Part shown: positions 1-64,000 of the stretch, one piece after another
Layout of the letters: every line of letters begins with the position of its first letter
How positions within the stretch are numbered: position 1 is the stretch's first letter
From: a virus
Lineage: Duplodnaviria > Caudoviricetes
Length of the DNA stretch: 64,000 nt
Reading direction: 5' to 3' (one strand)
Virus record (IMG/VR): IMGVR_UViG_3300037067_009230
Span: 1-64,000 of that record
Made by a program: the position numbers and the translations under genes
The notes under the pieces: generated by a model
What the model was told of the DNA's origin: nothing
Database searches by the model: none
Seen by the model: the letters and a program-made list of their open reading frames with translations, nothing else

Positions 1-321
1 ACCCCCAACATAACCATCATCTCTCCCGGTTGGAGTAAATGGTCTATACTTATTAGCATCAGACTTATCAAGGATCGTACGTACCCGTACATTCGTATCT
101 TTTTGAATCAATTGGCTCATGATAGGCTCATATACCTTATCAGTAATACCACTAGCTGCCGGATTCCAACTCTTTATAGTGGATATAGTCTGAGCATCGG
201 GTGAATATGTCTGATCCACTAATGGAATAGGTGTACGCCTCTCCGGAAACTGTATCTCACTATAATTCTGTAATGAAACGTTTGGAGTTATTAATGTTAC
301 AACGCCATCTAATGCTGCCAT
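1..321 (-). CDS. Partial ORF running off the window (MAALDGVVTLITPNVSLQNYSEIQFPERR...), probable tail structural protein
   Basis: ATG at 321, one base after the TGA of the upstream gene; I translated it open to position 1; not in the ORF track because it is truncated. Confidence 0.65.
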   Translation of the reverse strand, partial: MAALDGVVTLITPNVSLQNYSEIQFPERRTPIPLVDQTYSPDAQTISTIKSWNPAASGITDKVYEPIMSQLIQKDTNVRVRTILDKSDANKYRPFTPTGRDDGYVGG

Positions 322-322
322 A

Positions 323-2479
323 TCACGTACCGATTATAATATTAAACACATCACCCGCTACAATATTCCTACTAATAGCTACATCTTCCCATGTTTCAGC
401 AAAATCATTTACTACACAAGTGCCACTGTAAACCTCAATGCCATTAAAGTCAAAAATCCTAACATCTACAGTATCTACACCAGTATTAACAGGGTAAGGC
501 CAAAATTCAAAATGAATATTCGGAGTTCCTACTGTACCATAAGCATATGGACTCTCAGTTGGGACTGTAAGAGGTATAGTATGAAGATTATCTTTATATA
601 AACTAAACTCTTCCCCGGATACCTTTTGTAAATTATATATCGGATCTGCATACCCCAAAGAAGCAAAATGATTAGATGTTAATGTATATGAAGTAGTTAA
701 ACCTATCTGTAAATCATAATCAGCACCAACAACAGGATAATTAACTCCTGTTATAGTATAGATAGCCGTTCCTACAGATACATTAATATCTTGATAATTA
801 ACCTGAACAGGTGTATGAGAATAATCCCTTAATCTATAATATATCCTGACTATTCCCGCAGCCCCTGTATTCGTAGCACTAAATCTGAATGAAGATATTG
901 GAACACCATTCTGACCATCTGGGATAGTATATATGCTATTCAGTGCAACTACCGGAGATGTATAAATAATAGTAATATCCCCGAAGGGTGTACCCGGTAC
1001 AGTCGCAGTGAATATAAGAGTATCGGAACTGGATGTTAGAGTAATACCTAGAGCCAGAAAAGTAGGCCCATACAAAGTTGCAAAATTAGCGGCTGTGGTA
1101 GTAAGATCTGTATCGAAAGTAACAGGGTAAGCATTTCCATTATACCCTATATTTATTGACCCTGTATCACCAGTAAGGGTTACATGAACTACCTGAGCCG
1201 TAGTTGTATTACTGGCAATGGGAACGGCAAATAACATATTACCTTGATCATCATATAATTTAACTGCATAACCATATCTTTCCCCCAATCTATGAGATCG
1301 ATTAAAAACCTGATTCTGCATATTTGAAAACCCATCAGTACCAAGTTGCTTAATAATAGGTACAGTCAGTTTACTTGTTACCGTATCTATCTTAAATATA
1401 TCCTGTGTAGGGAGTTCCTTAGATTCATATTCAACACCACCTAATACAATCCTTCTGTTGAAATATCTAATAGTTCTGGCTCTTTTAATCGTACTATATG
1501 TGTTGGGAACAGATTCATCAAGTGTAGCCCATGCTATTGAATAATTATCTACAAATTCTATTATAGAATATGGGTTATTTTTTATATCAATAACGGACCC
1601 ATTTGCATCCAAGGACAATAATACATATTGAGCAATTGGGGTGTAATTAACAGACTGTCCCGTATTATTTACATACCTCTTAAGCTCAATATAATCAAAG
1701 CCCACAATATTTGTTAATCTAATCTTGAGTCTGATACCAAATTTTGTAGGAGTTAAACTAGGAGCCTGCCCAGCAATAAGTACACCGGAATTAGCCTTAA
1801 CAGCATCACTAGATCCCGATCTTGTATTATAAGGAACTGGTATATATGGTGTAGTAGGTCCCCATGCTGTTTTATCGTTTCCAATACTGACATAACGCAT
1901 TGCATACGCATAACTACCAGCCAAAAGACCCCCACCGGTACCTAAATTATCTAAGGACTGAAAAACAGGTTGATTAAGTTCTACTGATTTATTTATCTCA
2001 TAGAGTCGTTTATCATAATCAGCAAAATATGTGGTTGTAGATACAGATTCCAACATATCCTTTAAATCCAAGACAATAGGACATTGTTTATTATCAGTAA
2101 TAAACATCTCCCATGTCTCTGTATTTTTATCCCCATCTAAGTAATGGGTTACATCTCCCGGAAGATTGGAAGAAGATGCAATAAGTAGCCCGTTTGCATA
2201 AATATTAGTAGTCCCGTTAAAATACCAAAACTCAACTATGTATCCATTAAGCCAGATAGCCCCTACTAAAGTGGATGCAAAACCTAGACTGGTATCGACA
2301 ACAAAAGGTTCACTCCCCCCTATTTTCTGAAGGATATTCTTTACAATGTTTGATGCATGAAAATAATGAGCCTCTAGTACTGCACCCGTTTTGCTATCAA
2401 GCATCTCCGGATCAATATCCGCAGCAATACCACCAAAGAAAAGATTTGCAGAATACCGTTGTCCTTGACCGCCTTTCAT
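323..2479 (-). CDS. Tail muzzle/stabilization-like protein (N-terminal part) with inserted Thr/Gly-rich and Ig-like domains
   Basis: 718 aa in the virion module; N-terminus and RRIVLGG / ERYGYAVKLYD segments resemble crAss-like stabilization proteins; carries one copy of the repeated insertion domain. Confidence 0.5.
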   Translation of the reverse strand: MKGGQGQRYSANLFFGGIAADIDPEMLDSKTGAVLEAHYFHASNIVKNILQKIGGSEPFVVDTSLGFASTLVGAIWLNGYIVEFWYFNGTTNIYANGLLIASSSNLPGDVTHYLDGDKNTETWEMFITDNKQCPIVLDLKDMLESVSTTTYFADYDKRLYEINKSVELNQPVFQSLDNLGTGGGLLAGSYAYAMRYVSIGNDKTAWGPTTPYIPVPYNTRSGSSDAVKANSGVLIAGQAPSLTPTKFGIRLKIRLTNIVGFDYIELKRYVNNTGQSVNYTPIAQYVLLSLDANGSVIDIKNNPYSIIEFVDNYSIAWATLDESVPNTYSTIKRARTIRYFNRRIVLGGVEYESKELPTQDIFKIDTVTSKLTVPIIKQLGTDGFSNMQNQVFNRSHRLGERYGYAVKLYDDQGNMLFAVPIASNTTTAQVVHVTLTGDTGSINIGYNGNAYPVTFDTDLTTTAANFATLYGPTFLALGITLTSSSDTLIFTATVPGTPFGDITIIYTSPVVALNSIYTIPDGQNGVPISSFRFSATNTGAAGIVRIYYRLRDYSHTPVQVNYQDINVSVGTAIYTITGVNYPVVGADYDLQIGLTTSYTLTSNHFASLGYADPIYNLQKVSGEEFSLYKDNLHTIPLTVPTESPYAYGTVGTPNIHFEFWPYPVNTGVDTVDVRIFDFNGIEVYSGTCVVNDFAETWEDVAISRNIVAGDVFNIIIGT

Positions 2480-2493
2480 GGAACAAATTTAAG

Positions 2494-2532
2494 AAAATAT
2501 ACCTTAACCGATTTTAAGTTAAGGTATATTTT
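2494..2532. terminator. Inverted-repeat hairpin, probable terminator
   Basis: AAAATATACCTTAAC-9 nt-GTTAAGGTATATTTT, perfect 15-bp stem between genes. Confidence 0.55.
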
Positions 2533-2542
2533 TATGATTAAA

Positions 2543-2719
2543 CTATTTTCTATCTATATCAGGAAACTCTCCAGTGCTCCTGTGTCGATATATTAATATA
2601 CCTAAAAGGTAAATCCATCTATTCTGACCTATCTTTGCCCAAAAAGGCTTAGACTCTGATCCAGTATTTTTAAGTACCTTCTCATCATGAACATCTAAGA
2701 TTGGTCTATCCTTACTCAT
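2543..2719 (-). CDS. Small hypothetical protein (58 aa)
   Basis: ATG at 2719, directly after the stop of the upstream gene; shortened from track ORF 2543..2761. Confidence 0.45.
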   Translation of the reverse strand: MSKDRPILDVHDEKVLKNTGSESKPFWAKIGQNRWIYLLGILIYRHRSTGEFPDIDRK

Positions 2720-2721
2720 AA

Positions 2722-3618
2722 CTACTGAATTATATTTTGAGCAGCATTTGTTACAAGCCATCTACCCCCTTCTGTCATTGCAACGGCTCCGGCAAGTGTA
2801 AGAGTTACATTTGTAAAAGTTGGAGGAGCTTTATACTTTGTATCCGCAGATGTAGTAAATATAAGAACAGCACCGCTTGAAGTAAGTGTAATACCAGCAG
2901 CCAGATACGCATCAGCATTAGCAGTAACAAAAGCAGCAGCAGTTGTAGTAAGATTAGTATCATATTCTGCCTCTTTAGTTACACCAGCCATAGATATATT
3001 ACCAGTACCCGAACTACCAGAAAGAGTCATTCTATAAACCCTATTGGTATTAGTACCTTGAAATACTGCATCAAAAACATCCCGGCTACTTACAGTAACT
3101 GTTGGTTCTGTTCCCCCAGCAAAATAAAATCCATTGGTAGCCCATGTAACAGTGTAAGAACCTGAATTAATAAACTCTATACTTACCCTATCACTGTCAA
3201 CAGGCTCTACTGGCCTCTGCATGGTAATATTCTGACCAAAAGTAATTCTCCATACCTTAGCCTTTGAGGTATCAATCTTACAAGTACCCGTTACAGTACC
3301 TGATAGATTAGTTGTTGCATTAGCTATAGAAGCATTAATTTTATTAACAGTCTCCCACCCATAACGAGGGAGCACTGTAATAACACCAGATGCAGCAGAT
3401 ACAATGAAACCACGAGTATAATAATAACTGTAATTCGCAGTAACCCACGCAGTAGCAGCAGCAGCTAAATCAGTAACAAAAGATGCAGCAGCAGTATTAA
3501 GAATACCATTAATTGTAATATTCGCAGTTCCACCTGTACCAGTAAGAGTAATCACGTTACCATAAATAGTAACACTGTGGATACTTTTCTTCGGAAAATC
3601 CGGATTAAAGTGTTTCAT
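2722..3618 (-). CDS. Virion structural protein with two copies of the ~85-aa insertion domain
   Basis: 298 aa; two TL(S/T)G..GT.NI...T.L...A...VTAN motifs interrupt a beta-rich host domain. Confidence 0.7.
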   Translation of the reverse strand: MKHFNPDFPKKSIHSVTIYGNVITLTGTGGTANITINGILNTAAASFVTDLAAAATAWVTANYSYYYTRGFIVSAASGVITVLPRYGWETVNKINASIANATTNLSGTVTGTCKIDTSKAKVWRITFGQNITMQRPVEPVDSDRVSIEFINSGSYTVTWATNGFYFAGGTEPTVTVSSRDVFDAVFQGTNTNRVYRMTLSGSSGTGNISMAGVTKEAEYDTNLTTTAAAFVTANADAYLAAGITLTSSGAVLIFTTSADTKYKAPPTFTNVTLTLAGAVAMTEGGRWLVTNAAQNIIQ

Positions 3619-3691
3619 TATGATATAATATTAATTGTTAAGTAATTATACACAAATATAACATATAATAAAATACATGTTTAAATAATAG

Positions 3692-4111
3692 TTAATTACT
3701 TTTTATCTTTTTTACACCAATAGAAGCAGCCAATTCATGTATTTTATCTATGAATGGTTTAACCTGAGGTACTGTAAATATACCATTTGCTGCAAGACCT
3801 ATGAAAAGTCCAACTACAGCAGCTTCCCAAATAGGGTATAAAGCTACAAAACCAAAGTCAGCGATATCCGCTGCAACAAGTCCTATAATAGCTACACCCC
3901 AAGAAACTAATCTCTTTGGCCAATTAGCTTCTAACTTTAAAAGACCTGTAATGATAGCTGCAACAACCGGAACTGCTATTGCAAAAGCTTCAGGAGATCC
4001 TAAATAAGATCCAAGATTAGATATTACCTCCCAAATACTTGGATTTGGATTCTGAGCAAATATTGGAATCATAATTAATAACCCAATAAGAACAAATAAT
4101 AATTTTTTCAT
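3692..4111 (-). CDS. Multi-pass membrane protein, holin-like
   Basis: 139 aa, N-terminal signal-like segment, 3-4 hydrophobic helices, basic C-terminus. Confidence 0.55.
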   Translation of the reverse strand: MKKLLFVLIGLLIMIPIFAQNPNPSIWEVISNLGSYLGSPEAFAIAVPVVAAIITGLLKLEANWPKRLVSWGVAIIGLVAADIADFGFVALYPIWEAAVVGLFIGLAANGIFTVPQVKPFIDKIHELAASIGVKKIKSN

Positions 4112-4123
4112 AATTAAATTTAT

Positions 4124-4390
4124 TTATTGATTAAGTATTTTCGCTACAACCTCTGTTAATAAGTACCAAACAAACCCAACACCAGACCCTACACCTATAC
4201 CCGTCCATATTACCTTATTAAATCTATCCTTTAATCTGGAAACTTCTTCTTTCGTACGACAAAGTTCTTTTACTAAACCACTATCAGGAGAATATTCACT
4301 CCCTAACAAAGCTGTCTTTATTGCTGCCACATCTTTTTGTAAAGTTGATAAAACAGTATCGGGCACATTACACATATCTTTTTCAAGCAT
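4124..4390 (-). CDS. Coiled-coil plus C-terminal TM protein (XhlA/holin-like)
   Basis: 88 aa; ELCRTKEEVSRLKDRF helix followed by VIWTGIGVGSGVGFVWYLL. Confidence 0.5.
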   Translation of the reverse strand: MLEKDMCNVPDTVLSTLQKDVAAIKTALLGSEYSPDSGLVKELCRTKEEVSRLKDRFNKVIWTGIGVGSGVGFVWYLLTEVVAKILNQ

Positions 4391-4438
4391 GAGATAAATA
4401 ATTAAGGGTAATATAATAGAACGTTAATTTCCATAATG

Positions 4439-4837
4439 CTACTGACCTACGTTTAAAAACCAAACTATTCCTACAACTAAACAGATAAATTTCACAGGAT
4501 ACAAGACGCTTCCGGGGATCTTCTGAAGTGTTCTATCATATAACTTTGTCAACCCTATGTAATTCCATTCTTTCCCGGCTGATATATTCCAAATTACATC
4601 AAATATCCCGAATCTCATAAGGATATAAGCGGCCACCATCTTTATGAGTGAAACAGGTACAACATAAAAAGGGAATTGATAACCTAATGCAAAGGCAAAC
4701 AGTCCGATGACAATAACACCACGATAGACAAATTCTATCATCTCCGAAAAAATGTGTTTACCTCGTGATTTTAGTCCTTCGTAGACAGCCTCAAAGACTA
4801 TCAGGAATAAAGCAAGTAATAAAAGTGATGTATTCAT
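4439..4837 (-). CDS. Hypothetical membrane protein (132 aa)
   Basis: Start reassigned to MNTSLLLLALFL at 4837, directly after the upstream stop; several TM segments. Confidence 0.65.
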   Translation of the reverse strand: MNTSLLLLALFLIVFEAVYEGLKSRGKHIFSEMIEFVYRGVIVIGLFAFALGYQFPFYVVPVSLIKMVAAYILMRFGIFDVIWNISAGKEWNYIGLTKLYDRTLQKIPGSVLYPVKFICLVVGIVWFLNVGQ

Positions 4838-4838
4838 A

Positions 4839-5585
4839 TTATTGTAATTTCCAAAGTGATGCAGCTGCCGTAGGTGTCCATGTCGATATACTTGTATGTG
4901 CCTGTAAACATTTGTAGGTCTTTCCCAAATATGTAACAATATCCCCCACTTTGTAAGCAACTCCAATAGTCCATTCTGCTGATGTTACAACTACCTGCCA
5001 AAGCGTTCCGACTGTCAGTTCAGGATTCCATGCCTCCTGTGATTGATGTGGCTGAATGCATTTATAAGTTTTTCCGTTATATGTCCGTGTTGAGTTCAAG
5101 CCGACTTGTTCCCCTGTAATCCACGGTTGCCCTTCTGTGACAGTACGATAAAAACTGAATAATGCGGGTGTCAGCTCAGGAGCGTAAGCAGTCCTTGTGT
5201 GTTTCTGAACAACCATTACCGCCCCGTTACCGTAACTATATATCTCATCTTTTTTCAAATTACCTGAACTTGGCAAAGTAGGAAAAACAGAAGTTGAAAC
5301 CTTAGTCTCATAAACAGGAGTAGAAAGAATTGCTTCTTTACCATTCACCTCAATATTATCAATGACTTTCTGATCCAAATCAGGATCGTTAGTCTTTCTC
5401 GTTATAGCTGTTAACGCAGCATTGAGGGAAAGATCATTTAGAATCGTCAGATCAGCTTCATAACGGTTTCCGGCATTTTCTTCAGTCTGAACTCCATTAT
5501 CAACATGATTATAGAAATAAGCCCATTGACCTTCTTTCCATCGAACTGGCTCTTTTGGAAATTGTATGTTAGACTGTGTTTTCAT
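4839..5585 (-). CDS. Carbohydrate-binding protein with CBM5/12 (chitin-binding type 3)-like repeats
   Basis: Two clear W....Y..GD.VTY.GKTYKC.Q.H.S...W.P......W type modules plus one degenerate copy. Confidence 0.8.
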   Translation of the reverse strand: MKTQSNIQFPKEPVRWKEGQWAYFYNHVDNGVQTEENAGNRYEADLTILNDLSLNAALTAITRKTNDPDLDQKVIDNIEVNGKEAILSTPVYETKVSTSVFPTLPSSGNLKKDEIYSYGNGAVMVVQKHTRTAYAPELTPALFSFYRTVTEGQPWITGEQVGLNSTRTYNGKTYKCIQPHQSQEAWNPELTVGTLWQVVVTSAEWTIGVAYKVGDIVTYLGKTYKCLQAHTSISTWTPTAAASLWKLQ

Positions 5586-5595
5586 ATATCACTAT

Positions 5596-6900
5596 TTAAG
5601 GTATGTATGCCAAACGCGCCCCGATGCGCGCAGGCGTATCCGACGCCGCAGGATACGAATACAAGAAGCCGAAACCCGCACCCGTACCATCATGCGCAGC
5701 ACCGCCACACACCAACGCCCGCCATGCATTAACCAATCCGGGTGTATAATAATAATCGCACAGATATGTATTACTTGCACCACCGATACTTTTTGGTGCA
5801 AACAGACACGAATAATCAAACATTAGTGTCTTGACATATCCTGTAGTTGTAGGTAAGTCCCCTACATATGTATAATTATTCACTGTTGCATCTGCAAAAT
5901 TAGCAGGGGTATTGCAAACATATAGCTTGCTAACGCCACCAGCTGCCCCGTGCAAAACAGACAATCCGTCTAACCACTCCCAGACATCTCCAAAAGGACT
6001 TTCAATACCCCGATATCGAGGAACTTTTACAGCACCTGAACCATCACCAAATCCCGGAATTGTATATGATATCTCTCCTGATCCATTTCCTAATGAATTT
6101 GTAATACCGCAAGGTATCAGAGGATTAGTCCCATTGAAAGCAGTCCATGTTGCTGATGTAACTGTTGTAACACCATTTCCCAATCCTCCTTGTTTGTAAC
6201 CTTCGGCTGTAAGATTAAGATTAACTGCTTTTTGCGTGTTAAAAGTTGCATACTCAATCATGAACAACAAGTACATAAGCATATGTTGCTTATATGATTT
6301 GTTATTCCAGTTAATGCTCCCCCTATTGCGTGCATAAGTTCTAAAGTTTGTAAGCGATATACTCGTTGCAGGTTTACCTAACAAAGTGTTATTTGCAGCA
6401 TCCCAAGCAGCATTATTATCTCCACCTCGATAAGTTGCAGTAGTATTAACAACAGATGCAAGAGCAAGAGTTGATCTATTAAGACTTGCCTTGTAAGCAC
6501 CGGGAAAGAACTCATCCATTAACACAAATCCGGGCAAAGGAGAAAGACTAATTTTAAGATGATGTTTGCCAACAGAAGGGTTTTCATAACGATAATAAAA
6601 GTCAGGACAATCATCTACAACCATACCATCAGTACTATCCAGATTAGAACTTCCACCCCAATATTTTTTTGTCCAATCTTGGGAATTGAGATAATAATTT
6701 ACTGTTCCGTTATCACGAAGGAGACAACCTCTAATAAGCTTATGGACAGGCAACTCAGCATGACAGCGCATATCAGAAGCTATGCGTGTAAGATCAGGTG
6801 AAGTGTTTGCCTCGTCTATCTCAACACCGTACCACTGACGAGCGAAATAATCATTACTTGATAAACTTTCAATATGTAAACCTTTACCTATCGCTTTCAT
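5596..6900 (-). CDS. Receptor-binding/tail-fibre protein with C-terminal CLec-type DGR variable domain
   Basis: 434 aa; FGDVWEWLDG motif and terminal GG.A..G..AG....S...S.....IGARL pattern typical of DGR targets. Confidence 0.8.
   Translation of the reverse strand: MKAIGKGLHIESLSSNDYFARQWYGVEIDEANTSPDLTRIASDMRCHAELPVHKLIRGCLLRDNGTVNYYLNSQDWTKKYWGGSSNLDSTDGMVVDDCPDFYYRYENPSVGKHHLKISLSPLPGFVLMDEFFPGAYKASLNRSTLALASVVNTTATYRGGDNNAAWDAANNTLLGKPATSISLTNFRTYARNRGSINWNNKSYKQHMLMYLLFMIEYATFNTQKAVNLNLTAEGYKQGGLGNGVTTVTSATWTAFNGTNPLIPCGITNSLGNGSGEISYTIPGFGDGSGAVKVPRYRGIESPFGDVWEWLDGLSVLHGAAGGVSKLYVCNTPANFADATVNNYTYVGDLPTTTGYVKTLMFDYSCLFAPKSIGGASNTYLCDYYYTPGLVNAWRALVCGGAAHDGTGAGFGFLYSYPAASDTPARIGARLAYIP
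5611..5724 (-). other. DGR variable repeat (VR)
   Basis: 38 consecutive GC-rich codons, none ending in A; invariant GCG/TCG/ACG/GGT codons alternate with NNY codons consistent with mutated AAY template codons. Confidence 0.8.
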
Positions 6901-7754
6901 TTTACAAAATGTAACATACCTATACCTGTCCCAATTACAATCTCTTCAACAGGATATTCAAAATAAATATCTGTTCCTGCATTAAGTGTAAGACCCAAAA
7001 AATGCTTAGTCAAAACGACCAAACCATCAGCACCAGTGGTAACTACTGTTCCTGCTACATTAGATGTAACATTAGTAATAGTAGGAGTATCAAATAATAC
7101 TTTGGTAGAAGTAAATATTAAAGATACAGCAGAAGCTGTTGTATGTGATACTGTACCGGCTAAATCAGTGGTTGCATTAGTAATAACAGGAGCAGTAAAA
7201 GCTACTCCCGGTACATTTGCTGTAAATACTAAAGTACCAGCATTTGCTGTAACTACAACACCAACAGCTAAATAAGCAGCAGCATGACTTGTAACAAAAT
7301 TTGTTGCTGTGGTAGCTAAGTCAGTTGTGAAAGTAGCCAATTTTGTTAATCCCCCAGTTCCTGTAACATTAGCAGTTCCTGATGAACCTGATAATGTAAT
7401 AGTCTCTACCTGTGCTGTTGTTCCCCGTGTTAATGTAACACCCTTTTCAAGGAAACTACTGGCAAATGCAGTAACAAAATTACCAGCAGTTATATATAGA
7501 TTAGTAACAAAGGATAACAAATATATATAAGCCCCCATAACTATATGGGCAGTTCCTGATGAACCCGATAATGTAATGGTAGATACCTTATTAACAGTAT
7601 CTGGAAGTCTGTGCCTCATACTTGTAATGTTTAATGCATCGTATGAAGTTATACATTTAATCGGATGGGGTAATGTATTATCTGATACTTTATAAGTACC
7701 AGCAACAAAATAATCAGATCCCCCTAATACTGACATTGACATTAATTCGTCCAT
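6897..7754 (-). CDS. Virion structural protein with nested copies of the insertion domain
   Basis: 285 aa; TITLSGSSGTA occurs twice, and the second domain copy sits inside the first. Confidence 0.7.
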   Translation of the reverse strand: MDELMSMSVLGGSDYFVAGTYKVSDNTLPHPIKCITSYDALNITSMRHRLPDTVNKVSTITLSGSSGTAHIVMGAYIYLLSFVTNLYITAGNFVTAFASSFLEKGVTLTRGTTAQVETITLSGSSGTANVTGTGGLTKLATFTTDLATTATNFVTSHAAAYLAVGVVVTANAGTLVFTANVPGVAFTAPVITNATTDLAGTVSHTTASAVSLIFTSTKVLFDTPTITNVTSNVAGTVVTTGADGLVVLTKHFLGLTLNAGTDIYFEYPVEEIVIGTGIGMLHFVK

Positions 7755-7765
7755 AATATGATTAT

Positions 7766-8509
7766 TTATGCGTTAAGTTTACTATTATATTCAATAATAT
7801 CTTTCATCTGTTTACTATCTAACCTACGTAACCTCATTTTCGCTTCATGCCATGCTCCAGATAATCCATACTCATCTAATTGATTTATAGCATCCGATTG
7901 AATAATCCTATATCGTGCATCCCTCATCTTAAGAGCTCCGGCACATTTATCAGTTACCCAAAGTACAATAGCCTTACGCACCTCAGGTGGTATCATTTTA
8001 ACATCATCAAGATTCATTGAAGGAATACCATCAAAAGTTAATCTGACATAATCAAAATTACTACAAGCATCTGATAAATATATCTGACCATTCTGAACAC
8101 TAAAATAATATAAAGAGCATTCATCTACATTAACCCTTATAAAAGGATCTGTTACATTATAATGATGTACATCAGCAGTCATACCTGTGTTTGCTCCTCG
8201 TGTGTGCCTACCTTTTTTCCAGTAACAATTTTCAACATAACCCACATTATCCGGAGTACCTGTAAATAAATGAATCTGTCTAAGGTTAAAACAACCTTTT
8301 GGCATCTCAACTATTAAATCATCCGGTATTTCATAATCATTAGTTACAGGTAGAAAAGATATATCAAATCCAAGTTCATCCAAACCATTACGAACCTGAG
8401 CACGATAAAACCCCGGTGTAAGTAAAGACTGATCCTGATCATCAAGAATCACTAAGACATCAGCCAGTACCTCATTTATGCTTAAAAAATTTGCCGGATT
8501 TATATTCAT
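7766..8509 (-). CDS. Tail ring/tubular protein-like
   Basis: 247 aa; one of three similar-sized genes downstream of MCP, as in crAss-like phages. Confidence 0.5.
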   Translation of the reverse strand: MNINPANFLSINEVLADVLVILDDQDQSLLTPGFYRAQVRNGLDELGFDISFLPVTNDYEIPDDLIVEMPKGCFNLRQIHLFTGTPDNVGYVENCYWKKGRHTRGANTGMTADVHHYNVTDPFIRVNVDECSLYYFSVQNGQIYLSDACSNFDYVRLTFDGIPSMNLDDVKMIPPEVRKAIVLWVTDKCAGALKMRDARYRIIQSDAINQLDEYGLSGAWHEAKMRLRRLDSKQMKDIIEYNSKLNA

Positions 8510-9217
8510 TTATTCTTGCATTTGTTGTTGTTGTAAATCAGGATCGTTCACACTTATAAGCTTCTGCGTTGGCATAACTTTAGAATCCCATGCTGCCCCA
8601 TCGTTAATTTTATCGTTGGGTATGTTCAACGCAAAACGTCCCAGATCTAATATTTGCCTCTTCAATAAAGGAAGTAAATCCGTAGGAAATGGAAATTCAT
8701 CATCAATATCCATTGTCATACTCGATGGATCCAGAGTAGTCTTTAATCCTGCTTCTACTTCTGTGATATTTATTTGTTCTACACCAAGCAAATATATACG
8801 ATCGGATAACCTATAAAAATAAGGATTACTTGGAGAAGGTGTTTCTTCTTCCCTGAAATAAAGTCTTGCTGCTTTAGATGGAGTAGTTCGAGTAAACGTA
8901 GTACTGGAAAAACCCGGCAATGATAAGTCTATCTTAGGGGAATATGCTATATAAGCTATGCCATTATCCTTATCAAAATCATAAATAGATGATGGAAGAA
9001 CAAAATAATTTCTTCCATTAATAGGTTCTACAGCCACGGCAATAGTAAATGGAGAAACATAAGCACCTGAATCCCGTTTCTCTATATGTTGTTTTCTTAA
9101 ACGGTCACCAAAAGTACATACCCAATAAAAAACTTTAAAGGGGGAAATATCAGCATCATCGTAGACCTGCTTAAGATCATTTAAAATATCATATACAACA
9201 TATCTATATGTTACCAT
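8510..9217 (-). CDS. Tail ring/tubular protein-like
   Basis: 235 aa; synteny; IYLLGVEQINIT and FP.P..L motifs typical of adaptor rings. Confidence 0.5.
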   Translation of the reverse strand: MVTYRYVVYDILNDLKQVYDDADISPFKVFYWVCTFGDRLRKQHIEKRDSGAYVSPFTIAVAVEPINGRNYFVLPSSIYDFDKDNGIAYIAYSPKIDLSLPGFSSTTFTRTTPSKAARLYFREEETPSPSNPYFYRLSDRIYLLGVEQINITEVEAGLKTTLDPSSMTMDIDDEFPFPTDLLPLLKRQILDLGRFALNIPNDKINDGAAWDSKVMPTQKLISVNDPDLQQQQMQE

Positions 9218-9933
9218 TACCCACTAATTAAATTTATAAGTTGTGTAATATCTTTATCTGTAACAGTTAAATATTTACTATCTGGACTATGCTGTCGGGA
9301 TAAAAAATACAAAGTCTTATCCACCAGTAAATTAAAAACAGACTGGGGAAACTCTATAGCAGATGTTCCCGAAGTAACTTTAGTTGGATTTTTAAGATAC
9401 CATATAGCCACCTTATCTGATACAAATACTGAAGATGGACGAACTAATATATGATATACTGTATCACCAAAATATTTTGCAGGTCCTAAGTATCCTGAAC
9501 GAACAAAATCAGTTGGTATAGTCTGTAATGTACTTGCTGAGAAAGGGTCTTCGGAAGCATCGTTCCAAGATTCCAATGTCATTCTTGTTGCCCACCTGTT
9601 CTTAGTCTCTGATAAAACACTTGGAGAACCGGTAACAGTAGGATCTGGATCTACTCCACATATTGTCCATAAATTAGACATAAGAGAAGTCACATCCGCC
9701 TTTTTTGTAGTTCCTATTCCTGTTACAGTTACTATTGAAGTAGAAAGAAGCTCTCTCAGAGATTCAGGAGAAAGCTTCTTCTGTTCAAATGAAGCGTTAA
9801 ATACCATAACAAGGTAATTAACAGCCAAATTCAAAAATGGTGTAAGATCATCTATCTCCGAATATCTCCCGGAGTTATCATCGTCTAATACGGCTCTAAC
9901 AGTTGTAAATATATCGGAGGCTAATACACTCAT
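9217..9933 (-). CDS. Tail ring/head-tail adaptor-like protein
   Basis: 238 aa; YLKNP and IEFP motifs; synteny. Confidence 0.5.
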   Translation of the reverse strand: MSVLASDIFTTVRAVLDDDNSGRYSEIDDLTPFLNLAVNYLVMVFNASFEQKKLSPESLRELLSTSIVTVTGIGTTKKADVTSLMSNLWTICGVDPDPTVTGSPSVLSETKNRWATRMTLESWNDASEDPFSASTLQTIPTDFVRSGYLGPAKYFGDTVYHILVRPSSVFVSDKVAIWYLKNPTKVTSGTSAIEFPQSVFNLLVDKTLYFLSRQHSPDSKYLTVTDKDITQLINLISG

Positions 9934-10766
9934 TATTCTTCGTTTTTATCTTTAACAGACAATTGTCTCATAAGATTACGTTTAACTATATCTTCCTGTT
10001 GACGTTTCTTTTCAATCTTAAACTCATCAGCCATAGCAACAACAATAAGATGCCTAAGCTGTTCTGGGGACTTTTGCCTCCAATTAGGAATATCATAATC
10101 CTGAGCTCTCTGAAATACAACTTCCGGGGTCATAGTAGACAGCATTGTAGCTGCACGAGCCCTATATTGCATTTCACTTACATCCTCATTGGCCATCTCA
10201 GTAGTATTTTCCCCAAAGGTAATCCCATAAAAAGGATGCCCTCTTAAAAACTCTATCTCAGTTTTTAAATTTGTAGTATACTGAGAGAAGTTAATAATCT
10301 GTTCCTCTCTTCCATCTTTACGTCTATCACTGGCAGCATAAGTAAATATAATCAACTTATGTGGAGGCATCTTTTCTATACCTCGATAATCTCTATATGA
10401 TGCTACAACATACAGAATTGATCGGGCTGTAAAAGTAACCTCTTCACCTTCTTTAACGAGATCCGCAGCAGTAGGTTCCCTAAATTTCAATTTAGAAGCA
10501 TTAGGAGCTAATCCAATAACTTGTCTGGATAGATTCTCTACCTGTGCTTGTAATTGCTCAACTAAAGCTATATTAGGAGTCTGAGGAGCTTCTGCCTTAA
10601 CAGTATTAGCATTCTGCAATTTACTTTTAAGTGCCTCAAGTTCTTCCTCTTTAGCTTTTAATTCTTGATCTTTCTTATAAAGCTCACGCCTTATCTCAAC
10701 ATCCTCAGCCCCGTCTAACTTTTCTTTTTTAATTTTTTCAGGACTTTTTTTGTTGTTTTCATCCAT
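9933..10766 (-). CDS. Hypothetical protein with N-terminal coiled coil
   Basis: 277-aa ORF in the head operon. Confidence 0.7.
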   Translation of the reverse strand: MDENNKKSPEKIKKEKLDGAEDVEIRRELYKKDQELKAKEEELEALKSKLQNANTVKAEAPQTPNIALVEQLQAQVENLSRQVIGLAPNASKLKFREPTAADLVKEGEEVTFTARSILYVVASYRDYRGIEKMPPHKLIIFTYAASDRRKDGREEQIINFSQYTTNLKTEIEFLRGHPFYGITFGENTTEMANEDVSEMQYRARAATMLSTMTPEVVFQRAQDYDIPNWRQKSPEQLRHLIVVAMADEFKIEKKRQQEDIVKRNLMRQLSVKDKNEE

Positions 10767-10802
10767 AACTTAATGATTATTAAATGTTTATGAAATTAAA
10801 AA

Positions 10803-10829
10803 GAGAGTCCCAGAGGATCTGGGACTCTC
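10803..10829 (-). terminator. Intrinsic terminator downstream of MCP
   Basis: GAGAGTCCCAG-5 nt-CTGGGACTCTC followed on the minus strand by a T tract. Confidence 0.85.
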
Positions 10830-10835
10830 AATAAA

Positions 10836-12152
10836 CTAAGCAGCAATTCCCGTAGTATCAATATAGAAGGAGCTCAAAGGATTATTAAACTGGATACTCA
10901 ACATCCCCTGAATCCACCATTCTTTGAAATCATTAATAGATCCATTAACCCCTTTAGGATTAGTCTCACCAGCTTCAATAGGAGCATATCCAGTCATACA
11001 AACAGGCTGAATAGTATCCAGATCAAGAACAAATAGTCTATTCTTGAAATCAGCAGGGAAACAAGATAATTCCTTAAATAACTCTACAGCCACAGGAACA
11101 AATCTCATATCTCCAATCTTATATTCATAAAGGTTAAGATCAGCAATCCTACTCTCAGGAGCATAACGAACACCAGCTTCTTTCCAAACCTTTGACAACT
11201 CATAAAGAAGAACATTCTGGGCAAATATGAATCGTACCCCACCCTCTGATTTATAATCTGTCTGGAAGCACAAAGCCTCAAATACCTCTTTAAGAGTTGC
11301 AGAAGTAACACCAGAACTATTAGCACATCCGGCAGCTACCATAAGCGGAAATATACCACCCATAGTCTTAGCTTTATAATCCACAGAAGCACCCGGAACC
11401 CTTACATTAGCCTCACCACGTTCACCATTCCACAGAGAGATAAACATATCCTGAAGCAAAAGATCCATTTGTTCTTTCTTATCAAGATCATAATAATTAG
11501 TGGTACCATTGTTTGCAAACTTCTGCATTTCCATCCTTGTCCATCTCTTATCACGTTCCATCAACTGGATATAATTGTACCTTTCAATCTTGGACATACG
11601 ATCGTAATGCGTGAGGAAATTCTGACCATCAGCTATAACACTACCCTGAATTGAAAGATAATCATTAGCAGCAAGAGCCGGAAGATTTGCCTGACCATTA
11701 AGAGGAATAAGAGTAAGAGTATCAGTTGAAATAGATTGAACAATAGCTTTCCTGTTATTAGGATAAACAACAATCTTATTCGGAGTGACATTCTTTCCAC
11801 CACCTGTGGTAAGAGTCACAGTTGCAGTAGCACCACCAGCAGCACCAGAACCAGAATCACGAAGAGCAGTTCTTCCGAAAGTTTTCTCCATATAAGTGAA
11901 AACATCATCTGATTTATATTGAACTGGTTTCTCAAACAAAAGACGCAAACTCTTGTATTTAGCAGGAGCAGCATCAAAAATAGTCTCAGAAATAGCTCTT
12001 TTGAGGAGACTCGTAGTACCCAGAGTAAACTCAGTAGCATACTCAGATCCAATAGGATTTAAATCCCTTGAAGTAGGACTTTGAACAACAGCAGGCTGTG
12101 CCGGATTTGGAACAGCCACGTAAGCATTTGAAGTATTAAATTGATCAGCCAT
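10836..12152 (-). CDS. Major capsid protein (crAss-like, HK97 fold)
   Basis: 438 aa; located after portal and scaffold, followed by a strong terminator; RYNY.Q and TMGGI motifs. Confidence 0.8.
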   Translation of the reverse strand: MADQFNTSNAYVAVPNPAQPAVVQSPTSRDLNPIGSEYATEFTLGTTSLLKRAISETIFDAAPAKYKSLRLLFEKPVQYKSDDVFTYMEKTFGRTALRDSGSGAAGGATATVTLTTGGGKNVTPNKIVVYPNNRKAIVQSISTDTLTLIPLNGQANLPALAANDYLSIQGSVIADGQNFLTHYDRMSKIERYNYIQLMERDKRWTRMEMQKFANNGTTNYYDLDKKEQMDLLLQDMFISLWNGERGEANVRVPGASVDYKAKTMGGIFPLMVAAGCANSSGVTSATLKEVFEALCFQTDYKSEGGVRFIFAQNVLLYELSKVWKEAGVRYAPESRIADLNLYEYKIGDMRFVPVAVELFKELSCFPADFKNRLFVLDLDTIQPVCMTGYAPIEAGETNPKGVNGSINDFKEWWIQGMLSIQFNNPLSSFYIDTTGIAA

Positions 12153-12179
12153 TTTACATAAAAATTAAAAATTAAAAAT

Positions 12180-13325
12180 TTATTTTGTTTTCAAAAAACT
12201 GGTAGCCTTTTCAACCTCAGCCTGCAAAACATTTTGACTAATATTTCCAGTACCCCCGGTCGGAATAGGTCTATCACTTCTCATCAAAAGAGATTCAGTG
12301 GTCTTAGATTCTGTTTCAGATCTAACTTTAGCCACGAAGTCACCAATTGTTTTAGCTTGTGCAGCAACAATAGATTTTCCAAACGTGAGATAAGCTATTT
12401 TCTCAGCAGCATCAGGGAGATACGTTCTATCCTTTGCGAATAAACTGTCATTTAATCCAGTAGTCATAGTCTGTCTGACTTGCTCAATGGCTGCCTTCTC
12501 CATTCTAGGATTATTCGCTACCATTTGAGCAATAGAAGAATCCACGGAGGCCAAAAAAGATTTTTGCCTTGTTTCCGCAGCTGACCTAATATTCGTTTGC
12601 ATATTAGCATACTCATCCTGATCCGCTTTGTACTTTAGTTTAGCAATGTCTTGAAAACTTTCTTGTATATTTGGATCAAGCGTATCAAAGGTTTCTTTTG
12701 TAAAGTCCTTTTGTGTATAATGATTTATTAAACTCAAAGCATCATGTGATTCAAAAGGTTTATCAAAATCAATAATAGATTTTTGAGTAAGCTTTTGAAT
12801 TATAGGCATATGATCCTGACCCTGTAAAGCAGCAGACAAAATCAAAGAAACATCTTTTGGAAGATTGTTGATACTATCTGTATAAGTATCTACTAATTTC
12901 TGCAATTTATCAACAGAAGCAGCCTTTTCCTGAACTACTTTATAGTTAGTTATAAGACCCACAAAATCTTGTACATCCTTTAATTCTGCTCCAATAGTAT
13001 CTTTAGCAAAAGCAGCTACATCAGCAAAAGATGATAATTTAATCTGATCAACTGGGGTACCACCATATACCTGATCCCCTAAAGGTGTCTTAACAACAAT
13101 AGGATTTACAACAGGCTTAGATATATTTTGGATATTCGGGTCTATAACTCCTTTATTAGGTTGCAAAATAGGGGCAACTGGCTCAATAACAGGAGCAGAA
13201 GCAGAAGGAGTTCCTACTGAAGTACTATTTTCGGTATTATTAGTCACCACAGCTTGCAATTTATTATCCGGTACTAAACCCGCAGCAGCGGATATCATAC
13301 TCTCATCTGAAGAATTTCTTGGCAT
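12180..13325 (-). CDS. Scaffold/head-assembly-like protein
   Basis: 381 aa; Pro-rich N-terminus, helical body; between portal and MCP. Confidence 0.5.
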   Translation of the reverse strand: MPRNSSDESMISAAAGLVPDNKLQAVVTNNTENSTSVGTPSASAPVIEPVAPILQPNKGVIDPNIQNISKPVVNPIVVKTPLGDQVYGGTPVDQIKLSSFADVAAFAKDTIGAELKDVQDFVGLITNYKVVQEKAASVDKLQKLVDTYTDSINNLPKDVSLILSAALQGQDHMPIIQKLTQKSIIDFDKPFESHDALSLINHYTQKDFTKETFDTLDPNIQESFQDIAKLKYKADQDEYANMQTNIRSAAETRQKSFLASVDSSIAQMVANNPRMEKAAIEQVRQTMTTGLNDSLFAKDRTYLPDAAEKIAYLTFGKSIVAAQAKTIGDFVAKVRSETESKTTESLLMRSDRPIPTGGTGNISQNVLQAEVEKATSFLKTK

Positions 13326-13385
13326 AACTTTAATTTTTAATTTTTATTTTTTGGCTTATTACCATAATTAATTTACTACCAACTA

Positions 13386-13393
13386 CAAAGTTA
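13386..13393 (-). promoter_or_regulatory. Bacteroidota -7 promoter element (TAACTTTG)
   Basis: TAnnTTTG in the intergenic gap upstream of scaffold/MCP. Confidence 0.55.
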
Positions 13394-13422
13394 TATAATA
13401 ATTTATACGACTTTAAAAATTT

Positions 13423-15615
13423 TTATCCTTTTTTAGCATTAATAGCTGCCATTTTTACAGATCGGTCAGCATCTTGATTTAATTGATCCCTGACTTTATC
13501 CCTGACATTCTCATCATAAACAACCCTACCGGCCTGTTCCTGAACATTCTGTTGTTGAGAGGTAATAGCAGCCTGTCGCTGTTCAGCCATACGTTTTTGA
13601 ACAGCCATACGTTTTTGAAATTCCCTCATCTCAAGTAAAGCTTCTTCCATAGTAGCTCTACCATAAAGTTTAGAAACAGTAGGTTGATCCAATAAACCAA
13701 ATTGTAAGAATGACATCAAAGTACTATCAACAGACAAACGTTCATTAGCACTATCAATACTACGAACTAATGTAACACGCATAGATTCATTACGCATATC
13801 CTTAGATAGTTTAAGAATATTAGCTGAATCCTCCCCAACTGCATCCATTAGTTCTACATCATTATCTATGTAATAACGTTTTCCCGAAGTGGCTATACTT
13901 TGATAACAACCCCTATATACGTCCATTATAGCTTTATAAAAAGGTTCCTGAATTATAGACCCCCGCTGTATCATTAACTGCATGACACCTACAAGTTGGT
14001 CAGGATTATTAGATTCCCCCTTCACACCCTCATTAACTCCTGTCACTTGTTCTATGCCCATCTTGAAACTATCAATCAAATTAGAAAAAGCAACAATAGA
14101 TTCCTTTGGTGTAGAATCATAACGGCCAAATATATTCTGAACTCCCCTACCCTTAGCATTTACGCCTATGGCTTCACCTCGTGCGATTTTAGACCTTATC
14201 TCATCCTCAGGAGTGCCAGATATCAAGTCATTATCATAAACAACACCAGCCCCTCCGGAATTATTAATTTGGTTCTCCATAACAGATAAAAACCTATTTA
14301 TCATTCTTTGAGGATTAATGACAACATCCACAGGTGATAAAACTATCCCGTTTAAATATGACCAAGTACCCACTTTATAAGGCGGAAGCATATTAGTAGG
14401 GCGATATAAATCAGGCTCTTGATATGGAAGCATACCACATTCAAGAACTATATCTTTCGCTGATCTATCATTAGGGTTAGCAGTAACAATTTCAAGAGGA
14501 ATAAAATTACAATATCTCCAAAGATCTACATATAGATGTGCTGTATCAGATCCCTTAACTACTTTTCGTTGATATGAGGTAAGATCTTTATAAGGCACAA
14601 CATCCTTCATAGTATACTTAGGATCAGTCTCCCCATCTTCTATGTAATTTATTCTTTGTAATATCCTTTGACCAAATTGATCATGTACATAACCAAATGT
14701 ATCAACTACTAAATCGCGCCATACAGCATAATATACCGGTATCTTACCAGAAATAGCTAAATCAATTGGAGCATTATATGGATGAGATGAACGATTAGAT
14801 ACAAAAGTTTCAATACGTTTTCTATCATCTATTGAAATATTCTGATAAGATTCAAATAATGTAGAAACTGATAAATAATCGCCCTCAAAAAAATATTCTG
14901 CATCCAGTAAACAGGGATCAGTAGCAGATCTATCCCAGCCAAATTTATCCGGTAGTATATGCTGAAACAACCATTCCCCGTTATAAGGGTAAGGCTTCTG
15001 AATAGCAATTCCAGCTAATGCCATATCACGAGCTAAAATACCTCTATATGAATCTAAATTATTTATATTTTTTGAATACCGTAATAAACGATTTATAGAA
15101 ATTATATTTTTATCTGAATATAGATTTGAATACTTATCCTCTACATCTACTGAATCACCAACGGGCATATTATTAGCCTGCATGTAATCCCTAAAACCTG
15201 TCATATCCTTAGCAACGTCATTGTATAAAAGCAATTTAGCTAATCCTCCCTCTCTACGGCTACGAGCCATAGGAGATAGATTAGCTACCTTCATATCAAA
15301 TGTCATCCTCTCAGCATTCCCCCGATATTGCTCAACCATAGGTTGAATATAATTCCTTGTAACCTTTAGTCTATTTCTATCCTGACCACTCTCATCCTTA
15401 AAAAAAGCCTCAGTATCCTCAGACAGTATCCATTGTTTGTTCATATAGAACTGAGCATTAATTCTATAATTATTAACATACTCTCTATGAAGTTGATTAT
15501 AACCTGAACTAATTACCCATCTGGCATATTTAACATGGTAATCTTCGTTCTTATCTACCTCAGCAGTTTCTACCCGATTCGGTTTATTTGGATTACCTGT
15601 AACAATAAATTCCAT
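13423..15615 (-). CDS. Portal protein
   Basis: 730 aa; two genes downstream of TerL; helical portal-like length; C-terminal Gln-rich coil. Confidence 0.8.
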   Translation of the reverse strand: MEFIVTGNPNKPNRVETAEVDKNEDYHVKYARWVISSGYNQLHREYVNNYRINAQFYMNKQWILSEDTEAFFKDESGQDRNRLKVTRNYIQPMVEQYRGNAERMTFDMKVANLSPMARSRREGGLAKLLLYNDVAKDMTGFRDYMQANNMPVGDSVDVEDKYSNLYSDKNIISINRLLRYSKNINNLDSYRGILARDMALAGIAIQKPYPYNGEWLFQHILPDKFGWDRSATDPCLLDAEYFFEGDYLSVSTLFESYQNISIDDRKRIETFVSNRSSHPYNAPIDLAISGKIPVYYAVWRDLVVDTFGYVHDQFGQRILQRINYIEDGETDPKYTMKDVVPYKDLTSYQRKVVKGSDTAHLYVDLWRYCNFIPLEIVTANPNDRSAKDIVLECGMLPYQEPDLYRPTNMLPPYKVGTWSYLNGIVLSPVDVVINPQRMINRFLSVMENQINNSGGAGVVYDNDLISGTPEDEIRSKIARGEAIGVNAKGRGVQNIFGRYDSTPKESIVAFSNLIDSFKMGIEQVTGVNEGVKGESNNPDQLVGVMQLMIQRGSIIQEPFYKAIMDVYRGCYQSIATSGKRYYIDNDVELMDAVGEDSANILKLSKDMRNESMRVTLVRSIDSANERLSVDSTLMSFLQFGLLDQPTVSKLYGRATMEEALLEMREFQKRMAVQKRMAEQRQAAITSQQQNVQEQAGRVVYDENVRDKVRDQLNQDADRSVKMAAINAKKG

Positions 15616-15625
15616 AGTATATTAT

Positions 15626-16231
15626 TTAATCATTGTTATCTTCTTTACTCATGTGCCAATCCCTAATAGAAGAAGCACCCTCATCTCCATCTTTCTGTTT
15701 ACCTGATATATCTACTATACCAAACCCCTCTTCAAGTTTAGCCAGTAATGATGGAATCTCTTCCGCTATCTTAGCACTGGTTGTTACATATCTGGGATAG
15801 TCAATATAAGTTACTGCTTTATTCCCAGATCCTTCAGTAGCAATAAAAGCATCTGGCCCTTGTTCTATTAACTTTTCATAATGATCAAAAATAGTTTTGA
15901 TCATTTTATAACCCTTATATCGGGCACCCGGATCAAACTCAGACATCTTCTTTATAGCAACAGCCATAGAAGAATTAAATTGCAATTTTAAAATATTTTC
16001 TTTCTCCGTTTTACTTGGAGTATATGTGGACATCCTTAATGCCTCCTGTACTCTCTCATAATCATCTGGAATACCTATTACAAGAGGACTGGTAGGATTA
16101 GCATACCACCATACAAAAATTAAAGCCTTAGATAGTAAATCAGAAAACTCTGGTACACGATCCAACTCAGGGTATCTGCTACGATAATTCTCAGCTTTTA
16201 TACCTCTTGGGTCAAATAAACTAATCTTCAT
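15626..16231 (-). CDS. Hypothetical protein between TerL and portal
   Basis: 201-aa ORF overlapping the TerL end. Confidence 0.7.
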   Translation of the reverse strand: MKISLFDPRGIKAENYRSRYPELDRVPEFSDLLSKALIFVWWYANPTSPLVIGIPDDYERVQEALRMSTYTPSKTEKENILKLQFNSSMAVAIKKMSEFDPGARYKGYKMIKTIFDHYEKLIEQGPDAFIATEGSGNKAVTYIDYPRYVTTSAKIAEEIPSLLAKLEEGFGIVDISGKQKDGDEGASSIRDWHMSKEDNND

Positions 16232-18500
16232 TGTTAAAATTTGATAAAATATCTTTTTCTTCTGTCTTAAACACCGAAACCTTAACGGGCATCCTTACCA
16301 TATCCCAATCCTTTGTGCGAACTAACCTATGCCTCAAAATAGTCTTACTACTAATTGCATCCTTGTGTACAGGTTGAAGATTTGGATGAGAAAGTCTGCA
16401 TATATAAGCATAAACGATAGCATATAAAACATCATCAAAATGCATTAAACGATTTTGTGGTCCCCAGACTTCCTTACCACTCTTGGATAAATCCTGTACA
16501 AAAGTAGTTAATTGCTCAAAGATAACACTTATGTAAATACGACTGTGATAATTTCTTAATAATTCAGTCATATAATCAATTATGCCATTTGCTCTGGTGC
16601 CTTTATTGTCTATTCCTATTAACCGGGCACCACCAGTAACCTTACTTGGTAATTGTGAATTAAATACTAAAGAACTAAAATATCCTTTAGCCTCAACATA
16701 ATCCATATAGTTAGTTCCAATGTTAGCCTCAACAAGATCATGAACACCTACCTTTATTCCGGGTCTGGTATCATAATATAACCCTAATAGTAAGCTCTGT
16801 AAGAAAGTGTATTTATGATCATGCTGTTGACGAAAATTCATAACAGCTGAAATAGTTTTCTCATAATCGTCCCATATTGCAGTTGCAAATTTAGAGTGAC
16901 CTGTCTCTGTTGCTATGGGGTCTGTTCCCTTCCAATACCTATTCATCCAGAGATCTTCCGGTCTGCGAAATATACAAGTAGAGGCTTTTTTAAAATCATC
17001 TTCATCATCAATAGGGATAAATTTAGCCCCTATTACTCTATAAGGGACATCACTCTCAGGGGGCATAGGATCCATCTCATCAAAAATAGGTTCAAAATAA
17101 CCATAAGTAGGAGCCATAGATGAAGATAGTTTCCTGCACCTATCCAGTCCACCCTCGATAATTTCACGGGAAACAAGGGTACTGGCAGTAGTTAAGAACA
17201 TATCCTTGTAATTGGAAGGATAATGCTGATGGAACTGAGTCTTGGAGGTTTCGAGATCTATATCTTCCTTCATTGCTCTGGCACCATAGTACCAAGCTTT
17301 CTCCTTCTCATATTCCTGTTTATCAAAACGACAATGCCAACTAAAAAACAGTGGAACAAAACCGTTGGAGAAATTCTTAGATTCCCATAAACCTAAGATA
17401 CGATACCACTCTTTTTCATACTCCCCCTTGCCCTTATCGAGTTTCCCACCCGTCCCCCACATCCAAATTTGCCTCTTCAATTCAAACTTTCCGGTCTTTG
17501 GATTATTCCAAAACAGGGTAGGACGAGCCTCGTTTAACATGGCTCCTAAGATACCAATATTCCCTATCTCATCTATAAGAGCAAGCTGAGGTGAACCACC
17601 ATTAATAGCTGTTGGTTTAGGGGCTATGACATCTATCCTGCTATTAGGATAACCCTTTTCTCCTTTCTGTGATTTATCAGACAACCAAAAACGACTTCCA
17701 GAATCTGATTTAACTTTTGGCATCATCCATTTTGGGAGGCCTCCAAAAGGATATTTTATCTTATCATTGAAGATTTCTTCTCCGGTATCCTTATCCTCAG
17801 TTACAAATTTTATGTAATAGTTTGATTGAAGTATAAGTTTCTTTATGCCTAAAAGACCCATGATAGAGGTAAATCCTATCTGACGTCCTTTACCACCGAT
17901 CACATTATACCCACAATCAAACAAATAACAAATAACTGCATGATGTTCACGAGCCTGATACTTGACAAAACCTGAAGAGATATCACCCTCTTTTAACTCC
18001 CCATATCGGTTAACAAAATATAAACTATTCTCATCACAACGATTATATTCTCGTATCTTAAAACCTCTTTTAGCATCATCAGTATGATATGAAGTTATAT
18101 TATCATCTTCAGATAACCACCTAAATGCTTGAACTTTATATAAAGTAAATTTTTTATATTCTGCTTTGTTTGGAAAATATCCATATAGCATAGAATTAAT
18201 CCATGCTACAAATTCCGGACTATGCTCTAAAACACTTTCCGGCATCCAGTCAGATTTGGTAATATCCTCTTTGTATCTGTAATATAGAGAACTCTCTGAG
18301 AAAGGATTCATCATAGTTTCCCATGATTCATCTATACGGGCGGCTAACTCTTCATCAGGTCTTGTTCCACGTTTACCGGTACGAATATAACCTTCTCGTT
18401 TTAATTCCTCAATTTTATCAGGCTGTAAAATGCCCTTCTCATATTGAGTCATTAAGTATTTCAAATACTTCTTTCGTGCTGCGGCTTCGGTTAATGGCAT
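16221..18500 (-). CDS. terL: Terminase large subunit
   Basis: 759 aa; KGRQIGFTS Walker A-like, ALIDEIG Walker B, GTDP and HFDDVLYA nuclease motifs. Confidence 0.9.
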   Translation of the reverse strand: MPLTEAAARKKYLKYLMTQYEKGILQPDKIEELKREGYIRTGKRGTRPDEELAARIDESWETMMNPFSESSLYYRYKEDITKSDWMPESVLEHSPEFVAWINSMLYGYFPNKAEYKKFTLYKVQAFRWLSEDDNITSYHTDDAKRGFKIREYNRCDENSLYFVNRYGELKEGDISSGFVKYQAREHHAVICYLFDCGYNVIGGKGRQIGFTSIMGLLGIKKLILQSNYYIKFVTEDKDTGEEIFNDKIKYPFGGLPKWMMPKVKSDSGSRFWLSDKSQKGEKGYPNSRIDVIAPKPTAINGGSPQLALIDEIGNIGILGAMLNEARPTLFWNNPKTGKFELKRQIWMWGTGGKLDKGKGEYEKEWYRILGLWESKNFSNGFVPLFFSWHCRFDKQEYEKEKAWYYGARAMKEDIDLETSKTQFHQHYPSNYKDMFLTTASTLVSREIIEGGLDRCRKLSSSMAPTYGYFEPIFDEMDPMPPESDVPYRVIGAKFIPIDDEDDFKKASTCIFRRPEDLWMNRYWKGTDPIATETGHSKFATAIWDDYEKTISAVMNFRQQHDHKYTFLQSLLLGLYYDTRPGIKVGVHDLVEANIGTNYMDYVEAKGYFSSLVFNSQLPSKVTGGARLIGIDNKGTRANGIIDYMTELLRNYHSRIYISVIFEQLTTFVQDLSKSGKEVWGPQNRLMHFDDVLYAIVYAYICRLSHPNLQPVHKDAISSKTILRHRLVRTKDWDMVRMPVKVSVFKTEEKDILSNFNNED

Positions 18501-18817
18501 AATACTGAATTTTCTATGTTTAAAACACCAGTACCGTCATCACAGAAGTACCCGTCATCCCCATAAACTGAGAAATATCCATCAAATGATCCGAAATGAA
18601 TACCACGATATAATCTATATTCCGGCATTCCTTTTACTGGATTCCAGAATATATGGATAGAATTTCCTTTATGTCCTGCATAAACCTGTAAGGTATTTAC
18701 ATAGGATTCCTCTCCAGTTGGGTTAACCTCAACCAGAGAATAGAAATACATACCCTTAGGCAGATCACCATCATCATTCACACGAACCTCTTGAGCATCT
18801 ATTACTGGACTGATCAT
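18491..18817 (-). CDS. Small beta-sandwich (FN3-like) hypothetical protein
   Basis: 108 aa; Y.YSLV.V...GEE and I.W.PV.G...YRLYRG pattern. Confidence 0.5.
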   Translation of the reverse strand: MISPVIDAQEVRVNDDGDLPKGMYFYSLVEVNPTGEESYVNTLQVYAGHKGNSIHIFWNPVKGMPEYRLYRGIHFGSFDGYFSVYGDDGYFCDDGTGVLNIENSVLCH

Positions 18818-18855
18818 AAATAAATTAAAACCTTTATCCCTGTTAAATAACTTTA

Positions 18856-18863
18856 CAAAGGTA
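18856..18863 (-). promoter_or_regulatory. -7 promoter element (TACCTTTG) upstream of the packaging operon
   Basis: TAnnTTTG in the intergenic gap. Confidence 0.55.
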
Positions 18864-18882
18864 ATAATTTATTTATAATAAT

Positions 18883-19158
18883 CTAAATATTATTTCTTAA
18901 GTAGTATTTTTTCTTCAGAATATACACCATATCCTGTATTTGCTGAATCTTGTCACTAAGTTCTTTTAATTTATCCTCGGTAACTGCCAGAGCCCTAAAA
19001 TTAGTGGGATGGGCAGTGATATATACCAGCATCTCCGGTAAAGTGGATAGTTCATTTATACCTACATCTACAGGATCTTCATTACCAATTGCCATATCAG
19101 CAATCTGATTTAGCAGGTAAAGAGGATCAGTATTCTTATCAATTGGATGCCTACCCAT
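18883..19158 (-). CDS. Hypothetical helical protein
   Basis: 91-aa ORF coupled to the upstream gene. Confidence 0.6.
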   Translation of the reverse strand: MGRHPIDKNTDPLYLLNQIADMAIGNEDPVDVGINELSTLPEMLVYITAHPTNFRALAVTEDKLKELSDKIQQIQDMVYILKKKYYLRNNI

Positions 19159-19549
19159 TTAAGTCTTTAAAAAAGGGTTCCAGATTCTTATCATAAGCCC
19201 TGCCAGCATCTCTGGCACGTTTAGCTATCATAACATCACGCATCTGAGGTTTAAAAGTTCTTTCCAGTTTATGAACCAAAGAAGCTGATTCGGTAATGGA
19301 AGAATTATCAATTACGGGAACTTCCAAAGGGGTCTTTTTTATTTCCATATTTACAGGATTCTGTAAAGACTCCATCGGTTTTAATTCAATAGGCTTAACC
19401 TCTACCATCTTTGATTGAATAGCCATACGTATTAAATCTCGTATGATAGCTGCTACTGAAGGAAATTGCTCAGTCTGCATCCCCTCTAATTTAGCATAAT
19501 CATCCCTATCAACCATAACATGCATTAACTTAAAATTATTTTTTAACAT
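19151..19549 (-). CDS. Ribbon-helix-helix (CopG/Arc-like) DNA-binding protein
   Basis: HVMVDRDDYAKLE...SVAAIIRDLIRMAI: beta strand-helix-helix pattern. Confidence 0.65.
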   Translation of the reverse strand: MLKNNFKLMHVMVDRDDYAKLEGMQTEQFPSVAAIIRDLIRMAIQSKMVEVKPIELKPMESLQNPVNMEIKKTPLEVPVIDNSSITESASLVHKLERTFKPQMRDVMIAKRARDAGRAYDKNLEPFFKDLNG

Positions 19550-19589
19550 AATGTAATTTATTAGATTATTAATATATTAATCATATTTA

Positions 19590-19700
19590 GTTTATACTAT
19601 CTATATACAATATATATACCTTATATATACTAACCTTATACTATCTATATACTTTATATATACAATCTTTATACAACAAATATACAACCTTTATACTTTA
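19590..19700. repeat. Cluster of short TATA(TA)C direct repeats
   Basis: About ten imperfect TATAC/TATATAC units between the promoter and the RHH gene. Confidence 0.6.
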
Positions 19701-19708
19701 CATCCAAA
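19677..19708 (-). promoter_or_regulatory. Bacteroidota -33/-7 promoter for the RHH gene
   Basis: TTTG-20 nt-TATATTTG on the minus strand. Confidence 0.65.
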
Positions 19709-19876
19709 TAAATTGTAATTTTTTTAAAATCTCCCCAATGGTCAAGTGATCAATGGTCAATATACATATTTAATAATACACGCGCATAAATAGGTTATTT
19801 ATATAATTCTTATATAAATTATATAAATATAGAAAAATTTAAAAAATAAAATTAATAAAAAATAAAGTGCAAAATA

Positions 19877-19906
19877 TTTGCATATTTAAAAAATGTAGTA
19901 TCTTTG
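19877..19906 (+). promoter_or_regulatory. Bacteroidota -33/-7 promoter, divergent
   Basis: TTTG-18 nt-TATCTTTG upstream of 19941. Confidence 0.7.
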
Positions 19907-19940
19907 CATAAGATCTTAATTTACCATTAAAAAATTCATT

Positions 19941-20627
19941 ATGATAAGTAGAGAAATTAAAATGATCATGGAAACTATTGGCCAACTTGATAACATATCC
20001 AAGGGGCTTGATATAAATAAAGAAGCTGTTAGTAAACATTCTTCCACGTTAACGGAGGTTAGGAATAAGTTATCAAAATATACTGAGCAGTATAATAACG
20101 CTGAGTATATGAAAACACTTTCTCCACCTGAACAGCAAAACCTGATGAAGAATGCCAGAGCTTTATATGAAGTTCATGAGAAACTTGTAAAGGAACTTGA
20201 TTATCTTGATATGAGTAAGCAACCACCCTTTATAGTTAAAGCTATCTCAGCTCTGGATAAAGCATATCTATTCTCTCAGTACCTGTATGAAGAAGTCCTT
20301 AAACCTTGTGGAGATATTGTAATTCCTCATTTTACTTGTATTCAAGTGAAGTATATTGATAAAGCATCTTACAAGCAGTTAGTACTATCCATAACCACAG
20401 AGTTAGAAACCTTTGCCAATGATCTTTACAATAGTCATATTCCTACAACTATAGAAACTGGTCTCCATGTAACTACAATTTACACTCATCTCATTGAATC
20501 GTATATGTGGTTCAAGAAAGAGAATGAGAGATTAAGTATAGAAGCCTTACCAGAGATCAATAAGATTGATATACCAGAGGAAAGTGTACTTGAAGTACCT
20601 ACACAACCGGAAGAAGTTAAACCCTAA
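19941..20627 (+). CDS. Hypothetical helical protein
   Basis: 228-aa ORF with its own promoter and a downstream hairpin. Confidence 0.75.
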   Translation: MISREIKMIMETIGQLDNISKGLDINKEAVSKHSSTLTEVRNKLSKYTEQYNNAEYMKTLSPPEQQNLMKNARALYEVHEKLVKELDYLDMSKQPPFIVKAISALDKAYLFSQYLYEEVLKPCGDIVIPHFTCIQVKYIDKASYKQLVLSITTELETFANDLYNSHIPTTIETGLHVTTIYTHLIESYMWFKKENERLSIEALPEINKIDIPEESVLEVPTQPEEVKP

Positions 20628-20635
20628 CAGTATTA

Positions 20636-20727
20636 ATAAAACAAGGCTCCCGTTATTTTGAGAGCCTTGCATTCACCAGTAAAAGTAGAAAAATCAACGA
20701 AGCAGGAAGGAAATAAGAGAAATTACA
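20636..20727 (-). ncRNA. Candidate ~90-nt small RNA
   Basis: Minus-strand TTTG-18 nt-TATATTTG promoter (about 20732-20761) followed by a non-coding stretch ending in hairpin CAAGGCTCTC/GGGAGCCTTG plus TTTT. Confidence 0.35.
20642..20669. terminator. Intrinsic terminator hairpin
   Basis: 10-bp stem; T tract on the minus strand. Confidence 0.7.
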
Positions 20728-20786
20728 TCTACAAATATAAATTAATTTTTAATTATCCAAATAAAAAATTATAAAAAACTTAAAAT

Positions 20787-21266
20787 ATGTCAAATTTTAC
20801 TACCAAAGATTCTAAAGAACATAAAACATTTTCCACAGGAATGCAAAGAGACACTGATTCTGATAAACCCAGATTTGATCTTATTACACCGGAACAGATC
20901 CCTTATAGTGAACAGATGCTCACCAGATGGGCCAGCCGTATGACCATGGGAGCAAAGAAATATGATCAACGTAACTGGGAGAAAGCAGAGACTACTGAGG
21001 AACTAAACCGCTTCATTAACTCTGCATTTCGTCATTTCATGCAGTGGCTTTGTGGAGAAGTAGATGAGGACCATGCATCAGCTGTATTCTTTAATATTCA
21101 GGGAGCTGAATATGTGAAGTATAAATTATCCCATAATAAACATCTTATCACAACTGATGAAGATGATGTATGCTTTACTTGTGTAAGAAATAAAATTACC
21201 GCTCTAAGTGATAAAGAGATTGAAGAAGTCCAATTATGTAAATCTTGTGTACACGATAAGAAATAG
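20787..21266 (+). CDS. dATP/dGTP diphosphohydrolase-domain protein (DUF5664-like)
   Basis: TG.QRD....KPRFDLI, GAKKY..RNWEK, SA.RH, EDHA motifs. Confidence 0.8.
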   Translation: MSNFTTKDSKEHKTFSTGMQRDTDSDKPRFDLITPEQIPYSEQMLTRWASRMTMGAKKYDQRNWEKAETTEELNRFINSAFRHFMQWLCGEVDEDHASAVFFNIQGAEYVKYKLSHNKHLITTDEDDVCFTCVRNKITALSDKEIEEVQLCKSCVHDKK

Positions 21267-21283
21267 AACTAATAACGATAATC

Positions 21284-21451
21284 ATGGATGAATTAGATGA
21301 GGTAAACGATAAAATAAGAAAATTTAAAAATCTTGAAAGAGTGCAAGCGTGGGGAAAACGTAATCCAGAAAAAGTCAAAGCGTATAGGGATAAATGGAAC
21401 AAAGAAAAAAGACGAGAGTATCAAAGAGCTTATAGAGTAAAGAACAAGTAA
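21284..21451 (+). CDS. Small basic hypothetical protein (55 aa)
   Basis: Translated by hand; Lys/Arg-rich; fills the gap between neighbours. Confidence 0.55.
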   Translation: MDELDEVNDKIRKFKNLERVQAWGKRNPEKVKAYRDKWNKEKRREYQRAYRVKNK

Positions 21452-21453
21452 GT

Positions 21454-21651
21454 ATGGAACATTATAAATTAGTATTCATTGATGAGCAGGGGAATGAAGA
21501 GTCTACTCAAATTGAGTCAGATGACCTTCGTTATCTCACATCAGAGGCTAGGGATCTTCAGAGAATCCTCCCTAAAGAGCGGAAGGATGATCATTGCTAT
21601 TATGCTGTTTTTGATGGTATAACATTGATATATTCAGCTTATGGCTATTAA
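21454..21651 (+). CDS. Hypothetical protein
   Basis: 65-aa ORF in an operon. Confidence 0.6.
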   Translation: MEHYKLVFIDEQGNEESTQIESDDLRYLTSEARDLQRILPKERKDDHCYYAVFDGITLIYSAYGY

Positions 21652-21826
21652 TGAAGTTTACGTTCTTACAGAGGAGGAATTAAAGCGATTACTTGCATCA
21701 CAGAGGGCTATTTGTAGTGATAATTATATCAATGGCTATGATGTAATAACAGCACCGGAACCGGAGTTACCAAAGAAATTAAGTGAGTGGGATATGATGC
21801 AGAAAATTTTTAATAAAAAATATTAA
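21641..21826 (+). CDS. Hypothetical protein
   Basis: 61-aa ORF in an operon. Confidence 0.6.
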   Translation: MAINEVYVLTEEELKRLLASQRAICSDNYINGYDVITAPEPELPKKLSEWDMMQKIFNKKY

Positions 21827-21827
21827 G

Positions 21828-22340
21828 ATGAGAGAAATAAAATTCAGGGGTAAAAGAATTGACAATGGGGAGTGGGTTTTTGGTGGGTTTCATGAGCATA
21901 AAAATGTAATGCTTTGCATCGCATCAGAAGAGGAAATTAAAAACAACCTAAAAGCTCTTATTCTTGTAGACGGGATGAGTGATTGGAATTTACCAGTTCC
22001 AATAAATGTTATCGAAGTAGACCCTAAATCTGTAGGTCAATTTACAGGGCTTAAAGACAAAAACGGAAAAGAGATTTATGAGGGGGATATTGTTAAAAGT
22101 ATGATAGAAGATTACTCCATAATGGATGATTGGGATAACAACGACCCTAGATGGGAACAACAACTTCCAACTATTGAAGATAATCGAGATGTAGTTACTC
22201 TGGAAAGATTTAGATTTTGGTTAAAGAACGAGGAGTTTGGCTATGAAGGTGAAGATATTCAAAATTCCGACTATTATGAAATCATCGGTAATATTTATGA
22301 TAATCCTGAACTTTTAATAAAAAATATTGATAAATATTAG
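21828..22340 (+). CDS. yopX: YopX-family protein
   Basis: MREIKFRGK...WVFG, GQFTGLKDKNGKEIYEGDIV, EIIGNIYDNPELL. Confidence 0.9.
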   Translation: MREIKFRGKRIDNGEWVFGGFHEHKNVMLCIASEEEIKNNLKALILVDGMSDWNLPVPINVIEVDPKSVGQFTGLKDKNGKEIYEGDIVKSMIEDYSIMDDWDNNDPRWEQQLPTIEDNRDVVTLERFRFWLKNEEFGYEGEDIQNSDYYEIIGNIYDNPELLIKNIDKY

Positions 22341-22439
22341 GATTATATCCTAAAACATTATACATTTGTATCACGTTCATTGAAGTTTTAACGGCATGGT
22401 GGTGATTATAAAGAATATTAAGGTTTTAATCATTTAAAT

Positions 22440-22512
22440 TGCGGGTTACGCAGGAGGGGTTCCTCGAAGGGCTCATATCCCTTGCACAGTAGTTCGAGTC
22501 TACTACCCGCAA
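22440..22512 (+). tRNA. tRNA-Met(CAT), initiator-like, atypical D arm
   Basis: Acceptor TGCGGGT/ACCCGCA; anticodon arm AAGGG-CTCATAT-CCCTT with three consecutive G-C pairs; T arm AGTAG-TTCGAGT-CTACT; no encoded CCA. Confidence 0.8.
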
Positions 22513-22577
22513 CAAGGGATTGTTGATCCACAGGTGAGATGATCCCCTTTAATTTAAAAATTTTAATTCTTCCATAT

Positions 22578-22727
22578 ATGCCACAAGGTTATCTTGATAT
22601 GAAGCATGAGTTTATGCGTAAGGGGATGAGTGAGAAAGCAGCTGCAACCAAGGCCGCTAAGATATGGAACTCTAAGCATAAAGGGGGTGAGACTGTTGGT
22701 AGAGGTAGAGAGGATAAAGGTAAATAA
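22578..22727 (+). CDS. Small basic hypothetical protein (49 aa)
   Basis: Start reassigned to MPQGYLDMK. Confidence 0.55.
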   Translation: MPQGYLDMKHEFMRKGMSEKAAATKAAKIWNSKHKGGETVGRGREDKGK

Positions 22728-22761
22728 TAAGTTTTTGTGTTTCTTCAGTTTGGGTGTGTTC

Positions 22762-22873
22762 GGGGCCGGAGTGGTTAACCGGCCCTTCTTTGAAAGGCTG
22801 TTATTTCATTATATTGCTGATTCGGATGAGTATCCCAGCTTGAGCCCTTGGGAGTTCGCTGGGGTACTTTTTT
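22762..22873 (+). terminator. Two tandem terminator-like hairpins
   Basis: GGGGCCGG/CCGGCCCT then TCTTT; AGTATCCCAGC/GCTGGGGTACT then TTTTT. Confidence 0.6.
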
Positions 22874-23024
22874 AAACTTTAAACTTTCTGTATGATGCAT
22901 TCACAAAGAATTAAAAAAGATAAACCACCTAAGTTACCGCCTAATACAGAGTTTAAACTTAACTTAGTAACTCTTGTAAAATTTATTATATCTATCAAGA
23001 AATTCTTACATAAACAGAAAAATC

Positions 23025-23819
23025 ATGTGCTTCAAAAAACCAAACTTTATTTTCACAGAACCATTTGACTTCAGATTAATATCTGCTACCATCAATGATT
23101 ATCCGGGTAGTATGAATGATCTCCGTGGGTGTAACAATGACGGTAGGCTTGTTAAAGATACCGTTCTATCTTATAAATACAATGCTGATGTTCTCAGGCT
23201 TATTGATTCTCAGGCTACTGTATCTGCTGTTACTAATGCTATTAGCAGTGCTATATCCCTACTTAAACCGGGAGCCATAGTGTGTATATTGGCTGATTCA
23301 TGTTTTTCAGGTGATATTACCAGACTTATGATGAATTTCATGGGTAGTATTCCTACACCTGAAAATTATAAGAGAAACAGATTTTATCAAACTCCGGGAG
23401 TCGTTCCTACGGTTAATTATCCACTCTTTCATAAATCAGGTGATATTCGTTGGATAGCAATGGGTGGATGTGGCAAAGTAGCTTACAGTGCTGATGCTTA
23501 TATCAATGGGGATTATTATGGAGCATTTACTTACTATGCCATGAACTCACTCCGTTTTGATATGACTTATAGGCAGTGGTATGAAGCGATTAAAAAATAT
23601 CTTCCAAGTAGTTTATTTGAACAAGATCCTACATTTATGGGACCGGATGATTTACTTGACTCAATAATTGGCTACAGGCAGACTCTATGGATTCATAATA
23701 GCAGCCACGGTACCCAACTTAACGGAACAAACGGGGATTCTGTAGATGAAGCTATTTGTTTGTATGATGGCAATCTCAGAGATAAGGTGTATTATAATAT
23801 CTTAAATAAGTTAAAATAG
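23025..23819 (+). CDS. Metacaspase-like (peptidase C14) protein with rearranged segment order
   Basis: INDYPG..NDLRGC.ND N-terminal motif; DSCFSG catalytic Cys; YGAFTY; His motif SSHG with DEAICLYD is C-terminal. Confidence 0.85.
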   Translation: MCFKKPNFIFTEPFDFRLISATINDYPGSMNDLRGCNNDGRLVKDTVLSYKYNADVLRLIDSQATVSAVTNAISSAISLLKPGAIVCILADSCFSGDITRLMMNFMGSIPTPENYKRNRFYQTPGVVPTVNYPLFHKSGDIRWIAMGGCGKVAYSADAYINGDYYGAFTYYAMNSLRFDMTYRQWYEAIKKYLPSSLFEQDPTFMGPDDLLDSIIGYRQTLWIHNSSHGTQLNGTNGDSVDEAICLYDGNLRDKVYYNILNKLK

Positions 23820-23824
23820 AGATT

Positions 23825-24046
23825 ATGAAAAATATTATAGTCATCTTGGAAAAGTCAGAAGACAATTATTCAGCATATATTCCTGCATTAGATGGATGTG
23901 TAGCCACAGGTGATACATTTCATCAAGTTAAGCAGAGAATTGAAGAAGCTGTGGAGTTTCATCTTGACGGAATGAAAGAAGAGGGGTTAGATATTCCTGA
24001 ATTATTTCAAAGTGATTATGATTTCGTTTATAAAATCGAAGAATAA
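23825..24046 (+). CDS. hicB: HicB-family antitoxin (no adjacent HicA)
   Basis: VILEKSEDNYSAYIPALDGCVATGDT...IEEAVEFHLDGMKEEG.DIP. Confidence 0.85.
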   Translation: MKNIIVILEKSEDNYSAYIPALDGCVATGDTFHQVKQRIEEAVEFHLDGMKEEGLDIPELFQSDYDFVYKIEE

Positions 24047-24235
24047 TATGATCTGTATCTACCAAATTCTTTAAAAACTGAAATTGTAGTAACTGCTAAT
24101 ATTAGGGAATGGAGAACCATATTTAAACAGCGTACTGCTTCTGGGGCTCATCCTCAAATGAGGGAGTTGATGTGCCCTCTTTTAGAGGAATTGAAAACAA
24201 ATATTCCAGTAGTATTTAATGATATACTTTATTAA
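24047..24235 (+). pseudogene. thyX: C-terminal remnant of flavin-dependent thymidylate synthase
   Basis: LPNSLKTEIVVTANIREWRTIFKQRTASGAHPQMRELM, in frame right after the hicB stop; no ATG; N-terminal RHR motif missing. Confidence 0.8.
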
Positions 24236-24247
24236 AAATAAATTATT

Positions 24248-24712
24248 ATGAAAAAGTACTTTTTAATTTTATCTTTTGCCCTACTTACATTAGTAGGATC
24301 AGCTCAGGTAAGTAATCTATTTAAACCAATAGATAATGTTCTACTGGTTAGCAATAACAGATCTCTTGTTAACAATAGAGGTATTCTGGATAATGTAGCT
24401 ATGAGATTGAATGTGGGAGTGACTACTACCCAGAGTACTTATGTAAACACTGAAGATAAGTTATTTGATAGTCATCCTATGGCTGCTGTTGGATTCGGCT
24501 TTGGTTTGCAGCACTATGTAGCCAGACCCAATGGAGAATTATTTAATGACTACGGAGCTAATCTACTTCTGCTTGTACCCACTGGTGTTGAAGGTTCAAA
24601 GGGTATGGGAGTGGGCTTATTTGGGAATGTAGATAAGTTCCAGCTTGGTGTGGATTACAATTTCACATTAAAGAAAGTTAGTTTAGATACCGGGATAACA
24701 CTTAAATTTTAA
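24248..24712 (+). CDS. Secreted small outer-membrane beta-barrel-like protein
   Basis: Sec signal MKKYFLILSFALLTLVGSA; amphipathic strands; terminal GITLKF. Confidence 0.6.
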   Translation: MKKYFLILSFALLTLVGSAQVSNLFKPIDNVLLVSNNRSLVNNRGILDNVAMRLNVGVTTTQSTYVNTEDKLFDSHPMAAVGFGFGLQHYVARPNGELFNDYGANLLLLVPTGVEGSKGMGVGLFGNVDKFQLGVDYNFTLKKVSLDTGITLKF

Positions 24713-24717
24713 GAGTT

Positions 24718-25038
24718 ATGTGTGACGGAAATTTAGCAATGGCAGAAACTTTGAATAACGCAGAACCAACCCAATTGGGTATAGGTGCAGTTAGCAGTAG
24801 TGCTTTTGTTAATAGAGAAGGTATTGTTTTGAAAGTTGGTATGAAAGTAAAAGGATTTATTACATATCAACGCTCATATATGAGAACTGGTGACAAAGAC
24901 ATCACTGGTACTATTGTAAGCAAACATGGGAGATTGTATGTAAATAGCGATTCTGAACCCGAAAAGAACTATCCACTTTCAAAATTTGCTCACAATTGGC
25001 TAACTCAAAATAAAATTGCATGGTTGGATGTTCTTTAG
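24718..25038 (+). CDS. Cassette-borne hypothetical protein (array 1)
   Basis: 106 aa; reads through a half attC-like arm (QLGIGAVSS); stops just before the next attC-like site. Confidence 0.7.
   Translation: MCDGNLAMAETLNNAEPTQLGIGAVSSSAFVNREGIVLKVGMKVKGFITYQRSYMRTGDKDITGTIVSKHGRLYVNSDSEPEKNYPLSKFAHNWLTQNKIAWLDVL
24770..24796. mobile_element. Half attC-like site
   Basis: CCCAATTGGGTATAGGTGCAGTTAGCA, near-identical to one arm of the 40314 site; partner arm absent. Confidence 0.6.
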
Positions 25039-25044
25039 CATTGC

Positions 25045-25138
25045 ACCTAACGGACAGCGGTAAGAGTAGGCCGCTTTGTAGACTGCTCAAATTTAGTAAC
25101 AGCCTTTCTGCGGTATGCTTTATGACCGCTTGTTAGGC
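25045..25138. mobile_element. attC-like site (array 1)
   Basis: ACCTAAC...imperfect inverted repeat...GTTAGGC. Confidence 0.75.
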
Positions 25139-25153
25139 ACAGTACATTTTATT

Positions 25154-25429
25154 ATGATTTCAATTAAAAAAGCAGATTGGACAAAGAAAAGAGAATACTC
25201 AAAAGAAATGAAACTTGATGGATTTATTTCTTCCGTAGAATTAAGCGGAATGCACTTTACTCAGATTGATTCACTCGGAATTGATTCTCGAAAATTAGAT
25301 AATCCAAAAATACTTAAACAGAAATTTGAAGCAGATAATAATTTGCGTTGTATCTGTTTGGATTACGGAGGCAGAACTAAAAAATATTGGTACAAAGTTG
25401 GCGACTTGCGGAAGTTGTATTGTGCCTAA
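25154..25429 (+). CDS. Cassette-borne hypothetical protein (array 1)
   Basis: Bounded by GTTAGGCACA and TGTGCCTAAC (perfect complement); stop lies in the CTAAC core. Confidence 0.75.
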   Translation: MISIKKADWTKKREYSKEMKLDGFISSVELSGMHFTQIDSLGIDSRKLDNPKILKQKFEADNNLRCICLDYGGRTKKYWYKVGDLRKLYCA

Positions 25430-25483
25430 CTAGCTAGTAAACATACTAAAGGTATGTTTACTATACAAAAATCAGTAAATAAA
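25424..25483. mobile_element. attI-like anchor site, copy 1
   Basis: AAC-TAGC-TAGTAAACATAC-TAAAG-GTATGTTTACTA-TACAAAAATCAGTAAATAAA. Confidence 0.7.
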
Positions 25484-25518
25484 TACACTTTTAAGGCTAA
25501 CAAAATAATCAGGTAATT

Positions 25519-25800
25519 ATGGAAAATAAAACATTATTAGTAATCATTCCGGGACGAAATACCAAAAAGAGTATATTCAGTTTACTTGTAGCCGAGACGG
25601 GTGAGTTTTTAACATCTCGTTTCTGTACCAATTCTGATTTTGCTTATGGTGATTTATACTTAACCAGGGAGGATAAAGTAAAAGAATATAAAGAACGCTT
25701 TGGAGAAGTTGAGGTGAAGTACATAGATGAGACAGATATCTCAGTAGCCGAATTAAAATCCCGGAACAAGAAGTGGTTTGAATCATTACCGAAAAAATGA
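25519..25800 (+). CDS. Hypothetical protein (tandem paralog 1)
   Basis: 93 aa; LLVAETGE motif shared with the next gene. Confidence 0.75.
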   Translation: MENKTLLVIIPGRNTKKSIFSLLVAETGEFLTSRFCTNSDFAYGDLYLTREDKVKEYKERFGEVEVKYIDETDISVAELKSRNKKWFESLPKK

Positions 25801-25804
25801 AATT

Positions 25805-26087
25805 ATGAAAACACTATTAGTTATTGATCCAGGTAGAGATGTAATGTATGATTGCGTATTTCATTTATTGGTTGCTGAGACTGGGGAACATTTAGCATCT
25901 CATTTATGTAGTAATTATGGGTTTGCTAAATCAGACTTATATGAAGGGAGGCCAGAACGTATAAAAGAATTTAAGGAGAGATTTGGTGAAATAGAGATAA
26001 TAATTCATTGATGAAACCAATATCTCACCAAATGAATTATTATCTCGAAACAAAAAATGGTATGAATCTTTATCAAAAACAGAATAA
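25805..26087 (+). pseudogene. Tandem paralog 2, frameshifted near 26000
   Basis: N-part in one frame; FIDETNISPNELLSRNKKWYESL, matching the paralog 1 C-terminus, in another frame. Confidence 0.7.
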
Positions 26088-26088
26088 T

Positions 26089-26334
26089 ATGAGCATATAT
26101 ACAATTGAAAGACAATTAAGTGACAAAGCGGATAAATGGGAACTGCATAATGTCCAAAATGAGAACAGGGAATTAAAAAACCAAATCAATGAACTTGAAA
26201 GAAAAATTGGACAACTTGAAAGTGTAAATAGTAACAGATATTATGCACTTGAACAGCTTTTTAATATACTTGCGGAACATCCAGAATTCTCTGATGTATC
26301 AGATCAACTTTATACGTTAAGGAGTAATCTTTAA
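26089..26334 (+). CDS. Coiled-coil hypothetical protein (81 aa)
   Basis: Start reassigned to MSIYTIERQ. Confidence 0.7.
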   Translation: MSIYTIERQLSDKADKWELHNVQNENRELKNQINELERKIGQLESVNSNRYYALEQLFNILAEHPEFSDVSDQLYTLRSNL

Positions 26335-26346
26335 TTATTATAAGTT

Positions 26347-26511
26347 ATGACAAGAGAATTGGGTTATTACTGGGTACAATGGGACATCAAAGATAATTGG
26401 CTAATATTCTGGTTTAATGGTGGATATTGGCAATGCTGTGCAATGGGTAGAATTGAACTTAATGACAAAAATATATTGTCAATTGATGAACATAGACTTT
26501 ACCATAAGTAA
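26347..26511 (+). CDS. Small Trp-rich hypothetical protein (54 aa)
   Basis: Hand-translated MTRELGYYWVQW...; fills the gap. Confidence 0.55.
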   Translation: MTRELGYYWVQWDIKDNWLIFWFNGGYWQCCAMGRIELNDKNILSIDEHRLYHK

Positions 26512-26523
26512 AAAATTGATTAT

Positions 26524-26736
26524 ATGATAACTATTAAAGTAAAAGGGTGTGTTAAGGAAACAACGAATGGTTATATAAAACCAGAATGTCCATGTGTGTG
26601 GCCCAATAAGAATGGAGAATGGCATTGTCAGTTTGGTTGTTTTCTATCATTTACCATATTACATACAAAAGCTCCATCTGATTGTCCATTAAGAGAGGGA
26701 GGTGTTGAGATTATCTTAAGCGAAAGCGGGGGGTGA
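26524..26736 (+). CDS. Small Cys-rich hypothetical protein
   Basis: 70 aa with CPC, C...C and SDCPL motifs. Confidence 0.6.
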   Translation: MITIKVKGCVKETTNGYIKPECPCVWPNKNGEWHCQFGCFLSFTILHTKAPSDCPLREGGVEIILSESGG

Positions 26737-26760
26737 AAAATAAAATCTATAATTATTTAA

Positions 26761-26786
26761 AAAGGCTCTCATATTAGGGAGCCTTT
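26761..26786. terminator. Bidirectional terminator
   Basis: AAAGGCTCTC/GGGAGCCTTT between convergent genes. Confidence 0.75.
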
Positions 26787-26790
26787 CTTT

Positions 26791-26955
26791 TTATATCTTA
26801 TATGGAAGATAGTAGAATCGTTTCCTGACCCTTCTGGGCCCTTTTAACGAGTTCACATGCATACAGAGTATACCAGCCGCCTCTTTCTTTGTCCGGACCA
26901 CCAGAGTCTCCTTAGGGGCTTCTAAGTCAATAACAATGTGTCGTAGGTGTTTCAT
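26791..26955 (-). CDS. Small HTH/NUMOD1-like protein (54 aa)
   Basis: Hand-translated; KKEAAGILCMHVNSL helix-turn-helix pattern; ATGA overlap with the upstream gene. Confidence 0.5.
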   Translation of the reverse strand: MKHLRHIVIDLEAPKETLVVRTKKEAAGILCMHVNSLKGPRRVRKRFYYLPYKI

Positions 26956-27131
26956 TCAAACATAGCTTTATCTATTCTGGCAAACAGATCCTTCTCCTTA
27001 AGGGTATTCTTAAGACACTGCCCAAGGAGCCTACAGCTTACACAAGAGCCAAATTCCTTACTATCATCCTTATTTGCTTTACACAGGGCACAGTAGATAC
27101 TCCTGCAGGCTACGTGGATAAATTTTCTCAT
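26952..27131 (-). CDS. Small Cys-rich protein (59 aa)
   Basis: Start reassigned to MRKFIHVAC; TATCTTTG -7 element at 27153-27160 upstream. Confidence 0.55.
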   Translation of the reverse strand: MRKFIHVACRSIYCALCKANKDDSKEFGSCVSCRLLGQCLKNTLKEKDLFARIDKAMFE

Positions 27132-27159
27132 GATCTTTTTTATTGGTTTATGCAAAGAT

Positions 27160-28200
27160 AAGTAAAATTGTGTATTCTCTAAGTGGGTTTTACACATTTT
27201 CATCAAAATTATTGGGAAATATGGGTATATTTTATGTTATATAACATGTTTTTATAGGATATGTGCACATTTTCCACTTTTCTATGCGTGATGTACAGGT
27301 TATCGGGGTGGTCCCCTACCCCCTTTGTGTGTTACTGTGGAGGTTTTACACAATTTCAGGGTGAAATAGGGTCCCATATTCGGATAAAAAGGCATTTTTC
27401 TACTTAAAAAGAGGTGAGATCGGGGAATTTCCACTTTTCCATGGGTGGGGGACTATCCATCCGATTCACCCCCTGCCCTGCTCTGAGGGAAAACTCGATC
27501 CTAAAACCGCTCTCGAATACGACCGGGTCCCCTTTGTCTAATAGATTGACATACAGCAACATACGTTTCTATTTTACATAATGTTAATTATCGGACACAA
27601 ACATATTAAAACGCTTATTTTCAGGCTGTTATATGAATATTTGGGCAATATGACAGGAAACTGAGAAAATCATAGAGACATTAATAAAAGCGTAGGGGGT
27701 GCATAATCCTAATTCTATTTTTACAACTAGACAAATAATATGTTATAAAATATGTTTTACCTGCATTATATGTTATATAACATATTTTATAAATTGTAAC
27801 TGACTGATACACAGTATAAAGTAAATACCTGTAAATAATAGAGGATATAAAAGTCTTTTATTATTTATTACTTATACTATATAATAAAGGATCACTGTAA
27901 ATAATAGAGGATATAAAGATCCGAATATATTTTATTATGGCAATATAAAAATAATTGAAAATTATTACTCTCAATATCAGTAACTTATAAATAAAATGAA
28001 AATATTTTGAAAAATACCTATTAAAATATATTAATAAAGTAAAACTAAACGTCTCAAACGTTCACCCTGTGTGGTTTTGCACACGCAGAATTTTTATATT
28101 TTATTCCTTAAAAACTATGTAACTCACTGATAATCAGTCTTGACATTACATATCTTAATATTATATCTTTGCTACATGTTCTTTGACATATGAAATAAAA
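27160..28200. other. ~1-kb non-coding divergent region, candidate origin or genome-end region
   Basis: No ORF; G/C-run block at 27300-27530, then AT-rich block with 23-bp direct repeats (27829-27851, 27895-27917) and TGTTATATAACA palindromes. Confidence 0.45.
28140..28171 (+). promoter_or_regulatory. Host-type promoter for the rightward early operon
   Basis: TTG...TATCTTTG. Confidence 0.55.
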
Positions 28201-28205
28201 TATCA

Positions 28206-28246
28206 TCCCTGGCAGTTAAGCTGTGGCATTCGATCGCAACCAGGGA
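28206..28246 (+). ncRNA. Degenerate tRNA-like minihelix
   Basis: TCCCTGG/CCAGGGA stem, CAG-TTAAG-CTG hairpin, TTCGATC loop with a weak stem. Confidence 0.35.
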
Positions 28247-28278
28247 ACTAATTATTAACCACTTTAATACTTAAAAAT

Positions 28279-28506
28279 ATGAATAAAAAATTATTTGAGT
28301 CTATTATAGACAAACATAATGCAGGCATGTTTAATATCTCACGCTTAGAGTATTCGAGTGAACACGAAGAAGCAAAACAAATGCTTAATAAATTAAATAA
28401 AAAAAATTTAATTCACTTTGTTAATTATCTTACATGGTATAATGGTCAGTTATATGTAGGGATAAATGGTAAAGGCGAATTTGATTTATTTGATCTTCCA
28501 AAATAA
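28279..28506 (+). CDS. Hypothetical early protein
   Basis: 75-aa ORF preceded by the repeated intergenic motif. Confidence 0.7.
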   Translation: MNKKLFESIIDKHNAGMFNISRLEYSSEHEEAKQMLNKLNKKNLIHFVNYLTWYNGQLYVGINGKGEFDLFDLPK

Positions 28507-28533
28507 TTATTAACCACTTTAATACTTACTAAC

Positions 28534-28830
28534 ATGAAAACAATAGATTTTAAACGTATTAACAAGGACGTTAACGGAAATCCTCGTTATGTATGTCATT
28601 ATTCAGAGTTTATAACTGATAAGGATAGGGAAAATTTTCCTTACAAGCAACAAATATTTAAAGTAAATGGTTACTTAGATAATCTTTATAAAATTGCTCT
28701 AAATAGGGCTAAAACCCTTGGGGGTCGCAAATTCCACAATAAACAGTATGGCGGTGGGATTGTATTTCAATCTTATAATATCATATATTTGCAAAATAGT
28801 ATCTTTGAATTAATGAAAAAATATGAATAA
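28534..28830 (+). CDS. Hypothetical early protein
   Basis: 98 aa; DVNGNPRYV and GGGIVFQSYN motifs. Confidence 0.75.
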   Translation: MKTIDFKRINKDVNGNPRYVCHYSEFITDKDRENFPYKQQIFKVNGYLDNLYKIALNRAKTLGGRKFHNKQYGGGIVFQSYNIIYLQNSIFELMKKYE

Positions 28831-28859
28831 TGAAAACACAAACCAAAAAATCAATCATT

Positions 28860-29132
28860 ATGAAAACTTTAGAAAATTTAATCAACGAAAAAACCTACCA
28901 AGTCATTGACCAAGTTTCAAATCGCTTCAATTTTTGCGAATTAGTCGACATTGACAAACAACTTATTGAATATGCTGAAAATGGCACAGAATACGAATTA
29001 ACTGAACAATTACCAGAAGATGTAAAAAGAGCAGTTGATACAATGATTACAAACGATGTAAAAATTGAAGATTTTACAGGTGTTGTAAGATTTGAAAATG
29101 AAGATACTACTTATTATTTATTGACTTGGTAA
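28860..29132 (+). CDS. Hypothetical acidic protein
   Basis: Start reassigned to MKTLENL after AACCAAAAAATCAATCATT. Confidence 0.7.
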   Translation: MKTLENLINEKTYQVIDQVSNRFNFCELVDIDKQLIEYAENGTEYELTEQLPEDVKRAVDTMITNDVKIEDFTGVVRFENEDTTYYLLTW

Positions 29133-29133
29133 T

Positions 29134-29319
29134 ATGCTAAAACTTGAAGAAATAAGGGCGTTTTTAACCGAACGCCCTCTTCTTACTCAACGAGGTTTGA
29201 GTTTAGAAAGTGGCATATCTGACAGCCTTTTAGGCAAGATTTTAAGAGGTCAAAGAAATATGACCGAAGATGTTTCCGACAAGTTAGAACCGATACTCCG
29301 CAAGTACGGGTTTAAATAG
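29134..29319 (+). CDS. XRE/Cro-like HTH protein
   Basis: LTQRGLSLESGISDSLLGKILRGQR. Confidence 0.8.
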   Translation: MLKLEEIRAFLTERPLLTQRGLSLESGISDSLLGKILRGQRNMTEDVSDKLEPILRKYGFK

Positions 29320-29320
29320 C

Positions 29321-29450
29321 AGTTAACGTTAAATGTTTGTGCAGTTGGGGATTATAAACCACTGCACTGTCAAAATAGTACTAACTTAATAAATACAGAT
29401 TATGAGCGAATTAGCACAAGACCCCCAATTGCATAAACATATTGTTGTGC
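29321..29450. mobile_element. attC-like site (array 2)
   Basis: AGTTAAC-G...ATGTTTGTGCAGTTGGGG / CCCCAATTGCATAAACAT...GTTGTGC. Confidence 0.8.
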
Positions 29451-29704
29451 GTAGTTATTTATCATTCTTTGCAGAAAAACACAAGTGCCACATTGATAAA
29501 ATAATGGTTGGAATGGTTGGGGGTGATTTGCATGTATGGAAATACGACGAAGGCGCAGCAAATATTTTTACACAACTCGAAATCATATCCAATTTTGAGA
29601 CTGATGATAGAAAATGGATTTGTCAATTATGTGGCGAATTAGTTAACGGTAGAAATGTAACATTTGAAGAATATCACGAAGGTTGTGGTGGCCTCTGTGT
29701 ATAA
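29402..29704 (+). CDS. Cassette-borne protein with C-terminal Zn-finger-like motif (array 2)
   Basis: Starts inside the attC loop; CQLCG...H.GCGG; cassette ends GTTGTGCGTA / TACGCACAAC are complementary. Confidence 0.75.
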   Translation: MSELAQDPQLHKHIVVRSYLSFFAEKHKCHIDKIMVGMVGGDLHVWKYDEGAANIFTQLEIISNFETDDRKWICQLCGELVNGRNVTFEEYHEGCGGLCV

Positions 29705-29708
29705 TTAC

Positions 29709-29768
29709 GCACAACTAGCTAGTAAACCTACTAAAAGTATGTTTACTATACAAAAATCAGTAAATAAA
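29709..29768. mobile_element. attI-like anchor site, copy 2
   Basis: Two mismatches to copy 1 over 53 bp. Confidence 0.7.
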
Positions 29769-29783
29769 CAAAAAATTAAAGTC

Positions 29784-30337
29784 ATGAAAACAAAATTAAC
29801 AGAAGCACAGAAGCAAGCTAATAAAGAGGCTAAACGAGCTAAAATAAAAGCTGAAAAAAGATTAAAAGAATAGAAGCTGAAAAAACCCAACCAGATGTAA
29901 AGGATATTACAATTACTATTGAATGGAAAAAGTCTCGGACATGGGGCGCAAATCCACACGCAACGGCAGCCGTAAATTTTAAAGATAAAACAGCAGGCGA
30001 ATTTAAAACAGGTTTTTACCGTTCTCCTGAAGGTAATTATACTTGTTCTGGGTGTGGGTACGATAAAGAAAGTACGGTTATTGCTCAGATATTTAATGAC
30101 TTTCTGAAATACAAACTTTGGAGGCTTAGCCCTGAAAAATTAAAAGGTGGAAATGGATCCTTAGATAAAGGTCCGGCTCCATATGGAATTCATTTATATT
30201 CTGAAAATGAACCTTATTATGATGGAGGTATTGGAACAAGTTGCTATTATAATATCTCTGAATACATTGGTGGTAAATTTGAATGCATTGCAAGTGGTAA
30301 AACGTTTGATGTTTATAAATATACTGATAACGAATAA
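29784..30337 (+). pseudogene. Frameshifted hypothetical gene
   Basis: Frame stops at TTA AAA GAA TAG; the -1 frame continues RIEAEKTQPDVKDITITIEWKKS...GCGYDKEST to TAA at 30337. Confidence 0.65.
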
Positions 30338-30417
30338 AGTTTTTGCCTGTTACAAGTCAGGGATTAATACAGAGTATCCCCCAGATAAGGGGGTAATGTA
30401 ACCAAAAATTAAAAGAT

Positions 30418-30723
30418 ATGAAAACAGATAATCAAGTTACGGATGTAATTTTCCGTAAGTTTAAGGATGGAGATATAATAGCCTTATTTCCATATGAAAT
30501 TGATAATTATCATGGTGACTGTCTAAGTTATATGCATATTGGACAACATGGCGGAGCTAATTACTGGCATTGCTTAACAATAACTAAGCCAGCAATGATA
30601 AATGAATATGAGCCATTGATGCGGGAACTTATTTCTATTGGATATGAACTAAGAATAAGACAAAAAATAAATTACAAAGTGTTTTTATCTGCTATGAAAA
30701 TATTTAGAGATAAATATAATTAA
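30418..30723 (+). CDS. Hypothetical phage protein
   Basis: 101 aa; VIFRKF...IIALFP and SYMHIGQHG motifs. Confidence 0.75.
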   Translation: MKTDNQVTDVIFRKFKDGDIIALFPYEIDNYHGDCLSYMHIGQHGGANYWHCLTITKPAMINEYEPLMRELISIGYELRIRQKINYKVFLSAMKIFRDKYN

Positions 30724-30743
30724 CTAACCTAATACTTAACATT

Positions 30744-31127
30744 ATGAACTACAATGATCTAATAAACAAAATTTACCAAAAGACCATCGAAAATCAGTTT
30801 TATGTTGTAAATATTGAAGGTAAGGAACCTGTTACGGGCTATACTGTAAGCACAATTGGCAATGAATTAAGGATTAAATTAAGTGATTTTACACCCGAAA
30901 AAATTGATAAATATATTAAAACAAAGCTACTTAGGTATCCTTATGCCTATTTTGGTACATGGATCTTAGATGATACGGTATATATTGATGTTTTATATTA
31001 TACAGAATGCAAAGCTATTGCCATCGAAGCTGGAAAAATGTTTGGCCAAGTATGTATCTGGGATATCTCTAGTAAACAAGAAATATATTGGCTATCTGAG
31101 GCATTATTTGAATATAGTTTAAATTAA
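30744..31127 (+). CDS. Hypothetical phage protein
   Basis: 127 aa; GTW...VYIDV and Q.CIWD motifs. Confidence 0.75.
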   Translation: MNYNDLINKIYQKTIENQFYVVNIEGKEPVTGYTVSTIGNELRIKLSDFTPEKIDKYIKTKLLRYPYAYFGTWILDDTVYIDVLYYTECKAIAIEAGKMFGQVCIWDISSKQEIYWLSEALFEYSLN

Positions 31128-31170
31128 CCGGACTATGGAGCATGAGGCAGTCCGATTCTGCCTCCGGTTC
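31126..31170 (+). ncRNA. tRNA-like minihelix (acceptor + T arm, no anticodon arm)
   Basis: AACCGGA / 13-nt linker with TATGG / GGCAG-TCCGATT-CTGCC / TCCGGTT. Confidence 0.55.
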
Positions 31171-31205
31171 AAATGTTTTTAGTATTAACCAAAAAATCAA
31201 TCATT

Positions 31206-31304
31206 ATGAAAACTTTACTTATTCTTTTAATCGTATTTGTTGCTATATGCCTTCTAGGTATATTATACAACGGTTACACATGCTTCAAACAACTGTTTAA
31301 ATAA
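31206..31304 (+). CDS. 32-aa membrane peptide
   Basis: MKTLLILLIVFVAICLLGILY; same upstream motif as 28860. Confidence 0.55.
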   Translation: MKTLLILLIVFVAICLLGILYNGYTCFKQLFK

Positions 31305-31380
31305 CAGAGTGTCAAAGAACTACAGTATTTAAATATACTTAAAATTTCAATATGTTTAATTAAAAAAGTTGAAAAAAATT

Positions 31381-31881
31381 ATGAAAAAGTACAAATTGAC
31401 TAATCAGGAATTGCAGACTTACAAGGACTGCCAATGGGAAATCGGCGTATCAAAAACAACATCCGGAGAAGGTAATTTATGTTCCTCCGGATGGTTACAT
31501 TATTATGATAATCCTTTATTAGCCATCTTATTAAATCCTATTCATGCAGATATTAAAAATCCACGACTTTTTGAATGTAAGGCTGAAGGTAAACATCTTA
31601 GTGATAGAGGATTAAAAGGGGGTTGTACAAAAATGACTTTAATTAAAGAAATTACAGTCCCTGAAATTTCCAAAGAACAAAAAATTGCTTTTGGGATTCT
31701 TTGTTCTTTGGAAGTATATAAAGAAACAAAATATAAGAAGTGGGCTGAAAATTGGCTAAATAATACCGACAGGTCAGCAGATGCTGCTTATGCTTATGCT
31801 TATGCTGCTTATGCTGCTTATGCTTATGCTGCTGATGTTATAGATTTAATTAAAATAGCTGAAAAAGCTATGAAATATTAA
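31381..31881 (+). CDS. Hypothetical protein with Ala/Tyr low-complexity repeat
   Basis: ADAAYAYAYAAYAAYAYAAD encoded by GCT/TAT tandem repeats. Confidence 0.75.
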   Translation: MKKYKLTNQELQTYKDCQWEIGVSKTTSGEGNLCSSGWLHYYDNPLLAILLNPIHADIKNPRLFECKAEGKHLSDRGLKGGCTKMTLIKEITVPEISKEQKIAFGILCSLEVYKETKYKKWAENWLNNTDRSADAAYAYAYAAYAAYAYAADVIDLIKIAEKAMKY

Positions 31882-31888
31882 AGTAAAT

Positions 31889-31933
31889 AACCCTGTATGG
31901 TACTCGATCAGGTTCGACTCCTGATCCGGGTTC
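31889..31933 (+). ncRNA. tRNA-like minihelix
   Basis: AACCCTG / TATGGTACTCG linker / ATCAGG-TTCGACT-CCTGAT / CCGGGTT. Confidence 0.55.
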
Positions 31934-31934
31934 A

Positions 31935-32201
31935 ATGAGTAATATTACTCAGTTATTTAAATTTATTGATATGAAAATAGAACATTTTGAATCCAAAGAA
32001 TCTGGCAAAGTTTCTTTAGTATGCCAAGATCCATTATTTAATCAATGGAATAATTTAAAACAATTAATGTCAAAGGCTGTAAGTATTCGTGAGTGGAATA
32101 TTTTACGGGGGCTGGCTAAACTTACCTATCCAATTGAATTAATAAATAGACTGGATGCTTCTGGCTTTATCGTTTCCTTAAATCTTAAAAATGAGAAATA
32201 A
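31935..32201 (+). CDS. Hypothetical protein
   Basis: 88-aa ORF. Confidence 0.65.
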   Translation: MSNITQLFKFIDMKIEHFESKESGKVSLVCQDPLFNQWNNLKQLMSKAVSIREWNILRGLAKLTYPIELINRLDASGFIVSLNLKNEK

Positions 32202-32743
32202 TGGAAAAGGAAACAGTAACAATTGAGATTCTAAATCGAGCTATTGAAGTAGAGCCAGTAACTGCTATACATCCAAAGGGTGTAAAAATATTCATGGAGA
32301 GAATCATAGGTACCACAAAGTATCTTTCAAACAACAGAAAGATCTTATATGATGTATCCTTCATTAGTTTGTATAATTACAATAATAAAATTATTGATGG
32401 GTGTTTTGCGATTGATGGGTTTGTCTATAAAATTGATGCATGGGCTTCCATAGATTTTCCGGATAGATTCTTACAGATACTGGATAAAAATGTACCAGAA
32501 TGTAGGGGTATATGTTTTTATCTTGATAATAAACTCTATGCTGAGAATGTACCATTTCTCAAATGTGATGATATGCAAGACCATCTTCTTACCCAAAGAA
32601 ATGATGGTCTGATGTGGTTCAACAAGTTAAAAATTGTGGACAAATCAGGAAACAAGACAGTATTTTACCCTTCCATCAAAGCAAAGAAACTTCATGATCA
32701 ATTTAAAACGCAAAAAGAAGGATATAGTACCACAGAAGCCTGA
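32201..32743 (+). CDS. Hypothetical protein
   Basis: 180-aa ORF coupled to the upstream gene. Confidence 0.7.
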   Translation: MEKETVTIEILNRAIEVEPVTAIHPKGVKIFMERIIGTTKYLSNNRKILYDVSFISLYNYNNKIIDGCFAIDGFVYKIDAWASIDFPDRFLQILDKNVPECRGICFYLDNKLYAENVPFLKCDDMQDHLLTQRNDGLMWFNKLKIVDKSGNKTVFYPSIKAKKLHDQFKTQKEGYSTTEA

Positions 32744-32858
32744 TATTAAAGTTGCTTATTATGGGTTCCATTGCCCTATTTGTGGAGTTTACGTACCAGC
32801 CGGGACTAATTATTTAAACTTTAATGGGTTTAAAATGTGTATTAAAGAGTCTAATTAA
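32694..32858 (+). CDS. Small Zn-finger-like protein
   Basis: HCPICG motif; overlaps the upstream gene by 50 nt. Confidence 0.4.
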   Translation: MINLKRKKKDIVPQKPDIKVAYYGFHCPICGVYVPAGTNYLNFNGFKMCIKESN

Positions 32859-32922
32859 TTAGCCTCTTATCGAATAAACAGTAAATTGTATGTAAAAACA
32901 TCTATATTAGTAGATAATTATT

Positions 32923-32966
32923 AAACAAAAAGGGGGTAAGATTGATTTCTTACCCCCTTTTTGTTT
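32923..32966. terminator. Bidirectional terminator between convergent modules
   Basis: AAACAAAAAGGGGGTAAGA / TCTTACCCCCTTTTTGTTT perfect inverted repeat. Confidence 0.9.
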
Positions 32967-32972
32967 TAAATT

Positions 32973-33416
32973 TTAAAGAGACTCTTTTAATAAAATCTTT
33001 GATTCTGTTAATATCTGTTTTCTCCGATTCTTTAACTTAATGATTGTAGTATCAATCATAGCCAGTAAAGTATTTCTATCCAGTTCAAAAAATATTGTAA
33101 GTAACCCCGTATTTTGTAACTCATTTGGGATATAAACTCTTTGAAATCCTACTGGTTGAGTAACCTCTGCCTCAGATGTATTATCACCTGTATGAACCAT
33201 CTCCAGAGGTTGCCCACAATTATTAGCCGGGTAAATAGGACTGATAATAGGTCGGGCACCGTTATTAGGAAGGGTTTCCATAATAATGTCACCGTTTACA
33301 ATGTCACAATTTATCATAGTTTTACCAAATAAACCTAATTTGGCTATCCTATAATCAATAAATTTAAGTTCCTCATCCAAGTTCCCAGCCTTATTTAAAA
33401 ATTTTCTCAGTTGCAT
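32973..33416 (-). CDS. Hypothetical protein
   Basis: 147-aa ORF. Confidence 0.7.
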   Translation of the reverse strand: MQLRKFLNKAGNLDEELKFIDYRIAKLGLFGKTMINCDIVNGDIIMETLPNNGARPIISPIYPANNCGQPLEMVHTGDNTSEAEVTQPVGFQRVYIPNELQNTGLLTIFFELDRNTLLAMIDTTIIKLKNRRKQILTESKILLKESL

Positions 33417-33420
33417 AATA

Positions 33421-34425
33421 TTAGTCTTTATATACTGTACCTCTATATATTTTCATGTTACTCATAGCAAAATCTTTTCCAGATGTCTCAATTAACGCAA
33501 ATCCCTGATTCCATTTATTTATAGGATTCCATTCCGGATGAAGTCCACAAAGACACCCAATAGACCACCAGCTCATAAGTTTCTCGTTTATGTCAAGTTC
33601 TGAATGAGCACTGGATCTATGATGATGAGACACCACAGCAGAACTAAGAGTTTTTAAGAATAAACCTCTGGCCGGATTAACTGGAGAAGCTGCCCCACCC
33701 TGTAATTCATGCCCATGAACCCAAGGTAATCTCCCAGTATATATAATCTGATGTTCAATAACATCAACATTTTCAATCCCCCTGATCTTAATTATATTCT
33801 CAAATTTATATTCTTCCATATCAAGTAACTCAGGTGCCTTTACTCTTAAATAATTTTCCCATCGTTCTTCATGATTACCAAGTTTCCAGTAAATCTTTAC
33901 GTCTGGAAAAGTTTTTTGAAGTATATTAAGAAATTCAACCCACATCCATAGTTCATCACTAAAAGATCTATTTCTCATATCCTTATTAAATTTGGATAAT
34001 TGATAACAATCAAGACCATCCCCATTGATCAGTATAAAATTTATCTTTCGATGTCCTATTGTATAATCTATCATTGCATTAATAGCCTCAACATTATGAT
34101 ATGGAAAATGAGAATCTGAAAATACTAATCCATTATTAAACCTTTCTGGTATATGAATAGGATTCCATGTAGTTTCATCTGATTCAGGAATCGCAAATGG
34201 GTTTAAAGATCCAGCCTCTTTAAGATATTTATTAGTACTTAATCTTTTTCTGTCATTATTACCATTTTGCCCTCTATAATACCTAATTATATTCCTAGCG
34301 GATTCTACATTTAAAAATATGGTAGAATTTTCTGTATAAATCTTTTTAGCTAAAGTAAGGGAAGGAACATTTGGAAATCTTTCTAAGTATTCTTTTACTA
34401 CAATACCTGTTATTTTTTTATTCAT
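33421..34425 (-). CDS. Calcineurin-like metallophosphoesterase with N-terminal HTH-like region
   Basis: SDSHFPYH, INGDGLD, GNHE, HGHE, SHHH motifs. Confidence 0.85.
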   Translation of the reverse strand: MNKKITGIVVKEYLERFPNVPSLTLAKKIYTENSTIFLNVESARNIIRYYRGQNGNNDRKRLSTNKYLKEAGSLNPFAIPESDETTWNPIHIPERFNNGLVFSDSHFPYHNVEAINAMIDYTIGHRKINFILINGDGLDCYQLSKFNKDMRNRSFSDELWMWVEFLNILQKTFPDVKIYWKLGNHEERWENYLRVKAPELLDMEEYKFENIIKIRGIENVDVIEHQIIYTGRLPWVHGHELQGGAASPVNPARGLFLKTLSSAVVSHHHRSSAHSELDINEKLMSWWSIGCLCGLHPEWNPINKWNQGFALIETSGKDFAMSNMKIYRGTVYKD

Positions 34426-34464
34426 AACGTTAAGTTTAATAAGTATTTACAAATATACTACTAT

Positions 34465-35811
34465 TTAGTAAACTATGAATAAATTTTTACTAGGCCTTGT
34501 ACAATTTGTATAATAAATTCTATTTCTTTCATACACATTATAATTAGTTTCAATATCCCATTTTAGAACATAAGCATTTTCATAAGTACTACCCTGTGCC
34601 TTATGAGCTGTAATAGCATATGAATATTTTACTTGATGCCATTGTTGGAGAAAATTATAATAGTCTACCCATGCAGATCTGGATTGATACGACCCCTGAG
34701 AATAACTTTTAGCTAAAGCTACTTGTAAAGTGCAGAGTTTATTAAAAGTTGCTTCTGAATCCTCATGTATAATTCGGAGCATATACTCATTATATTTCTC
34801 ATAAGTATATACTCGAACTTGAGTGTTATAATATTTTAAGGTGTATTCATCATTTAAGACTTCTTGCATGACAGTTGCCGATAAAACTTCCATCTCCTCA
34901 TTTGTATTAATTAATGTATGCTTATCTTTTATAACTGGACCATCAGCAATTAATTTATCTCCTTTTATAATTTTTGGAATATCTACTCCAAAAATATATT
35001 CTCGAATTCTTTTATTATAATCATCAATAGTATTGTTTCTCCATCCTATTACTTTTATGTAATCAATAGATCTTTCATAGTTTGGACTTGTAAACATTGG
35101 AAGAATCTTATTGATAAAATATTCTTCTTCTTTGTCCTTTTTTATTGGAAAAACCCCTCCCAGATCATTCTTAACCTCCTGAGGATTCAATATTTGAACC
35201 GGGGCATGTATCCTTGTCCTAATATTAGTGGCATTTTCAATTATAGGATTACCAGCTGCTTGTCTAATAATAGAATTAAGAGAACTTGTTTCAATTCCAT
35301 ATTTTAATCTAACCTCCTTATTAAACGGTAAAGAAGATTCTTGACCTACCGGGGGAATCTGTAAAGGATCTCCAACCAGTATAATTTTCTTCCCATTTTC
35401 AGATAAAGGAATTAAAGTTTCAAATATTATATCATTAATCATTGAAACCTCATCAACTATAATATGGGTATATTCATCTGCTGGAAATCCTAATGAATGA
35501 TCCGGCTTAAATGATAAGGTTCCATCATTATTAATAACTTGTCTCATCCCAAGTGCTGCGTGGATGGTACTAAACGTCACATCACATTTAATCATATCTT
35601 TGAGTACTTTGACAGCCTTATGGGTGGGGGCTGTTACAATTACACGACATTTATTTTTTTTAATATATCGTACAATTTCATCAAGTAAATATGTTTTACC
35701 AGTTCCGGCATATCCTTGTAATAAATATATTCCTCCCCCATCTAATTTTAAGAACATTAAAATAGCTTCATATGCTTTTGGTTGATCTCCGAGTAAGTTT
35801 TTTTCTTCCAT
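34465..35811 (-). CDS. Dda/RecD-like SF1B DNA helicase
   Basis: GYAGTGKT, IIVDEVSM, LVGDPLQIPPV, YAITAHKAQGSTY. Confidence 0.9.
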   Translation of the reverse strand: MEEKNLLGDQPKAYEAILMFLKLDGGGIYLLQGYAGTGKTYLLDEIVRYIKKNKCRVIVTAPTHKAVKVLKDMIKCDVTFSTIHAALGMRQVINNDGTLSFKPDHSLGFPADEYTHIIVDEVSMINDIIFETLIPLSENGKKIILVGDPLQIPPVGQESSLPFNKEVRLKYGIETSSLNSIIRQAAGNPIIENATNIRTRIHAPVQILNPQEVKNDLGGVFPIKKDKEEEYFINKILPMFTSPNYERSIDYIKVIGWRNNTIDDYNKRIREYIFGVDIPKIIKGDKLIADGPVIKDKHTLINTNEEMEVLSATVMQEVLNDEYTLKYYNTQVRVYTYEKYNEYMLRIIHEDSEATFNKLCTLQVALAKSYSQGSYQSRSAWVDYYNFLQQWHQVKYSYAITAHKAQGSTYENAYVLKWDIETNYNVYERNRIYYTNCTRPSKNLFIVY

Positions 35812-35900
35812 TTGCTATAATTGTTAATATCAATCTACATAATAAAGTTAGAGTACAGAAAATTATTATAACTACAATACCTATTGTAATTGAGAAAAAA

Positions 35901-36341
35901 TTAAATATTGCTCTCATGACTAAAATAGGGATTTGCTTGTTTTGATAATCTATCTACAATCCTTTGTCTAGGGTTCGATCTTGGAACCCAATCAAAATGT
36001 ATCGATTTATCTTTCATGTAACTTAACATATTATTAATCTGAGCGTTAAGTTCTATCAGTTTAGGTGCACGCACTCTATATTTACCCTGTAATTGATGAA
36101 TTACTATCTCGGAATCACTAAATATTATAGCACCTGTTATGTTTTTCTTAAGTGTAAGGAGTTTTGACATAGCTGCTTTAATGGCTAAATACTCTGCCTC
36201 GTTATTACTTCCTAGATGTTCACCGGAAATCCTTAAAGTTAAAAAGGGTTTTATGCTTTTTTCATAAAAAAATGCCACACCCATACCCATCCTACCATCT
36301 AGGTAATAACAAGAACCATCACAATGAATGTGTATGATCAT
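35901..36341 (-). CDS. rnhA: Ribonuclease HI-like protein
   Basis: CDGSC, SNNEAEY, SDSEIVIHQL, WVPR..N..VDRLS. Confidence 0.9.
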   Translation of the reverse strand: MIIHIHCDGSCYYLDGRMGMGVAFFYEKSIKPFLTLRISGEHLGSNNEAEYLAIKAAMSKLLTLKKNITGAIIFSDSEIVIHQLQGKYRVRAPKLIELNAQINNMLSYMKDKSIHFDWVPRSNPRQRIVDRLSKQANPYFSHESNI

Positions 36342-37027
36342 AATAACTTCTGTTTTATTACTTGTAAATGGGCAGCTACAAAAAGATCTGCTAGAACATT
36401 AATAGTGATTGGCTGCCTCATTAATTCAGCCTGTTCTTTATTTGTATAGAATCCAGTCTCTGTAAGAATTGCAGGCATTCTAGTCTTAGTAAGAACATAA
36501 AATTTTGCCTCCTTATCTTTATCTCCATCTATCATATCAGCTCGCATTTGCCACCCCATATTAGAAAGATGATTATAAAATATATCAGCTATCGGATCTG
36601 ATTTTGTCTTTCCGGGAGATGTAAATACCTCAATACCGGATGCAGCGTGTGTTTTAAACGCATTAGCATGAATTGAATGATAGTAGCATTTAAATTTATG
36701 ATCTGATAAATATTGCATGGTATTATTAGCCCTTTCAACTCTTAAAGGCACTGTAATGTCATCATCCTCTGATACTATAATAGAATATGGAAGGTCTAGA
36801 TCATTTAATTTAGATGCATATGTCCATGCTAATGCCCTATTAAATACCCCCTCATAAAAAGTAAACTCAGGATATACATACATTTTTGATGGTGCAGTAG
36901 TATATACACAGTCTAATATCCCACCGTGTCCCGGATCTATAAGAGGTACAATTTTTGAATCTCTGCCATAATGATATGATGGTATCTGATTCTTTATATC
37001 ACTGATAATTTTAAGAAGTGCTTTCAT
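36338..37027 (-). CDS. N-acetylmuramoyl-L-alanine amidase (Amidase_3), endolysin
   Basis: IDPGHGG, YEG.FN, SIHANA, PAILTETGF. Confidence 0.9.
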   Translation of the reverse strand: MKALLKIISDIKNQIPSYHYGRDSKIVPLIDPGHGGILDCVYTTAPSKMYVYPEFTFYEGVFNRALAWTYASKLNDLDLPYSIIVSEDDDITVPLRVERANNTMQYLSDHKFKCYYHSIHANAFKTHAASGIEVFTSPGKTKSDPIADIFYNHLSNMGWQMRADMIDGDKDKEAKFYVLTKTRMPAILTETGFYTNKEQAELMRQPITINVLADLFVAAHLQVIKQKLL

Positions 37028-37572
37028 TTATAAATTTGTTTGAATAATTCATAACTGATATCCCTAAAGAATATGTCAGATTTAAATCCAATAATATCCA
37101 GATTCCACCCCATAAACTGTGCTGCTGTGTATCTCATCCATTCAATATGTTCGATTAAAACCATAGGAAAAAAGATATAATATAAATCTTTTGGCATGCC
37201 GTTCTCTCGAACCATCAAAAATGGTTTTTTCTTAGCAGCAACAGCATCATTTTTACACTGGATCATAAACCTGTATATGACAGAGTTAGTCCTAATGAAC
37301 GGTGCGGTCTTTTTTAATCCAAGGTTCTTATAGAACTTAGTCTCCACACTATAAGGGAAATCAAATTCTCTGTCTACATTAATAACATCTCCGCAAATAT
37401 CACCACGTTCTTTCCATCTTAATCCCCCGGACATAGGTACTCTAACAAATTCATGCCCGGTCCATTCCTGTAATAAATGAGTAACATTTAACTCATTTCT
37501 ATTCCCTTTGAGTTTACTATTAATCCTGTTATTTGTAAGTTTAATGTCAAATAAATCTTCGGCTACGTTCAT
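37024..37572 (-). CDS. PD-(D/E)xK Holliday junction resolvase-like nuclease
   Basis: KG.RNE, RVP.SGG, GDVI, SVETK. Confidence 0.75.
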   Translation of the reverse strand: MNVAEDLFDIKLTNNRINSKLKGNRNELNVTHLLQEWTGHEFVRVPMSGGLRWKERGDICGDVINVDREFDFPYSVETKFYKNLGLKKTAPFIRTNSVIYRFMIQCKNDAVAAKKKPFLMVRENGMPKDLYYIFFPMVLIEHIEWMRYTAAQFMGWNLDIIGFKSDIFFRDISYELFKQIYK

Positions 37573-38039
37573 AATACCTTATTTATGAAATAATGTTTCC
37601 AAAGTCTTTCCTGCTCTGTCTTATCACCACTGGTCTTAATCCAGTATAGTAAAGATAGGAAAAAATTATTCTTCCAACCCCCATTTTTATCAAACCATTT
37701 TTTAAACTCCTTTGTCTCATTCTCTTCCTTTACTTTTTTCTTACTATTCTTTTCCATTTCAAGTATTTTACTAACTTGGTCAGAAAAAGCAGCACCCCGA
37801 AGAGTAAATGGTCTATTTTTTGATTTGTTAAACTCTTTACATTCGGCTATCCACATATTACGATACTTAGTAAATAGTGCATCGGCTTCTTCACCTTCAG
37901 TATCCTTTAAATCGGACCGGTAAGTAAAAAATAAATTTATAAGTGTGGTAAGAGTCTCCTGTTTCTTTGCTCTTAATCTTCTAACAAATCTGGGATCTTT
38001 CTCCTTAGTTTCGTTTTGAACAACCTTTTTCTTTTCCAT
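37569..38039 (-). CDS. Hypothetical basic protein
   Basis: 156-aa ORF in an operon. Confidence 0.7.
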   Translation of the reverse strand: MEKKKVVQNETKEKDPRFVRRLRAKKQETLTTLINLFFTYRSDLKDTEGEEADALFTKYRNMWIAECKEFNKSKNRPFTLRGAAFSDQVSKILEMEKNSKKKVKEENETKEFKKWFDKNGGWKNNFFLSLLYWIKTSGDKTEQERLWKHYFINKVL

Positions 38040-39985
38040 TAGTTTAAAATTAAATTGTTATTTTCTTTAGTAAAATTTATTGTATTAGCATATAAGTTAT
38101 CCAGAGTACTGGAATGAGATATTACATAAACACTCTTTCCTTCATCGGCTTTCATCCTAATTAAATCAAATACAGCATTTTCACCATCCTCATCCAAACC
38201 ATCAAAAACTTCATCCATAATTAATAGGTTGATATCTGTATTAATTGAAATGAGATCGTACATCGCAAAAATTAAAACGATATCTAATCTTTGCTTCTCA
38301 CCCCCTGAAAATTCTTTATAGTCTTTATTTAATTTATCCCCTAAAGAGCATATTGTCGTAAAAGGCTTGCTAGATTTCGTTAAATCAATTGCAAATTCAA
38401 TTGATATTCCAAGCCGTTCTCCATATTTGCGTGTATTCTCGTTAAGCTGGGCCAGCATAGCGTTAAAAATAAATGCTTTTATTCCACTGGCACCAAATCC
38501 CTTCTCAGACCACCATTTTATTATTTTAATCTCTTCTTGTAAATCCGTGATATTACTATTAAGTGATTCAGATTTAATCTTCATTAAAGTAATTGCTTTC
38601 CCCTGTGATGCTATATTAAAATCTGGAGCCTTTTCATTCTGTAAAGATTTTAACCTAATCTTTTCATTTTCTAATAGGACTATCTCAAATAGGGTATTTT
38701 CAATGTTATTAAGTTCTTGATATCTGGCAGCAACTACATTGTATCTATCATTTGTGGTAGTAATATCGTTTTTAACTCTTTTAATCCCTTCTGTGACATC
38801 ATCTAAAGCCTGTGTTAATTGAAGTAATTTATTATTTAACTCAAGTATCTGAGTATTTAAATCTTCAATCTCAGCCTCAGCCTCTTTGTTAGCAGTCGAA
38901 TAAATCTTTTCAATATTTGCATGATTAGTTTGATTAATAGCCTGATGACATACAGGGCATAATCCTTTTACAATAGATTCTTTAACAATACCTTTATTTT
39001 CCTCAATCTCTTTCTTAATTTGATTTATTCTAGCAGTAAACTGGTTAATTCTATAATTATTATTATCAATCTCAGACTGAATACGTTTCTGGTCATTATC
39101 AATCTCTACCAAATCCAATCGATACTTATTCTTGGTACTAGTGAGTTCATTATATTCCTGTTCAATCTTATCATGTTCTTCTTTGTCATAATCAAGAGGA
39201 GGAACAACTACTTTTAACTCATTATTATAATTAGTAATAAGAGTTTCAAAACCCTTAATATTTGATTCACAGTCTGAAATCTTATTAGCCTGATTCTGAC
39301 CCCACTCCTCACAAAGACGTTTATCCCGAACAAGGGTAGCCTCTGCCATAGTAATCTGAGAATTAAGGGTATCAGCCTCAGATATGATCTTACTAAGATT
39401 TTGATTCTTCTCAGTAAGATCCAGTTCGGCTTTATGCTTACAGATATTAACCCACTCTACATCAAATAATTGCTCAAACAAGGCTCTCTTATCTTTATTA
39501 TCCTGAGTGATTAATCGGGCCATCCTTTGACCAAACATTACAGAGTTCATAAATGTCTTAGGATCAGTGCCAAGGAGTTTATTAATTCTTTCCTGAGTTT
39601 CATCTTTATTAATTCCTGGGAAAAGTTGTTCATTATTTTTCCAGAGCATGAGTGAATCATTACCCTTTAAACCGTTAGTATCTCCCTTATAATCCAAATG
39701 ACGAGCAATGGAGTAATCTTCTCCATCTACTTCAAAATACGTTATTACTCTGGTTCCTTTCCAATTTGAGGGTCTTATCTCTTCCCATGAAGCGACTTTA
39801 TCCTGATTAGTTTCTTTTAAGTTTGTACCAAATAAACACCATACCACAGATTCAAATAATGTTGTTTTTTTAGTACCATTAACACCTTTAATAAGATTTA
39901 ATCCGGGACGGTCAAGATCAAATATTAATTGATTGACGATACCACGGAAACCATCTATTATTGCTTGTTGAAATTTAATTTTCAT
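38039..39985 (-). CDS. sbcC: SbcC/Rad50-like ATPase
   Basis: GVNGTKKTT Walker A variant, CPVC zinc hook, FSGGE signature, MDEVFDGLD, SH. Confidence 0.9.
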   Translation of the reverse strand: MKIKFQQAIIDGFRGIVNQLIFDLDRPGLNLIKGVNGTKKTTLFESVVWCLFGTNLKETNQDKVASWEEIRPSNWKGTRVITYFEVDGEDYSIARHLDYKGDTNGLKGNDSLMLWKNNEQLFPGINKDETQERINKLLGTDPKTFMNSVMFGQRMARLITQDNKDKRALFEQLFDVEWVNICKHKAELDLTEKNQNLSKIISEADTLNSQITMAEATLVRDKRLCEEWGQNQANKISDCESNIKGFETLITNYNNELKVVVPPLDYDKEEHDKIEQEYNELTSTKNKYRLDLVEIDNDQKRIQSEIDNNNYRINQFTARINQIKKEIEENKGIVKESIVKGLCPVCHQAINQTNHANIEKIYSTANKEAEAEIEDLNTQILELNNKLLQLTQALDDVTEGIKRVKNDITTTNDRYNVVAARYQELNNIENTLFEIVLLENEKIRLKSLQNEKAPDFNIASQGKAITLMKIKSESLNSNITDLQEEIKIIKWWSEKGFGASGIKAFIFNAMLAQLNENTRKYGERLGISIEFAIDLTKSSKPFTTICSLGDKLNKDYKEFSGGEKQRLDIVLIFAMYDLISINTDINLLIMDEVFDGLDEDGENAVFDLIRMKADEGKSVYVISHSSTLDNLYANTINFTKENNNLILN

Positions 39986-40011
39986 TTTATTAATAATTAA
40001 TAAAAAGTGTG

Positions 40012-40071
40012 TTTATTTACTGATTTTTGTATAGTAAACATACTAAAGGTGTGTTTACTAGCTAGTTAGCA
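40012..40071. mobile_element. attI-like anchor site, copy 3
   Basis: Reverse complement of copy 1, with the 5-nt hairpin loop inverted; G|TT core at 40065-40067. Confidence 0.7.
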
Positions 40072-40374
40072 GCCATTTTTAAGGAAGTCTGGTAGCTTCT
40101 CATAACATTCACTTAAAAATAATGGTCTGTCTTTGTAATGCTTTCGTAACTTCAAGAGCATATTTCTTTGATATTCCACCTGTTTAACAAAGTCATTGTA
40201 TTCGGTTTCTGTAAGTTCATTTTGTCCTTCTTTTCTAAAGAATTTATTGTAGAAATAAACAAGTGAATCTTTGCACTTTTGAAGTTCCTCTTGGTCAGCA
40301 GATAATAAACGGCTGCTAACCGCATCTATACCCAATTGGGTAGTTTCTGAGGTATTCAAATTTTTGTGTTCCAT
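40066..40374 (-). CDS. Cassette 1 hypothetical protein
   Basis: Probable start MEHKNL inside the attC loop; reads QLGIDAVSSR through the arm; stop in the CTAAC core. Confidence 0.7.
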   Translation of the reverse strand: MEHKNLNTSETTQLGIDAVSSRLLSADQEELQKCKDSLVYFYNKFFRKEGQNELTETEYNDFVKQVEYQRNMLLKLRKHYKDRPLFLSECYEKLPDFLKNGC

Positions 40375-40448
40375 TGTTACTTTATTTTTTAAGTTGATAA
40401 TTTTGTGTTTCAAATTGCCCAACTGGGCATAGCTGCAACACGTTAGGT
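40314..40448. mobile_element. attC-like site 3.1
   Basis: CTGCTAAC...CTATACCCAATTGGG / CCCAACTGGGCATAG...CGTTAGG. Confidence 0.8.
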
Positions 40449-40474
40449 TTAATAATTACCCCTACGCACCGGGA

Positions 40475-40645
40475 CTAATTACTATCAGGATCGTATGTTT
40501 TATATTTCCATCCTAACCATGCCATTCGTCCAAATTTCTTATCCAGTTCTAAATCAATGTGGGCCATTGACCAATTCTTACTGATTTCAAATTCCTCTGA
40601 TGACCCATTTTCTAATTCTACAATTATTGTTCTCATTTGTCGCAT
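40475..40645 (-). CDS. Cassette 2 protein (56 aa)
   Basis: Hand-translated MRQMRTIIVELENGSSEEFEISKNW...; below the ORF-track cutoff. Confidence 0.6.
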   Translation of the reverse strand: MRQMRTIIVELENGSSEEFEISKNWSMAHIDLELDKKFGRMAWLGWKYKTYDPDSN

Positions 40646-40684
40646 AATTAATTTCGTTATCTGATCTCTTCTGTAATTACTGAA

Positions 40685-40738
40685 ATCTAACTACGTGTAA
40701 AATTCATTGAAACGAAATTTTACACCTGTCCGTTAGCA
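40685..40738. mobile_element. attC-like site 3.2 (short, 54 bp)
   Basis: ATCTAAC-TAC-GTGTAAAATT / AATTTTACAC-CTGTCC-GTTAGCA. Confidence 0.75.
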
Positions 40739-40957
40739 AACATGCCGATAGAGGTACCCACTTTTATGAGCGCGTTCATCAACTTGTTGCATTAGTTCTT
40801 TTGCTGATTCACTTCCGTAAGGTCTGCGATATTTGACTTCTTCTGTGCCGTCTGGCCACTTTTGCACAATTTCAGTAGTTACAAAGGCACGATTTGCTAA
40901 CAATGTATTTACGCCATTGGCGGTTACATTCTCGCTGGATAAGTTATCGGTTTTCAT
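40733..40957 (-). CDS. Cassette 3 protein (74 aa)
   Basis: Start MKTDNL inside the attC loop; stop in the core. Confidence 0.7.
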   Translation of the reverse strand: MKTDNLSSENVTANGVNTLLANRAFVTTEIVQKWPDGTEEVKYRRPYGSESAKELMQQVDERAHKSGYLYRHVC

Positions 40958-41025
40958 ATATTCGTTTTTACGTTTAAAATTTGTACTAATTAATCGCCAA
41001 CAGGCGCAAATACTCACCGTTAGCG
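40895..41025. mobile_element. attC-like site 3.3
   Basis: TGCTAAC...GTATTTACGCCATTGGCG / CGCCAACAGGCGCAAATAC...CGTTAGCG. Confidence 0.8.
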
Positions 41026-41322
41026 GCAATTAAGCGATTTTATGTACTCATTAGCAACATAACTTGCTTTGCATTCATCAAACTCATTAAGTGTTGATTT
41101 GTACCATATCAAAAAATCGCTTAACAGTTCGCTTTGCCCGCTAACATCAGGTATAGTTAATTGCCTTTGCTCCGATTCATACCCGTTCGCTAAGTGCTCA
41201 GAATATTCGGTCATTAACCTAATAACAGTATCATAACTAAATGCTGTTCCTTCTTCTTGTCCGTCTGGGTAACGAACTTTCTGTGTGTACCCTTTTTCAA
41301 ATAAAAATTGATGTGCTTTCAT
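41020..41322 (-). CDS. Cassette 4 protein (100 aa), half encoded inside the attC loop
   Basis: Reads through the arm as QLTIPDVSGQ; stop in the core. Confidence 0.7.
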   Translation of the reverse strand: MKAHQFLFEKGYTQKVRYPDGQEEGTAFSYDTVIRLMTEYSEHLANGYESEQRQLTIPDVSGQSELLSDFLIWYKSTLNEFDECKASYVANEYIKSLNCR

Positions 41323-41418
41323 AATTCGCTCACTATTTAAGTTATTAAAGTTTATTACTCTTATTAAGGTTAGTAGTAATTTGACAGAGGCAACTAACCA
41401 TACCTGTGTTCGTTAGGC
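41139..41418. mobile_element. attC-like site 3.4 (giant, 280 bp)
   Basis: CGCTAAC-AT-CAGGTATAGTTAATTGCC / GGCAACTAACCATACCTG-TGTTC-GTTAGGC with a loop of over 200 nt. Confidence 0.75.
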
Positions 41419-41430
41419 ACAATAAAAAGA

Positions 41431-41640
41431 TTACGGTGTATCTCTGAAATAAGCAGTTGTGATATGATATTTTGCTTGTTCATCTTTTGGTAGTTTATGA
41501 ATTTCGTCCATAATCCTATTATACATCTCCACCTTTTTAATCTTATACTGTTTAAGTTCTTTATACCATTTTATGGCGAATGGTAGTTTAGTTATCCACC
41601 CAATTAAAATGCCTATTGCTAAAATAATACATGTACTCAT
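41431..41640 (-). CDS. Cassette 5 single-TM protein (69 aa)
   Basis: MSTCIILAIGILIGW; cores GTTAGGCACA / TGTGCCTAAC. Confidence 0.7.
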   Translation of the reverse strand: MSTCIILAIGILIGWITKLPFAIKWYKELKQYKIKKVEMYNRIMDEIHKLPKDEQAKYHITTAYFRDTP

Positions 41641-41658
41641 ATTATTAAGATTTACTGT

Positions 41659-41788
41659 GCCTAACACATGCTATAAAAAATAGCGGTTTTAGTAGTTTGC
41701 ACAAGGTTTATACTTCTATTTAATTTCACTGTATTTTGATAAATTTGTTCTTCTATTTCCGCTACTTTTCATAGCATCAACGTTAGGG
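41659..41788. mobile_element. attC-like site 3.5
   Basis: GCCTAAC...GCTATAAAAAATAGCGG / CCGCTACTTTTCATAGC...CGTTAGGG. Confidence 0.85.
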
Positions 41789-41793
41789 TGCAT

Positions 41794-42006
41794 TTAAAAA
41801 TCCTTACACCAACTATCCAACTGAAAGGATAGACTGTCATATACTATTGTTTTATTTGGTAACTTTCGCCAATTCCAATAACCTCGTGGATATTCTTCTG
41901 TTGCAATAAATTTAATTTGCTTTTTGATTAATCCAAACAAAATAGGTTGTTCGCAAGTCAAAATGATGTTACCCTTTTCGTTTGTTTCTTTTTTAATTGC
42001 TTTCAT
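41794..42006 (-). CDS. Cassette 6 protein (70 aa)
   Basis: Start MKAIKKE; cores GTTAGGGTGC / GCACCCTAAC. Confidence 0.7.
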   Translation of the reverse strand: MKAIKKETNEKGNIILTCEQPILFGLIKKQIKFIATEEYPRGYWNWRKLPNKTIVYDSLSFQLDSWCKDF

Positions 42007-42026
42007 AAAAATTGAATAAAAACGCA

Positions 42027-42156
42027 CCCTAACAATGTATATAGCAAATTGGGGGTGTCGTTCCAACTTGTATATTTGTGCTGTTAATTTACTTCTGTGT
42101 GGCTCGATAGGGTAGCACATTTTAATCCCCAACTTGCCATATACTTAACGTTAGTT
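42027..42156. mobile_element. attC-like site 3.6
   Basis: CCCTAAC...GTATATAGCAAATTGGGG / CCCCAACTTGCCATATAC...CGTTAGTT. Confidence 0.85.
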
Positions 42157-42176
42157 GCAAGGCTAAGTCCATGCAT

Positions 42177-43007
42177 TTAATCAACATTTGTGGGTAAATC
42201 CGTAAAAGAAAAAAGCCCACGCTCTTTTGCTTTTTCAAAGCAATTAGGGTTAATGTCACAACCAATAAAACTTCGGTTTAAGTCTTTACAAACTTCTGCT
42301 GTTGTAAAACTACCTGAATAAAAGTCCGCAACTAAATCACCTTCATTGCTACTTGCTTTAATAATTCGTTCAATTAATGATTTTGGTTTTTGGGTATCAT
42401 ACCCAAGTCTTTCAGAGTTAGTCGGCCCTAAATTATTCAATTCCCAAACATCATCAATAGGTGTTGAATCTTGTATTTTATAAACAACATCCCCATTTTC
42501 ATCCCTTTTCATTACCTTTTTGCCATCTTTCACATCTACCTTATTTTTCTTTCTTGGTGTTTCTAACGGTAATCTTAATTCATTAAATATTATTTTGTCG
42601 GTTTTACCATAAAATATAAGTATATCGTGGTTTTTAGCAAACGCCTTTTGTTTTATACTCCATTTATTGTAACTCCAAATAACCTCATTCACAAAATTAT
42701 CATACCCAAATATATCATCCATAATACACCGCATCCAATGGTTTATTTTTGTGTCCATTTGTAGGTAAATGCTTCCTGTTGGTTTTAATATCCTGTGCAT
42801 TTCTTTTATTCGTGGTATGTAGTGGCTTTCAATTTCGCTTCGTATTGGCTTTATATCTTGATAGTCTGCAAATCTTCTACCAGTACCATAGAGTATATCA
42901 CAATAAATTAAATCAATCGTGTTGTCTTTAATTTCTGCCATCAATTCTAAATTGTCGCAAATTCTAAGGTCTAAAAACCCCTCCCCATTTTTTTCTTTTA
43001 CTCTCAT
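42177..43007 (-). CDS. Cassette 7: beta-class N6-adenine/N4-cytosine DNA methyltransferase
   Basis: DNLELM, CDILYG (motif IV variant), TQKP..LIERII..SS.EGDLV.DFYSGS.TT (motif I), IGCD. Confidence 0.85.
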   Translation of the reverse strand: MRVKEKNGEGFLDLRICDNLELMAEIKDNTIDLIYCDILYGTGRRFADYQDIKPIRSEIESHYIPRIKEMHRILKPTGSIYLQMDTKINHWMRCIMDDIFGYDNFVNEVIWSYNKWSIKQKAFAKNHDILIFYGKTDKIIFNELRLPLETPRKKNKVDVKDGKKVMKRDENGDVVYKIQDSTPIDDVWELNNLGPTNSERLGYDTQKPKSLIERIIKASSNEGDLVADFYSGSFTTAEVCKDLNRSFIGCDINPNCFEKAKERGLFSFTDLPTNVD

Positions 43008-43048
43008 TCGTTCATTTAATTAAGTTTCTACTAATTTTACCGCCCAGC

Positions 43049-43176
43049 ATATAACAATGTATATAATTTATAGGCAGTTATGTTAATAATTCAATCTTTA
43101 TTTCTCGTTTAAAGTATGTAGGTAACTCAAAATTCGTAGCTCGAAATGCCTACAAATCATATACAAACCGTTAGCA
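43049..43176. mobile_element. attC-like site 3.7
   Basis: ATATAAC...GTATATAATTTATAGGCA / TGCCTACAAATCATATAC...CGTTAGCA. Confidence 0.85.
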
Positions 43177-43177
43177 C

Positions 43178-43378
43178 CTATTTTAAAATGAATGACTGAC
43201 AATCATCACATATAAAACTATGAGCATAAACAGATTTTAATTCGCACCATGAGCAATGACCATATGTGGCACCCGTATAGTATTTACAGTTCCCGTATTT
43301 ATAAAAAACAGGTGCTAACACAGGCTCAACTGCAATAGCTGGAGAAGTATGTTGCGTAGGTCTTACTCTTTTTGCCAT
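43178..43378 (-). CDS. Cassette 8 small Cys-rich protein
   Basis: Probable start MAKRVRP (or 43417) inside the attC loop; CKY..., CSWC, CDDC; cores GTTAGCACCT / AGGTGCTAAC. Confidence 0.65.
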   Translation of the reverse strand: MAKRVRPTQHTSPAIAVEPVLAPVFYKYGNCKYYTGATYGHCSWCELKSVYAHSFICDDCQSFILK

Positions 43379-43444
43379 GTTCGTTGTATTTTGATAATTA
43401 AGTATTTCAAATTCCACTACATGCGGTTAGCATCAACGTTAGAC
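43313..43444. mobile_element. attC-like site 3.8
   Basis: TGCTAAC...GCTCAACTGCAATAGCTGG / CCACTACATGCGGTTAGC...CGTTAGAC; more degenerate stem. Confidence 0.7.
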
Positions 43445-43831
43445 ACCTATTTCAAAAGAATAATCACTCCCATTGATAGTTTCTTTTTCATAATAATTAC
43501 ATAGTTCACCAAGGGAATAGAAAACAGGTATATTATGTTTCTTTGCAAGTGCTACCTCATCATCTGCGCCAACGCTCTCACCAGATAAACGCAGTACACA
43601 ATCACAAACTAGTAGCCATATATTATCTATAGTAATCCAATCATTGTCGGGTCTTGGCTGTACTACATTTTGAAAATGATTTAAAAGTGGTACAAAAGGC
43701 ACAAAATTTAAATTCATGAGAATATGTGCAGTATCTATCTGCCTATTTACATTTGAGATTTTATTACCCAGTGTATAAGGACTTGCGATATAAACCTTAA
43801 TTGAATCTTTAGTCATATTTGGGAAAGTCAT
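43439..43831 (-). CDS. Nucleoside 2-deoxyribosyltransferase-like (DUF4406-like) protein
   Basis: KVYIASPYT, CDCVLRL.GES.GAD.E. Confidence 0.75.
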   Translation of the reverse strand: MTFPNMTKDSIKVYIASPYTLGNKISNVNRQIDTAHILMNLNFVPFVPLLNHFQNVVQPRPDNDWITIDNIWLLVCDCVLRLSGESVGADDEVALAKKHNIPVFYSLGELCNYYEKETINGSDYSFEIGV

Positions 43832-44808
43832 TTTATTAAAATTAATCCATAGTTTAAAACCTTCTCATCTAATTTAGTGACTTCTGCATAGTTTTTTATA
43901 ATAGTCTCCGGTGCAAGGTCTGTTCTGAAATTATTTAACATTTCCTGCTGCTTAGTGGTTTTTGTATTAATGACAGGAGACCATACCACATATTGCTGTT
44001 GTTCCCACTCAGTTAACTCAGATCCCTCTTCTTTTCTAATGAACTGGGGAAATTTATCTGTGATGTCCTTAAATGATATAGTATTAGGATCATCTAAGTC
44101 TAATATCCAGAATCCCTTCCGTTTTCCAAGATCTCCGAGATCCCTATGCATAGGACTTCCGACATTAATAAACTTATCAGTTATCTCTCCACCATCATGG
44201 ACATGACCATTAAACACCATATCAAAATTATCAAATAATGAATCATCTGGTTGAATATGATCTTTCTCTGGAAAGCCAGAAGCTACCATCTGGTGCATGA
44301 GAAGATAACTTTTACCTGTAGTATATGTTTGTTTCACTTTATCCTGTAAACCACCAAGAACCTTTTTAAAATGCTCCGGATATTCAAAATATGAAATACC
44401 AAATATATGATTATTGTTATCGGTAGATAGCCGACTCATATCATTTAATAGAATGAAATTATCAAACAAAATAGCCAAATGTTGAAGGGCACTGGTAGCC
44501 GGTTGGTCTATGAGATTTTTACTTGCTTGATCATGATTACCAGAAATAGCTATAATCTTGATTAATGGATATTTCTTAAAGTTATTCTTGAAGCAGGCAA
44601 TAATAGCATCCTCAGCTTCAGTGGACATAATCTGCATCAAGTTATAAAGATCCCCCGGCAATAAGATATATTTTATTTCATTTACACTTGCAAAATTAAA
44701 CAGGTAATCAAGATATGCAATTCCATTATTTAACCTGCGGTTATCCTGATTGAATTTCTGATATTTATGCACGTGGATATCTGACGTAACAATAGCTAAT
44801 TCACTCAT
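43828..44808 (-). CDS. sbcD: SbcD/Mre11-like nuclease
   Basis: SDIHVH, PGDLY, GNHD, MHQ, NGHVH. Confidence 0.9.
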   Translation of the reverse strand: MSELAIVTSDIHVHKYQKFNQDNRRLNNGIAYLDYLFNFASVNEIKYILLPGDLYNLMQIMSTEAEDAIIACFKNNFKKYPLIKIIAISGNHDQASKNLIDQPATSALQHLAILFDNFILLNDMSRLSTDNNNHIFGISYFEYPEHFKKVLGGLQDKVKQTYTTGKSYLLMHQMVASGFPEKDHIQPDDSLFDNFDMVFNGHVHDGGEITDKFINVGSPMHRDLGDLGKRKGFWILDLDDPNTISFKDITDKFPQFIRKEEGSELTEWEQQQYVVWSPVINTKTTKQQEMLNNFRTDLAPETIIKNYAEVTKLDEKVLNYGLILIK

Positions 44809-45277
44809 CTTTTATAAAATCTGTTAATGTATTATTTCCTTTTGGTAAATGTATTATACATCCTAAGGGTTCAAAATATGCAACTATCTTATCCACAGCC
44901 TCACTAAATTCAACTGTTGACATTTGAGAGAAATGTTTACCTTTAATAACAATTACCTCTTCCCCTTGAATCGTTTCAAGTACTGGCTGCTGACCAAGAA
45001 CTTTTGTTCTGAGATAAGCATAAACAGCATCCTTAGTATGTATTTCCCCTGTAGTTTCTTTAAGAAATGCCATTACCTCTACGACAGCTACACCCCAAAT
45101 ATAACGGTTCTGGGCATCTGTACGCTTTTTATAGAAGGGTCTTAAAGTAATCTCCAAGGGAGTTTCTTTTATGATTTGAAATAATCTAACTAATAGGCCC
45201 CCAGAGTCTATTATGATACTCTGGAGGTCATCAGAAAATTTACCTGTTACGGTATAGTTAAAATCTTTTCCGGCCAC
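44801..45277 (-). CDS. NinB/Orf-like recombination mediator
   Basis: KRT.AQNRY.WG and S.MS..EFS...DKI motifs. Confidence 0.6.
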   Translation of the reverse strand: MAGKDFNYTVTGKFSDDLQSIIIDSGGLLVRLFQIIKETPLEITLRPFYKKRTDAQNRYIWGVAVVEVMAFLKETTGEIHTKDAVYAYLRTKVLGQQPVLETIQGEEVIVIKGKHFSQMSTVEFSEAVDKIVAYFEPLGCIIHLPKGNNTLTDFIKDE

Positions 45278-46344
45278 TACTGTGTATCTTTAAGATCCTG
45301 TAAAAGATTTCTACCTCTTCTACTACTTGTAGGGGCTGCTGGTGGTGGGGTACTTGGTGTACCAGCCCTTCTACCTCTACCAGATGGAGCTGCAACCTCT
45401 TCCTGTATTTGAGTAGGAGCATCAATTGGTGCAGGAGCAGGTGCAGGAGTAGCACCCGGACGTCTACGTGGAGTCGGAGCCTCTTCTGCATCAGTATCCT
45501 TAAATTTATCCTTCAATGCATTCCGTATGTCAGGAAATTCATAATTTGCATCAGAATCAGCAGGAATCTCACAGTCCCCATAGAGATAGTTACCCATTAC
45601 TGCACTCATGTACTCATCCGTAAACATCATGGATTGTGCAATCTCAAAAGGATCTGTTAATTTACCTTCCTGATAAAACTCAATAGGCATTGGCATCTTC
45701 TCAGTTGCAGCTACGGCATACTTGGAATCTCTATCTTCACCTGTTCTAGTAAGAACAATATTCATACCATCAGTAGCACTCATCATCTGTGAATTACCAC
45801 GGGTCTGAGCAATAACATTGATCGCTTTAATAACGGTAAGATTAGCTACCAGAATTTTTACTCTGTTATCAAGAATAAAATTCTTTATTTTTTCAACATC
45901 ATAAGATCTCCCATCTGCACCATAAATTCCTGCGATGTTGTTGTTTGCATCAAGTTCCCAATTAAACTGTAAAACTGGAACCCAATATTCCCATTTAAAC
46001 TGAATAAGTGGGATATTTTTAATGTTCTTTTTATTGAGAAGCAGAGCAAGAGTTTTATCTGTCTTAGACACACGGTCAGCTTCTTTTTTCATATTTTCCA
46101 GAACATCTATTTCTTCTGGGCCAAAGAGTTTCTTTGATATTAGTCTTTTACCATTAACCCACCAAACCGGAACTTCAACGAAATATACACCATCCATAGA
46201 TGGTAAAGGATTTAAAATCCTTGCATCAAGAGGTTTTGTAATCTTACTAACCTGAATCCAATTCTTGTTAGCACCTCCACCTCTCTTTTTTAGTTCTTCT
46301 TCTTTTTCTTTTAATTTACTTAGATCTAACCCTGTGTTACTCAT
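45277..46344 (-). CDS. ssb: Single-stranded DNA-binding protein (gp32-like)
   Basis: 355 aa; G.NI.LTR.G...DSKY.V; acidic/Pro-rich tail; next to the polymerase. Confidence 0.7.
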   Translation of the reverse strand: MSNTGLDLSKLKEKEEELKKRGGGANKNWIQVSKITKPLDARILNPLPSMDGVYFVEVPVWWVNGKRLISKKLFGPEEIDVLENMKKEADRVSKTDKTLALLLNKKNIKNIPLIQFKWEYWVPVLQFNWELDANNNIAGIYGADGRSYDVEKIKNFILDNRVKILVANLTVIKAINVIAQTRGNSQMMSATDGMNIVLTRTGEDRDSKYAVAATEKMPMPIEFYQEGKLTDPFEIAQSMMFTDEYMSAVMGNYLYGDCEIPADSDANYEFPDIRNALKDKFKDTDAEEAPTPRRRPGATPAPAPAPIDAPTQIQEEVAAPSGRGRRAGTPSTPPPAAPTSSRRGRNLLQDLKDTQ

Positions 46345-46403
46345 GTTTAAAATGTTTAATTGTTTTGGACAAAATTGTCATTGATTTTATAGGAACAAAT
46401 ATA

Positions 46404-48878
46404 CTAATTTATTAGATACGGAGATACACTTTTCCAATTTTTTTTACTTGTTTCAAATTCTACTTTTATAGGTAAAGAATCTATTTCTTTATAGAAATAC
46501 TTTTTTAATGGAAGTTTCTCCATCGTTTCCCGAATAATTATTATAGATTCATCTAAGATACTGTCGGGAACATAAAAGTAAATTGCATCATGTATCTCAT
46601 TTACAATCAATATTTTTGGATCTAATCTATTGGACAATAAAGTCAAAGCCCATATTGTTAACTCTCCCCCGGTTCCTTGGATAGGGGAATTTATGGCGTT
46701 ACGTTCGGCATGACTCCTAACACCCTCATTTATACTATCTATGTCTGGAAGATGAACCTTTCTTCCAAAAAAAGTACGCACGTATTTAAATTTTTTACCT
46801 TTCTCTTTATATAACTTATGATAAGTTAAAAGATTTGGGTATTTCTTAAAATAGGCTTCTCTTCTTTTCTTAGCTTCATTAAGTGAAATATTTAAATTAT
46901 ATGTTGTTCTGGCATATTCTCTAAACCCCTCAGGTGAAATCCCATAAATGAACCCAAAATTCTCTGCCTTCGCTTCGAATCGGTACTGCTTATATAAGTC
47001 ATGATCTATTACTTTAAACTCATCCAATGTATACCCATGAGAGTTAGCAGCTGTAATCTCATGAAGATCCTGATTATTTCTGTATGCATCAATCATTGCA
47101 GTTTCTTGTGCATAATGAGCAATAAGTCGTAACTCCATTTGTGAATAATCCGCTGATACAAGTGTGTATCCCTCAGGTACAGTAAATGATTGTTTTACGA
47201 GAGATACTGAATCCTCAACTACTTTATATTTTGTCCGGGTAATAATATTTTGCAGATTAGGTTTATCTGAACTAAGCCTGCCAGTTTTAGCAACGTGCTG
47301 ATTAAAATTAGTATGGATAAAATGATTCTCATCAAGTTTATTAAGGATACTCTCCAAATAAGTACTAACTAATTTCTTTAATTGCCTATAAACCATTAAT
47401 TGTTCAATAAATCCAGATTTATCATTAATAAGACTTAGATTATCTGCCCCAGTTGAATCGTCTGAGTTACCATAATGATTCTCAGGTTTTTTAAAATTAA
47501 AACCTTCTTTTGAAAAGAATAATTCCTTTAACTGATCAGGGCTATTAAAATTAATACTTTGACTTTCAACAGTTATTGTACCTGATTTAAATCCCGATAT
47601 TTGATTCTCTAATTCTGTTATTTTTCTTTGATTATTAGTTTGAGCAGTTTTACTCTTAAATTCTGCATTTTGACACTTTTCCAATTTTGCCACCAAATTA
47701 TTGATAGTGTCTATCCTAAATTGTTCTGTTTTAAACATATCAAATTTTGTAACAGCGGTATGCATTCTCATAATACTTTCTTGATCCTCAATAAGTTCTT
47801 CAACATTACGAATAGATTCTGTAATAAAATCTTTATCTACTAACATCCCCGTCTCCTCCACTTTAAAGAATGCCTTTGTAGCAGCAGCGGTAAGATTCCG
47901 ATACATAAGATAAAGATGATCATCCTTTAAAAGAATATCAGTTAATACCCAATATAATCTAAATGTAAGATCTGAATCCAGTGCATTATATCTGGCCAAA
48001 TCATTTAAAGGTATATTAGCCCAATCTTTTGTAATAGCCTTTTCATAATTAGCAAACCGTGGAAAAAAGTCACGTACTATATCTTTTAATTTATGTGATA
48101 AATTCTCATCATAGAGTTGATGCATTAGCATAGTATCATGAAATGGTCCTCTAAATTCGGTTACACCACACCATGCCAAACAATGCATATCAAATTTAAT
48201 ATGATGACCCACTTTAGTTATATTCGGATTACCAAATACCCTTTTATTTAACTCATGAAAAATAAATTTTATTTGGGTATCACTAAAAGGACTTTCCTTA
48301 TGATATAAAGGTATCACATAACTGGAACCCTGCTGAAAACTAATAGATAAGGAAGTGCAATAAAAGTCCGGATCAAATGTACCCATATCAGTAAGTTCAG
48401 TAGTCTCAAAATCAAAGCAGCAATAACCCGTTTGTTTTATATAAAGTATAAGTTCGGCCAATGTTACCATATCTGTCACAACCTTATACTGATTTTCTAC
48501 TTCCTCCTTCTTTATACCCATAGAGATATGATAAGCTACAAGCATATCCTCGGCAAATTTTCTAAGATAATTAGGATTATGATCTATAAATCCGGGAGAA
48601 ACTATTGGAACTACCGGTATTCCAGATGGTGCGGTTTGAACAGTCCCTGCATATTTAGTAATGCCATGTAGGTTTGCTATGTAATTAAGGGATTTTTCCC
48701 CAATAGGAACAATCACATCCGCTTCTGTAATCTTAAGAAGGGGATTTAAATCTACTATCTGAACATTGGCCGGATCTATCTTAACTACATCATACATCAC
48801 ACTCTCAAGTAATTTATAACTTGCAGAGCCGGGATATAATGTCTTTTCCTTAATTAGAACTATCTTTCCGTCTTGCAT
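46404..48878 (-). CDS. polA: Family A DNA polymerase with N-terminal UDG-like and 3'-5' exonuclease domains
   Basis: DFETT, GHHIKFD, YNALD exonuclease motifs; TGRLSS..PNLQNI, ADYSQMELR, AK..NFG..YG, NEIHDAI. Confidence 0.95.
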   Translation of the reverse strand: MQDGKIVLIKEKTLYPGSASYKLLESVMYDVVKIDPANVQIVDLNPLLKITEADVIVPIGEKSLNYIANLHGITKYAGTVQTAPSGIPVVPIVSPGFIDHNPNYLRKFAEDMLVAYHISMGIKKEEVENQYKVVTDMVTLAELILYIKQTGYCCFDFETTELTDMGTFDPDFYCTSLSISFQQGSSYVIPLYHKESPFSDTQIKFIFHELNKRVFGNPNITKVGHHIKFDMHCLAWCGVTEFRGPFHDTMLMHQLYDENLSHKLKDIVRDFFPRFANYEKAITKDWANIPLNDLARYNALDSDLTFRLYWVLTDILLKDDHLYLMYRNLTAAATKAFFKVEETGMLVDKDFITESIRNVEELIEDQESIMRMHTAVTKFDMFKTEQFRIDTINNLVAKLEKCQNAEFKSKTAQTNNQRKITELENQISGFKSGTITVESQSINFNSPDQLKELFFSKEGFNFKKPENHYGNSDDSTGADNLSLINDKSGFIEQLMVYRQLKKLVSTYLESILNKLDENHFIHTNFNQHVAKTGRLSSDKPNLQNIITRTKYKVVEDSVSLVKQSFTVPEGYTLVSADYSQMELRLIAHYAQETAMIDAYRNNQDLHEITAANSHGYTLDEFKVIDHDLYKQYRFEAKAENFGFIYGISPEGFREYARTTYNLNISLNEAKKRREAYFKKYPNLLTYHKLYKEKGKKFKYVRTFFGRKVHLPDIDSINEGVRSHAERNAINSPIQGTGGELTIWALTLLSNRLDPKILIVNEIHDAIYFYVPDSILDESIIIIRETMEKLPLKKYFYKEIDSLPIKVEFETSKKNWKSVSPYLIN

Positions 48879-49299
48879 ATACTTTTCCCTCCTTAAGAAT
48901 TAAATTAGTTGTAGGTATTGTTCTTTTAAGATATTCAATAACAGCTATATCATCTTTAGTACGAGCCAAATCAGATACAGCATCAACAAGTTCCTGAAAT
49001 AATAACGGCTCTCCTTCCTCTTCATATTTTATGGCTAATTCTTCAATTTTAGCCATATTAACAGAATCAAAATCAGTTTGATCCAACAAAGGACCATGCT
49101 TTTGTTCAAAGTCTGTTTTCTTCTTTTGAATAATTCCCTGAAACTTTATACCACATATCTCTATGTCGGCACATATTGAACAATCTTTATCCTGAGGATT
49201 ATAAAATTCTGTTCCAAAACAATCCCCAGCCGACCCATCCAGTATAGTTACTGGTTTTAAGAGGTCTACTTTCTGCTTCGTTTCCTTTGGCTTTCTCAT
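48850..49299 (-). CDS. Hypothetical protein with Cys cluster
   Basis: DCFG...C..CAD..IC. Confidence 0.7.
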   Translation of the reverse strand: MRKPKETKQKVDLLKPVTILDGSAGDCFGTEFYNPQDKDCSICADIEICGIKFQGIIQKKKTDFEQKHGPLLDQTDFDSVNMAKIEELAIKYEEEGEPLLFQELVDAVSDLARTKDDIAVIEYLKRTIPTTNLILKEGKVYARRKDSSN

Positions 49300-49303
49300 A
49301 ATT

Positions 49304-50785
49304 TTAATTTATTATAACATTTCTCATACGCTTAACATCTTTAATATCAAAATGATAAATAATCTCTAACTCTTCTGCTTTATATAAATTTATACGTTCT
49401 ATGGAGTGCTTTTGTACAAACCTACCAATGTCATAAAAATCATGAAATTCTACTTCACTCTTAGATTCATGGATTCTTTCTCCCCTGCCCATCCATTGCT
49501 TAATATAAGACTTTGATTTACCTCCGGCAGCGTTGATAATGGTAGATATTCTAGGTAAATTTACTCCCTCTTTTATGACACCTGTAGAAATAAGTACATC
49601 AATCTCATTATCCCTAAATGCATCAATCTTGGTAAATATTTCTTTATCTTTTGAGTGTGTAAGTTCAGTAATAAGCCCCTGTTGTTTAAGATATTTACAG
49701 ATAAGATCCCCCTGCTCTGTTTTTTCTACTGCAACTAATATAGGACCTGTAGACAAACGACCTTTAATAATTTCGTACATTAAAGACATCCTCTCTATGG
49801 ATTCCATTATCAATTTATGGATACAATCATCATAATCAACTACTGGGTCATATAAAATTGTATTACATAAATGCATGTGTACTTTAATTGGGGTACTTAT
49901 GCCTCTATCCATAAGATATCTTTTTGATACTTTAATAAGTTTTGGGCCCGATAAACCAACCTTAACCATATTCGCTACAATATCATCAGAATCAAAAGCA
50001 GACCCAGAAAGAAATAATCGTACAGAAGCTGGACAATGAACTAATACTTTGGAATACATATCGCTTCCGGCTCTGTGGGCTTCATCGACTGCTAAAACAG
50101 TGAAACTATTTAAATCTTTTATAAAATTAAGATCCTCAATACGATTATACATAGTCTGAATCATAGCTACCGTAATTGGCTTAATGATATAATTCTTATC
50201 ATTAATCTGTCCAATCTCTGTAAATACAGATTCAAAATATTTAACCAAGTCTCGATAGATAGTTTTCCTATGGATAACAATAAGCATCCTTTCTTCTGTT
50301 TTCAAGTTCAGATAAACCCCCACCATAACAGCAGTTTTTCCGGCATTCGTAGCTGCATCTGCCACACCTCTTGGAAAATATATACTTGTACCTCTGAACT
50401 TTATATAATTATTAAATGATTCAATTATATGCTTTTGATGGATGTACTGCTCATTAATTTCCTGAGAACCTATCTTTGATACAAACTCCGATTTAAATTG
50501 GGGTATATTCTGTCTTAGGTCGTTAATTGTGACTTCAAGGGTAGGGTACTCTTCATCAATAAACTTAAGAAATACAGGCAAAAACCCGGTAGCCATAGCC
50601 CCCCGCTTAGTGAGAAAATATTTCATCCCATCCCAGTGAAACTTTAAAGCCTTAGCAGCAAAGAAACTACCCGGAACTTTGACTGACATATACTCCCTAC
50701 AATGCTCCAATAAATTAGGATCAACTAAATTATCCTTACCACCTATGGTAATCTGACATTTTATGTTCTCAATCGATATAATCAT
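49304..50785 (-). CDS. SF2 (UvsW-like) helicase
   Basis: ATNAGKT, VDEAH, SGS, EG.NLP, Q..GRG.R. Confidence 0.9.
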   Translation of the reverse strand: MIISIENIKCQITIGGKDNLVDPNLLEHCREYMSVKVPGSFFAAKALKFHWDGMKYFLTKRGAMATGFLPVFLKFIDEEYPTLEVTINDLRQNIPQFKSEFVSKIGSQEINEQYIHQKHIIESFNNYIKFRGTSIYFPRGVADAATNAGKTAVMVGVYLNLKTEERMLIVIHRKTIYRDLVKYFESVFTEIGQINDKNYIIKPITVAMIQTMYNRIEDLNFIKDLNSFTVLAVDEAHRAGSDMYSKVLVHCPASVRLFLSGSAFDSDDIVANMVKVGLSGPKLIKVSKRYLMDRGISTPIKVHMHLCNTILYDPVVDYDDCIHKLIMESIERMSLMYEIIKGRLSTGPILVAVEKTEQGDLICKYLKQQGLITELTHSKDKEIFTKIDAFRDNEIDVLISTGVIKEGVNLPRISTIINAAGGKSKSYIKQWMGRGERIHESKSEVEFHDFYDIGRFVQKHSIERINLYKAEELEIIYHFDIKDVKRMRNVIIN

Positions 50786-51203
50786 AATCTTCGCATCCCA
50801 CTTCTTTTAAACCGGTTACAAATTTATTATAAGCTATCTTATCGTGCTTTTTTCTATATTCCATAATCTGGGGAAGATCTTTGAAATTCTTAATAGATTC
50901 AAAATCCCTGTCATCTAATTTCTCATGGCAACCTTTATGGTCTCCAAAATTTTGACAACGTAATTTAAAATTTTCTGGGTCTGTTTCTAAATCCACTCTT
51001 TGTCCTACCGGAATATTATGGCTGTGACCAAAGGAACCCTGACCACTAATACCACAACTGGAACAAAATAAATAGTCAAACTCATCTATTAATTGCTGAT
51101 CCTGTTCCTTACGAGCTTTTAAATACTCAGCCTTGTGGCGTGCGCGTTTTGAATTTAACCTCTTTATAGGGTATCTCTTTTTTACTTTTGATTGCTTTAT
51201 CAT
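50769..51203 (-). CDS. HNH/NinG-like nuclease
   Basis: C..CG...HSH...NF..RC.....CH. Confidence 0.65.
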   Translation of the reverse strand: MIKQSKVKKRYPIKRLNSKRARHKAEYLKARKEQDQQLIDEFDYLFCSSCGISGQGSFGHSHNIPVGQRVDLETDPENFKLRCQNFGDHKGCHEKLDDRDFESIKNFKDLPQIMEYRKKHDKIAYNKFVTGLKEVGCEDYDYID

Positions 51204-51975
51204 ATCCTGCGTCTTGTTGTGTTTCTTTGCCTGTATATATTTTATAATTTAATTTTGCATTATCCCCATGTAATTGAGAAAATTCAGGAACACTCTTAAG
51301 ATAACCCCACTTTTCAAACTGGGCATTCATCCAATCATCATAATCAGCCTTTAAATCTTCTGCATCCTGCTTAGCATATAATAAATGTATATACTTATCA
51401 GAATTTAATACTATCTCTGAGTTAACCCCGGCATATTTTTTCATAGCCTCTATCCAACAATTATGCATCTTCTTGGTTAATTCCGGAGTTGGATCATCAT
51501 TAATTGTATTTATATTCTGATATGTAGAAGATATCCAATCAGCAGAGGCCTTTAACCGGTATAAACTATACTTCTTATTTAACAATTTAACGCCTAACTG
51601 AATATATTGCTTGAAACCTGTTTCATAAGGAACATTGTATAAAGTGCAAAAATCCACAGCTTGTCGGGTAATCTCCTTAAGAGTTAAATATTGTGGATCT
51701 TTTTTATGTATTGGAAGAACTTTTATATTATTCTCCATCATTACAATATTATATATACCATTAAAAGTATCTACCCATTCAGATTCAGTATCAATAACCC
51801 TCTCTGCTTTTTTTCGGGAATTAGATGGTAAAACCACATTAATACGATTCCTAATAGAATATTTCATGGCTGCTCGCATAATATCATTAATCCTTGCAGC
51901 AGTCACATCTAAAAACATGCTTTCAAGTACTTTAACTAAATCTGATCTTTTTATATGAATCGAAGGGTCTCTCAT
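51127..51975 (-). CDS. Hypothetical replication-associated protein
   Basis: 282-aa ORF between primase and HNH genes. Confidence 0.7.
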   Translation of the reverse strand: MRDPSIHIKRSDLVKVLESMFLDVTAARINDIMRAAMKYSIRNRINVVLPSNSRKKAERVIDTESEWVDTFNGIYNIVMMENNIKVLPIHKKDPQYLTLKEITRQAVDFCTLYNVPYETGFKQYIQLGVKLLNKKYSLYRLKASADWISSTYQNINTINDDPTPELTKKMHNCWIEAMKKYAGVNSEIVLNSDKYIHLLYAKQDAEDLKADYDDWMNAQFEKWGYLKSVPEFSQLHGDNAKLNYKIYTGKETQQDAGYDKAIKSKKEIPYKEVKFKTRTPQG

Positions 51976-52970
51976 GCTTTTACTGATTTTAAATCATTCA
52001 TTTCTTTATATAAAAAACTCATATCTACCCACGGAGTATTTTTTTCTACTTCAAATACTATATCCTTACCTATCTCATTAACATCTTTTCCAAGACCCTC
52101 TTTCTGACAAGAAGTAAGATTCAATACTTTTATTTTTTTCGTATTACCTTTAACAGAAAACAGTTCATACCCCATGTCTAATCCATTTGCATAAAAACCC
52201 GCATCTGGAATAATAATTAATTCCTTAATAGGGCTATTAATAACAATATTCCTTTGTATTACACTCCATATAGAACCTTGCATGGAAGAACCCCTTTCTC
52301 CTATTGTAGCAGCACACGCCCAACCTTCTGTTAGATATACTTTATCTTGTAGTAAAAAAGCTTCCTCATTAAAAAATACTTCCCCCTTTCCTACACCAAC
52401 TTTTCCTTTATCCGGATTTTTATACCTTTCAAAATTACCAATAAAATCCCTGCCTATAAAATAGGTTAATATACCATGACGTTTAAATGGGATAATAATG
52501 TATCCGAAATAGTTATCCTTTGGGTTGTCTGCAAGCTCATCACAATAACCCACCCCGATTCTATCAAGATAATTTAAATCAAATCCACGACCACGGAGAT
52601 AATTTCTGGCTCTGTTTGCCAAAACAGTAGATCCTGAAAGGATAGGTTTATATCCTATAGGTAAAAATAATTTTATATCTTTGGTGATTCTTTTTATAGA
52701 CTGAGGAATTTTAATAATCCCTGTCTCCATAGAATCTATTAACTCACGGGTTTCAAAGTAACTAATATCATGGTAAATCTGTATTATATCCAGTAAAAAC
52801 CTGTTACGATAACAACCCCTCCAACATTTACCAATCAAATAATCAAAATGAACAGCTAATTTATGTTTACCACATACAGGACAGGTACATTGATACCACC
52901 CATTAGAACTATGTTCTATGGGACCATGAAACTTTTCAAAATAAGCATACAATTTGTCCCGATCTATCAT
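51972..52970 (-). CDS. dnaG: DNA primase (zinc-binding + TOPRIM)
   Basis: CPVC...H..C...C zinc domain; YL..RG; TEG; IPD TOPRIM region. Confidence 0.85.
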   Translation of the reverse strand: MIDRDKLYAYFEKFHGPIEHSSNGWYQCTCPVCGKHKLAVHFDYLIGKCWRGCYRNRFLLDIIQIYHDISYFETRELIDSMETGIIKIPQSIKRITKDIKLFLPIGYKPILSGSTVLANRARNYLRGRGFDLNYLDRIGVGYCDELADNPKDNYFGYIIIPFKRHGILTYFIGRDFIGNFERYKNPDKGKVGVGKGEVFFNEEAFLLQDKVYLTEGWACAATIGERGSSMQGSIWSVIQRNIVINSPIKELIIIPDAGFYANGLDMGYELFSVKGNTKKIKVLNLTSCQKEGLGKDVNEIGKDIVFEVEKNTPWVDMSFLYKEMNDLKSVKA

Positions 52971-52981
52971 ATTAGTATAAT

Positions 52982-54307
52982 TTAATCATCCGTTGCATCC
53001 GAATTATATTCATCTTTACAAACCTCTTTTACTTCCATTATCTTCTCATCAACATGAATTAAACACTCAACACCCTGCTTGAATCGTACACCCTCCCTTT
53101 GACATACAGGTACAATTCTCCTAAATCCTTCCTCTATCTCTGTATCTGTTGCACAAATAGCAAAAACACCATGTGCATTCATCGCTTTCCCAAAATCCTC
53201 TGCAAGATCACCCATATCAAAAACCTTCTTCCCAATAGCTTTTCTATTAACCTGTGAGGGAGCTATGGCAAATGTTCCAAGTTTCTTATTTAAATTGATA
53301 GCTTCATCATATACTAATTGAATCCTGATTCGGGTATCTCGTTTCTGATCTAATACATTTGAAGGGATAAATTTATCAATGGTATCATAAATTATAATAT
53401 CTGGCATCCAGCTATTTTTTTCCTTTAAATAAGTTAATCGTGCCTCAACGTCAGTCATACTTTTTGAATAAGCCGGATAAGTATCAATAAAAATATCCCC
53501 CCTCATAAAATGCCCAAACTTATATAAAATCTCATCTAATTCTTCCTGTACACTTGACTCATAAAGCTCATGGAGCTCACAGTTCATTAAAGCCATTTTA
53601 AGCCTATTTCTAATACTGGTAGCACCATTTTCATTGTCTGCATAATATACTTTTGCACCTCCTCTGGCAAATTCTAAAGCTATTTTTAAAATTATACCCG
53701 TCTTAAAATGCTTAGGCCCTGATAAGAAAATAATCAATTGGGGAGAATAGAAACCCCCCGCAGCTGTCATATCATTAAGATCTTCAAGAAAGGTGGGAAG
53801 TCCCTGAATCCGTTCATCCTTATGTTTATATCTATCCTCAACTAAAAATCCTCCATCCTCATGAGCAGTTACACCAACAGATTTAACAAGTGATGAGAGT
53901 TTATCAACTTTCTCGAATACTTGATTTACACTTAATCGTTTTGCAGCATAATCCATGAAGGTATCCTGCAAACTCTTTTGCTGTATCTCAACAATAATAG
54001 TATCTTCTATTTTCCGTATATCCCCATCAGGAATAGAAAGATATATATCCTCAAAGTTATCTCTCAAACTTTGACTCATACCCTCCGTCAGATCTGGTGT
54101 AATCTGAATCTGCTCCTCTAAAAATTGTTTAGCTGTAACCTTAGATGGTAATGATCTGTATAACTTATAGTATTTTTTTAGAATTTGAATAGATAATTTA
54201 TCTTCTATCAGGTCAAAAAAATCTTCCCCCAGATCATTTAAATAAATTTCCCCATTAGGACATTGCACCAGATACTGTAAAACTAACAGTTTATAGTCTG
54301 ATATCAT
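52982..54307 (-). CDS. dnaB: DnaB-like replicative helicase
   Basis: GPKHFKT P-loop, IIYD, SQVNR, AEDFGK. Confidence 0.85.
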   Translation of the reverse strand: MISDYKLLVLQYLVQCPNGEIYLNDLGEDFFDLIEDKLSIQILKKYYKLYRSLPSKVTAKQFLEEQIQITPDLTEGMSQSLRDNFEDIYLSIPDGDIRKIEDTIIVEIQQKSLQDTFMDYAAKRLSVNQVFEKVDKLSSLVKSVGVTAHEDGGFLVEDRYKHKDERIQGLPTFLEDLNDMTAAGGFYSPQLIIFLSGPKHFKTGIILKIALEFARGGAKVYYADNENGATSIRNRLKMALMNCELHELYESSVQEELDEILYKFGHFMRGDIFIDTYPAYSKSMTDVEARLTYLKEKNSWMPDIIIYDTIDKFIPSNVLDQKRDTRIRIQLVYDEAINLNKKLGTFAIAPSQVNRKAIGKKVFDMGDLAEDFGKAMNAHGVFAICATDTEIEEGFRRIVPVCQREGVRFKQGVECLIHVDEKIMEVKEVCKDEYNSDATDD

Positions 54308-54309
54308 CC

Positions 54310-54654
54310 CTATTCTTTTTCCTTATCGCCTATTTCTGATTCCATATAATTCCAAACACGACCAACTATCAGAGGATTAGGATGTTCTCCTATAATTTTC
54401 TTAATTGTACTAAGTTCATTAATAGTTAAATCAACATCCCCATTTGCTTTTTTGATCTTTTCAGCCAGTAAGAAACGATTATAACGTTCTATATCGGTAC
54501 ACGTAGCATCCTCTTTAGTTAGGTTTCCCATAACTACCTCATCAAGAAAAATAGGTACCTCAATCTCTTTTTTATCACCATCCAAATCAATTCGTTTAAT
54601 CTGTTGACCATTCAAATTATACAATCCCTGCTTCTTAAAGTTAATTGTTGCCAT
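54310..54654 (-). CDS. Hypothetical protein, tail-fibre-associated type
   Basis: LAEKI....DVDLT..EL..IK......PL.VGR pattern. Confidence 0.6.
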   Translation of the reverse strand: MATINFKKQGLYNLNGQQIKRIDLDGDKKEIEVPIFLDEVVMGNLTKEDATCTDIERYNRFLLAEKIKKANGDVDLTINELSTIKKIIGEHPNPLIVGRVWNYMESEIGDKEKE

Positions 54655-54684
54655 AATCCTAATTTTTTAGTATTTTAATATATA

Positions 54685-54715
54685 CAAAGATAGATAAATC
54701 TTTTGAATTCCCAAA
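54685..54715 (-). promoter_or_regulatory. -33/-7 promoter for the replication module
   Basis: TTTG-19 nt-TATCTTTG on the minus strand. Confidence 0.7.
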
Positions 54716-54720
54716 CTTAT

Positions 54721-56475
54721 TTAATACTTTCCGAAAGTACCTCTATAACGACCAAAAGTTCCTTTATAACGACCATATTTTAATGATGGATTTATAATCT
54801 CTTCAATATATTCATAAGCTCCGATAGAGGGACTTGAAAAATATGCGTTACCGGCATAGTCAGTAGTTGTGCTAGTACTGATTCCTGCATGATAAGCGGG
54901 AGAGCTGGTTGATGACAGTGTATAATCTGTTAATGAAGTAAGCAGGGGATTTTGTCCAAGTATGTTTCCTGAGTTAGTATAATTTGTTGGTACGAAACCA
55001 TCAACCCATTCTGGAGCATTATTATTACCATTCCCATAACATAGATTATTTCTGATGTAAAGATCATCAAACAAAGTTCTTGACCCTAATGCATGGATGG
55101 CTGCTCCATCAAATCCAACTATAATATTATTTTCTATCCACCAATGTTGATTACTCATTGACGCTGACAACTCAAGTCCCCACCTGCTTACAGTGGTACG
55201 GTTAGGATCAGCTATTATAGTATTATGCCGGATGTAATTGTATACAGAACTAGCCTGATCAACATAGTTATCAGGATAATAGAAGCCCCAAGTTTGAAAG
55301 TCTGCATCTGATCGACCTAAGTCCATCAAAAGATTAATCTCTATTGTGGTATAACTCATTTGATCATACCCTGTATAATTGTGTAAAGGACGATACAACG
55401 CAATTGCAACTTTTCTGATCTTATTCCTTCGAATTATCAGATGCTCAATTCTTCCTTCTATGTCAATCCCAACTTCCTGTTGACCTTGTATTTCATCATA
55501 TCCAATGTCATTTCTGTCGATATCAACTGAATATCCCGCTCCAACAGCATCTACCATGTTAACTAAATCAAAAGCTCCTATAATTCTGTTATTATAAAAC
55601 CTGTCTCCTCCTAATCCATTCCACCATTCAATAGCAAATCCCCAATTACTGTTAGGAGTTGTCTCAGTATGTGCAAAATTATCGTGTATATCACTATGCT
55701 TATTAAATCCCAGATCTCCAAACTTAATAGCATAACCATTCAGTCCTACCCCTCGTCCTAACTGAATAAGAGCACAATTATATACTTTGATCCCATCCTG
55801 GCTACCGATCCTGATTAATCCTTTTCCTTCACCATTATCTCTTGTTCCTGAGTAACCTGAACAGTTAATAATCTCACAGTCATATACTTCATTACCTGTT
55901 GCCCAATAAGAAGGCATTACTGCATAATCACAATTATCAGGTTCGCCTTTAGTTTTGTTGCTATATGGATTGTCAGCTGTAAATGTAGTTTCGTCTTGAC
56001 CTATAAGGACTATACCTTCTGTTGTAAAATCAATAATTTTAAGATGATGTAATTTAACATTACACCTCGCAAGAACCTTTATTGCTCTATATCCTGTCAT
56101 ATCCCCATCAATTGTCATATAAGATATGCTCTGATTCCCATAATTTGTATTTCCCCAATATCCCCAAGATTCAAGAGCAAGACATGAACCTTCCGTATAT
56201 GTAAGATTAAGTATTGTATTATCAATTCCAGACCCAACAATTGATACTCCGTCTGCCAATTCAAGTTTTGTTGAGCATGAGAACGTTCCACTTCCAAAAT
56301 GAATTATATCACCCTCGCTTGTCGCAGTTGCTACAGCATAAGCAGCAGTAAGCCAAGGTGAACCATTAAGTCCTGTATTGCCGTTATTACCATTAGTTGC
56401 CACATAGTAATCAGTTGCAAATACGCGCAGTGTGCAAAATATTATTACTATAGATATTAATAGCTTTCTCATCAT
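54721..56475 (-). CDS. Secreted right-handed beta-helix (pectate-lyase-like) protein
   Basis: Signal peptide MRKLLISIVIIFCTLRVFA; YYVAT.GN..N.G start; I.NN beta-helix repeats; IGAYEY end motif. Confidence 0.75.
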   Translation of the reverse strand: MMRKLLISIVIIFCTLRVFATDYYVATNGNNGNTGLNGSPWLTAAYAVATATSEGDIIHFGSGTFSCSTKLELADGVSIVGSGIDNTILNLTYTEGSCLALESWGYWGNTNYGNQSISYMTIDGDMTGYRAIKVLARCNVKLHHLKIIDFTTEGIVLIGQDETTFTADNPYSNKTKGEPDNCDYAVMPSYWATGNEVYDCEIINCSGYSGTRDNGEGKGLIRIGSQDGIKVYNCALIQLGRGVGLNGYAIKFGDLGFNKHSDIHDNFAHTETTPNSNWGFAIEWWNGLGGDRFYNNRIIGAFDLVNMVDAVGAGYSVDIDRNDIGYDEIQGQQEVGIDIEGRIEHLIIRRNKIRKVAIALYRPLHNYTGYDQMSYTTIEINLLMDLGRSDADFQTWGFYYPDNYVDQASSVYNYIRHNTIIADPNRTTVSRWGLELSASMSNQHWWIENNIIVGFDGAAIHALGSRTLFDDLYIRNNLCYGNGNNNAPEWVDGFVPTNYTNSGNILGQNPLLTSLTDYTLSSTSSPAYHAGISTSTTTDYAGNAYFSSPSIGAYEYIEEIINPSLKYGRYKGTFGRYRGTFGKY

Positions 56476-57047
56476 TCTACTTTTGAGCTTGTTGTTGTCA
56501 CGTAATCCTTGTCCGGTACTGATACCTGCACACGTCCTATAAGAAAATTATCGCCAGTTGCTGATCCGCTGTATGGGACTACAGCTATTGCTGTGCATCC
56601 GGAGGGTGTTGTAAAGGGAACTGATATACGAACCGGAGATGTTGATGTGCTGCTATAATAAGAATCGTTAGCAATTGTCGCCCATCCATTTGAAGTGTCG
56701 TATATTACATATTCAGCAGAAGACCCTGAAGATCCCCTTGTTGCATCAAAACTAAGTACATAACTTGTGCTTGCTGTTAATCCTGTTATTCCCTGAGAAG
56801 ATCCCCCCCAAGCTGATGATAATGTAATCCGATCCATTGTGGTATTACCACTTAAATCATTTCCTGCATTTGCTGTAATAGTTGTATTTGAATTATCCCA
56901 TGCAGCATTATCTATTTGCTCAGAATATAAGAGTAAATTCTGTACACTAGTAGAAGATGAAGAAGCAGTAGCAAACATTCCGGAAGCTTGCCCCTGTATA
57001 TAATTGCAACAAAATAATATTAATACACCAATAATTAATTTTTTCAT
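56472..57047 (-). CDS. Secreted carbohydrate-binding-module-like protein
   Basis: Start reassigned to MKKLIIGVLILFCC (ATGA overlap); NLL..SE....W jelly-roll start. Confidence 0.65.
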   Translation of the reverse strand: MKKLIIGVLILFCCNYIQGQASGMFATASSSSTSVQNLLLYSEQIDNAAWDNSNTTITANAGNDLSGNTTMDRITLSSAWGGSSQGITGLTASTSYVLSFDATRGSSGSSAEYVIYDTSNGWATIANDSYYSSTSTSPVRISVPFTTPSGCTAIAVVPYSGSATGDNFLIGRVQVSVPDKDYVTTTSSKVE

Positions 57048-58612
57048 TCCAATGACCCGATTAATTTCCATGCATTTGTTCCTATCTTAATTAACTCTGC
57101 ATCCCCTAAAACTGTTATTCCTAATACACTTCCTTTACTATATATTGTAACACCGGATGTAGCAACTATTGTTGATTTACCAGACCCTAAACAAGATATA
57201 AGTATTTGTGTCCCTATTGGAAATGCCACACTAGAATTAAGCGGTACTGTAAGATTAGTTGCAGAGGATGAATTTACTGTTATAAGTTTTGATGCATCTG
57301 TAAGAACAAATGTATAAGATGTTGTCTGTGCATTAATAGTAAGATATTTTGGAAAAAACACTGTTTCCAAATCTGTTGTATCATTCAACTGATCTTGAAT
57401 ATTACTTGTAGCCCCATCAAGATATCCTATCTCAGTGCTTGATACCGTTCCTATTGAAGTAGTAGAAGGTAAAACAACTGCGCCAGTAAAAGTAGGGCTT
57501 GAAAACATTGTAGCCTTACTCTCATTAGTAACATTACCCAAACCTAAACTTATACGACCTGTTGCAGCAACTAAATTTGTTGAACTGCCATCCCATTGTC
57601 TACGTTCTGAATAGGCTGTACCCCAATTAGTTTGCTCTATTGTAGTAGGAACAACATATCCTGATGTTAATGAAAAAACTCCAGTAGAATTTGTATAAGT
57701 TAATCCAGTTACAGTAGATGAAAATAATCCACGTATTGTTGAATTAGTTCCTACAAAGTACCCAGCAGATGCATGATTACCCCATGAATATGCAGTATTC
57801 CAATTAGCTGAATTATCCCCTAGTATAGAATAAGTACCCAATGTAGCCCCCCGAAGCATAATACCCTGACCAGTAAAATCTCCATCTACAAGTACGTCAG
57901 CATGAGATGTTTCAGATGTTAAATATCCTGCACTTGCATGATTACCCCAACTGTAAGCTGTATTCCAATTAGATGAGTTATCCGTTATAGTAGTACCCCA
58001 TGAAGAACCACTAACTACTGTTGGTATACCTGTACCTGAAGGATACGTCATAGAACCACCCCCACTGCCATTAGCTACCCACGATCTTACACCGCCCACT
58101 GTTGAAGATAGTATATAACCATCTACTCCGGGATTACCTAAAATAGGTTCATATACACTAGTATGGGTATGACTTGTTGCAGATTTACTATTAAGTTGAG
58201 TTTGAATAGATGATGTTACACCATCCAACCAAGCCAATTCAGCAGCACTTACAATTCCTATAGAAGTAGTAGAAGGTAACGTAACTGTACCAGTAGGGGT
58301 AGGATTATTACTATTTAACTTTGCATTTATCTGATTTTGTATACTAGAGGTAACACCAACAAGATAATTTAATTCTGTGGCATTTGTTACTACACCATCA
58401 AGAATATTAAGTTCTGTTCCATTTGCTGTTATTGTTGTAGTTCCTATTTTAAAAGAATTTTGTAATCTTAATGGAACCAATATATTTATGTCCTTAATAA
58501 AAGAAACACTATCTCTATAACTATACTTTGATCTCTGGGGAACCCACCCCTGTTGAGAGCATAATTGAATGGATATAAGAATAAAACCACAAATAGTTAA
58601 TAATTTTTTCAT
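57044..58612 (-). CDS. Fibre-repeat protein with a signal-peptide-like N-terminus
   Basis: MKKLLTICGFILISIQLCS; NWNTAYSWGNHASAGY x2; LPSTTSIG.VS..E...LDG.TS.IQ repeats. Confidence 0.7.
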   Translation of the reverse strand: MKKLLTICGFILISIQLCSQQGWVPQRSKYSYRDSVSFIKDINILVPLRLQNSFKIGTTTITANGTELNILDGVVTNATELNYLVGVTSSIQNQINAKLNSNNPTPTGTVTLPSTTSIGIVSAAELAWLDGVTSSIQTQLNSKSATSHTHTSVYEPILGNPGVDGYILSSTVGGVRSWVANGSGGGSMTYPSGTGIPTVVSGSSWGTTITDNSSNWNTAYSWGNHASAGYLTSETSHADVLVDGDFTGQGIMLRGATLGTYSILGDNSANWNTAYSWGNHASAGYFVGTNSTIRGLFSSTVTGLTYTNSTGVFSLTSGYVVPTTIEQTNWGTAYSERRQWDGSSTNLVAATGRISLGLGNVTNESKATMFSSPTFTGAVVLPSTTSIGTVSSTEIGYLDGATSNIQDQLNDTTDLETVFFPKYLTINAQTTSYTFVLTDASKLITVNSSSATNLTVPLNSSVAFPIGTQILISCLGSGKSTIVATSGVTIYSKGSVLGITVLGDAELIKIGTNAWKLIGSLE

Positions 58613-59049
58613 TAGTATGTAATTATAAGATGTACTCCAAGAACAATTTCTGAAGAATAAACAATAATAGTATAGACACCACCAACAAAGGCAACCTGTA
58701 CATCCATATTCTGCATTAAGTTACCAGCAGAATCAAATAAAGTTATAGTAGCAGGTTTTGTAGTTAAAGTTGTAATAAATGTATTATACCCAACCGCAAA
58801 ATCCATAACTTGTTCATAAGGAGTGTTAGCTGATCCACCAACTATAGGAGGAATCCATATGCGATTACCATCCATATCAGATGATAATATATACCCATCA
58901 ACAGGAGGATTACCTAAGGATGGCTCAGATGTAACTATTGGGGTACCACTACCAAGATCTAAATCATTTAATGTAGGAACAGGCAGAGGAGCACTCCTGT
59001 TTGGATGCCCATCTATTACAATTCCCCCAATATTCATTAAATCAGCCAT
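58612..59049 (-). CDS. Tail-associated hypothetical protein
   Basis: 145 aa; shares EP.LGNP.VDGYILSS with the 522-aa neighbour. Confidence 0.65.
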   Translation of the reverse strand: MADLMNIGGIVIDGHPNRSAPLPVPTLNDLDLGSGTPIVTSEPSLGNPPVDGYILSSDMDGNRIWIPPIVGGSANTPYEQVMDFAVGYNTFITTLTTKPATITLFDSAGNLMQNMDVQVAFVGGVYTIIVYSSEIVLGVHLIITY

Positions 59050-59093
59050 TCAAATATATTTATGAGTTGAGAACAAAATAACACCAATCTATA

Positions 59094-62000
59094 TTATCTA
59101 GGAATATCTTTTAGAAAAGCAATTTCTTTCTTTAATTGTGCAATCTCTAAACAAAATAAATCCATATATGCAACACTAAGCATCCCATCTTTATCTGATC
59201 TAACCAATTCTGGATATGACTCTTGTATTGACTGAGCTATCACACCATATCTCAGTTGTCCCAGATCTGTTTTCATTCTAAACTGTTTGTAATCTATATT
59301 GATATATTTTGGTTCAAGCGGTTTTATCATAGTTTTAAGTCTTTCATCAGAAATAGTGACAAAACTAGTTGCGTACATAGAACCAGTAGAATAGGTAGAC
59401 CCGGTAACATACAAAGAATAAGATATATTAGCCGGGCCACGAATACCAACATAACCATAAGCTGTAGAACCATTATATGCAAGTAATGTATTCCCTACAA
59501 CCCCTGTACCATTACCTAAACCACCATACATATAAACACTTCCCCCAGCATTATTACCAGAAATATCATAACCATTACCGCCTTTAAGTGTAATATTTTT
59601 TCCAGTAGCACTACCACTAGTACCATTTGTACCAGTAATTATAGCATTATTATTATTCCCAATATTAACAGCATTTGTATAAAGACTTACAGAAGGTCCA
59701 TTAATAGCCACATAATTATTAACTCCATCTCCTATTGAGATAAAACTTGCTCCTTTTGATCTAATATTTAATGATACATTAGCAGCAGATCCATTAGAAG
59801 ATAATATTACGGAACTTGCTGCGTAATTACTATCACCTAAATAAATAGATCCCATAAGATTTGTAGCATTGGGATTACCCGGGGATATATACACATCACC
59901 TTGTAAAGAACTACTATCCCCTGATATAGCTGCACCCCCCCTTATATAAATACTCCCAGCATCAGCCCCAGAAGCATTATAAGGAGCACCTCCCATTAAA
60001 TATAAATTTCTACCTGTAGGTGTACCTACAAGACCCGCAGATGCACTAATATTAAATGACGAATTAGAAGTAGCGTTTAAAATACCCTCAGAATTAGCTC
60101 CTATATAATATGTATTTACTCGAATCAAATCCCCTGTAGTTGCCGGAGAAAGGGTAGTCCCTACCCTCTGCCAATAATTAGTACCACCAGTAGGAATAGC
60201 CCATGTTCCATCAGCTCTTAAAAAATTAGTAGTTCCTCCGGCAAGTTTTGGGAGATATCCATGCTTAAGTGTAGTAGCATTATTAGTGGTAATATCCGTA
60301 AAAGTAATAATAGATTCTGCATGAACATGAGAAAGTGCAGCAGCCCCTACATCAGTATAAGTTAAACCATGAGCTGCAAAAGTAAATGTAGTGGCACTGG
60401 TAGCTTTGAGAAAATATCCCGTGGTTAATCCAGAAGCTGTATGATAAGAACTTACTAAAGCATGACTAGCTACCGAAGAAGCCCCATAACTAATCTTACC
60501 TGTAGTGCTATCATAATAAACAATATTAGTCTCCGTTGTCCTAGCAGGAAGATACCCTGTAGATCCTGTACCAAAATAAATATTACCGGCAGTACCCACT
60601 GTACCCCCATAGATATAGACATGACCAGATTGGCCACTGGTATTAGCATCTCCACCCCGTAATGTTAAATTACCCCCACCATAAGTAGAAGTAGCAGCAG
60701 ATCCAGCTAATATTGAGAGATTATAACCAGTAGTTGAAGCAGGCGCATTAGCCACTGATATAATTCTATTATTTCCTGATAAGGATATACCACCGGCAAC
60801 CGCTAATACAGAAGATCCAAAAGTTAATCCGGTAGTACCTTCTATAGTATGGTCATCAACCCATACAGCTATTTGATTATCTACAGGAGTACTTGATTTA
60901 TAAACATCACCACCACCCCCGGAACTAGCAGCACCATAAGTTAAAAGACCTGTAGCAGTATCATAATAAACAACATTAGTCTCAGAAGATTTAATAGGAA
61001 GATATCCTGCAGTCCCTGTACCAAAATAAATATTACCCCGTATTCCAGCACTTGATGGACGAGGTGCTCCACCATATAAATATAAATTACCCCCATTTAA
61101 ATCCCCTGAAGTAGCATAAGTATCTCCCCCTTTTAGTGTAAGATGTGTGAGTGCAGTAGCATTTCCACTATTCCCTGTTAAAGTTACTCCCCCGTTTCCT
61201 GTATTACCAAAAGTGTGGGTAGAACCGGTTGCTGCGATATTACCAAAAGCATAAAGTCCCCCATAAATAAGTACACTTCCAGTTGTTCCCTTAGGTTGAA
61301 GAACTATATCAATATTAGTTGATGTTCCTTTAACCCCTATAATAACTGTGGAAGGTATATAAGTATTATTCCCTAAATATATATATGCTCCGTATGATGA
61401 ACTATGAGGATTACCGGGAACAATGTAAACATTACCGGGAGATGAAGATGAATCCCCTAATATGGCGTTACCTGCATGTAATATTAAATCTCCCGCATCA
61501 GTTCCGGCAGCCCCAACCGCATCTCCAGAAGAAATAGTTAAATGTTTCAAAGACCCGTCACCGGAATCAATAAGTGAAACACCTAATGCCCCTGTTGAAC
61601 TATCATATACTAAACCAGTATGCCCTTCAATATGGGTAGAATCAGTCCAAACGGCTATTTGATTATCAACAGGAGTACCAATATTAGAAACATTTCCTGT
61701 ACCTGTAGGAGACCCCCAACTTAATACACCAGATCCATTATTATATAAATATCCTATGTTATGGGATAAATTACTTAAAGTGGTAAGAATAATAGAAGAA
61801 GATTGCTTCCCCGCCAGATCAGATACCAAATTTGTAATTTTAGACTGGGCTAATGACGGAATATCCCCCGAAACTAATGACCTAAAAGTAGGAGACCCAG
61901 CCAACCCGTCCGGGGAAGCATATATGTAATTTGCAGCTATAGAACCAAAATATGTTGCTAAATTTGAAATGTATGTTCCAGTATGATTATGATCTGAACG

Positions 62001-62999
62001 GGCTACAGATGTTGCTACACCCGTACCCGAAAAACCATATTTTGTAAAAGTATCTACCCCTGTCTGATATATAAATCCAGCAGAAGCATCCAGAGCAGCC
62101 AAGGCTGTAAGAGTAGCATCTACAGATTGATATAATCCAGCATGATTATGAGGAGACCCATTAATATTATAAGTTGATCCAAGAGGTATATTAACTACAC
62201 CCGTATCTGATATAGTCATTAATGAATCATCTACCAAAGCTCCAGTAGCACCATCCCATCTTACAACTGCATTATTTGTAGAAGAAGATATTTTTCGTAC
62301 TTGTGCATAATTAGTGACATTCCCTAATCCTATATCTGAATTAGTTAAACCATGCGATGTAAATCCATAAGTAGTTCCGGATAGTGCTTTTAAGAATTGC
62401 CCTGCTGTTAAACCAGTTACAGGATGATTGGTAATATCTACTAAATTATGAATAGTAGGAGCTTTCCCTGCCAAATCTGTAACCAAATTAGTAATTTGAG
62501 ATTGAGATAGTGTTAATGATGAGCTATTAATACCTTGAATAGTGGTAGCATTAACCCAAGAAGCTAACTGACCACTAGAAGGAGTTCCTGAAACAACTAC
62601 ATTACCGCTTCCTGAAGCAAGTAGAGATGCTAATGTCACACTTCCGGATATGCTATCACTGAATACAATGTTACCTAACCCATCCTGCGTAATCGTAGAG
62701 GCTATTCCTAACCTTATACCGTCTTTTGGATATATCTTACCATGAACATATAATGCCTCATCAAAAACAGTAATCAAACTTCCTATTGCGACTTTGTACA
62801 ATACAGAAGCAGGGGATACAATGTCGTTTATCTTCTGCCAATAATTATATGCAGATGGTACAGGATTACTAAAATCATGCCCATAAATAAAATCATGGGG
62901 TTTATAGCCCTCGCCTAAGTCAATATCCATAGATGGTACGATAGGAGGTACAGGACTACCACCCACAAAAACACCATTACCATCAAGGAAATCATCCAT
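59094..62999 (-). CDS. Long tail fibre with C-terminal intramolecular chaperone (peptidase S74)
   Basis: 1301 aa Gly/Thr/Ser-rich with internal repeats; SDERLK...YGVIAQ...YPELV...VAY. Confidence 0.9.
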   Translation of the reverse strand: MDDFLDGNGVFVGGSPVPPIVPSMDIDLGEGYKPHDFIYGHDFSNPVPSAYNYWQKINDIVSPASVLYKVAIGSLITVFDEALYVHGKIYPKDGIRLGIASTITQDGLGNIVFSDSISGSVTLASLLASGSGNVVVSGTPSSGQLASWVNATTIQGINSSSLTLSQSQITNLVTDLAGKAPTIHNLVDITNHPVTGLTAGQFLKALSGTTYGFTSHGLTNSDIGLGNVTNYAQVRKISSSTNNAVVRWDGATGALVDDSLMTISDTGVVNIPLGSTYNINGSPHNHAGLYQSVDATLTALAALDASAGFIYQTGVDTFTKYGFSGTGVATSVARSDHNHTGTYISNLATYFGSIAANYIYASPDGLAGSPTFRSLVSGDIPSLAQSKITNLVSDLAGKQSSSIILTTLSNLSHNIGYLYNNGSGVLSWGSPTGTGNVSNIGTPVDNQIAVWTDSTHIEGHTGLVYDSSTGALGVSLIDSGDGSLKHLTISSGDAVGAAGTDAGDLILHAGNAILGDSSSSPGNVYIVPGNPHSSSYGAYIYLGNNTYIPSTVIIGVKGTSTNIDIVLQPKGTTGSVLIYGGLYAFGNIAATGSTHTFGNTGNGGVTLTGNSGNATALTHLTLKGGDTYATSGDLNGGNLYLYGGAPRPSSAGIRGNIYFGTGTAGYLPIKSSETNVVYYDTATGLLTYGAASSGGGGDVYKSSTPVDNQIAVWVDDHTIEGTTGLTFGSSVLAVAGGISLSGNNRIISVANAPASTTGYNLSILAGSAATSTYGGGNLTLRGGDANTSGQSGHVYIYGGTVGTAGNIYFGTGSTGYLPARTTETNIVYYDSTTGKISYGASSVASHALVSSYHTASGLTTGYFLKATSATTFTFAAHGLTYTDVGAAALSHVHAESIITFTDITTNNATTLKHGYLPKLAGGTTNFLRADGTWAIPTGGTNYWQRVGTTLSPATTGDLIRVNTYYIGANSEGILNATSNSSFNISASAGLVGTPTGRNLYLMGGAPYNASGADAGSIYIRGGAAISGDSSSLQGDVYISPGNPNATNLMGSIYLGDSNYAASSVILSSNGSAANVSLNIRSKGASFISIGDGVNNYVAINGPSVSLYTNAVNIGNNNNAIITGTNGTSGSATGKNITLKGGNGYDISGNNAGGSVYMYGGLGNGTGVVGNTLLAYNGSTAYGYVGIRGPANISYSLYVTGSTYSTGSMYATSFVTISDERLKTMIKPLEPKYINIDYKQFRMKTDLGQLRYGVIAQSIQESYPELVRSDKDGMLSVAYMDLFCLEIAQLKKEIAFLKDIPR

Positions 63000-63216
63000 A
63001 GAACTCTGATTTAAGTGTTATCATACCGGTTAACTCATCTATCTCCGTGGTAGAAAATTCTTCGAGGCACGCGTTATCACCTAAGCACTGCAAGATCATT
63101 TGCTTATTTAAAAGTTTTAATAATTCATCCTGATCCGGCAAATTTCGTATAACCCCATATACATTACGGGAACAATACTTTGCAACCTCTAAAGAGAATG
63201 TATTTTCAGCTGCCAT
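62992..63216 (-). CDS. Hypothetical protein
   Basis: 74-aa ORF in an operon. Confidence 0.6.
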   Translation of the reverse strand: MAAENTFSLEVAKYCSRNVYGVIRNLPDQDELLKLLNKQMILQCLGDNACLEEFSTTEIDELTGMITLKSEFYG

Positions 63217-63219
63217 AGT

Positions 63220-63948
63220 TTAATATTTTGAAGCGATTTGCTTACAGAAATTTATATTTACATCTACCTCAGTAAATCTATCAGCTGCCATAAGAACAGG
63301 AATTGAGTTAATAGATACAAAAAGTCGAATAGCATCAATAAATTCAGAATCTTTTAAAAGTTTCTCCCAATTTTCCCCTATTTTATTATTCACAACATTA
63401 GCATTATAAATACGTCTGGCATAGCAACGTTTGGCCTCAGAATAAACAACAATCCTTTGAGCAAGTCTGTATTTAGATGGAAGCAAATCTATATCTGTTA
63501 TAGCAGTCCAATATGCCCCCTCTGTGGGAGTTACCCCTGTAGAGTTTTGTAATGCTTTCCATATTGTAGACCCATAATAAACATAAGGCGTGGTTGAATA
63601 CAAATAAGCAGCGATAGCAGAATATGTAGGAACTGTATAAATAGTTACCCAATATTGCCCATCTCCTGTTGAATAAGTATAATCAACATGAGGATCTCCG
63701 GAACTACCTGTACTTGGGGCTGCAATAATGCCCTCTCCATCCCCTAAAGTAGAATATAAATACTCAGTGAGGTCAGGTAAAGTAATCTTTAACTTATAAA
63801 AAGAACTAAAATTACTCCTTGAATGCCCTGCCTCTGGAGAAGAATCATCATAATTACTTCTATCTATAATAGAGATTACACCATTAGATATGGAAATATC
63901 CGCCACACCTGTGACAGGATTTATAAGGGAAGTAGCGAAATTAGCCAT
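63220..63948 (-). CDS. Hypothetical structural protein with a short carbohydrate-binding-like motif
   Basis: 242 aa; YVYY...IWKALQ.STGV.P.EG.YW. Confidence 0.65.
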   Translation of the reverse strand: MANFATSLINPVTGVADISISNGVISIIDRSNYDDSSPEAGHSRSNFSSFYKLKITLPDLTEYLYSTLGDGEGIIAAPSTGSSGDPHVDYTYSTGDGQYWVTIYTVPTYSAIAAYLYSTTPYVYYGSTIWKALQNSTGVTPTEGAYWTAITDIDLLPSKYRLAQRIVVYSEAKRCYARRIYNANVVNNKIGENWEKLLKDSEFIDAIRLFVSINSIPVLMAADRFTEVDVNINFCKQIASKY

Positions 63949-64000
63949 TATAATACGTTTTTACAAAGTTATCATTTATTTATTAAAAGTTAGGAATCTT

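What the first reader, a model, noticed from the sequence alone, without database searches (positions are those of the whole stretch)
25424..40071. Three near-identical 53-bp attI-like anchors, each capping a cassette array
Seen: TAGC-TAGTAAACATAC-N5-GTATGTTTACTA-TACAAAAATCAGTAAATAAA occurs at 25431, 29716 and (inverted) 40012-40064. Each copy directly follows the AAC core of the last cassette in the sense direction. The core reads YAAC-TAGCTA-GTAAAC, like a tyrosine-recombinase site with a 6-bp palindromic spacer, followed by a 12-bp hairpin. The element has no second GTT core. Inference: these are fixed phage-owned landing pads, giving three independent capture loci in one genome.
Basis: partly seen in the sequence, partly recalled or inferred. 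Interest (0 to 1): 0.9.

Follow-up and report, generated by a model that had tools for sequence, protein, structure and literature searches.

The report
Repeated end-caps of phage gene-cassette arrays
Three near-identical 53-base elements in this phage each begin exactly where a row of small mobile gene cassettes ends, so they most likely mark the spot where cassettes were inserted, but the phage has no enzyme of its own to do this.

Summary
The 53-nt element occurs three times in the 76-kb phage record and nowhere else I could search. Each copy starts at the first base after the terminal AAC of a cassette.

The cassettes are real. A profile built only from hairpin units of other phage contigs finds only the window's array hairpins (E 2e-20 to 7e-6). 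Cassette ends covary. In 62 of 63 other contigs such arrays run into a small Xer-like tyrosine recombinase, preceded by a conserved docking site that starts after the same AAC.

The "attI-like" reading is therefore right about position, but three points fail:
- This phage encodes no recombinase.
- The element is absent from the five relatives' contigs examined.
- It does not resemble the canonical docking site in sequence or structure.

Two unrelated recombinase-less phages, including cultured Polaribacter phage P12002L, also end their arrays with their own repeated caps. All eight caps abut a cassette end.

Best reading (0.5): a lineage-specific, possibly portable docking unit. The main rival is an expression adaptor. 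This scan has noted the cassette system and orphan docking sites before on other DNA, and Qi et al. 2023 described phage attC clusters.

The parts
25431..25483 (+). Element copy 1 (cap of array 1). Its palindrome is at 25435-25463 and the A-rich tail at 25462-25483. The next gene starts at 25519.
29716..29768 (+). Element copy 2 (cap of array 2). Its palindrome is at 29720-29748, with one C.T mismatch. The next gene starts at 29784.
40012..40064 (-). Element copy 3 (cap of array 3). Its palindrome is at 40032-40060. The sbcC-like gene starts at 39985.
24739..25430 (+). Array 1. It begins with a truncated first cassette that keeps only the right half of its hairpin (24739-24805). A complete cassette follows, headed by hairpin 25048-25135 and ending ATTGTGCCTAAC at 25430.
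29328..29715 (+). Array 2. It is a single cassette headed by the hairpin at 29324-29457. Its GTTG/CAAC cores covary, and it was inserted after GTTAAC at the end of the 61-aa gene.
40065..43437 (-). Array 3. It holds eight cassettes (79 aa, DNA methyltransferase 276 aa, 112, 78, 100, 98, 56 and 118 aa). Their hairpins are at 43316-43441, 43052-43173, 42030-42153, 41662-41785, 41142-41415, 40898-41022, 40688-40735 and 40317-40445. The 79-aa gene, and with it none of the nine genes between sbcD and sbcC, has a homologue in the relatives' contigs.
43439..43831 (-). A 130-aa gene (nucleoside 2-deoxyribosyltransferase-like) coupled to sbcD. It has no hairpin head, and its end, GGTGTCTAAC, carries the upstream junction of array 3.
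43828..44808 (-). A 326-aa metallophosphoesterase, read here as SbcD-like from the Metallophos match to its homologues and its position beside sbcC. In four of the five relatives' contigs examined it directly abuts sbcC.
38039..39985 (-). SbcC-like ATPase (648 aa), the resident core gene directly downstream of copy 3.

Best explanation
The 53-nt repeat is the fixed, non-cassette side of the junction at which hairpin-headed gene cassettes were inserted, between AAC and TAGC. It caps three arrays of an integron-like cassette system that is common in phages of Bacteroidota. In other phages the same position holds a conserved docking site followed about 53 nt later by a short Xer-like tyrosine recombinase gene. 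Here the position holds a lineage-specific unit: a three-frame stop (TAA, TAG, TAG), a 12-5-12 palindrome that contains its own AAC/GTT pair, and an A-rich leader that runs to the next resident gene. I read it as an orphan, probably portable docking unit, the functional equivalent of attI. Shown here: the junction position, the membership of the arrays in the family, and the breakpoint behaviour of AAC| in other phages. Inferred: that cassettes entered at this site, that the palindrome is what a recombinase uses, and that the enzyme came in trans (from a co-infecting phage or the host) or has since been lost.
For: (1) All three copies start at the base after a cassette's AAC. The cassette ends are verified by covariation: the 6 nt after GTTA at a cassette's head are the reverse complement of the 6 nt before TAAC at its tail, including the odd GTTG/CAAC pair of array 2.
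(2) A profile of 166 hairpin units taken only from other contigs hits only the window's array hairpins (E 1.7e-20 to 6.8e-6) and nothing else significant in the genome.
(3) In 62 of 63 contigs with at least 1 kb upstream of the recombinase, such units lie upstream (324 upstream against 13 downstream). Bacterial homologues of the enzyme lack them, with 1 of 70 showing two or more units.
(4) The arrays in those contigs end ...TAAC|TAYTATATRTA, 44-65 nt (mode 53) before the recombinase ATG. In 7 of 8 locus pairs that are at least 90% identical downstream of the junction, the upstream DNA is unrelated.
(5) Arrays 2 and 3 begin at xTAAC|G directly after a resident gene without a hairpin head, as expected if cassettes entered between AAC and the cap.
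(6) The cap is part of the 3.8-kb insertion between sbcD and sbcC.
(7) Two unrelated recombinase-less phages do the same with caps of their own. Contig G001 has 3 identical copies and cultured Polaribacter phage P12002L has 2. All 8 caps abut a cassette end and none is unoccupied.
(8) There is no host-type promoter (TAnnTTTG) or terminator in or beside the element.
Against: No tyrosine, serine or HUH recombinase is encoded in the record, which is 92% complete. There is no sequence similarity to the canonical docking site: the profile gives no hit at E up to 100, and the best pairwise scores lie within the range of shuffles and of other upstream regions. The structure differs too, since 67 canonical docking regions have no stem longer than 7 bp. 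Mismatches in the left arm are not compensated.
Confidence: 0.5

Rival explanations
1. Expression adaptor. The hairpin plus A-rich tail is an RNA- or DNA-level regulatory unit, such as an insulating hairpin, a leader, or a promoter for a phage-modified polymerase. It restores translation or transcription of the resident gene behind a promoterless, highly structured cassette array. On this view its position at AAC| reflects only where the arrays stop.
For: Every copy lies 16-36 nt upstream of a gene start. The right arm and tail are invariant, whereas the left arm and loop vary. The sbcC operon otherwise depends on read-through from a promoter at 46403, across 3.8 kb of cassettes. The same operon block uses RNA processing elsewhere, in the form of a twister-P3 ribozyme at 30339-30409. 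The caps of G001 and P12002L also run into a gene start through an A-rich tail.
Against: There is no Bacteroidota -7/-33 promoter motif and no U-tract. The distance to the ATG varies from 16 to 36 nt. Rfam finds nothing at the element. The stem is too short for RNase III and its mismatches are not wobble pairs. No copy stands without an array (8 of 8 occupied in three phages), which is unexpected for a general regulatory repeat.
Confidence: 0.2
2. Passive relic. The cap is a gene-less or collapsed cassette remnant, for example a fold-back copy of a hairpin arm. It spread within the genome with array ends by homologous recombination or gene conversion and has no present function.
For: The palindromes are perfect or near-perfect with tiny loops, unlike the bulged cassette hairpins. 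In two of the three copies here, and in G001, the cap ends in ATAAAC, which resembles a cassette 3' core. The loop orientation of copy 3 is flipped relative to its flanks, as expected from exchange between palindrome arms. The phage encodes SbcCD, a Dda-like helicase and RNase H.
Against: The 34-nt right half is invariant in all copies, while the flanking DNA is unrelated. The same architecture recurs in three unrelated phages, always at the array terminus.
Confidence: 0.15
3. PeSL-like unit. The element is a stem-loop terminator plus early promoter that flanks accessory genes and shuffles them by homologous recombination, as in T4-type phages.
For: It is a repeated stem-loop of about 57 bp between small accessory genes in a variable region, which is long enough for phage homologous recombination. 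The PeSL concept is described in PMC2839356 and PMC4122927.
Against: It has no promoter consensus for the host polymerase and no terminator tail. The repeats sit only at array ends, not between every gene. The cassette boundaries are defined by the AAC/GTT cores and hairpins, not by this repeat.
Confidence: 0.05

Closest known systems
attI site of bacterial integrons (for example attI1, with IntI1)
   Same: It lies at the boundary of an array of promoterless cassettes separated by folded AAC/GTT hairpins. The homology break falls exactly at the conserved core. It would be the double-stranded partner for hairpin sites.
   Different: There is no adjacent integrase. The enzyme linked to this cassette family elsewhere is a 254-267-aa Xer-like recombinase that scores below the IntI cut-off (144.8 bits against 265). 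The genes point towards the site rather than away from it. The junction is AAC| on the sense strand. The element carries a palindrome that attI sites lack.
Canonical docking site of the phage cassette arrays (TAAC|TAYTATATRTA, about 53 nt before the recombinase ATG). I defined it here from 68 loci. Earlier notes of this scan also report it.
   Same: It holds the same position after the last cassette's AAC. The first two bases are also TA. The length to the end of conservation, or to the next gene, is similar at about 53 nt.
   Different: There is no detectable sequence similarity. The element has a 12-bp stem where canonical sites have none. No recombinase gene follows it.
[quoted passage not shown] 2023 (PMC9892861), including Polaribacter phage P12002L
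   Same: These are recombinase-less arrays of attC-like hairpins with methyltransferase and small genes in a phage of Bacteroidota. One P12002L attC was recombined by IntI1 in that paper. In P12002L I find two identical terminal repeats abutting cassette ends.
   Different: In the text searches I ran, that paper does not mention Xer or Bacteroidota and treats attI only for classical integrons. I did not read it in full, so I cannot rule out that it describes terminal repeats. The P12002L cap has only a weak hairpin and an unrelated sequence.
PeSLs (promoter-early stem-loops) of T4-type phages (PMC2839356, PMC4122927)
   Same: They are repeated stem-loop modules at the borders of accessory genes in variable regions, and they are proposed to drive modular shuffling.
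   Different: PeSLs combine a terminator with a sigma-70 promoter and act through homologous recombination. Here no promoter or terminator signature was found, and the cassettes have site-specific core boundaries.

Membership tests
Integron attI site | Lies next to an integron integrase gene (IntI, with its extra domain) | tested here: not met
   A six-frame search of the whole 76-kb record found no PF00589 match. The recombinase tied to this cassette family elsewhere scores 144.8 bits against TIGR02249, below the cut-off of 265, and the match is split into two stretches.
Integron attI site | Marks the array boundary, with the crossover at the conserved core | tested here: met
   All three copies start at the base after the AAC of a cassette whose two ends covary. 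The same junction is a sharp breakpoint in 7 of 8 near-identical locus pairs. The polarity is reversed relative to integrons.
Integron attI site | Bound and recombined by the integrase | not testable with these tools
   This needs a recombination or binding assay.
Canonical phage docking site (recombinase-proximal) | Matches the consensus ATT.c..aTAAC|TAttATATATAaa | tested here: not met
   An nhmmer profile of 68 sites gives no hit at the elements at E up to 100. Pairwise scores are no better than shuffles or other upstream regions. No canonical site lies in the arrays.
Canonical phage docking site (recombinase-proximal) | Followed within 44-65 nt by the Xer-like recombinase gene | tested here: not met
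   The downstream genes are a 93-aa ORF, a roughly 185-aa ORF and sbcC.
Hairpin cassette family (attC-like units), applied to the arrays rather than the element | Unit of about 125 nt: TAACG, arm, loop holding the start codon, arm, GTTA. Matches a profile built from recombinase-linked arrays. | tested here: met
   There are eight significant hits (E 1.7e-20 to 6.8e-6), all on the sense strand of the three arrays. The element itself is not hit.
PeSL (stem-loop plus early promoter) | A host promoter consensus directly after the stem-loop | tested here: not met
   The host-type -7 motif TAnnTTTG marks about 15 intergenic promoters in this genome, but none lies in or next to the elements.
Intrinsic terminator | A G+C-rich stem followed by a T-run | tested here: not met
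   The terminator scan does not list the element. On the sense strand the stem is followed by TATACAAAAATC.
Described RNA families (Rfam 15) | A covariance-model match | tested here: not met
   No match at the elements at E up to 1.

The most novel reading that the evidence does not exclude
The caps are portable, gene-less docking units. Each is a short hairpin-plus-leader module that can seat itself at any AAC in a phage genome. It then lets a recombinase-less phage collect cassettes using a Xer-like recombinase supplied in trans by a co-infecting phage or by the host. This would explain why each genome has several identical, always-occupied copies and why caps differ between phages.
Probability: 0.25. 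Interest if true: 0.8.

Novelty: new variant of a known kind. Interest (0 to 1): 0.6.

Why it matters
Integrons are the classic gene-capture machines of bacteria. Phages were thought to carry only stray pieces of them. The evidence here, and earlier notes of this scan, point to a large phage-borne counterpart run by a simpler Xer-like enzyme, with genes facing the docking site. This window adds a further layer. Phages without the enzyme still keep several cassette arrays, and each array is closed by an identical, genome-specific cap that starts exactly at the crossover point. If the caps are functional docking units, a phage could gain anti-defence or methyltransferase cassettes at several loci by borrowing a recombinase. 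That makes directly testable the question of how virulent phages exchange small accessory genes. If instead the caps are expression adaptors, they show how arrays can sit inside essential operons, here between sbcD and sbcC, without silencing them.

Tried and rejected
Exact and degenerate searches for the element found nothing informative. The 23-nt tail found nothing in IMG/VR. The palindrome plus tail found nothing in JGI metagenomes. The palindrome ends alone gave 26 IMG/VR hits, none preceded by AAC-TAGC or carrying the extended palindrome.

The SbcC protein found no close relative in IMG/VR, and megablast of 16 kb against cultured phages gave no match. The relatives reached through the protein search (53-64% SbcC identity) lack the element.

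The idea of an N4-type hairpin promoter for a virion RNA polymerase was dropped. The 2093-aa protein shows no polymerase family match, and host-type promoters are used throughout the genome.

Homology between the element's tail and the recombinase 5' region or leader was not above controls.

Bacterial homologues of the recombinase (40-53% identity) do not carry upstream arrays, so they gave no candidate enzyme in trans.
Full report
**The observation**

The element is real. The palindrome pattern matches at 25435-25463, 29720-29748 and 40032-40060, against none in 100 shuffles. The 22-nt tail is identical in all three copies. The whole record holds only these three copies; it is an IMG/VR phage contig of 76,155 bp, estimated 92% complete.

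In the sense direction each copy has three parts. First comes [C]TAAC or CAAC followed by TAGCTAG. Then comes a 12-5-12 palindrome. Then comes TATACAAAAATCAGTAAATAAA. A gene start follows 16-36 nt later.

The right arm plus tail (34 nt) never varies. The left arm and loop carry all the differences, and none is compensated. As single-stranded DNA the stems fold at -9.4, -6.1 and -6.1 kcal/mol, with z-scores of -6.0, -3.2 and -2.6. In copies 1 and 3, CTAACTAGCTAG places a stop codon in all three frames.

**The genome**

Genes run on the minus strand from 323 to 19549 (the virion module). They run on the plus strand from 19941 to 32743 (small early genes). They run on the minus strand again from 32973 onwards (replication genes and large proteins). 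The two blocks converge on a bidirectional terminator at 32916-32973.

The Bacteroidota -7 promoter motif TAnnTTTG sits upstream of about 15 operon heads. Start codons lack Shine-Dalgarno sequences. The host is therefore almost certainly a member of the Bacteroidota.

Copy 3 lies directly upstream of an operon of SbcC, a PD-(D/E)XK nuclease, an amidase, RNase H and a Dda-like helicase.

**The cassettes are real**

Between the small genes next to each element lie long hairpins. On the sense strand they read YCTAACG, an arm of about 20 nt, a loop of about 70 nt that holds the A-rich initiation region, the ATG and the first codons, the second arm, and then GTTAG.

A right-arm motif of one such hairpin found 11 IMG/VR contigs. 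Several of these carry arrays of up to about 11 units. In L019 the array runs into a 267-aa tyrosine recombinase with Phage_integrase (1.3e-35) and Phage_int_SAM_4 domains.

Using that enzyme as a query, at least 89 viral contigs carry relatives. Of 63 loci with at least 1 kb upstream, 62 have hairpin units upstream on the same strand. In total there are 324 units upstream and 13 downstream. As a control, bacterial homologues at 40-53% identity lack such arrays: 1 of 70 has two or more units.

A profile built from 166 units of those other contigs finds, in this genome, only the array hairpins. It gives eight significant hits (E 1.7e-20 to 6.8e-6), including the orphan right half at 24739-24805. 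No other hit in the genome is significant.

The enzyme is Xer-like. Its best match is XerA, and it falls below the integron-integrase cut-off.

**The junction**

Cassette ends covary. The six bases after GTTA at a cassette's head are the reverse complement of the six bases before TAAC at its own tail. This holds in the window and, for example, in 12 of 15 consecutive units of L018. By this rule the last cassettes of the three window arrays end at 25430, 29715 and 40065, the base before each element. Array 2 shows a covarying GTTG/CAAC pair.

Arrays 2 and 3 start at xTAAC|G straight after a resident gene that has no hairpin head. This is what insertion between AAC and the cap would leave behind.

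In recombinase-linked arrays the last cassette is followed by a conserved site, ATT.c..aTAAC|TAttATATATAaa, lying 44-65 nt (mode 53) before the recombinase ATG. In 7 of 8 pairs of loci that are at least 90% identical over the 120 nt downstream of the junction, the upstream 120 nt are unrelated, and the break falls 6-16 nt from the junction. AAC| is therefore a true recombination breakpoint in this family, and the window's element stands where the docking site stands.

**What does not fit the attI reading**

- The genome has no tyrosine recombinase, no serine recombinase and no HUH transposase, and none turned up among the 40 small proteins scanned.
- Relatives with 53-64% SbcC identity lack the element. 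In four of the five relatives' contigs examined, sbcD directly abuts sbcC. The closest relative (L008) has three small genes there and ends its short array with a canonical-type site, TAAC|TACTTATATGT. None of the window's nine inserted genes has a homologue in those contigs. The cap is therefore part of the insertion and not a conserved pad.
- A profile of 68 canonical docking sites does not find the element. Pairwise scores are no better than shuffles, random genomic 53-mers or other upstream regions.
- Canonical docking regions have no stem longer than 7 bp.

**The comparative result**

One orphan array (L014) ends CAAC|TAATGG, then a perfect 10-4-10 palindrome, then an A-rich leader, then the ATG of a DnaB-like helicase. 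This is the same layout as in the window.

In that contig (G001; 41 kb, 44% complete, not related to the window phage) the cap occurs three times without a mismatch. Each copy starts at a different cassette end, and no recombinase is present in the fragment.

In cultured, virulent Polaribacter phage P12002L, Qi et al. 2023 (PMC9892861) described a cluster of attC sites lacking an integrase and showed one attC recombining through IntI1. Two identical terminal elements of at least 65 nt follow ATTGTGCCTAAC| and ATTGTGGGTAAC| there. No integrase is annotated in that genome.

So 8 of 8 caps in three unrelated recombinase-less phages start at a cassette end, are identical within a genome, and are unrelated between genomes. 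None was found without an array.

**Interpretation**

The exact coincidence with the crossover point, the always-occupied state, and the recurrence in independent phages all tie the caps to the recombination system rather than to general gene regulation. I found no host promoter, terminator or Rfam match at the element.

The arrays sit inside operons that start at promoters at 46403 (-), 22361 (+) and 28164 (+), so a promoter at the cap is not required.

The lack of similarity among caps and to the canonical site argues against simple sequence-specific recognition by one enzyme. An RNA-level or leader role for the invariant right half therefore remains a serious rival.

I put 0.5 on an orphan, possibly portable docking unit. 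I put 0.2 on an expression adaptor, 0.15 on a functionless relic and 0.05 on a PeSL-like unit.

**Novelty**

Paper searches found no description of a Xer-run phage integron or of array caps. Phage attC clusters themselves were published in 2023.

Earlier notes of this scan report the same cassette system and orphan docking sites in many other genomes. I treated those notes as leads and re-derived the points used here.

Noticed in passing
window 30339-30409 (+): A twister-P3 self-cleaving ribozyme (Rfam RF03154, 51.9 bits against a gathering score of 39.9). It lies between the roughly 185-aa gene after cap 2 and the gene at 30418, so the early operon is probably cut here.
   Followed up: no
window 29784-30337 (+): The gene behind cap 2 is split. 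A 29-codon ORF (29784-29873) overlaps a 160-codon open frame (29855-30337) at an A-run. This is either a frameshift, programmed or otherwise, or an assembly error in a homopolymer.
   Followed up: partly
window 32973-34425 (-): The 147-aa and 334-aa (metallophosphoesterase) genes are inverted relative to relatives L006 and L007, where they close the early block and converge on the Dda-like helicase gene. Here they follow that gene on the same strand, behind their own TAnnTTTG promoter at 34457.
   Followed up: partly
window 25435-25463, 29720-29748, 40032-40060: Read as 11-7-11, the asymmetric centre of the palindrome is CTAAAGG, CTAAAAG and CTAAAGG on the + strand in all three copies, although copy 3's flanks are inverted. 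On the + strand, copy 3's mismatch becomes a G.T pair.
   Followed up: partly
window 27207-28278: A 1-kb region with no clear coding potential. It holds three copies of the palindrome ATGTTATATAACAT (27229, 27735, 27765), a direct repeat TGTAAATAATAGAGGATATAAA, G+C-rich stretches at 27300-27540, and a canonical Bacteroidota promoter at 28141-28171. It is possibly a regulatory switch next to two opposite-strand ORFs (26791-27206).
   Followed up: no
window 40374-40310, 24740-24800; L010-L020: The loop and right arm of one hairpin type encode a conserved N-terminal peptide (about MEH.NLN...QLGIGAVSS) fused to unrelated proteins in at least 11 viral contigs. The recombination site therefore doubles as a translation start and an N-terminal tag.
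   Followed up: partly
window 41662-41785 (-) versus L015:310-432: The same 124-nt hairpin is roughly 90% identical, by eye, in two phages, while the genes on both sides differ. The hairpins are better conserved than their cargo.
   Followed up: partly
L126-L205 (bacterial loci): My hairpin detector found 34 units downstream but only 8 upstream of bacterial homologues of the recombinase. I did not look into what the downstream units are.
   Followed up: no
window 19560-19690: AT-rich tandem-like repeats (TATACTATCTATATAC and similar) lie in the divergent gap between the virion and early blocks, flanked by outward promoters at 19684 (-) and 19899 (+). This is possibly an origin or a control region.
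   Followed up: no

Follow-up and report, generated by a model that had tools for sequence, protein, structure and literature searches.

Hairpins with two fixed G-T pairs delimit single-gene cassettes of reversed polarity in a phage and are probable attC-type sites of an Xer-like cassette system

In the classical integron, the cassette gene is located on the non-folding (top) strand and the attC site lies downstream of the gene. The bottom (antisense) strand of attC folds better and is the one that recombines, with extrahelical bases guiding IntI. Sedentary chromosomal integrons contain IntI, attI and attC, as in the Vibrio VCR arrays with their sites of about 125 nt. In T4-type phages, the PeSL promoter/stem-loop cassettes reportedly described by Arbiol, Comeau and Krisch in 2010 are said to be shuffled by homologous recombination between longer repeats. 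The system presented here is covered in part by earlier work on rAID-1 arrays (2019) and on phage CALINs (2023). It was shown that rAID-1 consists of an XerD-family recombinase followed by small-gene arrays with repetitive intergenic sequences, 'reminiscent of integrons', and that such clusters are widespread in gut Bacteroidales (Ross et al. 2019; 10.1101/471110). CALINs were described in virulent phages, including the Polaribacter phage P12002L (Qi et al. 2023; PMC9892861).

The window that we looked at is a 64,000-nt stretch (positions 1 to 64,000 of IMG/VR record IMGVR_UViG_3300037067_009230) of a roughly 76-kb phage of lytic type, whose record is 92% complete. This phage carries about eleven single-gene cassettes in three arrays, which are delimited by hairpins. 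The main array is located between two backbone genes, an Mre11/SbcD-like phosphoesterase gene upstream (43828-44808, minus strand; Pfam PF00149) and an SbcC/Rad50-like ATPase gene downstream (38039-39985, minus strand; Pfam PF13476, PF02463 and PF13558). The cassette genes of this array include an orphan N6/N4 DNA methyltransferase (42177-43007, minus strand; Pfam PF01555, 1e-45; PHROG 67) with 70-78% nucleotide identity to methylases of Cellulophaga, Flavobacterium and Polaribacter phages, a 70-aa gene without known family (41794-42006, minus strand) and a 69-aa gene with a hydrophobic N-terminus (41431-41640, minus strand). The sites were called with a covariance model built in this analysis from viral and bacterial members, which detects eight window sites at E <0.001. 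With eight sites within 3.4 kb and no tyrosine recombinase found in a search of the 92%-complete record, the phage is an integrase-free replicon with at least two attC sites within a few kb. The cassette arrays occupy a variable region of the genome.

Eight elements of the main array lie on the minus strand. The degenerate E8 (43313-43444; 46.1 bits in the covariance model) contains the stop codon of a DUF7768 gene in its CTAAC and the ATG (43378) of a 66-aa gene in its loop. E6 (43049-43176; 85.2 bits), upstream of the methylase cassette, has two G-T wobbles and a degenerate 3' core, GTTATA, and is followed by E5 (42027-42156; 102.7 bits) and E4 (41659-41788; 111 bits). E3 (41139-41417), recognized by sequence and fold, has the usual two wobbles and a ~220-nt loop containing the first half of the coding sequence of a 100-aa gene (41020-41322). 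E2 (40895-41025; 79 bits) has one bulged T and holds in its loop the ATG (40957) of a 74-aa gene (40733-40957). E0 (40685-40738; 28.6 bits) is a compact 54-nt member with a perfect, wobble-free 10-bp stem and the loop TTCGTTTCAATGA, and precedes a 56-aa gene (40475-40645); its subtype is that of the published P12002L_attC1, itself a compact member of the ~125-nt hairpin family. E1 (40314-40448; 85.3 bits) has one extra mismatch, and its loop contains the ATG (40374) of a 102-aa gene (40066-40374). On the plus strand, E7 (29321-29450, with its 3' arm at 29421-29448) reaches 81.9 bits with a model that was not trained on it, and its loop contains the ATG (29402) of a 100-aa gene (29402-29704). 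The plus strand also carries a marginal short variant of about 94 nt (25045-25138; 17.9 bits, E 0.15), which begins CCTAACG and retains the first wobble only, and the 3' half-site of an E1-type element (24746-24797; 87% identity with the E1 3' arm), which falls inside the start of the gene 24718-25038. Start codons together with A-rich leaders are found in the loops of five window elements, and the covariance model gives the sense strand 79-111 bits as against 25 bits or less for the opposite strand.

All three arrays terminate in a copy of one repeat (56-67 bp, 90% identity among the three). Anchor C (40003-40069, minus strand) begins at the last CTAAC, contains a hairpin with a 9-bp stem and has the SbcC-like gene downstream; anchor B (29713-29770) and anchor A (25426-25492) are on the plus strand. 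These repeats stand at the array end where relatives carry a recombinase. No relatives of the repeat were found elsewhere, and it does not resemble the regions upstream of the recombinase in related contigs.

The initial annotation had described the hairpins as attC-like but non-canonical sites, with wobbles at fixed positions and most canonical extrahelical bases absent, and each of these points was borne out. In seven stems there are two G-T pairs with the G on the 5' arm and the T on the 3' arm, all 14 on the sense strand, for which the chance is ~6e-5 if the mismatches were strand-neutral transitions. The sense-strand pattern is YTAACG-N7-9-T(A/T)TG-N4-GT(T/A)G ... C(A/T)AT-N4-TA(T/A)A-N4-6-GTT. 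The wobbles are spaced G-N4-G in six of the seven stems and G-N5-G in that at 40895, and the distance from AAC to the first G is +12 in the stems at 29321, 40895, 41659, 42027 and 43049, +13 in that at 41139 and +14 in that at 40314. The ten AAC-G sites of the sense strand are likewise all present, eight on the minus strand (43437, 43169, 42149, 41781, 41411, 41018, 40731 and 40441) and two on the plus strand (29323 and 25047), and the window elements all read YTAAC ... GTTAG (GTTAT in one). The window stems contain no conserved bulge, and there is no conserved bulge column among 106 aligned members of the wider family.

This family was gathered with a seed pattern, which is matched in >119 viral contigs and >120 Bacteroidota/FCB genomes. 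Its elements are ~125 nt long, with a peak at 124-126 nt. Both AAC and GTT are invariant in the 106 aligned members, and the consensus fold comprises 18 pairs in addition to the core pairing, with 91% of cells paired. Compensatory changes are found in 17 of the 18 consensus pairs, and the covariation score is 0.54 compared to 0.12 in shuffles, none of 500 shuffles reaching 0.54. The larger alignment also confirms that the wobbles are conserved: G-U occupies the two columns in 98 and 105 of the 106 members, from a collection that the seed pattern skewed towards TATG/TATA, and is seen almost nowhere else. Among 89 elements outside the seed pattern, G-T is present at the two positions in 61 and 64, and the reverse T-G in none. 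Folding both strands as DNA gives the CTAACG strand as the more stable in 106 of 116 elements (52 of 56 viral and 54 of 60 bacterial), and by 1.6-5.5 kcal/mol in the six full window elements that were folded.

Comparison between contigs can indicate where the elements have been exchanged. In 107 of ~217 cases, inter-contig homology has its 5' end no more than 1 nt from CTAAC; in 6 this end is far upstream and in 32 at least 100 nt downstream. Of the nine long shared units, six terminate at the next TAA|C. In the window, E1, E4 and E5 show a sharp 5' homology edge at CTAAC: E5 shares 95% identity with an element of viral contig L012 whose flanks are unrelated, E4 shares 93% with one in L058, the homology beginning exactly at CTAACG, and E1 shares 93% with one in L072. 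Distinct elements have only 5-6 nt in common at the breakpoints. It had been predicted that crossover occurs at the sense-strand AAC and that each cassette is a hairpin with its downstream gene, and the natural breakpoints at the sense-strand AA|C agree with both. Judging from these comparisons, the crossover is apparently between the A and the C of AAC on the folding strand. The public sequencing runs gave only short contigs and yielded no clean excision joint. Near-identical elements are also flanked by unrelated genes on both sides, an observation that fits the uniform sites of sedentary arrays but that a simple one-crossover model would not predict.

Bacterial members of the family are organized as cassette arrays adjoining an Xer-like tyrosine recombinase, so that the different recombinase suggested in the initial annotation has a counterpart among the relatives. 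The recombinase was found in 13 of 120 bacterial 8-kb loci and in 4 viral loci, and in 4 of 4 viral and 11 of 11 bacterial loci it lies at the array end that the folding strand points to. Putative cognate enzymes include L083:6918-7712 and that of Zobellia. In 5 of 5 genomes tested, the best IntI-model match among the tyrosine recombinases adjoins the elements (within 20 kb). Against TIGR02249 the array-linked recombinases score 188-212 bits (cut-off 265), in two pieces and with a linker ~40 aa shorter, lacking the IntI insertion, and their matches to the XerA model and to XerA structures are full-length. The cassettes of the phage are transcribed towards the array end that holds the recombinase in these relatives; the initial annotation had them transcribed towards an attI-like site, for which the array-end repeat is a candidate. 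The reversed polarity also stands: in the phage the folding strand is the gene-sense strand, opposite to bacterial arrays of the same family. Counting elements whose two flanks agree in gene orientation, the genes are sense for 47 and antisense for 1 in viral contigs including the window, as against 5 and 35 in bacterial genomes, and the isolated Polaribacter phage P12002L has the phage polarity. The recombinase is absent from 9 of 10 other large viral records that carry the element, as it is from this phage; the arrays could therefore be inactive relics.

Based on these data, the hairpins are probably attC-type folded single-strand DNA sites of a Bacteroidota/phage cassette system, which would be served by a small Xer-like recombinase and not by a classical IntI. 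A cassette would begin at the CG after one CTAA, comprise the hairpin and the gene downstream of it, and end with the following CTAA. The two invariant G-T pairs of the inner stem would keep the folding strand paired, and its complement has A-C mismatches in their place, so that only one strand would form the site and the direction of insertion would be fixed. In phages the genes are flipped, with the result that the hairpin precedes its gene and often provides its leader, its start codon and roughly its first 20 codons, and that CTAAC often provides the stop codon of the preceding gene. Because the phage has no recombinase of its own, any exchange would require one from the host or from a co-infecting phage, which would catalyze the reaction if the arrays are active. 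More tentatively, Bacteroidota phages might hold their own pool of 'backward' cassettes, traded via an Xer-like system shared with the host, with the G-T pairs replacing the extrahelical bases in strand choice. If true, strand choice at folded single-strand sites would have been solved a second time, independently, and the cassette pools of phage and host would be kept functionally apart by the flipped genes, with one enzyme for both.

Other explanations should be considered. Since G-U is normal in RNA pairing, the phage wobbles are on the transcribed strand and start codons with A-rich leaders lie in five loops, the hairpins could be mRNA processing, stability or translation signals around start codons, in which the G-U pairs come from selection on RNA structure only. 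We regard this as quite unlikely. The initial annotation had itself raised an RNA-only origin of the wobbles, yet bacterial arrays retain the same two wobbles on the non-mRNA strand (35 to 5), and mRNA structure alone is therefore not the explanation; CTAA|C breakpoints and recombinase linkage are not predicted by an RNA signal either, and a search of the region 39000-44500 with the Rfam 15 covariance models, with E values of up to 5 allowed, gave nothing relevant. An added RNA-level role is possible, as the wobble strand of the phage is also the mRNA. An unlikely option is that the elements are PeSL-like conserved intergenic regulatory modules, shuffled by homologous or illegitimate recombination with no dedicated recombinase. 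It fits the stronger conservation of the elements compared with their flanking genes, the variable region in which the arrays lie and the majority of phage records being recombinase-free. However, the 5-6 nt in common at breakpoints are too short for homologous exchange, the breakpoints fall strongly to one side, that of the 5' core, the recombinase is at a fixed end in 15 of 15 loci and double-stranded homology does not need strand-specific wobbles.

It is very improbable that these are ordinary attC sites used by the host's classical IntI, which would make the phage array a standard CALIN. The AAC/GTT cores, unpaired spacer, inner stem and variable loop are those of such a site, and HattCI called the compact member of phage P12002L an attC (PMC9892861). 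Yet the conserved extrahelical bases are absent, the linked recombinase has no IntI insertion, the gene polarity is reversed and IntegronFinder surveys detect almost no integrons in Bacteroidetes (PMC9024848). Moreover, P12002L_attC1, of the compact subtype and the sole bench-tested member, did not recombine with IntI1 in E. coli, alone among six phage sites (PMC9892861); this agrees with a different enzyme, and a non-site would give the same result.

Of the known systems, phage CALINs share attC-like sites without an integrase in lytic phages and orphan DNA methylases as cargo. The CALIN study treats its sites as classical attC and found few of them, and gives no account of the family size, the wobbles, an Xer-like enzyme or a systematic polarity reversal (PMC9892861). 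The likeness to rAID-1 lies in the arrangement of an Xer-family recombinase with repeated intergenic sites; this phage has the repeated sites between single genes but lacks the recombinase at the array end. The rAID-1 work did not define folded single-strand sites, wobbles or a crossover point and did not cover phages (10.1101/471110). PeSL likewise has conserved intergenic stem-loops next to small accessory genes in variable parts of phage genomes, but the breakpoints of the present family map to a 5-nt core, and a site-specific recombinase is linked to it. With integron attC sites the elements share an imperfect hairpin with AAC/GTT inverse cores, outer R pairing, an unpaired spacer, an inner L stem and a variable loop, as well as one better-folding strand and an apparent crossover at its AA|C. 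Single-gene cassette arrays adjoining a tyrosine recombinase, near-uniform sites beside unrelated genes and, in the bacterial relatives, a folding strand antisense to the cassette genes are likewise integron-like. Unlike integrons, these sites have two invariant G-T pairs instead of extrahelical bases, the recombinase of the family is XerA-like without the IntI-specific insertion (I2 region), and the folding strand carries the phage gene, whose start lies within the hairpin or immediately after it.

The main array lies at 40.0-43.45 kb on the minus strand, where eight small genes have imperfect hairpins between them and are bounded by Mre11-like/DUF7768 genes on one side and by an SbcC-like gene on the other. 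Two smaller arrays are found on the plus strand, at 24.7-25.5 kb and 29.3-29.8 kb. On the sense strand, the 5' arm of each full element is composed of YTAACG, 7-9 nt, T(A/T)TG, 4 nt and GT(T/A)G, and the 3' arm of C(A/T)AT, 4 nt, TA(T/A)A, 4-6 nt and GTTAG, with a loop of ~85 nt (~220 nt in one element). The initial annotation described two G-T wobbles per stem on the sense strand, and this holds for all 14 pairs of the seven stems that start at 29321, 40314, 40895, 41139, 41659, 42027 and 43049, with the G in the 5' arm and the T in the 3' arm. The spacing it gave (G-N4-G, N5 in one), the first G at +12 from AAC in five sites and the ten sites that read AAC-G all agree with the window sequence, and a conserved bulge is absent from the window stems, in line with its statement that canonical extrahelical bases are mostly absent. 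The element at 29321-29450 (+) has its 3' arm at 29421-29448 and scores 81.9 bits by a covariance model trained without it. When six full elements were folded on both strands with DNA parameters, the sense strand was more stable than its complement by 1.6-5.5 kcal/mol. In five cases the upstream gene has its stop codon within CTAAC. In five elements the downstream gene has its start codon within the loop, which makes the 3' arm and GTTAG part of the coding sequence, in frames that differ.

All three arrays are closed by a repeat of 56-67 bp that opens at the last CTAAC of each (25426-25492 (+), 29713-29770 (+) and 40003-40069 (-); 90% identical). It includes a hairpin with a 9-bp stem (TAGTAAACA ... 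TGTTTACTA) plus TACAAAAATCAGTAAATAAA, and the next gene starts no more than ~20-30 nt beyond it. No relative was found among the fetched loci or by exact pattern in IMG/VR, and no alignment was obtained with the regions upstream of the recombinase genes of three fetched loci (L083, L088 and L025). The suggestion that this repeat may be an attI-like site is therefore unsupported.

A pattern built from the conserved letters of the window elements was searched in IMG/VR and in bacterial contigs with one genome per species, and matched at least 119 and at least 120 loci, respectively. The bacteria among the matches listed belong to Bacteroidota in nearly every case, the exceptions being a few Ignavibacteria, Chlorobiota and Calditrichia. 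Within the pattern range of 109-139 nt, match length has a sharp peak at 124-126 nt. Since part of the wobbles was fixed in this seed pattern, the loci were rescanned for AACG and GTT with no further demand than pairing at 14 or more of the 15 other stem positions; this rescan and the covariance model lessen the bias. In the 89 non-seed elements so found, the two positions are G-T in 61 and 64, the remainder being mostly A-T or G-C and never the reverse T-G. By RNAalifold, 106 aligned phage and bacterial members share 18 pairs, compensatory changes occur in 17 of these, and 91% of the cells are paired, vs. 69% in shuffles; the signal collapses when the partner columns are shifted by one to three. 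The wobble columns are G-U in 98 and 105 of the 106 members, and G-U is almost missing elsewhere, so the wobbles are conserved in a larger alignment. The G-bearing strand gives the better DNA fold in 52 of 56 viral and 54 of 60 bacterial elements.

Rfam gave no relevant match within 39000-44500, and several familiar kinds of repeat or hairpin do not fit. MITE-like transposons were rejected as the copies are alike in structure and not in sequence, and invertible promoters because inversion would destroy the consistent asymmetry of the arms. The window stems are far too long for hairpin promoters of the N4 phage type, and the T run of an intrinsic terminator is absent.

Two further features of the family can be described here. 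Compact hairpins of ~55 nt, with a common loop TCGTTT(T/C)AATG and without wobbles, are seen in the window (40685-40738 (-)) and in two fetched loci, L260 (3875-3931 and 4775-4838) and L083 (~6848-6880). In L083 no other site lies between this hairpin and the recombinase gene. The compact hairpins may form a separate subtype with a role of its own. The loops of the 125-nt elements, e.g. at 1545-1674 of locus L021, hold an apparent tandem pair of a ~35-nt unit (GATTACGAG..AACTTTCAAATTA, then GATTGAACGAG..AACTTCAAATTAC), which is kept in both phage and bacterial members and may be a protein-binding or accessory site.

The extent of the mobile unit can be read from natural homology breakpoints. 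Elements in other viral contigs match those at 42027-42156 (-), 41659-41788 (-) and 40314-40448 (-) with 93-95% identity; homology starts exactly at CTAACG, and the flanking genes are unrelated even at the protein level. Of 442 inter-contig matches in all viral loci fetched, 321 have the size of an element. In 107 of ~217 cases the homology has its 5' edge no more than 1 nt from CTAAC, and in only six does this edge lie far upstream; the 3' edge often extends into the downstream gene, by at least 100 nt in 32 cases. Six of nine long shared units, such as those of L062 and L020 (96% over 670 nt) or of L072 and L017, stop at the next TAA|C, and beyond it the two contigs continue with different elements. 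Given these edges, the predicted mobile unit is CG, the hairpin and the downstream gene up to the next CTAA, and the predicted exchange point is in the AAC of the folding strand, which bears out, on comparative evidence, the crossover at the sense-strand AAC that had been proposed. Support for recombination is entirely comparative: in Logan contigs of public runs, which break at repeats, no clean excision joint could be called, and the candidate joints, matched over 20-33 nt per side at a likeness of 88%, may derive from other genomes. Depth over element bins is far above depth over genes, but it is summed over organisms and was given no evidential weight. Between the sampled viral and bacterial loci only 25 short matches were found, mostly to small MAG contigs, and no clear transfer of a cassette from phage to host was seen.

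Contigs at least 88% like the element that starts at 42027 (window 42008-42131) greatly outnumber the flanking phage genes in four public metagenomes (groundwater, landfill, wastewater and lake runs of four studies), only a hint, with depth being the sum over organisms, that this element type is widely spread. In a landfill run of another study, parts of this phage are present as a near-identical copy.

Judged by its sequence, the CTAACG strand is the counterpart of the bottom strand in classical attC sites. In attCaadA7 the bottom strand starts with xTAAC and ends with GTTAx. The supplement of Qi et al. (PMC9892861) prints bottom strands with these ends. With gene orientation called from open reading frames, genes in bacterial genomes are antisense to the CTAACG strand on both flanks of 35 elements and sense on both flanks of 5, whereas in viral contigs they are sense on both flanks of 47 and antisense on both flanks of 1. 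The isolated virulent Polaribacter phage P12002L has the phage-type arrangement. This bears on a rival explanation, that the wobbles only reflect selection on RNA structure: in phages the hairpins are read in the sense of the genes, and an added RNA role is possible there, but bacterial arrays keep the wobbles on the non-mRNA strand, and selection on mRNA structure therefore cannot be their general cause.

In five element-bearing genomes we checked the location of the best match to the integron-integrase model, and all five have elements no more than 20 kb away from this match, with their CTAACG strand directed at it. In Zobellia and Winogradskyella, rows of co-oriented genes separated by elements adjoin the recombinase. 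Among the 120 bacterial loci that were fetched as 8 kb around a single element, 13 also have a homologue. In every locus where recombinase and elements could both be located (11 bacterial and 4 viral), the recombinase occupies the end to which the CTAACG strand points. It matches a XerA-type model from end to end (200-225 bits) and the IntI model in two pieces only, with a linker ~40 residues shorter than that of the model, and its closest solved relatives are archaeal XerA proteins and not VchIntIA. The phage-borne copy in L083, at 6918-7712 and of 264 residues, has the same match profile. Judged by these profiles, the bacterial arrays are a putative integron-like platform with a recombinase that does not have the IntI-defining feature.

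The virus record, from a groundwater sample, totals 76,155 bp, of which the window is the first 64 kb, and is estimated to be 92% complete, with ~33% G+C. Its gene products include a family-A DNA polymerase, helicases, proteins like SbcC and Mre11, and a tail fibre carrying an S74 chaperone domain, and its DNA methylase gene shares 70-78% nucleotide identity with genes of phages of Cellulophaga, Flavobacterium and Polaribacter. On this basis, the most likely source is a lytic-type phage with a Flavobacteriia-like host. A search for relatives among viral contigs by the SbcC-like protein alone gave no match. An exact 125-bp direct repeat is found near both ends of the record (5-129 and 76012-76136 of the whole contig), which IMG/VR classes as linear and lacking end repeats. 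The repeat points to an assembly overlap, from a genome either circular or terminally redundant, which would be complete at ~76.0 kb. At 19582-19719, nine head-to-tail copies of a TATAC-rich 11-bp unit are found in the gap between a leftward gene block ending at 19549 and a rightward block starting at 19941, where GC skew switches sign; this may be an origin or regulatory iteron region. Another short tandem repeat, of ATGCTGCTT/ATGCTT units, lies at 31781-31837 within a 170-aa ORF (31369-31881). No tyrosine or serine recombinase was found in this record, and of ten other large viral records with the element, nine lack the Xer-like recombinase. Since the enzyme is lacking here, exchange in this phage may depend on that of the host or of a co-infecting phage, or the arrays may be relics.

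The most likely mechanism is that the CTAACG strand, when single-stranded, would pair CTAAC with GTTAG on the outside, leave an asymmetric spacer unpaired and form an inner stem opening with TATG/TATA, together mimicking the two-arm core site of a recombinase. The two G-T pairs, five bp apart at +12 and +17 from AAC, would hold this strand paired, and the complementary fold would have two A-C mismatches in their place, so that the site would be offered by one strand only and cassettes would insert in a single direction. The invariant position of the wobbles and their conserved neighbours (TA-T-G, A-G-T) suggest that they are also contacted by the recombinase. With the genes flipped, each one in phages has a hairpin in front of it that gives it leader and start, and the arrays can be read through by the phage operon in the direction of the recombinase end.

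Integrons are the textbook example of recombination at folded single-stranded DNA, and are thought to require IntI with its special insertion as well as bulged bases in the site. IntegronFinder surveys find almost none in Bacteroidetes (PMC9024848). The rAID-1 clusters, present in over half of Bacteroidales, combine a recombinase of the XerD family with repeats 'reminiscent of integrons' (Ross et al., 10.1101/471110). Qi et al. (PMC9892861) described CALINs in 17 phages, and P12002L_attC1, the sole site of six that IntI1 did not recombine, is a compact member of the ~125-nt family. We did not find the wobble pairs, this family's crossover or the polarity reversal between phage and host described in the literature searched. 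If our reading is true, strand choice gets a simple testable rule resting on two base pairs, there is a reason why standard tools overlook these arrays, and lytic phages carry exchangeable cassettes, including an anti-restriction methylase here, backwards relative to host arrays, which bears on whether accessory genes are shared or kept separate between phages and hosts. The definition of the integron would also be widened to a large site family on the integron plan that uses a plain Xer-like recombinase and has wobble pairs where integrons have bulges. The exchange point suggested here is the same as the classical crossover point, and integron cassette genes are antisense to the folding strand, as in the bacterial arrays, whereas the phage arrays are reversed.

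Follow-up and report, generated by a model that had tools for sequence, protein, structure and literature searches.

A probable integron-type cassette array without an integrase in a Flavobacterium-type phage

Between two DNA-repair genes of a Flavobacterium-type phage lies a block of eight cassettes (40066 to 43438 of the window, which is the whole 64-kb stretch of DNA that was analyzed). All eight genes are on the minus strand; every cassette includes a conserved hairpin site, and its two ends can pair. We consider it probable (about 0.75) that this block is a cassette array of integron type that lacks an integrase (CALIN-like), with sites of a class that is common to the chromosomes and phages of the Flavobacteriaceae. 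The cargo is one DNA methyltransferase, which is proposed to evade restriction, and seven small proteins, which plausibly serve in host takeover or counter-defence.

Cassettes and the pairing of their ends

Read on the plus (top) strand, a cassette consists of TTAG plus an extension, a gene on the other strand, the reverse complement of the extension plus CTAAC, the hairpin, and the G preceding the next TTAG (Table 1). CGTTAG occurs 10 times on the plus strand of the 64 kb, and 8 of the 10 copies are within 40441 to 43442. A script found pairs of GTTAG plus extension and reverse-complemented extension plus CTAAC at 40065/40316, 40732/40897, 41019/41141, 41412/41661, 41782/42029, and 43170/43315. 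When the start of each of the eight units was compared with its own end, 54 of 80 positions were identical; the mean over 40,320 permutations was 26, the true assignment was the best of the 40,320, and no other assignment reached 54. The flanks on either side of one hairpin are not complementary; pairing is within units, and it is near-perfect in six of the eight. The eight-unit array claimed in an earlier note on this DNA is confirmed far beyond chance. That note had given unit 2 a single mismatch, which is present together with one indel over ~18 nucleotides (nt) of pairing, and had called the methyltransferase unit nonmatching; its ends are indeed imperfect, but they match in part (GTTAT versus CTAAC in the cores, and 6 of 9 bases of the extension).

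TABLE 1 Coordinates of the cassettes, anchors, and neighboring features in the window. R1, covariance model of the hairpin site.
Feature	Coordinates	Strand	Gene	Site	Remarks
Cassette 1	40066..40442	-	40066-40374 (102 aa)	40316-40446 (131 nt)	R1 88 bits; fold z -2.6; start codon and 18 codons within loop and 3' arm of site
Cassette 2	40443..40732	-	40475-40645 (56 aa)	40687-40736 (short, 50 nt)	R1 26.6 bits, E 0.003; fold z -2.8
Cassette 3	40733..41019	-	40733-40957 (74 aa)	40897-41023 (127 nt)	R1 85.2 bits; folds
Cassette 4	41020..41412	-	41020-41322 (100 aa)	41141-41416 (276 nt)	Site loop >200 nt, contains first ~60 codons
Cassette 5	41413..41782	-	41431-41640 (69 aa, one predicted membrane helix)	41661-41786	R1 102 bits
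Cassette 6	41783..42150	-	41794-42006 (70 aa)	42029-42154	R1 86.8 bits on minus strand versus 10 bits on plus strand
Cassette 7	42151..43170	-	42177-43007 (276 aa, N6/N4 DNA methyltransferase)	43051-43174 (core ATAAC)	Pfam PF01555, 1e-45
Cassette 8	43171..43438	-	43178-43378 (66 aa, Cys-rich)	43315-43442	3' core doubled on plus strand (43426 and 43438)
DUF7768 gene, backbone side	43439..43831	-			Pfam PF24963; stop codon in outermost core
Anchor A, putative attI-like array end	40003..40065	-			Gene strand: CTAA of last cassette, C-TAGCTAG, 12-bp-stem hairpin, conserved A-rich tail
Array B	24746..25492	+	25115-25429	25047-25136	Orphan 3' arm and leader 24746-24797, on gene 24718-25038; anchor B 25426-25492
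Array C	29323..29770	+	29402-29704	29323-29448 (cores TTAAC/GTTGT)	Anchor C 29713-29770

In most genes of the array, the TAA stop codon is inside CTAAC, the crossover core. The cassette genes are encoded on the folding (bottom) strand, and the site is therefore at the 5' end of each gene. The site loops carry ribosome-binding sites and start codons, and in cassettes 1, 3, 4, and 8 the gene's start codon is within the loop. Integron sites, in arrays of at least two, run from an inverse core RYYYAAC to a core GTTRRRY, and the eight sites run from CTAAC or ATAAC to GTTAG or GTTAT. As in integrons, the start core is complementary to the inverse core of the cassette's own site, not to that of its neighbor. 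The canonical orientation, with the open reading frame (ORF) on the top strand and the site at its 3' end, was not found; all eight genes are on the bottom (R1-sense) strand.

The same design recurs twice in the window, on the plus strand (25047 to 25430 and 29323 to 29712), giving 8 + 2 + 1 cassettes in this genome. R1 scored the 90-nt site of array B at only 11.6 bits and that of array C at 62.1 bits, though the latter was outside the training set; the ends of the array C cassette pair over 10 nt. Three anchor copies, ~90% alike, are at 40003 to 40069 (-), 25426 to 25492 (+), and 29713 to 29770 (+), all of them directly after the last cassette core; sbcC starts at 39985. Their position corresponds to the variable first-cassette site of Muminvirus phages and, in the arrays of other phages, to the end nearest the recombinase, and they may be attI-like points of cassette entry. 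No further anchor copy was found in the other genomes searched. Several sites look decayed: that of cassette 8 has its doubled core and a poor fold, 24746 to 24797 is a half-site, and the methyltransferase ends are mismatched.

A single family of hairpin sites

The covariance model R1 was built from sites in four phage lineages. The palindromes, which the earlier note had considered unrelated, are a single structural family, in which CTAACG is followed by 3 to 5 unpaired bases, an ~18-bp stem that conserves two G.T pairs, a loop of 10 to 215 nt, and (T/G)GTTAG. Covariation in the hairpins was 0.456 (shuffles, 0.143), with 88.9% of cells paired. The sites are ~125 nt long, up to a maximum of 276 nt. 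A search with covariance models, which had been suggested as a check, recovered the sites on the gene strand only. The G.T pairs are conserved on that (bottom) strand, and its ends, CTAACG...TTGTTAG, read as do the bottom strands published for attC aadA7 and P12002L_attC1. Thus, one strand, the bottom one, bears the recognizable folded form, which is the strand polarity expected of integron sites.

The site of cassette 4 gave no spanning R1 match; by sequence reading and folding it is closed by a terminal stem of ~23 bp, within which the arms pair over 18 bp and two G.T pairs are spaced five bases apart. The site of cassette 8 scored 53.4 bits, yet its minimum-energy fold is poor (z of -0.07).

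Homologous hairpins flank unrelated genes. The ends of cassette 5 (13 to 14 nt) are identical to those of an unrelated cassette at 25132 to 25430, both arms of the cassette 6 site are homologous to the array C site, and the 5' arm of the cassette 8 site has 15 nt in common with the site of cassette 5. Conversely, cassettes that are homologous at 75 to 80% identity had no recognizable hairpins in common. The cassette boundaries in the window therefore rest on strand polarity and on the Muminvirus junctions described below. The gene of cassette 1 has 59 homologues (62 to 82%) in other contexts on unrelated backbones, and homology ends exactly at both cores. The DNA of the methyltransferase gene is 70 to 78% identical to that of its counterparts in Flavobacterium, Polaribacter, and Cellulophaga phages, and homologues at three loci (L008, L018, and L023) are likewise flanked by R1 sites.

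Cassette turnover and the recombinase

We found no match to Phage_integrase, Resolvase, or Y1_Tnp anywhere in the 76,155-bp record, a phage genome that is 92% complete. A recombinase gene is also missing from the complete genomes of mumin6-1 and P12002L. With no tyrosine or serine recombinase in the phage, the array is an integrase-less cluster (CALIN-like), and the integrase gene that adjoins the array in a complete integron is absent. The proposal that the phage itself captures and shuffles cassettes was thus not supported, and our searches found no close relative with a different cassette set. Because no variant of the phage's own array was found, turnover is deduced from other phage groups.

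In three relatives (L003, L005, and L006; SbcD 72 to 76% identical), sbcD directly adjoins sbcC, which is the empty site that the earlier note had proposed looking for. These loci have no R1 sites, and the relatives lack the DUF7768 gene (which that note had taken for DUF4406). Muminvirus phages that are 99.6 to 100% identical in their shared pieces differ by whole cassettes. The junctions in these near-identical cultured Flavobacterium phages are at G|TT, read on the strand opposite to the coding strand; the mumin6-3 junction shares 7 nt, AACGTTA, and the variable first position in Muminvirus is at ..GTAG|TTAT. In hattifnatt, the modules are in a different order. Gain and loss of whole units with a G|TT crossover was thus observed in Muminvirus and Hattifnattvirus phages, with the exception of one class of Muminvirus breakpoints that falls at the other core. 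The gains and losses observed were of gene and hairpin together, not of a hairpin alone. In Muminvirus, methyltransferase content has been linked to plating efficiency across hosts (Nilsson et al. 2020, PMC7077304).

These events bear on a frozen relic, built in a recombinase-carrying ancestor or donor phage and now static, whose hairpins persist because of their ribosome-binding sites, start codons, and N-terminal codons. This history is unlikely. It would fit a genome without a recombinase, the decayed-looking sites (43315 to 43442, 24746 to 24797, and the methyltransferase ends), and the start codons inside four sites. However, near-perfect end pairing in six of eight units would be purposeless in a static array, three conserved anchors have been maintained, and recombinase-less Muminvirus phages still show clean cassette events at >99.6% identity.

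The same sites bound cassettes beside an IntI/Xer-like tyrosine recombinase both in chromosomes of the Flavobacteriaceae and in numerous phage contigs, which supports an array of the integron type. Arrays of R1-type sites were present in 92 of 151 sampled Flavobacteriaceae genomes, adjoining a short IntI/Xer-like recombinase. Their cassette genes are on the strand opposite to the phage arrangement, i.e., in the canonical orientation, and the recombinase gene is co-oriented with them. In five bacterial arrays (L032, L033, L034, L040, and L041), sites and end pairing are as in the phage but the ORFs are on the other strand, and a recombinase of 376 to 410 amino acids is at the array end; in phage and bacterial arrays the cores covary across the gene (GTTAT/ATAAC, GTTAC/GTAAC, and GTTGT/ACAAC). 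Single copies of the hairpin are also dispersed in Flavobacteriaceae chromosomes. Among 80 phage contigs encoding a relative of this recombinase, 45 carry R1 sites, in arrays immediately upstream of the recombinase gene; of the 175 sites in these contigs, 174 are on the recombinase strand and ~171 are upstream.

The recombinases beside arrays of this type scored 223 bits against the TIGR02249 integron-integrase cutoff of 265. Their alignment to VchIntIA is split in two, with ~40 residues of 183 to 242 missing, a region that presumably holds the residues binding extrahelical bases. The low score and the missing region indicate that the enzyme is not a canonical IntI; it is a candidate for acting on R1-type sites. 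The bottom strand would fold during replication, and a short IntI/Xer-like tyrosine recombinase that the host or a coinfecting phage provides in trans would exchange strands at G|TT. Cassettes would leave as circles and enter at the attI-like anchor beside sbcC.

The bacterial arrays also weigh against a second, quite improbable explanation, that the hairpins between early genes act in regulation, as RNA or DNA elements for processing, translational control, or weak termination, and that modules are exchanged by homologous recombination at short cores, as proposed for PeSL. The sites are on the sense strand and so are transcribed, G.T would be G.U in RNA, and the loops contain ribosome-binding sites and start codons. 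However, in bacterial arrays the same strand-specific structure and G.T pairs are antisense to the genes, which argues for selection on one DNA strand, not on mRNA. Regulation would also leave the pairing of unit ends across each gene unexplained, and the hairpins' lack of likeness to terminators, the polar breakpoints at one core, and the fixed association with a tyrosine recombinase gene speak against it. PeSL of T4-type phages, reportedly described by Arbiol et al. in 2010, are promoter-plus-stem-loop repeats thought to act via homologous recombination. They resemble the present array in having small early genes in hyperplastic regions, repeated stem-loops between them, and proposed module shuffling, but differ from it in that the array has integron cores and polar junctions at G|TT, its unit ends pair across each gene, and a family of tyrosine recombinases is linked to it.

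Palindromes that behave as terminators or MITEs were among the things that the earlier note would have counted against the integron reading; the hairpins lack T-runs and do not resemble terminators. MITE- or REP-like palindromes inserted between preexisting genes, the least probable explanation of all, could account for the dispersed single copies in chromosomes, but insertion would make neither gene flanks complementary nor core variants covary across a gene, the record has no Y1 transposase, and what is gained or lost is gene plus hairpin.

Known phage CALINs, classical integrons, and significance

Small CALINs in phages have already been reported, including one in Polaribacter phage P12002L (Qi et al. 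2023, Front Microbiol 14:1091391, PMC9892861), and the array described here is a variant of them, not a separate kind of system. Because one of these, with a homologous methyltransferase, is in a Bacteroidota phage, the statement that such platforms are not well described in Bacteroidota phages was too strong. Like the present array, the phage CALINs have attC-type sites with CTAAC/GTTAG cores, N6_N4 DNA methyltransferase cargo, and no integrase in the phage. The P12002L methyltransferase (Table S4, PMC9892861) is a homologue of that at 42177 to 43007, and P12002L_attC1 is on the sense strand immediately after the methyltransferase gene, matching the placement of sites here. IntI1 recombined P12002L_attC2 in E. 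coli; P12002L_attC1, of the reversed type, was the sole site for which no junction was verified (Qi et al. 2023, PMC9892861). In contrast to the 2 to 4 sites per phage in that study, there are 8 + 2 + 1 cassettes here, with all genes reversed, start codons inside sites, long sites, and three conserved anchors. Muminvirus (Flavobacterium phages with at least 6 sites) is missing from the lists of Qi et al. (PMC9892861).

The likeness to classical integrons extends to folded single-strand sites with a paired R box, unpaired spacer, L stem, and variable loop; to a G|TT crossover; to first cassette bases that pair with the cassette's own inverse core; and to homologous array sites around unrelated genes. 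Variability at the first position is matched in Muminvirus phages. The differences are that the associated recombinase lacks the VchIntIA 183-242 region and falls below the TIGR02249 cutoff, that the sites have conserved G.T pairs, that end pairing extends to 10 to 15 bp, that the phage genes are on the bottom strand, and that the bacterial recombinase gene is co-oriented with the cassettes.

IntegronFinder 2.0 found almost no cassette arrays in Bacteroidetes (PMC9024848). We suggest, tentatively, that the Flavobacteriaceae and their phages have an integron-like system that standard tools have largely missed, with a short Xer-like recombinase devoid of the IntI-specific region and long attC-like sites with positioned G.T pairs. 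Phages may keep a separate, polarity-reversed pool of cassettes for methyltransferases and small early proteins, with translation beginning inside the sites, and virulent phages without a recombinase may borrow the enzyme from the host or coinfecting phages, loading cassettes at attI-like anchors before core operons.

The finding points to chromosomal cassette arrays in the Flavobacteriaceae and suggests a concrete mechanism behind the hyperplastic early regions of phage genomes, for which cultured phage-host pairs exist. Integrons are known mainly as bacterial collectors of resistance and defence genes, and their logic is now seen in phages of virulent type that infect an abundant family of aquatic bacteria. 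From the reversed polarity of the genes, it would seem that one enzyme can serve the cassette pools of both phage and host without either expressing the genes of the other.

Pairing of unit ends and the hairpin site family

Of the 10 copies of the motif CGTTAG on the + strand of the window (64 kb), 8 are within 40441-43442. As determined by script, in six units of the main array (cassettes 1 to 8) GTTAG plus 3 to 5 more bases is exactly complementary to the bases preceding the downstream CTAAC. On the gene strand, this pairing of the ends runs on through a G.T pair and 3 to 4 A/T pairs, reaching 14 to 15 bp in four units. When every unit start was scored against every end, the true assignment ranked first of the 40,320 permutations (score of 54 versus a mean of 26), and the flanks of a single hairpin did not pair with each other. 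These two results confirm the complementary ends of each unit described in an earlier note on this DNA.

The sequence GTTAGTTGCC at 41388-41397 was considered as the lost partner of the methyltransferase unit end and rejected; it forms the 5' arm of the cassette 4 site, which is 276 nt long. The insertion of cassettes 5 and 6 into an older site was also dropped because the supposed trace of that site, again 41388-41397, belongs to the cassette 4 site. The CTAAC...GTTAG pairs farther along the genome, at 71.7-72.4 kb, lie in coding sequence and match by chance.

Seven of the eight intergenic elements share one fold as single-stranded DNA, consisting of a 5-bp core pairing, an asymmetric internal loop, an 18- to 19-bp stem, and a terminal loop of 10 to >200 nt. 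The site at 43315-43442 does not adopt this fold (z = -0.07). We aligned 18 sites from the window, a 38.8-kb metagenomic contig (L010), phage mumin6-1 (L008), and a further locus (L015). Paired cells made up 88.9% in this alignment versus 68.4% in shuffles; the covariation score was 0.456 versus 0.143 for shuffled alignments and 0.08 to 0.16 with the partners slid; and three G.T pairs were conserved in position. Thus, the palindromes, previously thought to be unrelated, belong to one family. The covariance model built from the alignment (R1), a check that the earlier note had proposed, recovered sites outside its training set (29323-29448, 43315-43442, and 40687-40736). With filters off, the gene strand alone scored, one site giving 86.8 bits versus 10 bits on the opposite strand. 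No Rfam family matched the sites. Terminator-like features were absent from them, which argues against the possibility that the palindromes behave as terminators.

Locus, polarity, and array ends

The source IMG/VR record is 76,155 bp, rated linear and 92% complete, and the window is its first 64 kb. The main array sits in a replication and repair operon on the minus strand. The DUF7768 gene and sbcC are separated by eight minus-strand genes: seven encode small proteins (56 to 102 aa), and one encodes an N6/N4 DNA methyltransferase (PF01555 match, 1e-45). PHROGs and Pfam gave no family or function for the seven small proteins, and no function for the three small proteins of the two smaller arrays (B and C).

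Coordinates of the window features and of the Flavobacteriaceae chromosomal arrays that end at a recombinase gene
Feature	Sequence	Coordinates	Strand	Remark
Small array	Window	24746-25430	+	Same design as main array
Small array	Window	29323-29712	+	Same design as main array
SbcC-like ATPase	Window	38039-39985	-	Flanking gene, operon
DUF7768 gene	Window	43439-43831	-	Flanking gene, operon
SbcD-like nuclease	Window	43828-44808	-	Flanking gene, operon
Family A DNA polymerase	Window	46404-48878	-	Flanking gene, operon
Chromosomal array	G144:C1	1942585-1983616		Ends at recombinase
Chromosomal array	G142:C1	82496-152458		Ends at recombinase
Chromosomal array	G084:C6	1648-13989		Ends at recombinase (L040)
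Chromosomal array	L034			Ends at recombinase

Read along the gene strand, the sites have the form CTAACG...(T/G)GTTAG, with the same start and end as the bottom strands published for attC aadA7 and P12002L_attC1 (Qi et al. 2023, PMC9892861, Table S3). This makes the + strand of the window the "top" strand and places the genes on the bottom one, the reverse of the gene polarity in ordinary integron cassettes. Crossover is expected at G|TT on the top strand; in each gene, this point is in the region of the stop codon (CTAA|C), in agreement with the three array ends, which meet their anchors at exactly CTAA|C. In the canonical model, the site downstream of a gene belongs to that gene's cassette; the polarity match to the published bottom strands argues against this model, and it is also opposed by the array ends and by the Muminvirus junctions, which are on the antisense strand (see below).

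Right after the last cassette core, all three arrays close with an attI-like anchor, a ~65-nt, ~90% conserved element with a 12-bp-stem hairpin. The anchor had no match in exact-pattern scans of viral contigs; a metagenome scan with the anchor pattern gave two matches, both without R1 sites, and the one examined (L043) is unrelated.

Cassette genes can be mosaics joined at the core. The gene at 6001-6381 of L015 has a cassette 4-like head (..GQSELLS..) and a cassette 1-like body, and the window gene at 24718-25038 has a 20-residue head and GTTAGCAG core in common with cassette 1 and an unrelated body.

Elsewhere in the window, a full-length type-P3 twister ribozyme match (Rfam RF03154; 51.9 bits, above the gathering threshold of 39.9; E = 8e-9) lies at 30339-30409 (+), at the boundary between the ORFs at 30183-30401 and 30418-30723. 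A stretch of ~1.5 kb without a convincing ORF (26740-28240) separates gene blocks of opposite orientation. It has a GC-rich portion (27270-27560), a palindromic ATATGTTATATAACAT-type repeat that is present three times (27229-27252, 27735-27758, and 27765-27788), and no match in Rfam, and may be an origin or regulatory region. A 61-nt direct repeat with 77% identity (28246-28306 and 28501-28561), each copy directly 5' of one of two consecutive small genes, resembles a repeated promoter or leader element, different in type from the hairpins.

Insertion and turnover of cassettes in other phages

A single-protein search found no SbcD relatives in viral contigs, and the relatives compared here were taken from the protein database. 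In three phages whose SbcD proteins are 72 to 76% identical to that of the window, sbcD either overlaps or adjoins sbcC (L005 and L003) or is separated from it by an endonuclease VII gene alone (L006), and none of these loci has R1 sites. Relatives with an empty site, which the earlier note had suggested looking for, thus exist, and the window array is an insertion. The endonuclease VII gene (PF02945; L006, 10975-11418) represents an insertion of another, unrelated kind at this junction; in L003, a 48-nt remnant of it (10979-11026) retains the first 12 codons and the last bases.

Cassette 1 protein has 59 homologues, and two different phage backbones share one identical protein. In five contexts, the DNA homology spans the cassette from GTTAG core to CTAAC core and ends there. 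Flavobacterium, Polaribacter, and Cellulophaga phages carry genes with 70 to 78% DNA identity to the methyltransferase gene; in mumin6-1 and two other loci (L018 and L023), sites of this family lie on both sides of the homologue.

The cultured Flavobacterium phages of the Muminvirus and Hattifnattvirus groups have pieces that are 99.6 to 100% identical, yet their cassette content and order differ. Mumin6-3 lacks exactly one hairpin-plus-gene unit, and its junction has only the 7 nt AACGTTA common to both parental sites. The first cassette differs among filifjonk, tooticki, and hattifnatt at the same point, ..GTAG|TTAT, and filifjonk has an additional 1.5-kb insertion at ..AACG|TTAG. Nearly all the breakpoints are at the G|TT core of the strand opposite the coding strand, and so cassettes turn over as units, with polar junctions, in these related phages. 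The publication on these cultured phages does not mention integron, hairpin, or cassette, and links methyltransferase content to plating efficiency (Nilsson et al. 2020, PMC7077304).

Recombinases, bacterial arrays, and known systems

We found no tyrosine recombinase, serine recombinase, or Y1 transposase in the 76,155-bp record, and no tyrosine recombinase in the complete genomes of mumin6-1 and P12002L. R1 sites were present in 92 of 151 sampled Flavobacteriaceae genomes (E ≤ 1e-6), in arrays extending to ~65 kb. The proposed search for these hairpins beside a tyrosine recombinase in Bacteroidota was productive in Flavobacteriaceae: an enzyme of 376 to 410 aa is encoded at one array end, in constant relative orientation, in genomes G144, G142, G084 (twice), G096, and G001. 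In two Flavobacteriaceae genomes, the recombinase gene adjoins a conserved ..CACATACG|TT.. junction.

The unit ends of the bacterial arrays pair in the same way as those of the phages. In the five bacterial arrays examined for ORFs (L032, L033, L034, L040, and L041), the cassette ORFs have the canonical orientation, on the strand opposite the R1 sites. The cargo of L032 to L034 (hydrolases, a GNAT acetyltransferase, an Imm11 immunity protein, and an AAA_21 and RloB pair) is typical of chromosomal integrons. Alternatively, the hairpin sites could act purely at the RNA level; the strongest argument against this is that the same strand-specific structure lies on the noncoding strand of the genes in bacteria and on their coding strand in phages.

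The best family for the recombinase was "integron integrase," at 223 bits, which is under the cutoff of 265. It aligned to the integrase VchIntIA in two pieces, with ~40 residues of 183-242 left out, and an archaeal XerA-like protein matched it equally well. Judged by these comparisons, the array-linked enzyme is IntI-like, not a canonical IntI. With an alignment of three such enzymes as the query, we found 226 relatives in viral contigs and R1 sites at 45 of the 80 loci examined. Of these sites, 174 of 175 were on the recombinase strand and ~171 of 175 were upstream of the gene, and the phage arrays often ended within a few hundred bases of it, linking the sites to this recombinase family. 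Therefore, complete phage versions exist, and the window has a recombinase-less one.

Seventeen phage CALINs (attC clusters without an integron integrase) have been reported, one of them in Polaribacter phage P12002L, which carries a homologue of the window methyltransferase; IntI1 recombined one P12002L site (Qi et al. 2023, PMC9892861). IntegronFinder 2.0 reported almost no integrons in Bacteroidetes (PMC9024848), and our literature search turned up no publication on chromosomal integrons of Flavobacteriaceae or on phage arrays such as these. The view that such a platform is not well described in Bacteroidota phages is overstated, given the CALIN of P12002L. The window array differs from known CALINs and integrons in its reversed gene polarity, start codons within sites, long sites with positioned G.T pairs, and three anchors, and its site class differs in having a noncanonical recombinase family.

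We conclude that the window array is a real integron-type cassette array without a recombinase. Its sites would fold as single-stranded DNA in the course of phage replication, a recombinase supplied in trans would act on them, and the anchors may serve as entry sites.

Follow-up and report, generated by a model that had tools for sequence, protein, structure and literature searches.

Hairpins interspersed among the small genes of this phage are, in our judgment, probably attC sites of a Bacteroidota-type integron, the genes themselves being gene-inverted cassettes, i.e., cassettes with their open reading frame (ORF) on the bottom strand, in which the attC loop would have been co-opted as leader, start site, and N-terminal coding sequence.

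The window analyzed here consists of the first 64 kb of a 76-kb viral contig from IMG/VR, the completeness of which was estimated at 92% by CheckV. Among the phage genes in this genome are those for a portal, a terminase, a DNA polymerase, and helicases, as well as sbcC- and sbcD-like genes. Small minus-strand ORFs make up a 3.8-kb cassette block between the sbcD-like gene (positions 43828 to 44808) and the sbcC-like gene (positions 38039 to 39985), and eight of the nine sites identified in the window (Table 1) are located in this block, where they follow each other on one strand within 3.1 kb, co-oriented and spaced by single genes; the ninth, s0, lies on the plus strand. The cassette ORF encoding a DNA methylase shows 70 to 78% DNA identity to methylase genes of Cellulophaga, Flavobacterium, and Polaribacter phages, suggesting that the host belongs to the Flavobacteriia. 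A search for related viral loci with the sbcD-like protein did not return any. A twister ribozyme is also present near the array in this genome.

Table 1. Positions of attC-like sites, cassette ORFs, and the anchor repeat in the 64-kb window (ORFs are named in the text after their start position)
Feature	Positions	Strand	Remarks
attC-like site s1	43315..43442	-	128 nt; covariance model, 88 bits
Cassette ORF, 66 aa	43178..43378	-	ATG in s1 loop; 19 codons before GTT; no in-frame start after GTT
attC-like site s2	43051..43174	-	124 nt; covariance model match
DNA methylase cassette ORF (N6/N4, PF01555), behind s2	42177..43007	-	Starts 43 nt after s2
attC-like site s3	42029..42154	-	126 nt; 107.6 bits
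Cassette ORF	41794..42120	-	Open from ATG 42120 in s3 loop; alternative ATG 42006 past site, ambiguous
attC-like site s4	41661..41786	-	126 nt; 122 bits
Cassette ORF, 69 aa	41431..41640	-	Starts 20 nt after s4, outside loop
Long attC-like site s5	41141..41416	-	276 nt; loop of ~200 nt, predicted to be protein coding
Cassette ORF, 100 aa	41020..41322	-	Codons 1 to 59 in s5 loop and 3' arm; stop TAA in s6 CTAAC box
attC-like site s6	40897..41023	-	127 nt; 93.6 bits
Cassette ORF, 74 aa	40733..40957	-	ATG in s6 loop; stop TAA in s7 CTAAC box
Short attC-like site s7	40687..40736	-	50 nt; type of published P12002L_attC1
Cassette ORF, 56 aa	40475..40645	-	Starts 41 nt after s7
attC-like site s8	40316..40446	-	131 nt; 102.5 bits
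Cassette ORF, 102 aa	40066..40374	-	ATG in s8 loop; stop TAA in last CTAAC box, abutting anchor
Anchor repeat, canonical attI position, directly after last AAC	40003..40065	-	Further copies at 25428-25483 and 29713-29770
attC-like site s0	29323..29448	+	126 nt; 108 bits
Cassette ORF, 100 aa	29402..29704	+	ATG in s0 loop
ORF behind orphan 3' arm (24768-24795)	24740..25038	+	Source of QLGIGAVSSS peptide

Read in the sense of the genes, a site consists of a CTAAC box, 6 nucleotides, an arm of 17 to 18 nucleotides, a loop, the complementary arm, another 2 to 4 nucleotides, and a GTTAG box. AAC and GTT were found in the end boxes of all nine window sites and the full combination of CTAAC and GTTAG in seven, the exceptions being s0 (TTAAC...GTTGT) and s2 (ending in GTTAT). 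Six sites are 124 to 128 nucleotides long and the other three measure 131, 50, and 276 nucleotides, with loop sizes ranging from approximately 10 to approximately 200 nucleotides. The first-pass annotation of this sequence had placed the longest site at positions 41139 to 41418 (280 bp) and had its loop encode about half of a 100-aa protein; the site itself was retained, with its limits moved to 41141 and 41416, and 59 of the 100 codons of ORF 41322 do indeed precede the GTT. An alignment of nine sites of this kind yielded 23 consensus pairs, 13 of which showed compensatory changes, and contained an invariant G.T wobble on the gene-sense strand; the long-range stem of s5 was kept in the predicted DNA fold. 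The sites are asymmetric, with a spacer of 6 nucleotides on the side of the box presumed to be cleaved versus 2 to 4 nucleotides on the other side and with G.T wobbles that are conserved in position. No bulged bases are present in the 3' arm; the sites thus lack the extrahelical bases by which, near L'', the bottom strand of canonical sites is distinguished. No Rfam family matched the hairpins. As for generic hairpin scans, a loose one returned as much noise as it did on shuffled sequence, and a strict one failed on bulged sites.

A covariance model built from nine sites also matched seven other viral contigs and Polaribacter phage P12002L. These carrier phages have almost no other DNA or protein in common and range in GC content from 29% to 52%; since protein clustering over nine phage contigs recovered only YopX and methylases as common elements, there is no common recombinase among them. 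A structural pattern scan of prokaryotes, with one genome per species, returned at least 120 loci, nearly all of them from Bacteroidota among the matches listed, where approximately 8 were expected by chance, and in 80 of the listed loci, the covariance model identified a total of 180 sites, organized in co-oriented arrays. The bacterial arrays in G009, G011, and G012 span 25 to 85 kb and begin approximately 1 kb from a tyrosine recombinase of 370 to 390 aa. These array-adjacent recombinases score 176 to 223 bits on NF040815, a model for XerA and integron integrases, and 173 to 211 bits on TIGR02249; they fall under the curated cutoff of the latter (IntI) model, with model positions 180 to 240 unmatched. 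On the basis of this arraying of family sites beside Xer/IntI-like recombinases, we interpret the sites as attC sites of a Bacteroidota integron type, members of a family that is abundant in chromosomal arrays of this group. The covariance model thereby exposes large arrays in a group in which the 2022 survey with IntegronFinder 2.0 reported almost no complete integrons (PMC9024848).

Relative to the orientation of the model, long ORFs lie on the opposite strand in 19 of 20 bacterial arrays and on the same strand in the phage. The integrase of known integrons cleaves the bottom strand of attC, in 5'-AAC-3' (PMC5027507), and because the bacterial ORFs run opposite to the sites, the strand carrying the G.T wobbles corresponds to the canonical bottom strand. 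In a split-box test, the 9 nucleotides after the GTT of a site were paired either with the 9 nucleotides preceding the AAC on the far side of the downstream gene or with those of the site's own AAC box. Phage sites paired with the next box at a mean of 7.0 of 9 positions, versus 4.4 for the own box and 4.6 for unrelated boxes; pairing with the next box extended to at least 8 positions in 11 of 23 cases, nine of which were perfect. Within the window, the match was perfect for the cassettes of ORFs 43378, 42006/42120, 41640, 40374, and 29402, the others reaching 6 to 7 of 9 positions, and the bacterial arrays gave comparable values (7.4 for the next box versus 4.7 for the own box). Since it is the next box and not the own box that pairs, each hairpin belongs to its downstream gene, an assignment that had already been made in the first-pass annotation, and a loop-start ORF therefore never crosses a cassette boundary. 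The opposite polarity, in which the longer 5' spacer would mark the canonical top strand and the site would be owned by the upstream gene, was contradicted by the orientation of the bacterial genes and by the split-box test. The same boundaries apply in bacterial arrays, where the genes are, however, encoded on the opposite strand, so that it is the phage cassettes that are gene-inverted. The canonical arrangement of a promoterless ORF on the top strand, upstream of attC, is absent from the phage but present in bacterial arrays of the same family.

No match to tyrosine recombinase family PF00589 was found in the 76-kb genome, and searches of the genome for serine recombinases and HUH transposases were likewise negative. 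The anchor repeat, 56 to 67 nucleotides long, occurs in three copies, each following the last AAC of an array, and is attI-like by position, attI being the site at the array end where cassettes are inserted. With no integrase in the genome and with anchors after the last AAC, the window arrays look like integrase-less arrays with attI-like anchors. In viral contig G001, a gene for a 267-aa recombinase, 42% identical to a bacterial array-adjacent one, starts 70 nucleotides after the last cassette junction (AAC/TAGCT, with the slash marking the junction), and the same junction is present at the three anchor repeats of the window. Presumably, the window arrays are served in trans by an integrase; both the use of host Xer/IntI-like integrases (phage-borne in the case of G001) and their action on these sites are inferred. 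Canonical attC sites are recombined by an integron integrase as folded single-stranded DNA. A member of the family, P12002L_attC1, gave no recombinants with IntI1 in Escherichia coli and was the one site to fail in this way (PMC9892861).

Direct reading of the sequence confirmed the earlier claim that ORFs 43378, 41322, 40957, and 40374 (minus strand) and ORF 29402 (plus strand) begin inside a hairpin: in all five, the upstream hairpin holds the ATG in its loop, and the frame continues across the 3' arm and GTT box of this hairpin. The arm-derived peptides that had been listed along with them are present as well, although their pairing with coordinates was partly wrong, as QLGIGAVSSS belongs to ORF 24740 and the arm peptide of ORF 43378 is PAIAVEPVLAPV. 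Not all cassettes follow this pattern: ORFs 43007, 41640, and 40645 start 20 to 43 nucleotides past their site, which, with the ambiguous ORF 42006/42120 included, amounts to four of the nine window cassettes. Four window genes take their stop codon from the cassette-terminal CTAA, and the stop codon (TAA) of the gene upstream of s1 (positions 43439 to 43831) is located inside the CTAAC box of that site. The whole cassette of ORF 41322 runs from position 41412 down to position 41020.

Four of the five loop-start ORFs in the window lack a usable in-frame start soon past the GTT. There is none at all in ORF 43378, and in ORFs 41322, 40374, and 40957, without any within 12 codons, the first is found at codons 71, 66, and 31, respectively; in ORFs 29402 and 24740, the GTT is closely followed by an in-frame GTG. 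When ATG-initiated ORFs of at least 35 aa that exit through the arm were counted, loop starts were found at 26 of 38 sites (from seven phage contigs) versus 14 of 106 sites in bacterial loci (p = 5e-10), and only 3 of these 14 bacterial ORFs, all on small phage-like contigs, look real; bacterial sites of approximately 190 nucleotides contained no consistent ORF. A conserved A-rich leader with an ATG at a fixed place was observed in 21 of 40 phage loops versus 2 of 126 bacterial loops. Most loop ORFs (21 of 28; 75%) are in the frame that reads GTT as a codon, and the frame reading TAG within GTTAG is nearly unused. Over 46 loop codons, dN/dS was 0.12 to 0.26, with third positions holding most of the differences, and both the loop ATG and the N-terminal peptide remain conserved where contigs differ in the body. 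Loop codons are under purifying selection, and the loop-start pattern is far above what chance would produce. The notion that the site doubles as a translation initiation module finds support in the placement of leader and ATG and in the lack of post-GTT starts; translation from the loop ATGs, and thus the position of the true starts, is inferred from dN/dS and conservation, without expression or proteomic data. As for the gene products, none of the five loop-start ORFs had a match in Pfam, and tblastn searches of GenBank phages with ORFs 41322, 40374, and 29402 returned no matches. The AlphaFold model of the product of ORF 41322 is of low confidence (pLDDT, 58) and only hints that the arm-encoded residues 56 to 71 are the least ordered.

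A protein search with the product of ORF 41322 returned four relatives that share residues 1 to 60 and diverge completely directly after the GTT codon, and the long site is likewise present in the DNA of each relative's contig. The 59 residues encoded by the loop recur there in front of four C-terminal bodies that are unrelated to each other, and GTTA directly precedes the break. Throughout the family of the 276-nucleotide site, identical arms and leader surround at least five unrelated loop ORFs, on five phage contigs and with a different body each, and in one contig the loop ORF of ORF 41322 is flanked by different, mutually complementary arms. Similarly, a single zinc-ribbon-like body was found behind two different loop ORFs, and s0 was seen with two bodies; a cassette in viral contig G006 matches s0 plus ORF 29402 at 90.6% identity, and this similarity starts at the AAC box of s0 and stops at the following AAC box. 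The suggestion that the loop represents an exchangeable N-terminal domain was thus supported by four bodies on one loop ORF and one body behind two loop ORFs. The chimeras sharing loop or body halves that the first-pass annotation had proposed to look for do exist in nature, and their breaks are located either at the 3' GTT box or within the site. Since these breakpoints do not coincide with the canonical crossover, a second process is needed. Similar sites may have undergone homologous exchange, recombination may on rare occasions involve the top strand, or the chimeras may arise by whatever route joins attC sites to genes; our analysis does not discriminate among these.

Several other explanations were weighed. 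Portable-homology modules, resembling PeSLs, would let general phage recombination shuffle ORF pieces without any site-specific integrase, and several observations would be in line with such a scenario: the window's phage lacks an integrase, both flanks of a site vary independently among contigs, the same arms hold different loop ORFs, one loop ORF is found between different arms, and the breakpoints are off the canonical crossover. However, neither the complementarity of the arms, with its covariation, nor the pairing of post-GTT bases with those before a far AAC, nor the presence of the same sites in arrays by integrase genes in bacteria and phage G001 would be explained, and we consider this scenario unlikely; homologous recombination probably contributes to interior swaps, not to cassette formation. 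It is hardly credible that the hairpins are MITE-like transposable elements that insert by TAAC targets with a transposase acting in trans. Homology does end sharply at AAC and GTT, the sites are common to otherwise unrelated phages and Bacteroidota genomes, and MITEs common to Bacteroidota and their phages have been reported (PMC11602168), but target duplication was not observed, the genome lacks an HUH transposase, the box complementarity extends over the gene rather than the element, and the arrays are strictly co-oriented and adjoin tyrosine recombinases.

Annotation could also be at fault, in that arm frames might be open by chance, with the real starts past the GTT or with the short ORFs not being genes at all. 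We regard this as quite unlikely given the absence of post-GTT starts (altogether in ORF 43378 and within 12 codons in ORFs 41322, 40374, and 40957), the dN/dS of 0.12 to 0.26 over loop codons, the conservation of the ATG and N-terminal peptide irrespective of the body that a contig carries, the use of one frame by 75% of the loop ORFs, and the strong enrichment over bacterial sites, even if the GTG just after the GTT in ORFs 29402 and 24740, the four window cassettes starting past the site, the lack of Pfam matches for the five loop-start ORFs, and the poor structure model (pLDDT, 58) could be read in its favor. Finally, the hairpins might be RNA elements involved in mRNA processing, stabilization, or translational regulation, with the G.U wobbles representing RNA pairing and the likeness to attC being superficial. 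In the phage, wobbles occur without exception on the transcribed sense strand, the loop presents the start codon, and the nearby twister ribozyme illustrates that RNA processing elements occur in this genome. Nevertheless, bacterial sites are antisense to genes, so that the wobble strand there is not mRNA, the split-box signature is that of a DNA recombination scar, and no Rfam family matches; as the sole explanation, an RNA element is therefore very unlikely. An additional RNA role of the hairpins in the phage, which would be purely inferential, is not excluded.

If the hairpins are indeed attC sites of gene-inverted cassettes, a cassette in gene sense would open with the last C of CTAAC, followed by the 6-nucleotide spacer, the 5' arm, and a loop with the A-rich leader and ATG, some cassettes holding 50 to 85 further codons in the loop; it would continue with the 3' arm, the GTTAG box together with approximately 7 bases specific to the cassette, and the gene body, and would close with the complement of these 7 bases and a CTAA, often the stop. 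Crossover would take place in the 5' AAC, where known integrons have the bottom strand of attC cut, so that a loop-start ORF would lie wholly within one cassette and excision of a circle would leave the ORF intact. With arrays transcribed towards the attI-like anchor, only gene-inverted cassettes would be expressed. The variable loop of attC might in this way have come to serve as 5' leader, start codon, and coding sequence for the N terminus, and the peptide derived from the arm, with GTT mostly read as a Val codon, would join the loop part to the body. Counting against this interpretation are the absence of an integrase from the phage, recombinases that score below the IntI cutoff, the failure of P12002L_attC1, the unpaired bases on the spacer side, the chimera breaks at the GTT box, and the post-site starts in four of nine cassettes.

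We further speculate, at somewhat less than even confidence, that a separate pool of gene-inverted cassettes circulates among lytic Bacteroidota phages, with Xer/IntI-like integrases of the host or the phage acting on it, and that the loop has evolved into a leader, start, and swappable N-terminal domain, with the shared GTT frame letting N-terminal modules and bodies (often small and zinc-ribbon-like) recombine into new proteins. If so, one DNA recombination site would be a translated linker and a domain-shuffling joint at once. Otherwise unrelated lytic phages, with GC contents of 29 to 52%, appear to share cassettes by an integron-type route, and the polarity of their cassette pool differs from that of their hosts. 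The in-frame chimeras, for their part, provide a natural data set on the old question of how attC sites and genes join.

PeSLs of T4-type phages are promoter-plus-terminator elements of approximately 50 bp that act through homology. Like the hairpins described here, they are short conserved stem-loops between small ORFs in plastic regions of lytic phages and are thought to aid modular shuffling; unlike them, they are not known to have AAC and GTT boxes, a split-box signature, or a coding function. The interior swaps fit homology-driven exchange of this type, but neither the split-box signature nor the association with integrases does. Reverse-oriented, promoter-bearing cassettes, e.g., those encoding toxin-antitoxin systems, exist in chromosomal integrons, and, as in the phage, their genes are antisense to the canonical direction of the array and must bring their own expression signals. 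To our knowledge, initiation inside an attC loop or translation through its stem has not been reported for toxin-antitoxin cassette genes, and in the phage the inverted form is the rule for whole arrays. Exceptions to promoterless cassettes have been mentioned in the literature (PMC5027507).

Clusters of attC sites without an integrase (CALINs) have been described in virulent phages, including Polaribacter phage P12002L (PMC9892861, Qi et al. 2023), which carries the same site family, its attC1 being a short member. Genes 0037 and 0041 of P12002L begin in loops. The window's phage resembles these CALIN phages in having an integrase-less attC cluster and a methylase cassette and in being a lytic phage with a Flavobacteriia host, as inferred above. 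That account predicted two sites in P12002L and does not describe long sites, inverted polarity, or loop-start ORFs (PMC9892861). Therefore, while CALINs in lytic phages are known, the inverted polarity, the coding loops, and the arm-encoded peptides appear to be unpublished.

With sedentary chromosomal integrons of bacteria, the phage arrays share the AAC and GTT boxes, the imperfect hairpin with its unpaired spacer and variable loop, and the co-oriented arrangement; cassette ends derived from one split R box, a bottom-strand crossover in AAC (inferred for the phage), and a neighbor's stop codon that is often in the box are common to both as well. The sites deviate from canonical attC (PMC5027507) in the extra unpaired bases of the cleaved-side spacer and in having G.T wobbles in place of the L'' extrahelical bases, and, in contrast to a complete integron, which has an adjacent IntI with its specific extra domain, no integrase is present in the window's phage. 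Moreover, unlike in bacterial integrons, the phage ORF is on the bottom strand, with attC 5' of its gene, starts in the variable loop, and is, by inference, translated through the L and R boxes, and loops of the phage type reach 200 to 300 nucleotides and appear to encode protein. Integron cassettes are usually described as a promoterless ORF plus a noncoding attC; here, the hairpin itself seems to be coding, and its loop can hold most of a gene. Such coding loops widen what an attC site can be and suggest that very long loops are tolerated in nature.

All three copies of the anchor, a repeat of 56 to 67 nt abutting the AAC that closes each cassette array, are near-identical (89 to 96% identity to one another) and occupy the canonical attI position, immediately past that AAC; a similar inverted repeat was found ahead of the first GTT of a bacterial array (G009). 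On another viral contig (G001), which is 94% complete, the listed region looks like a complete integron carried by a phage, and its tyrosine recombinase, 267 amino acids long, shares 42% identity with an array-adjacent bacterial recombinase.

Long hairpin sites of the same AAC/GTT-boxed attC family also contain the starts of two annotated genes of Polaribacter phage P12002L. Since P12002L_0041 (50 amino acids) ends only 3 nt past the GTT box, it lies almost entirely within one site.

Features of the window phage and of related loci
Feature	Location	Strand	Detail
Terminal direct repeat, 148 nt	window 1-148; genome 76008-76155		98.6% identity
YopX-family protein (PF09643)	window 21828-22340	+	
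Anchor repeat	window 25428-25483	+	directly 3' of last AAC of array
Anchor repeat	window 29713-29770	+	directly 3' of last AAC of array
Type-P3 twister ribozyme (RF03154)	window 30339-30409	+	51.9 bits vs gathering score 39.9
Anchor repeat	window 40003-40069	-	directly 3' of last AAC of array
Internal direct repeat pair	window 57756-57818; 57921-57983		78-79% identity
Internal direct repeat pair	window 60477-60587; 60927-61037		78-79% identity
Cassettes, AAC|TAGCT junction, tyrosine recombinase	G001 36384-39182		
P12002L_0037, P12002L_0041	locus L009, record 30.9-32.7 kb		

The window phage genome may be complete; its record describes a linear sequence lacking end repeats, despite the terminal direct repeat. 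The twister ribozyme sits in a gap between genes in the early small-gene region, and among the nine phage contigs that bear cassettes, YopX is the sole non-methylase protein family that four have in common. The internal repeat pair beginning at 57756 also shows a 91% match to a 54-nt stretch of a further viral contig (G003).

The attC family also forms arrays in chromosomes of Flavobacteriaceae and other Bacteroidota (loci L050 and L167-L170; genomes G008-G012), where they reach lengths of up to 66-85 kb and are adjoined by Xer/IntI-like recombinases; in a 2022 IntegronFinder survey, complete integrons were almost absent from Bacteroidota (PMC9024848).
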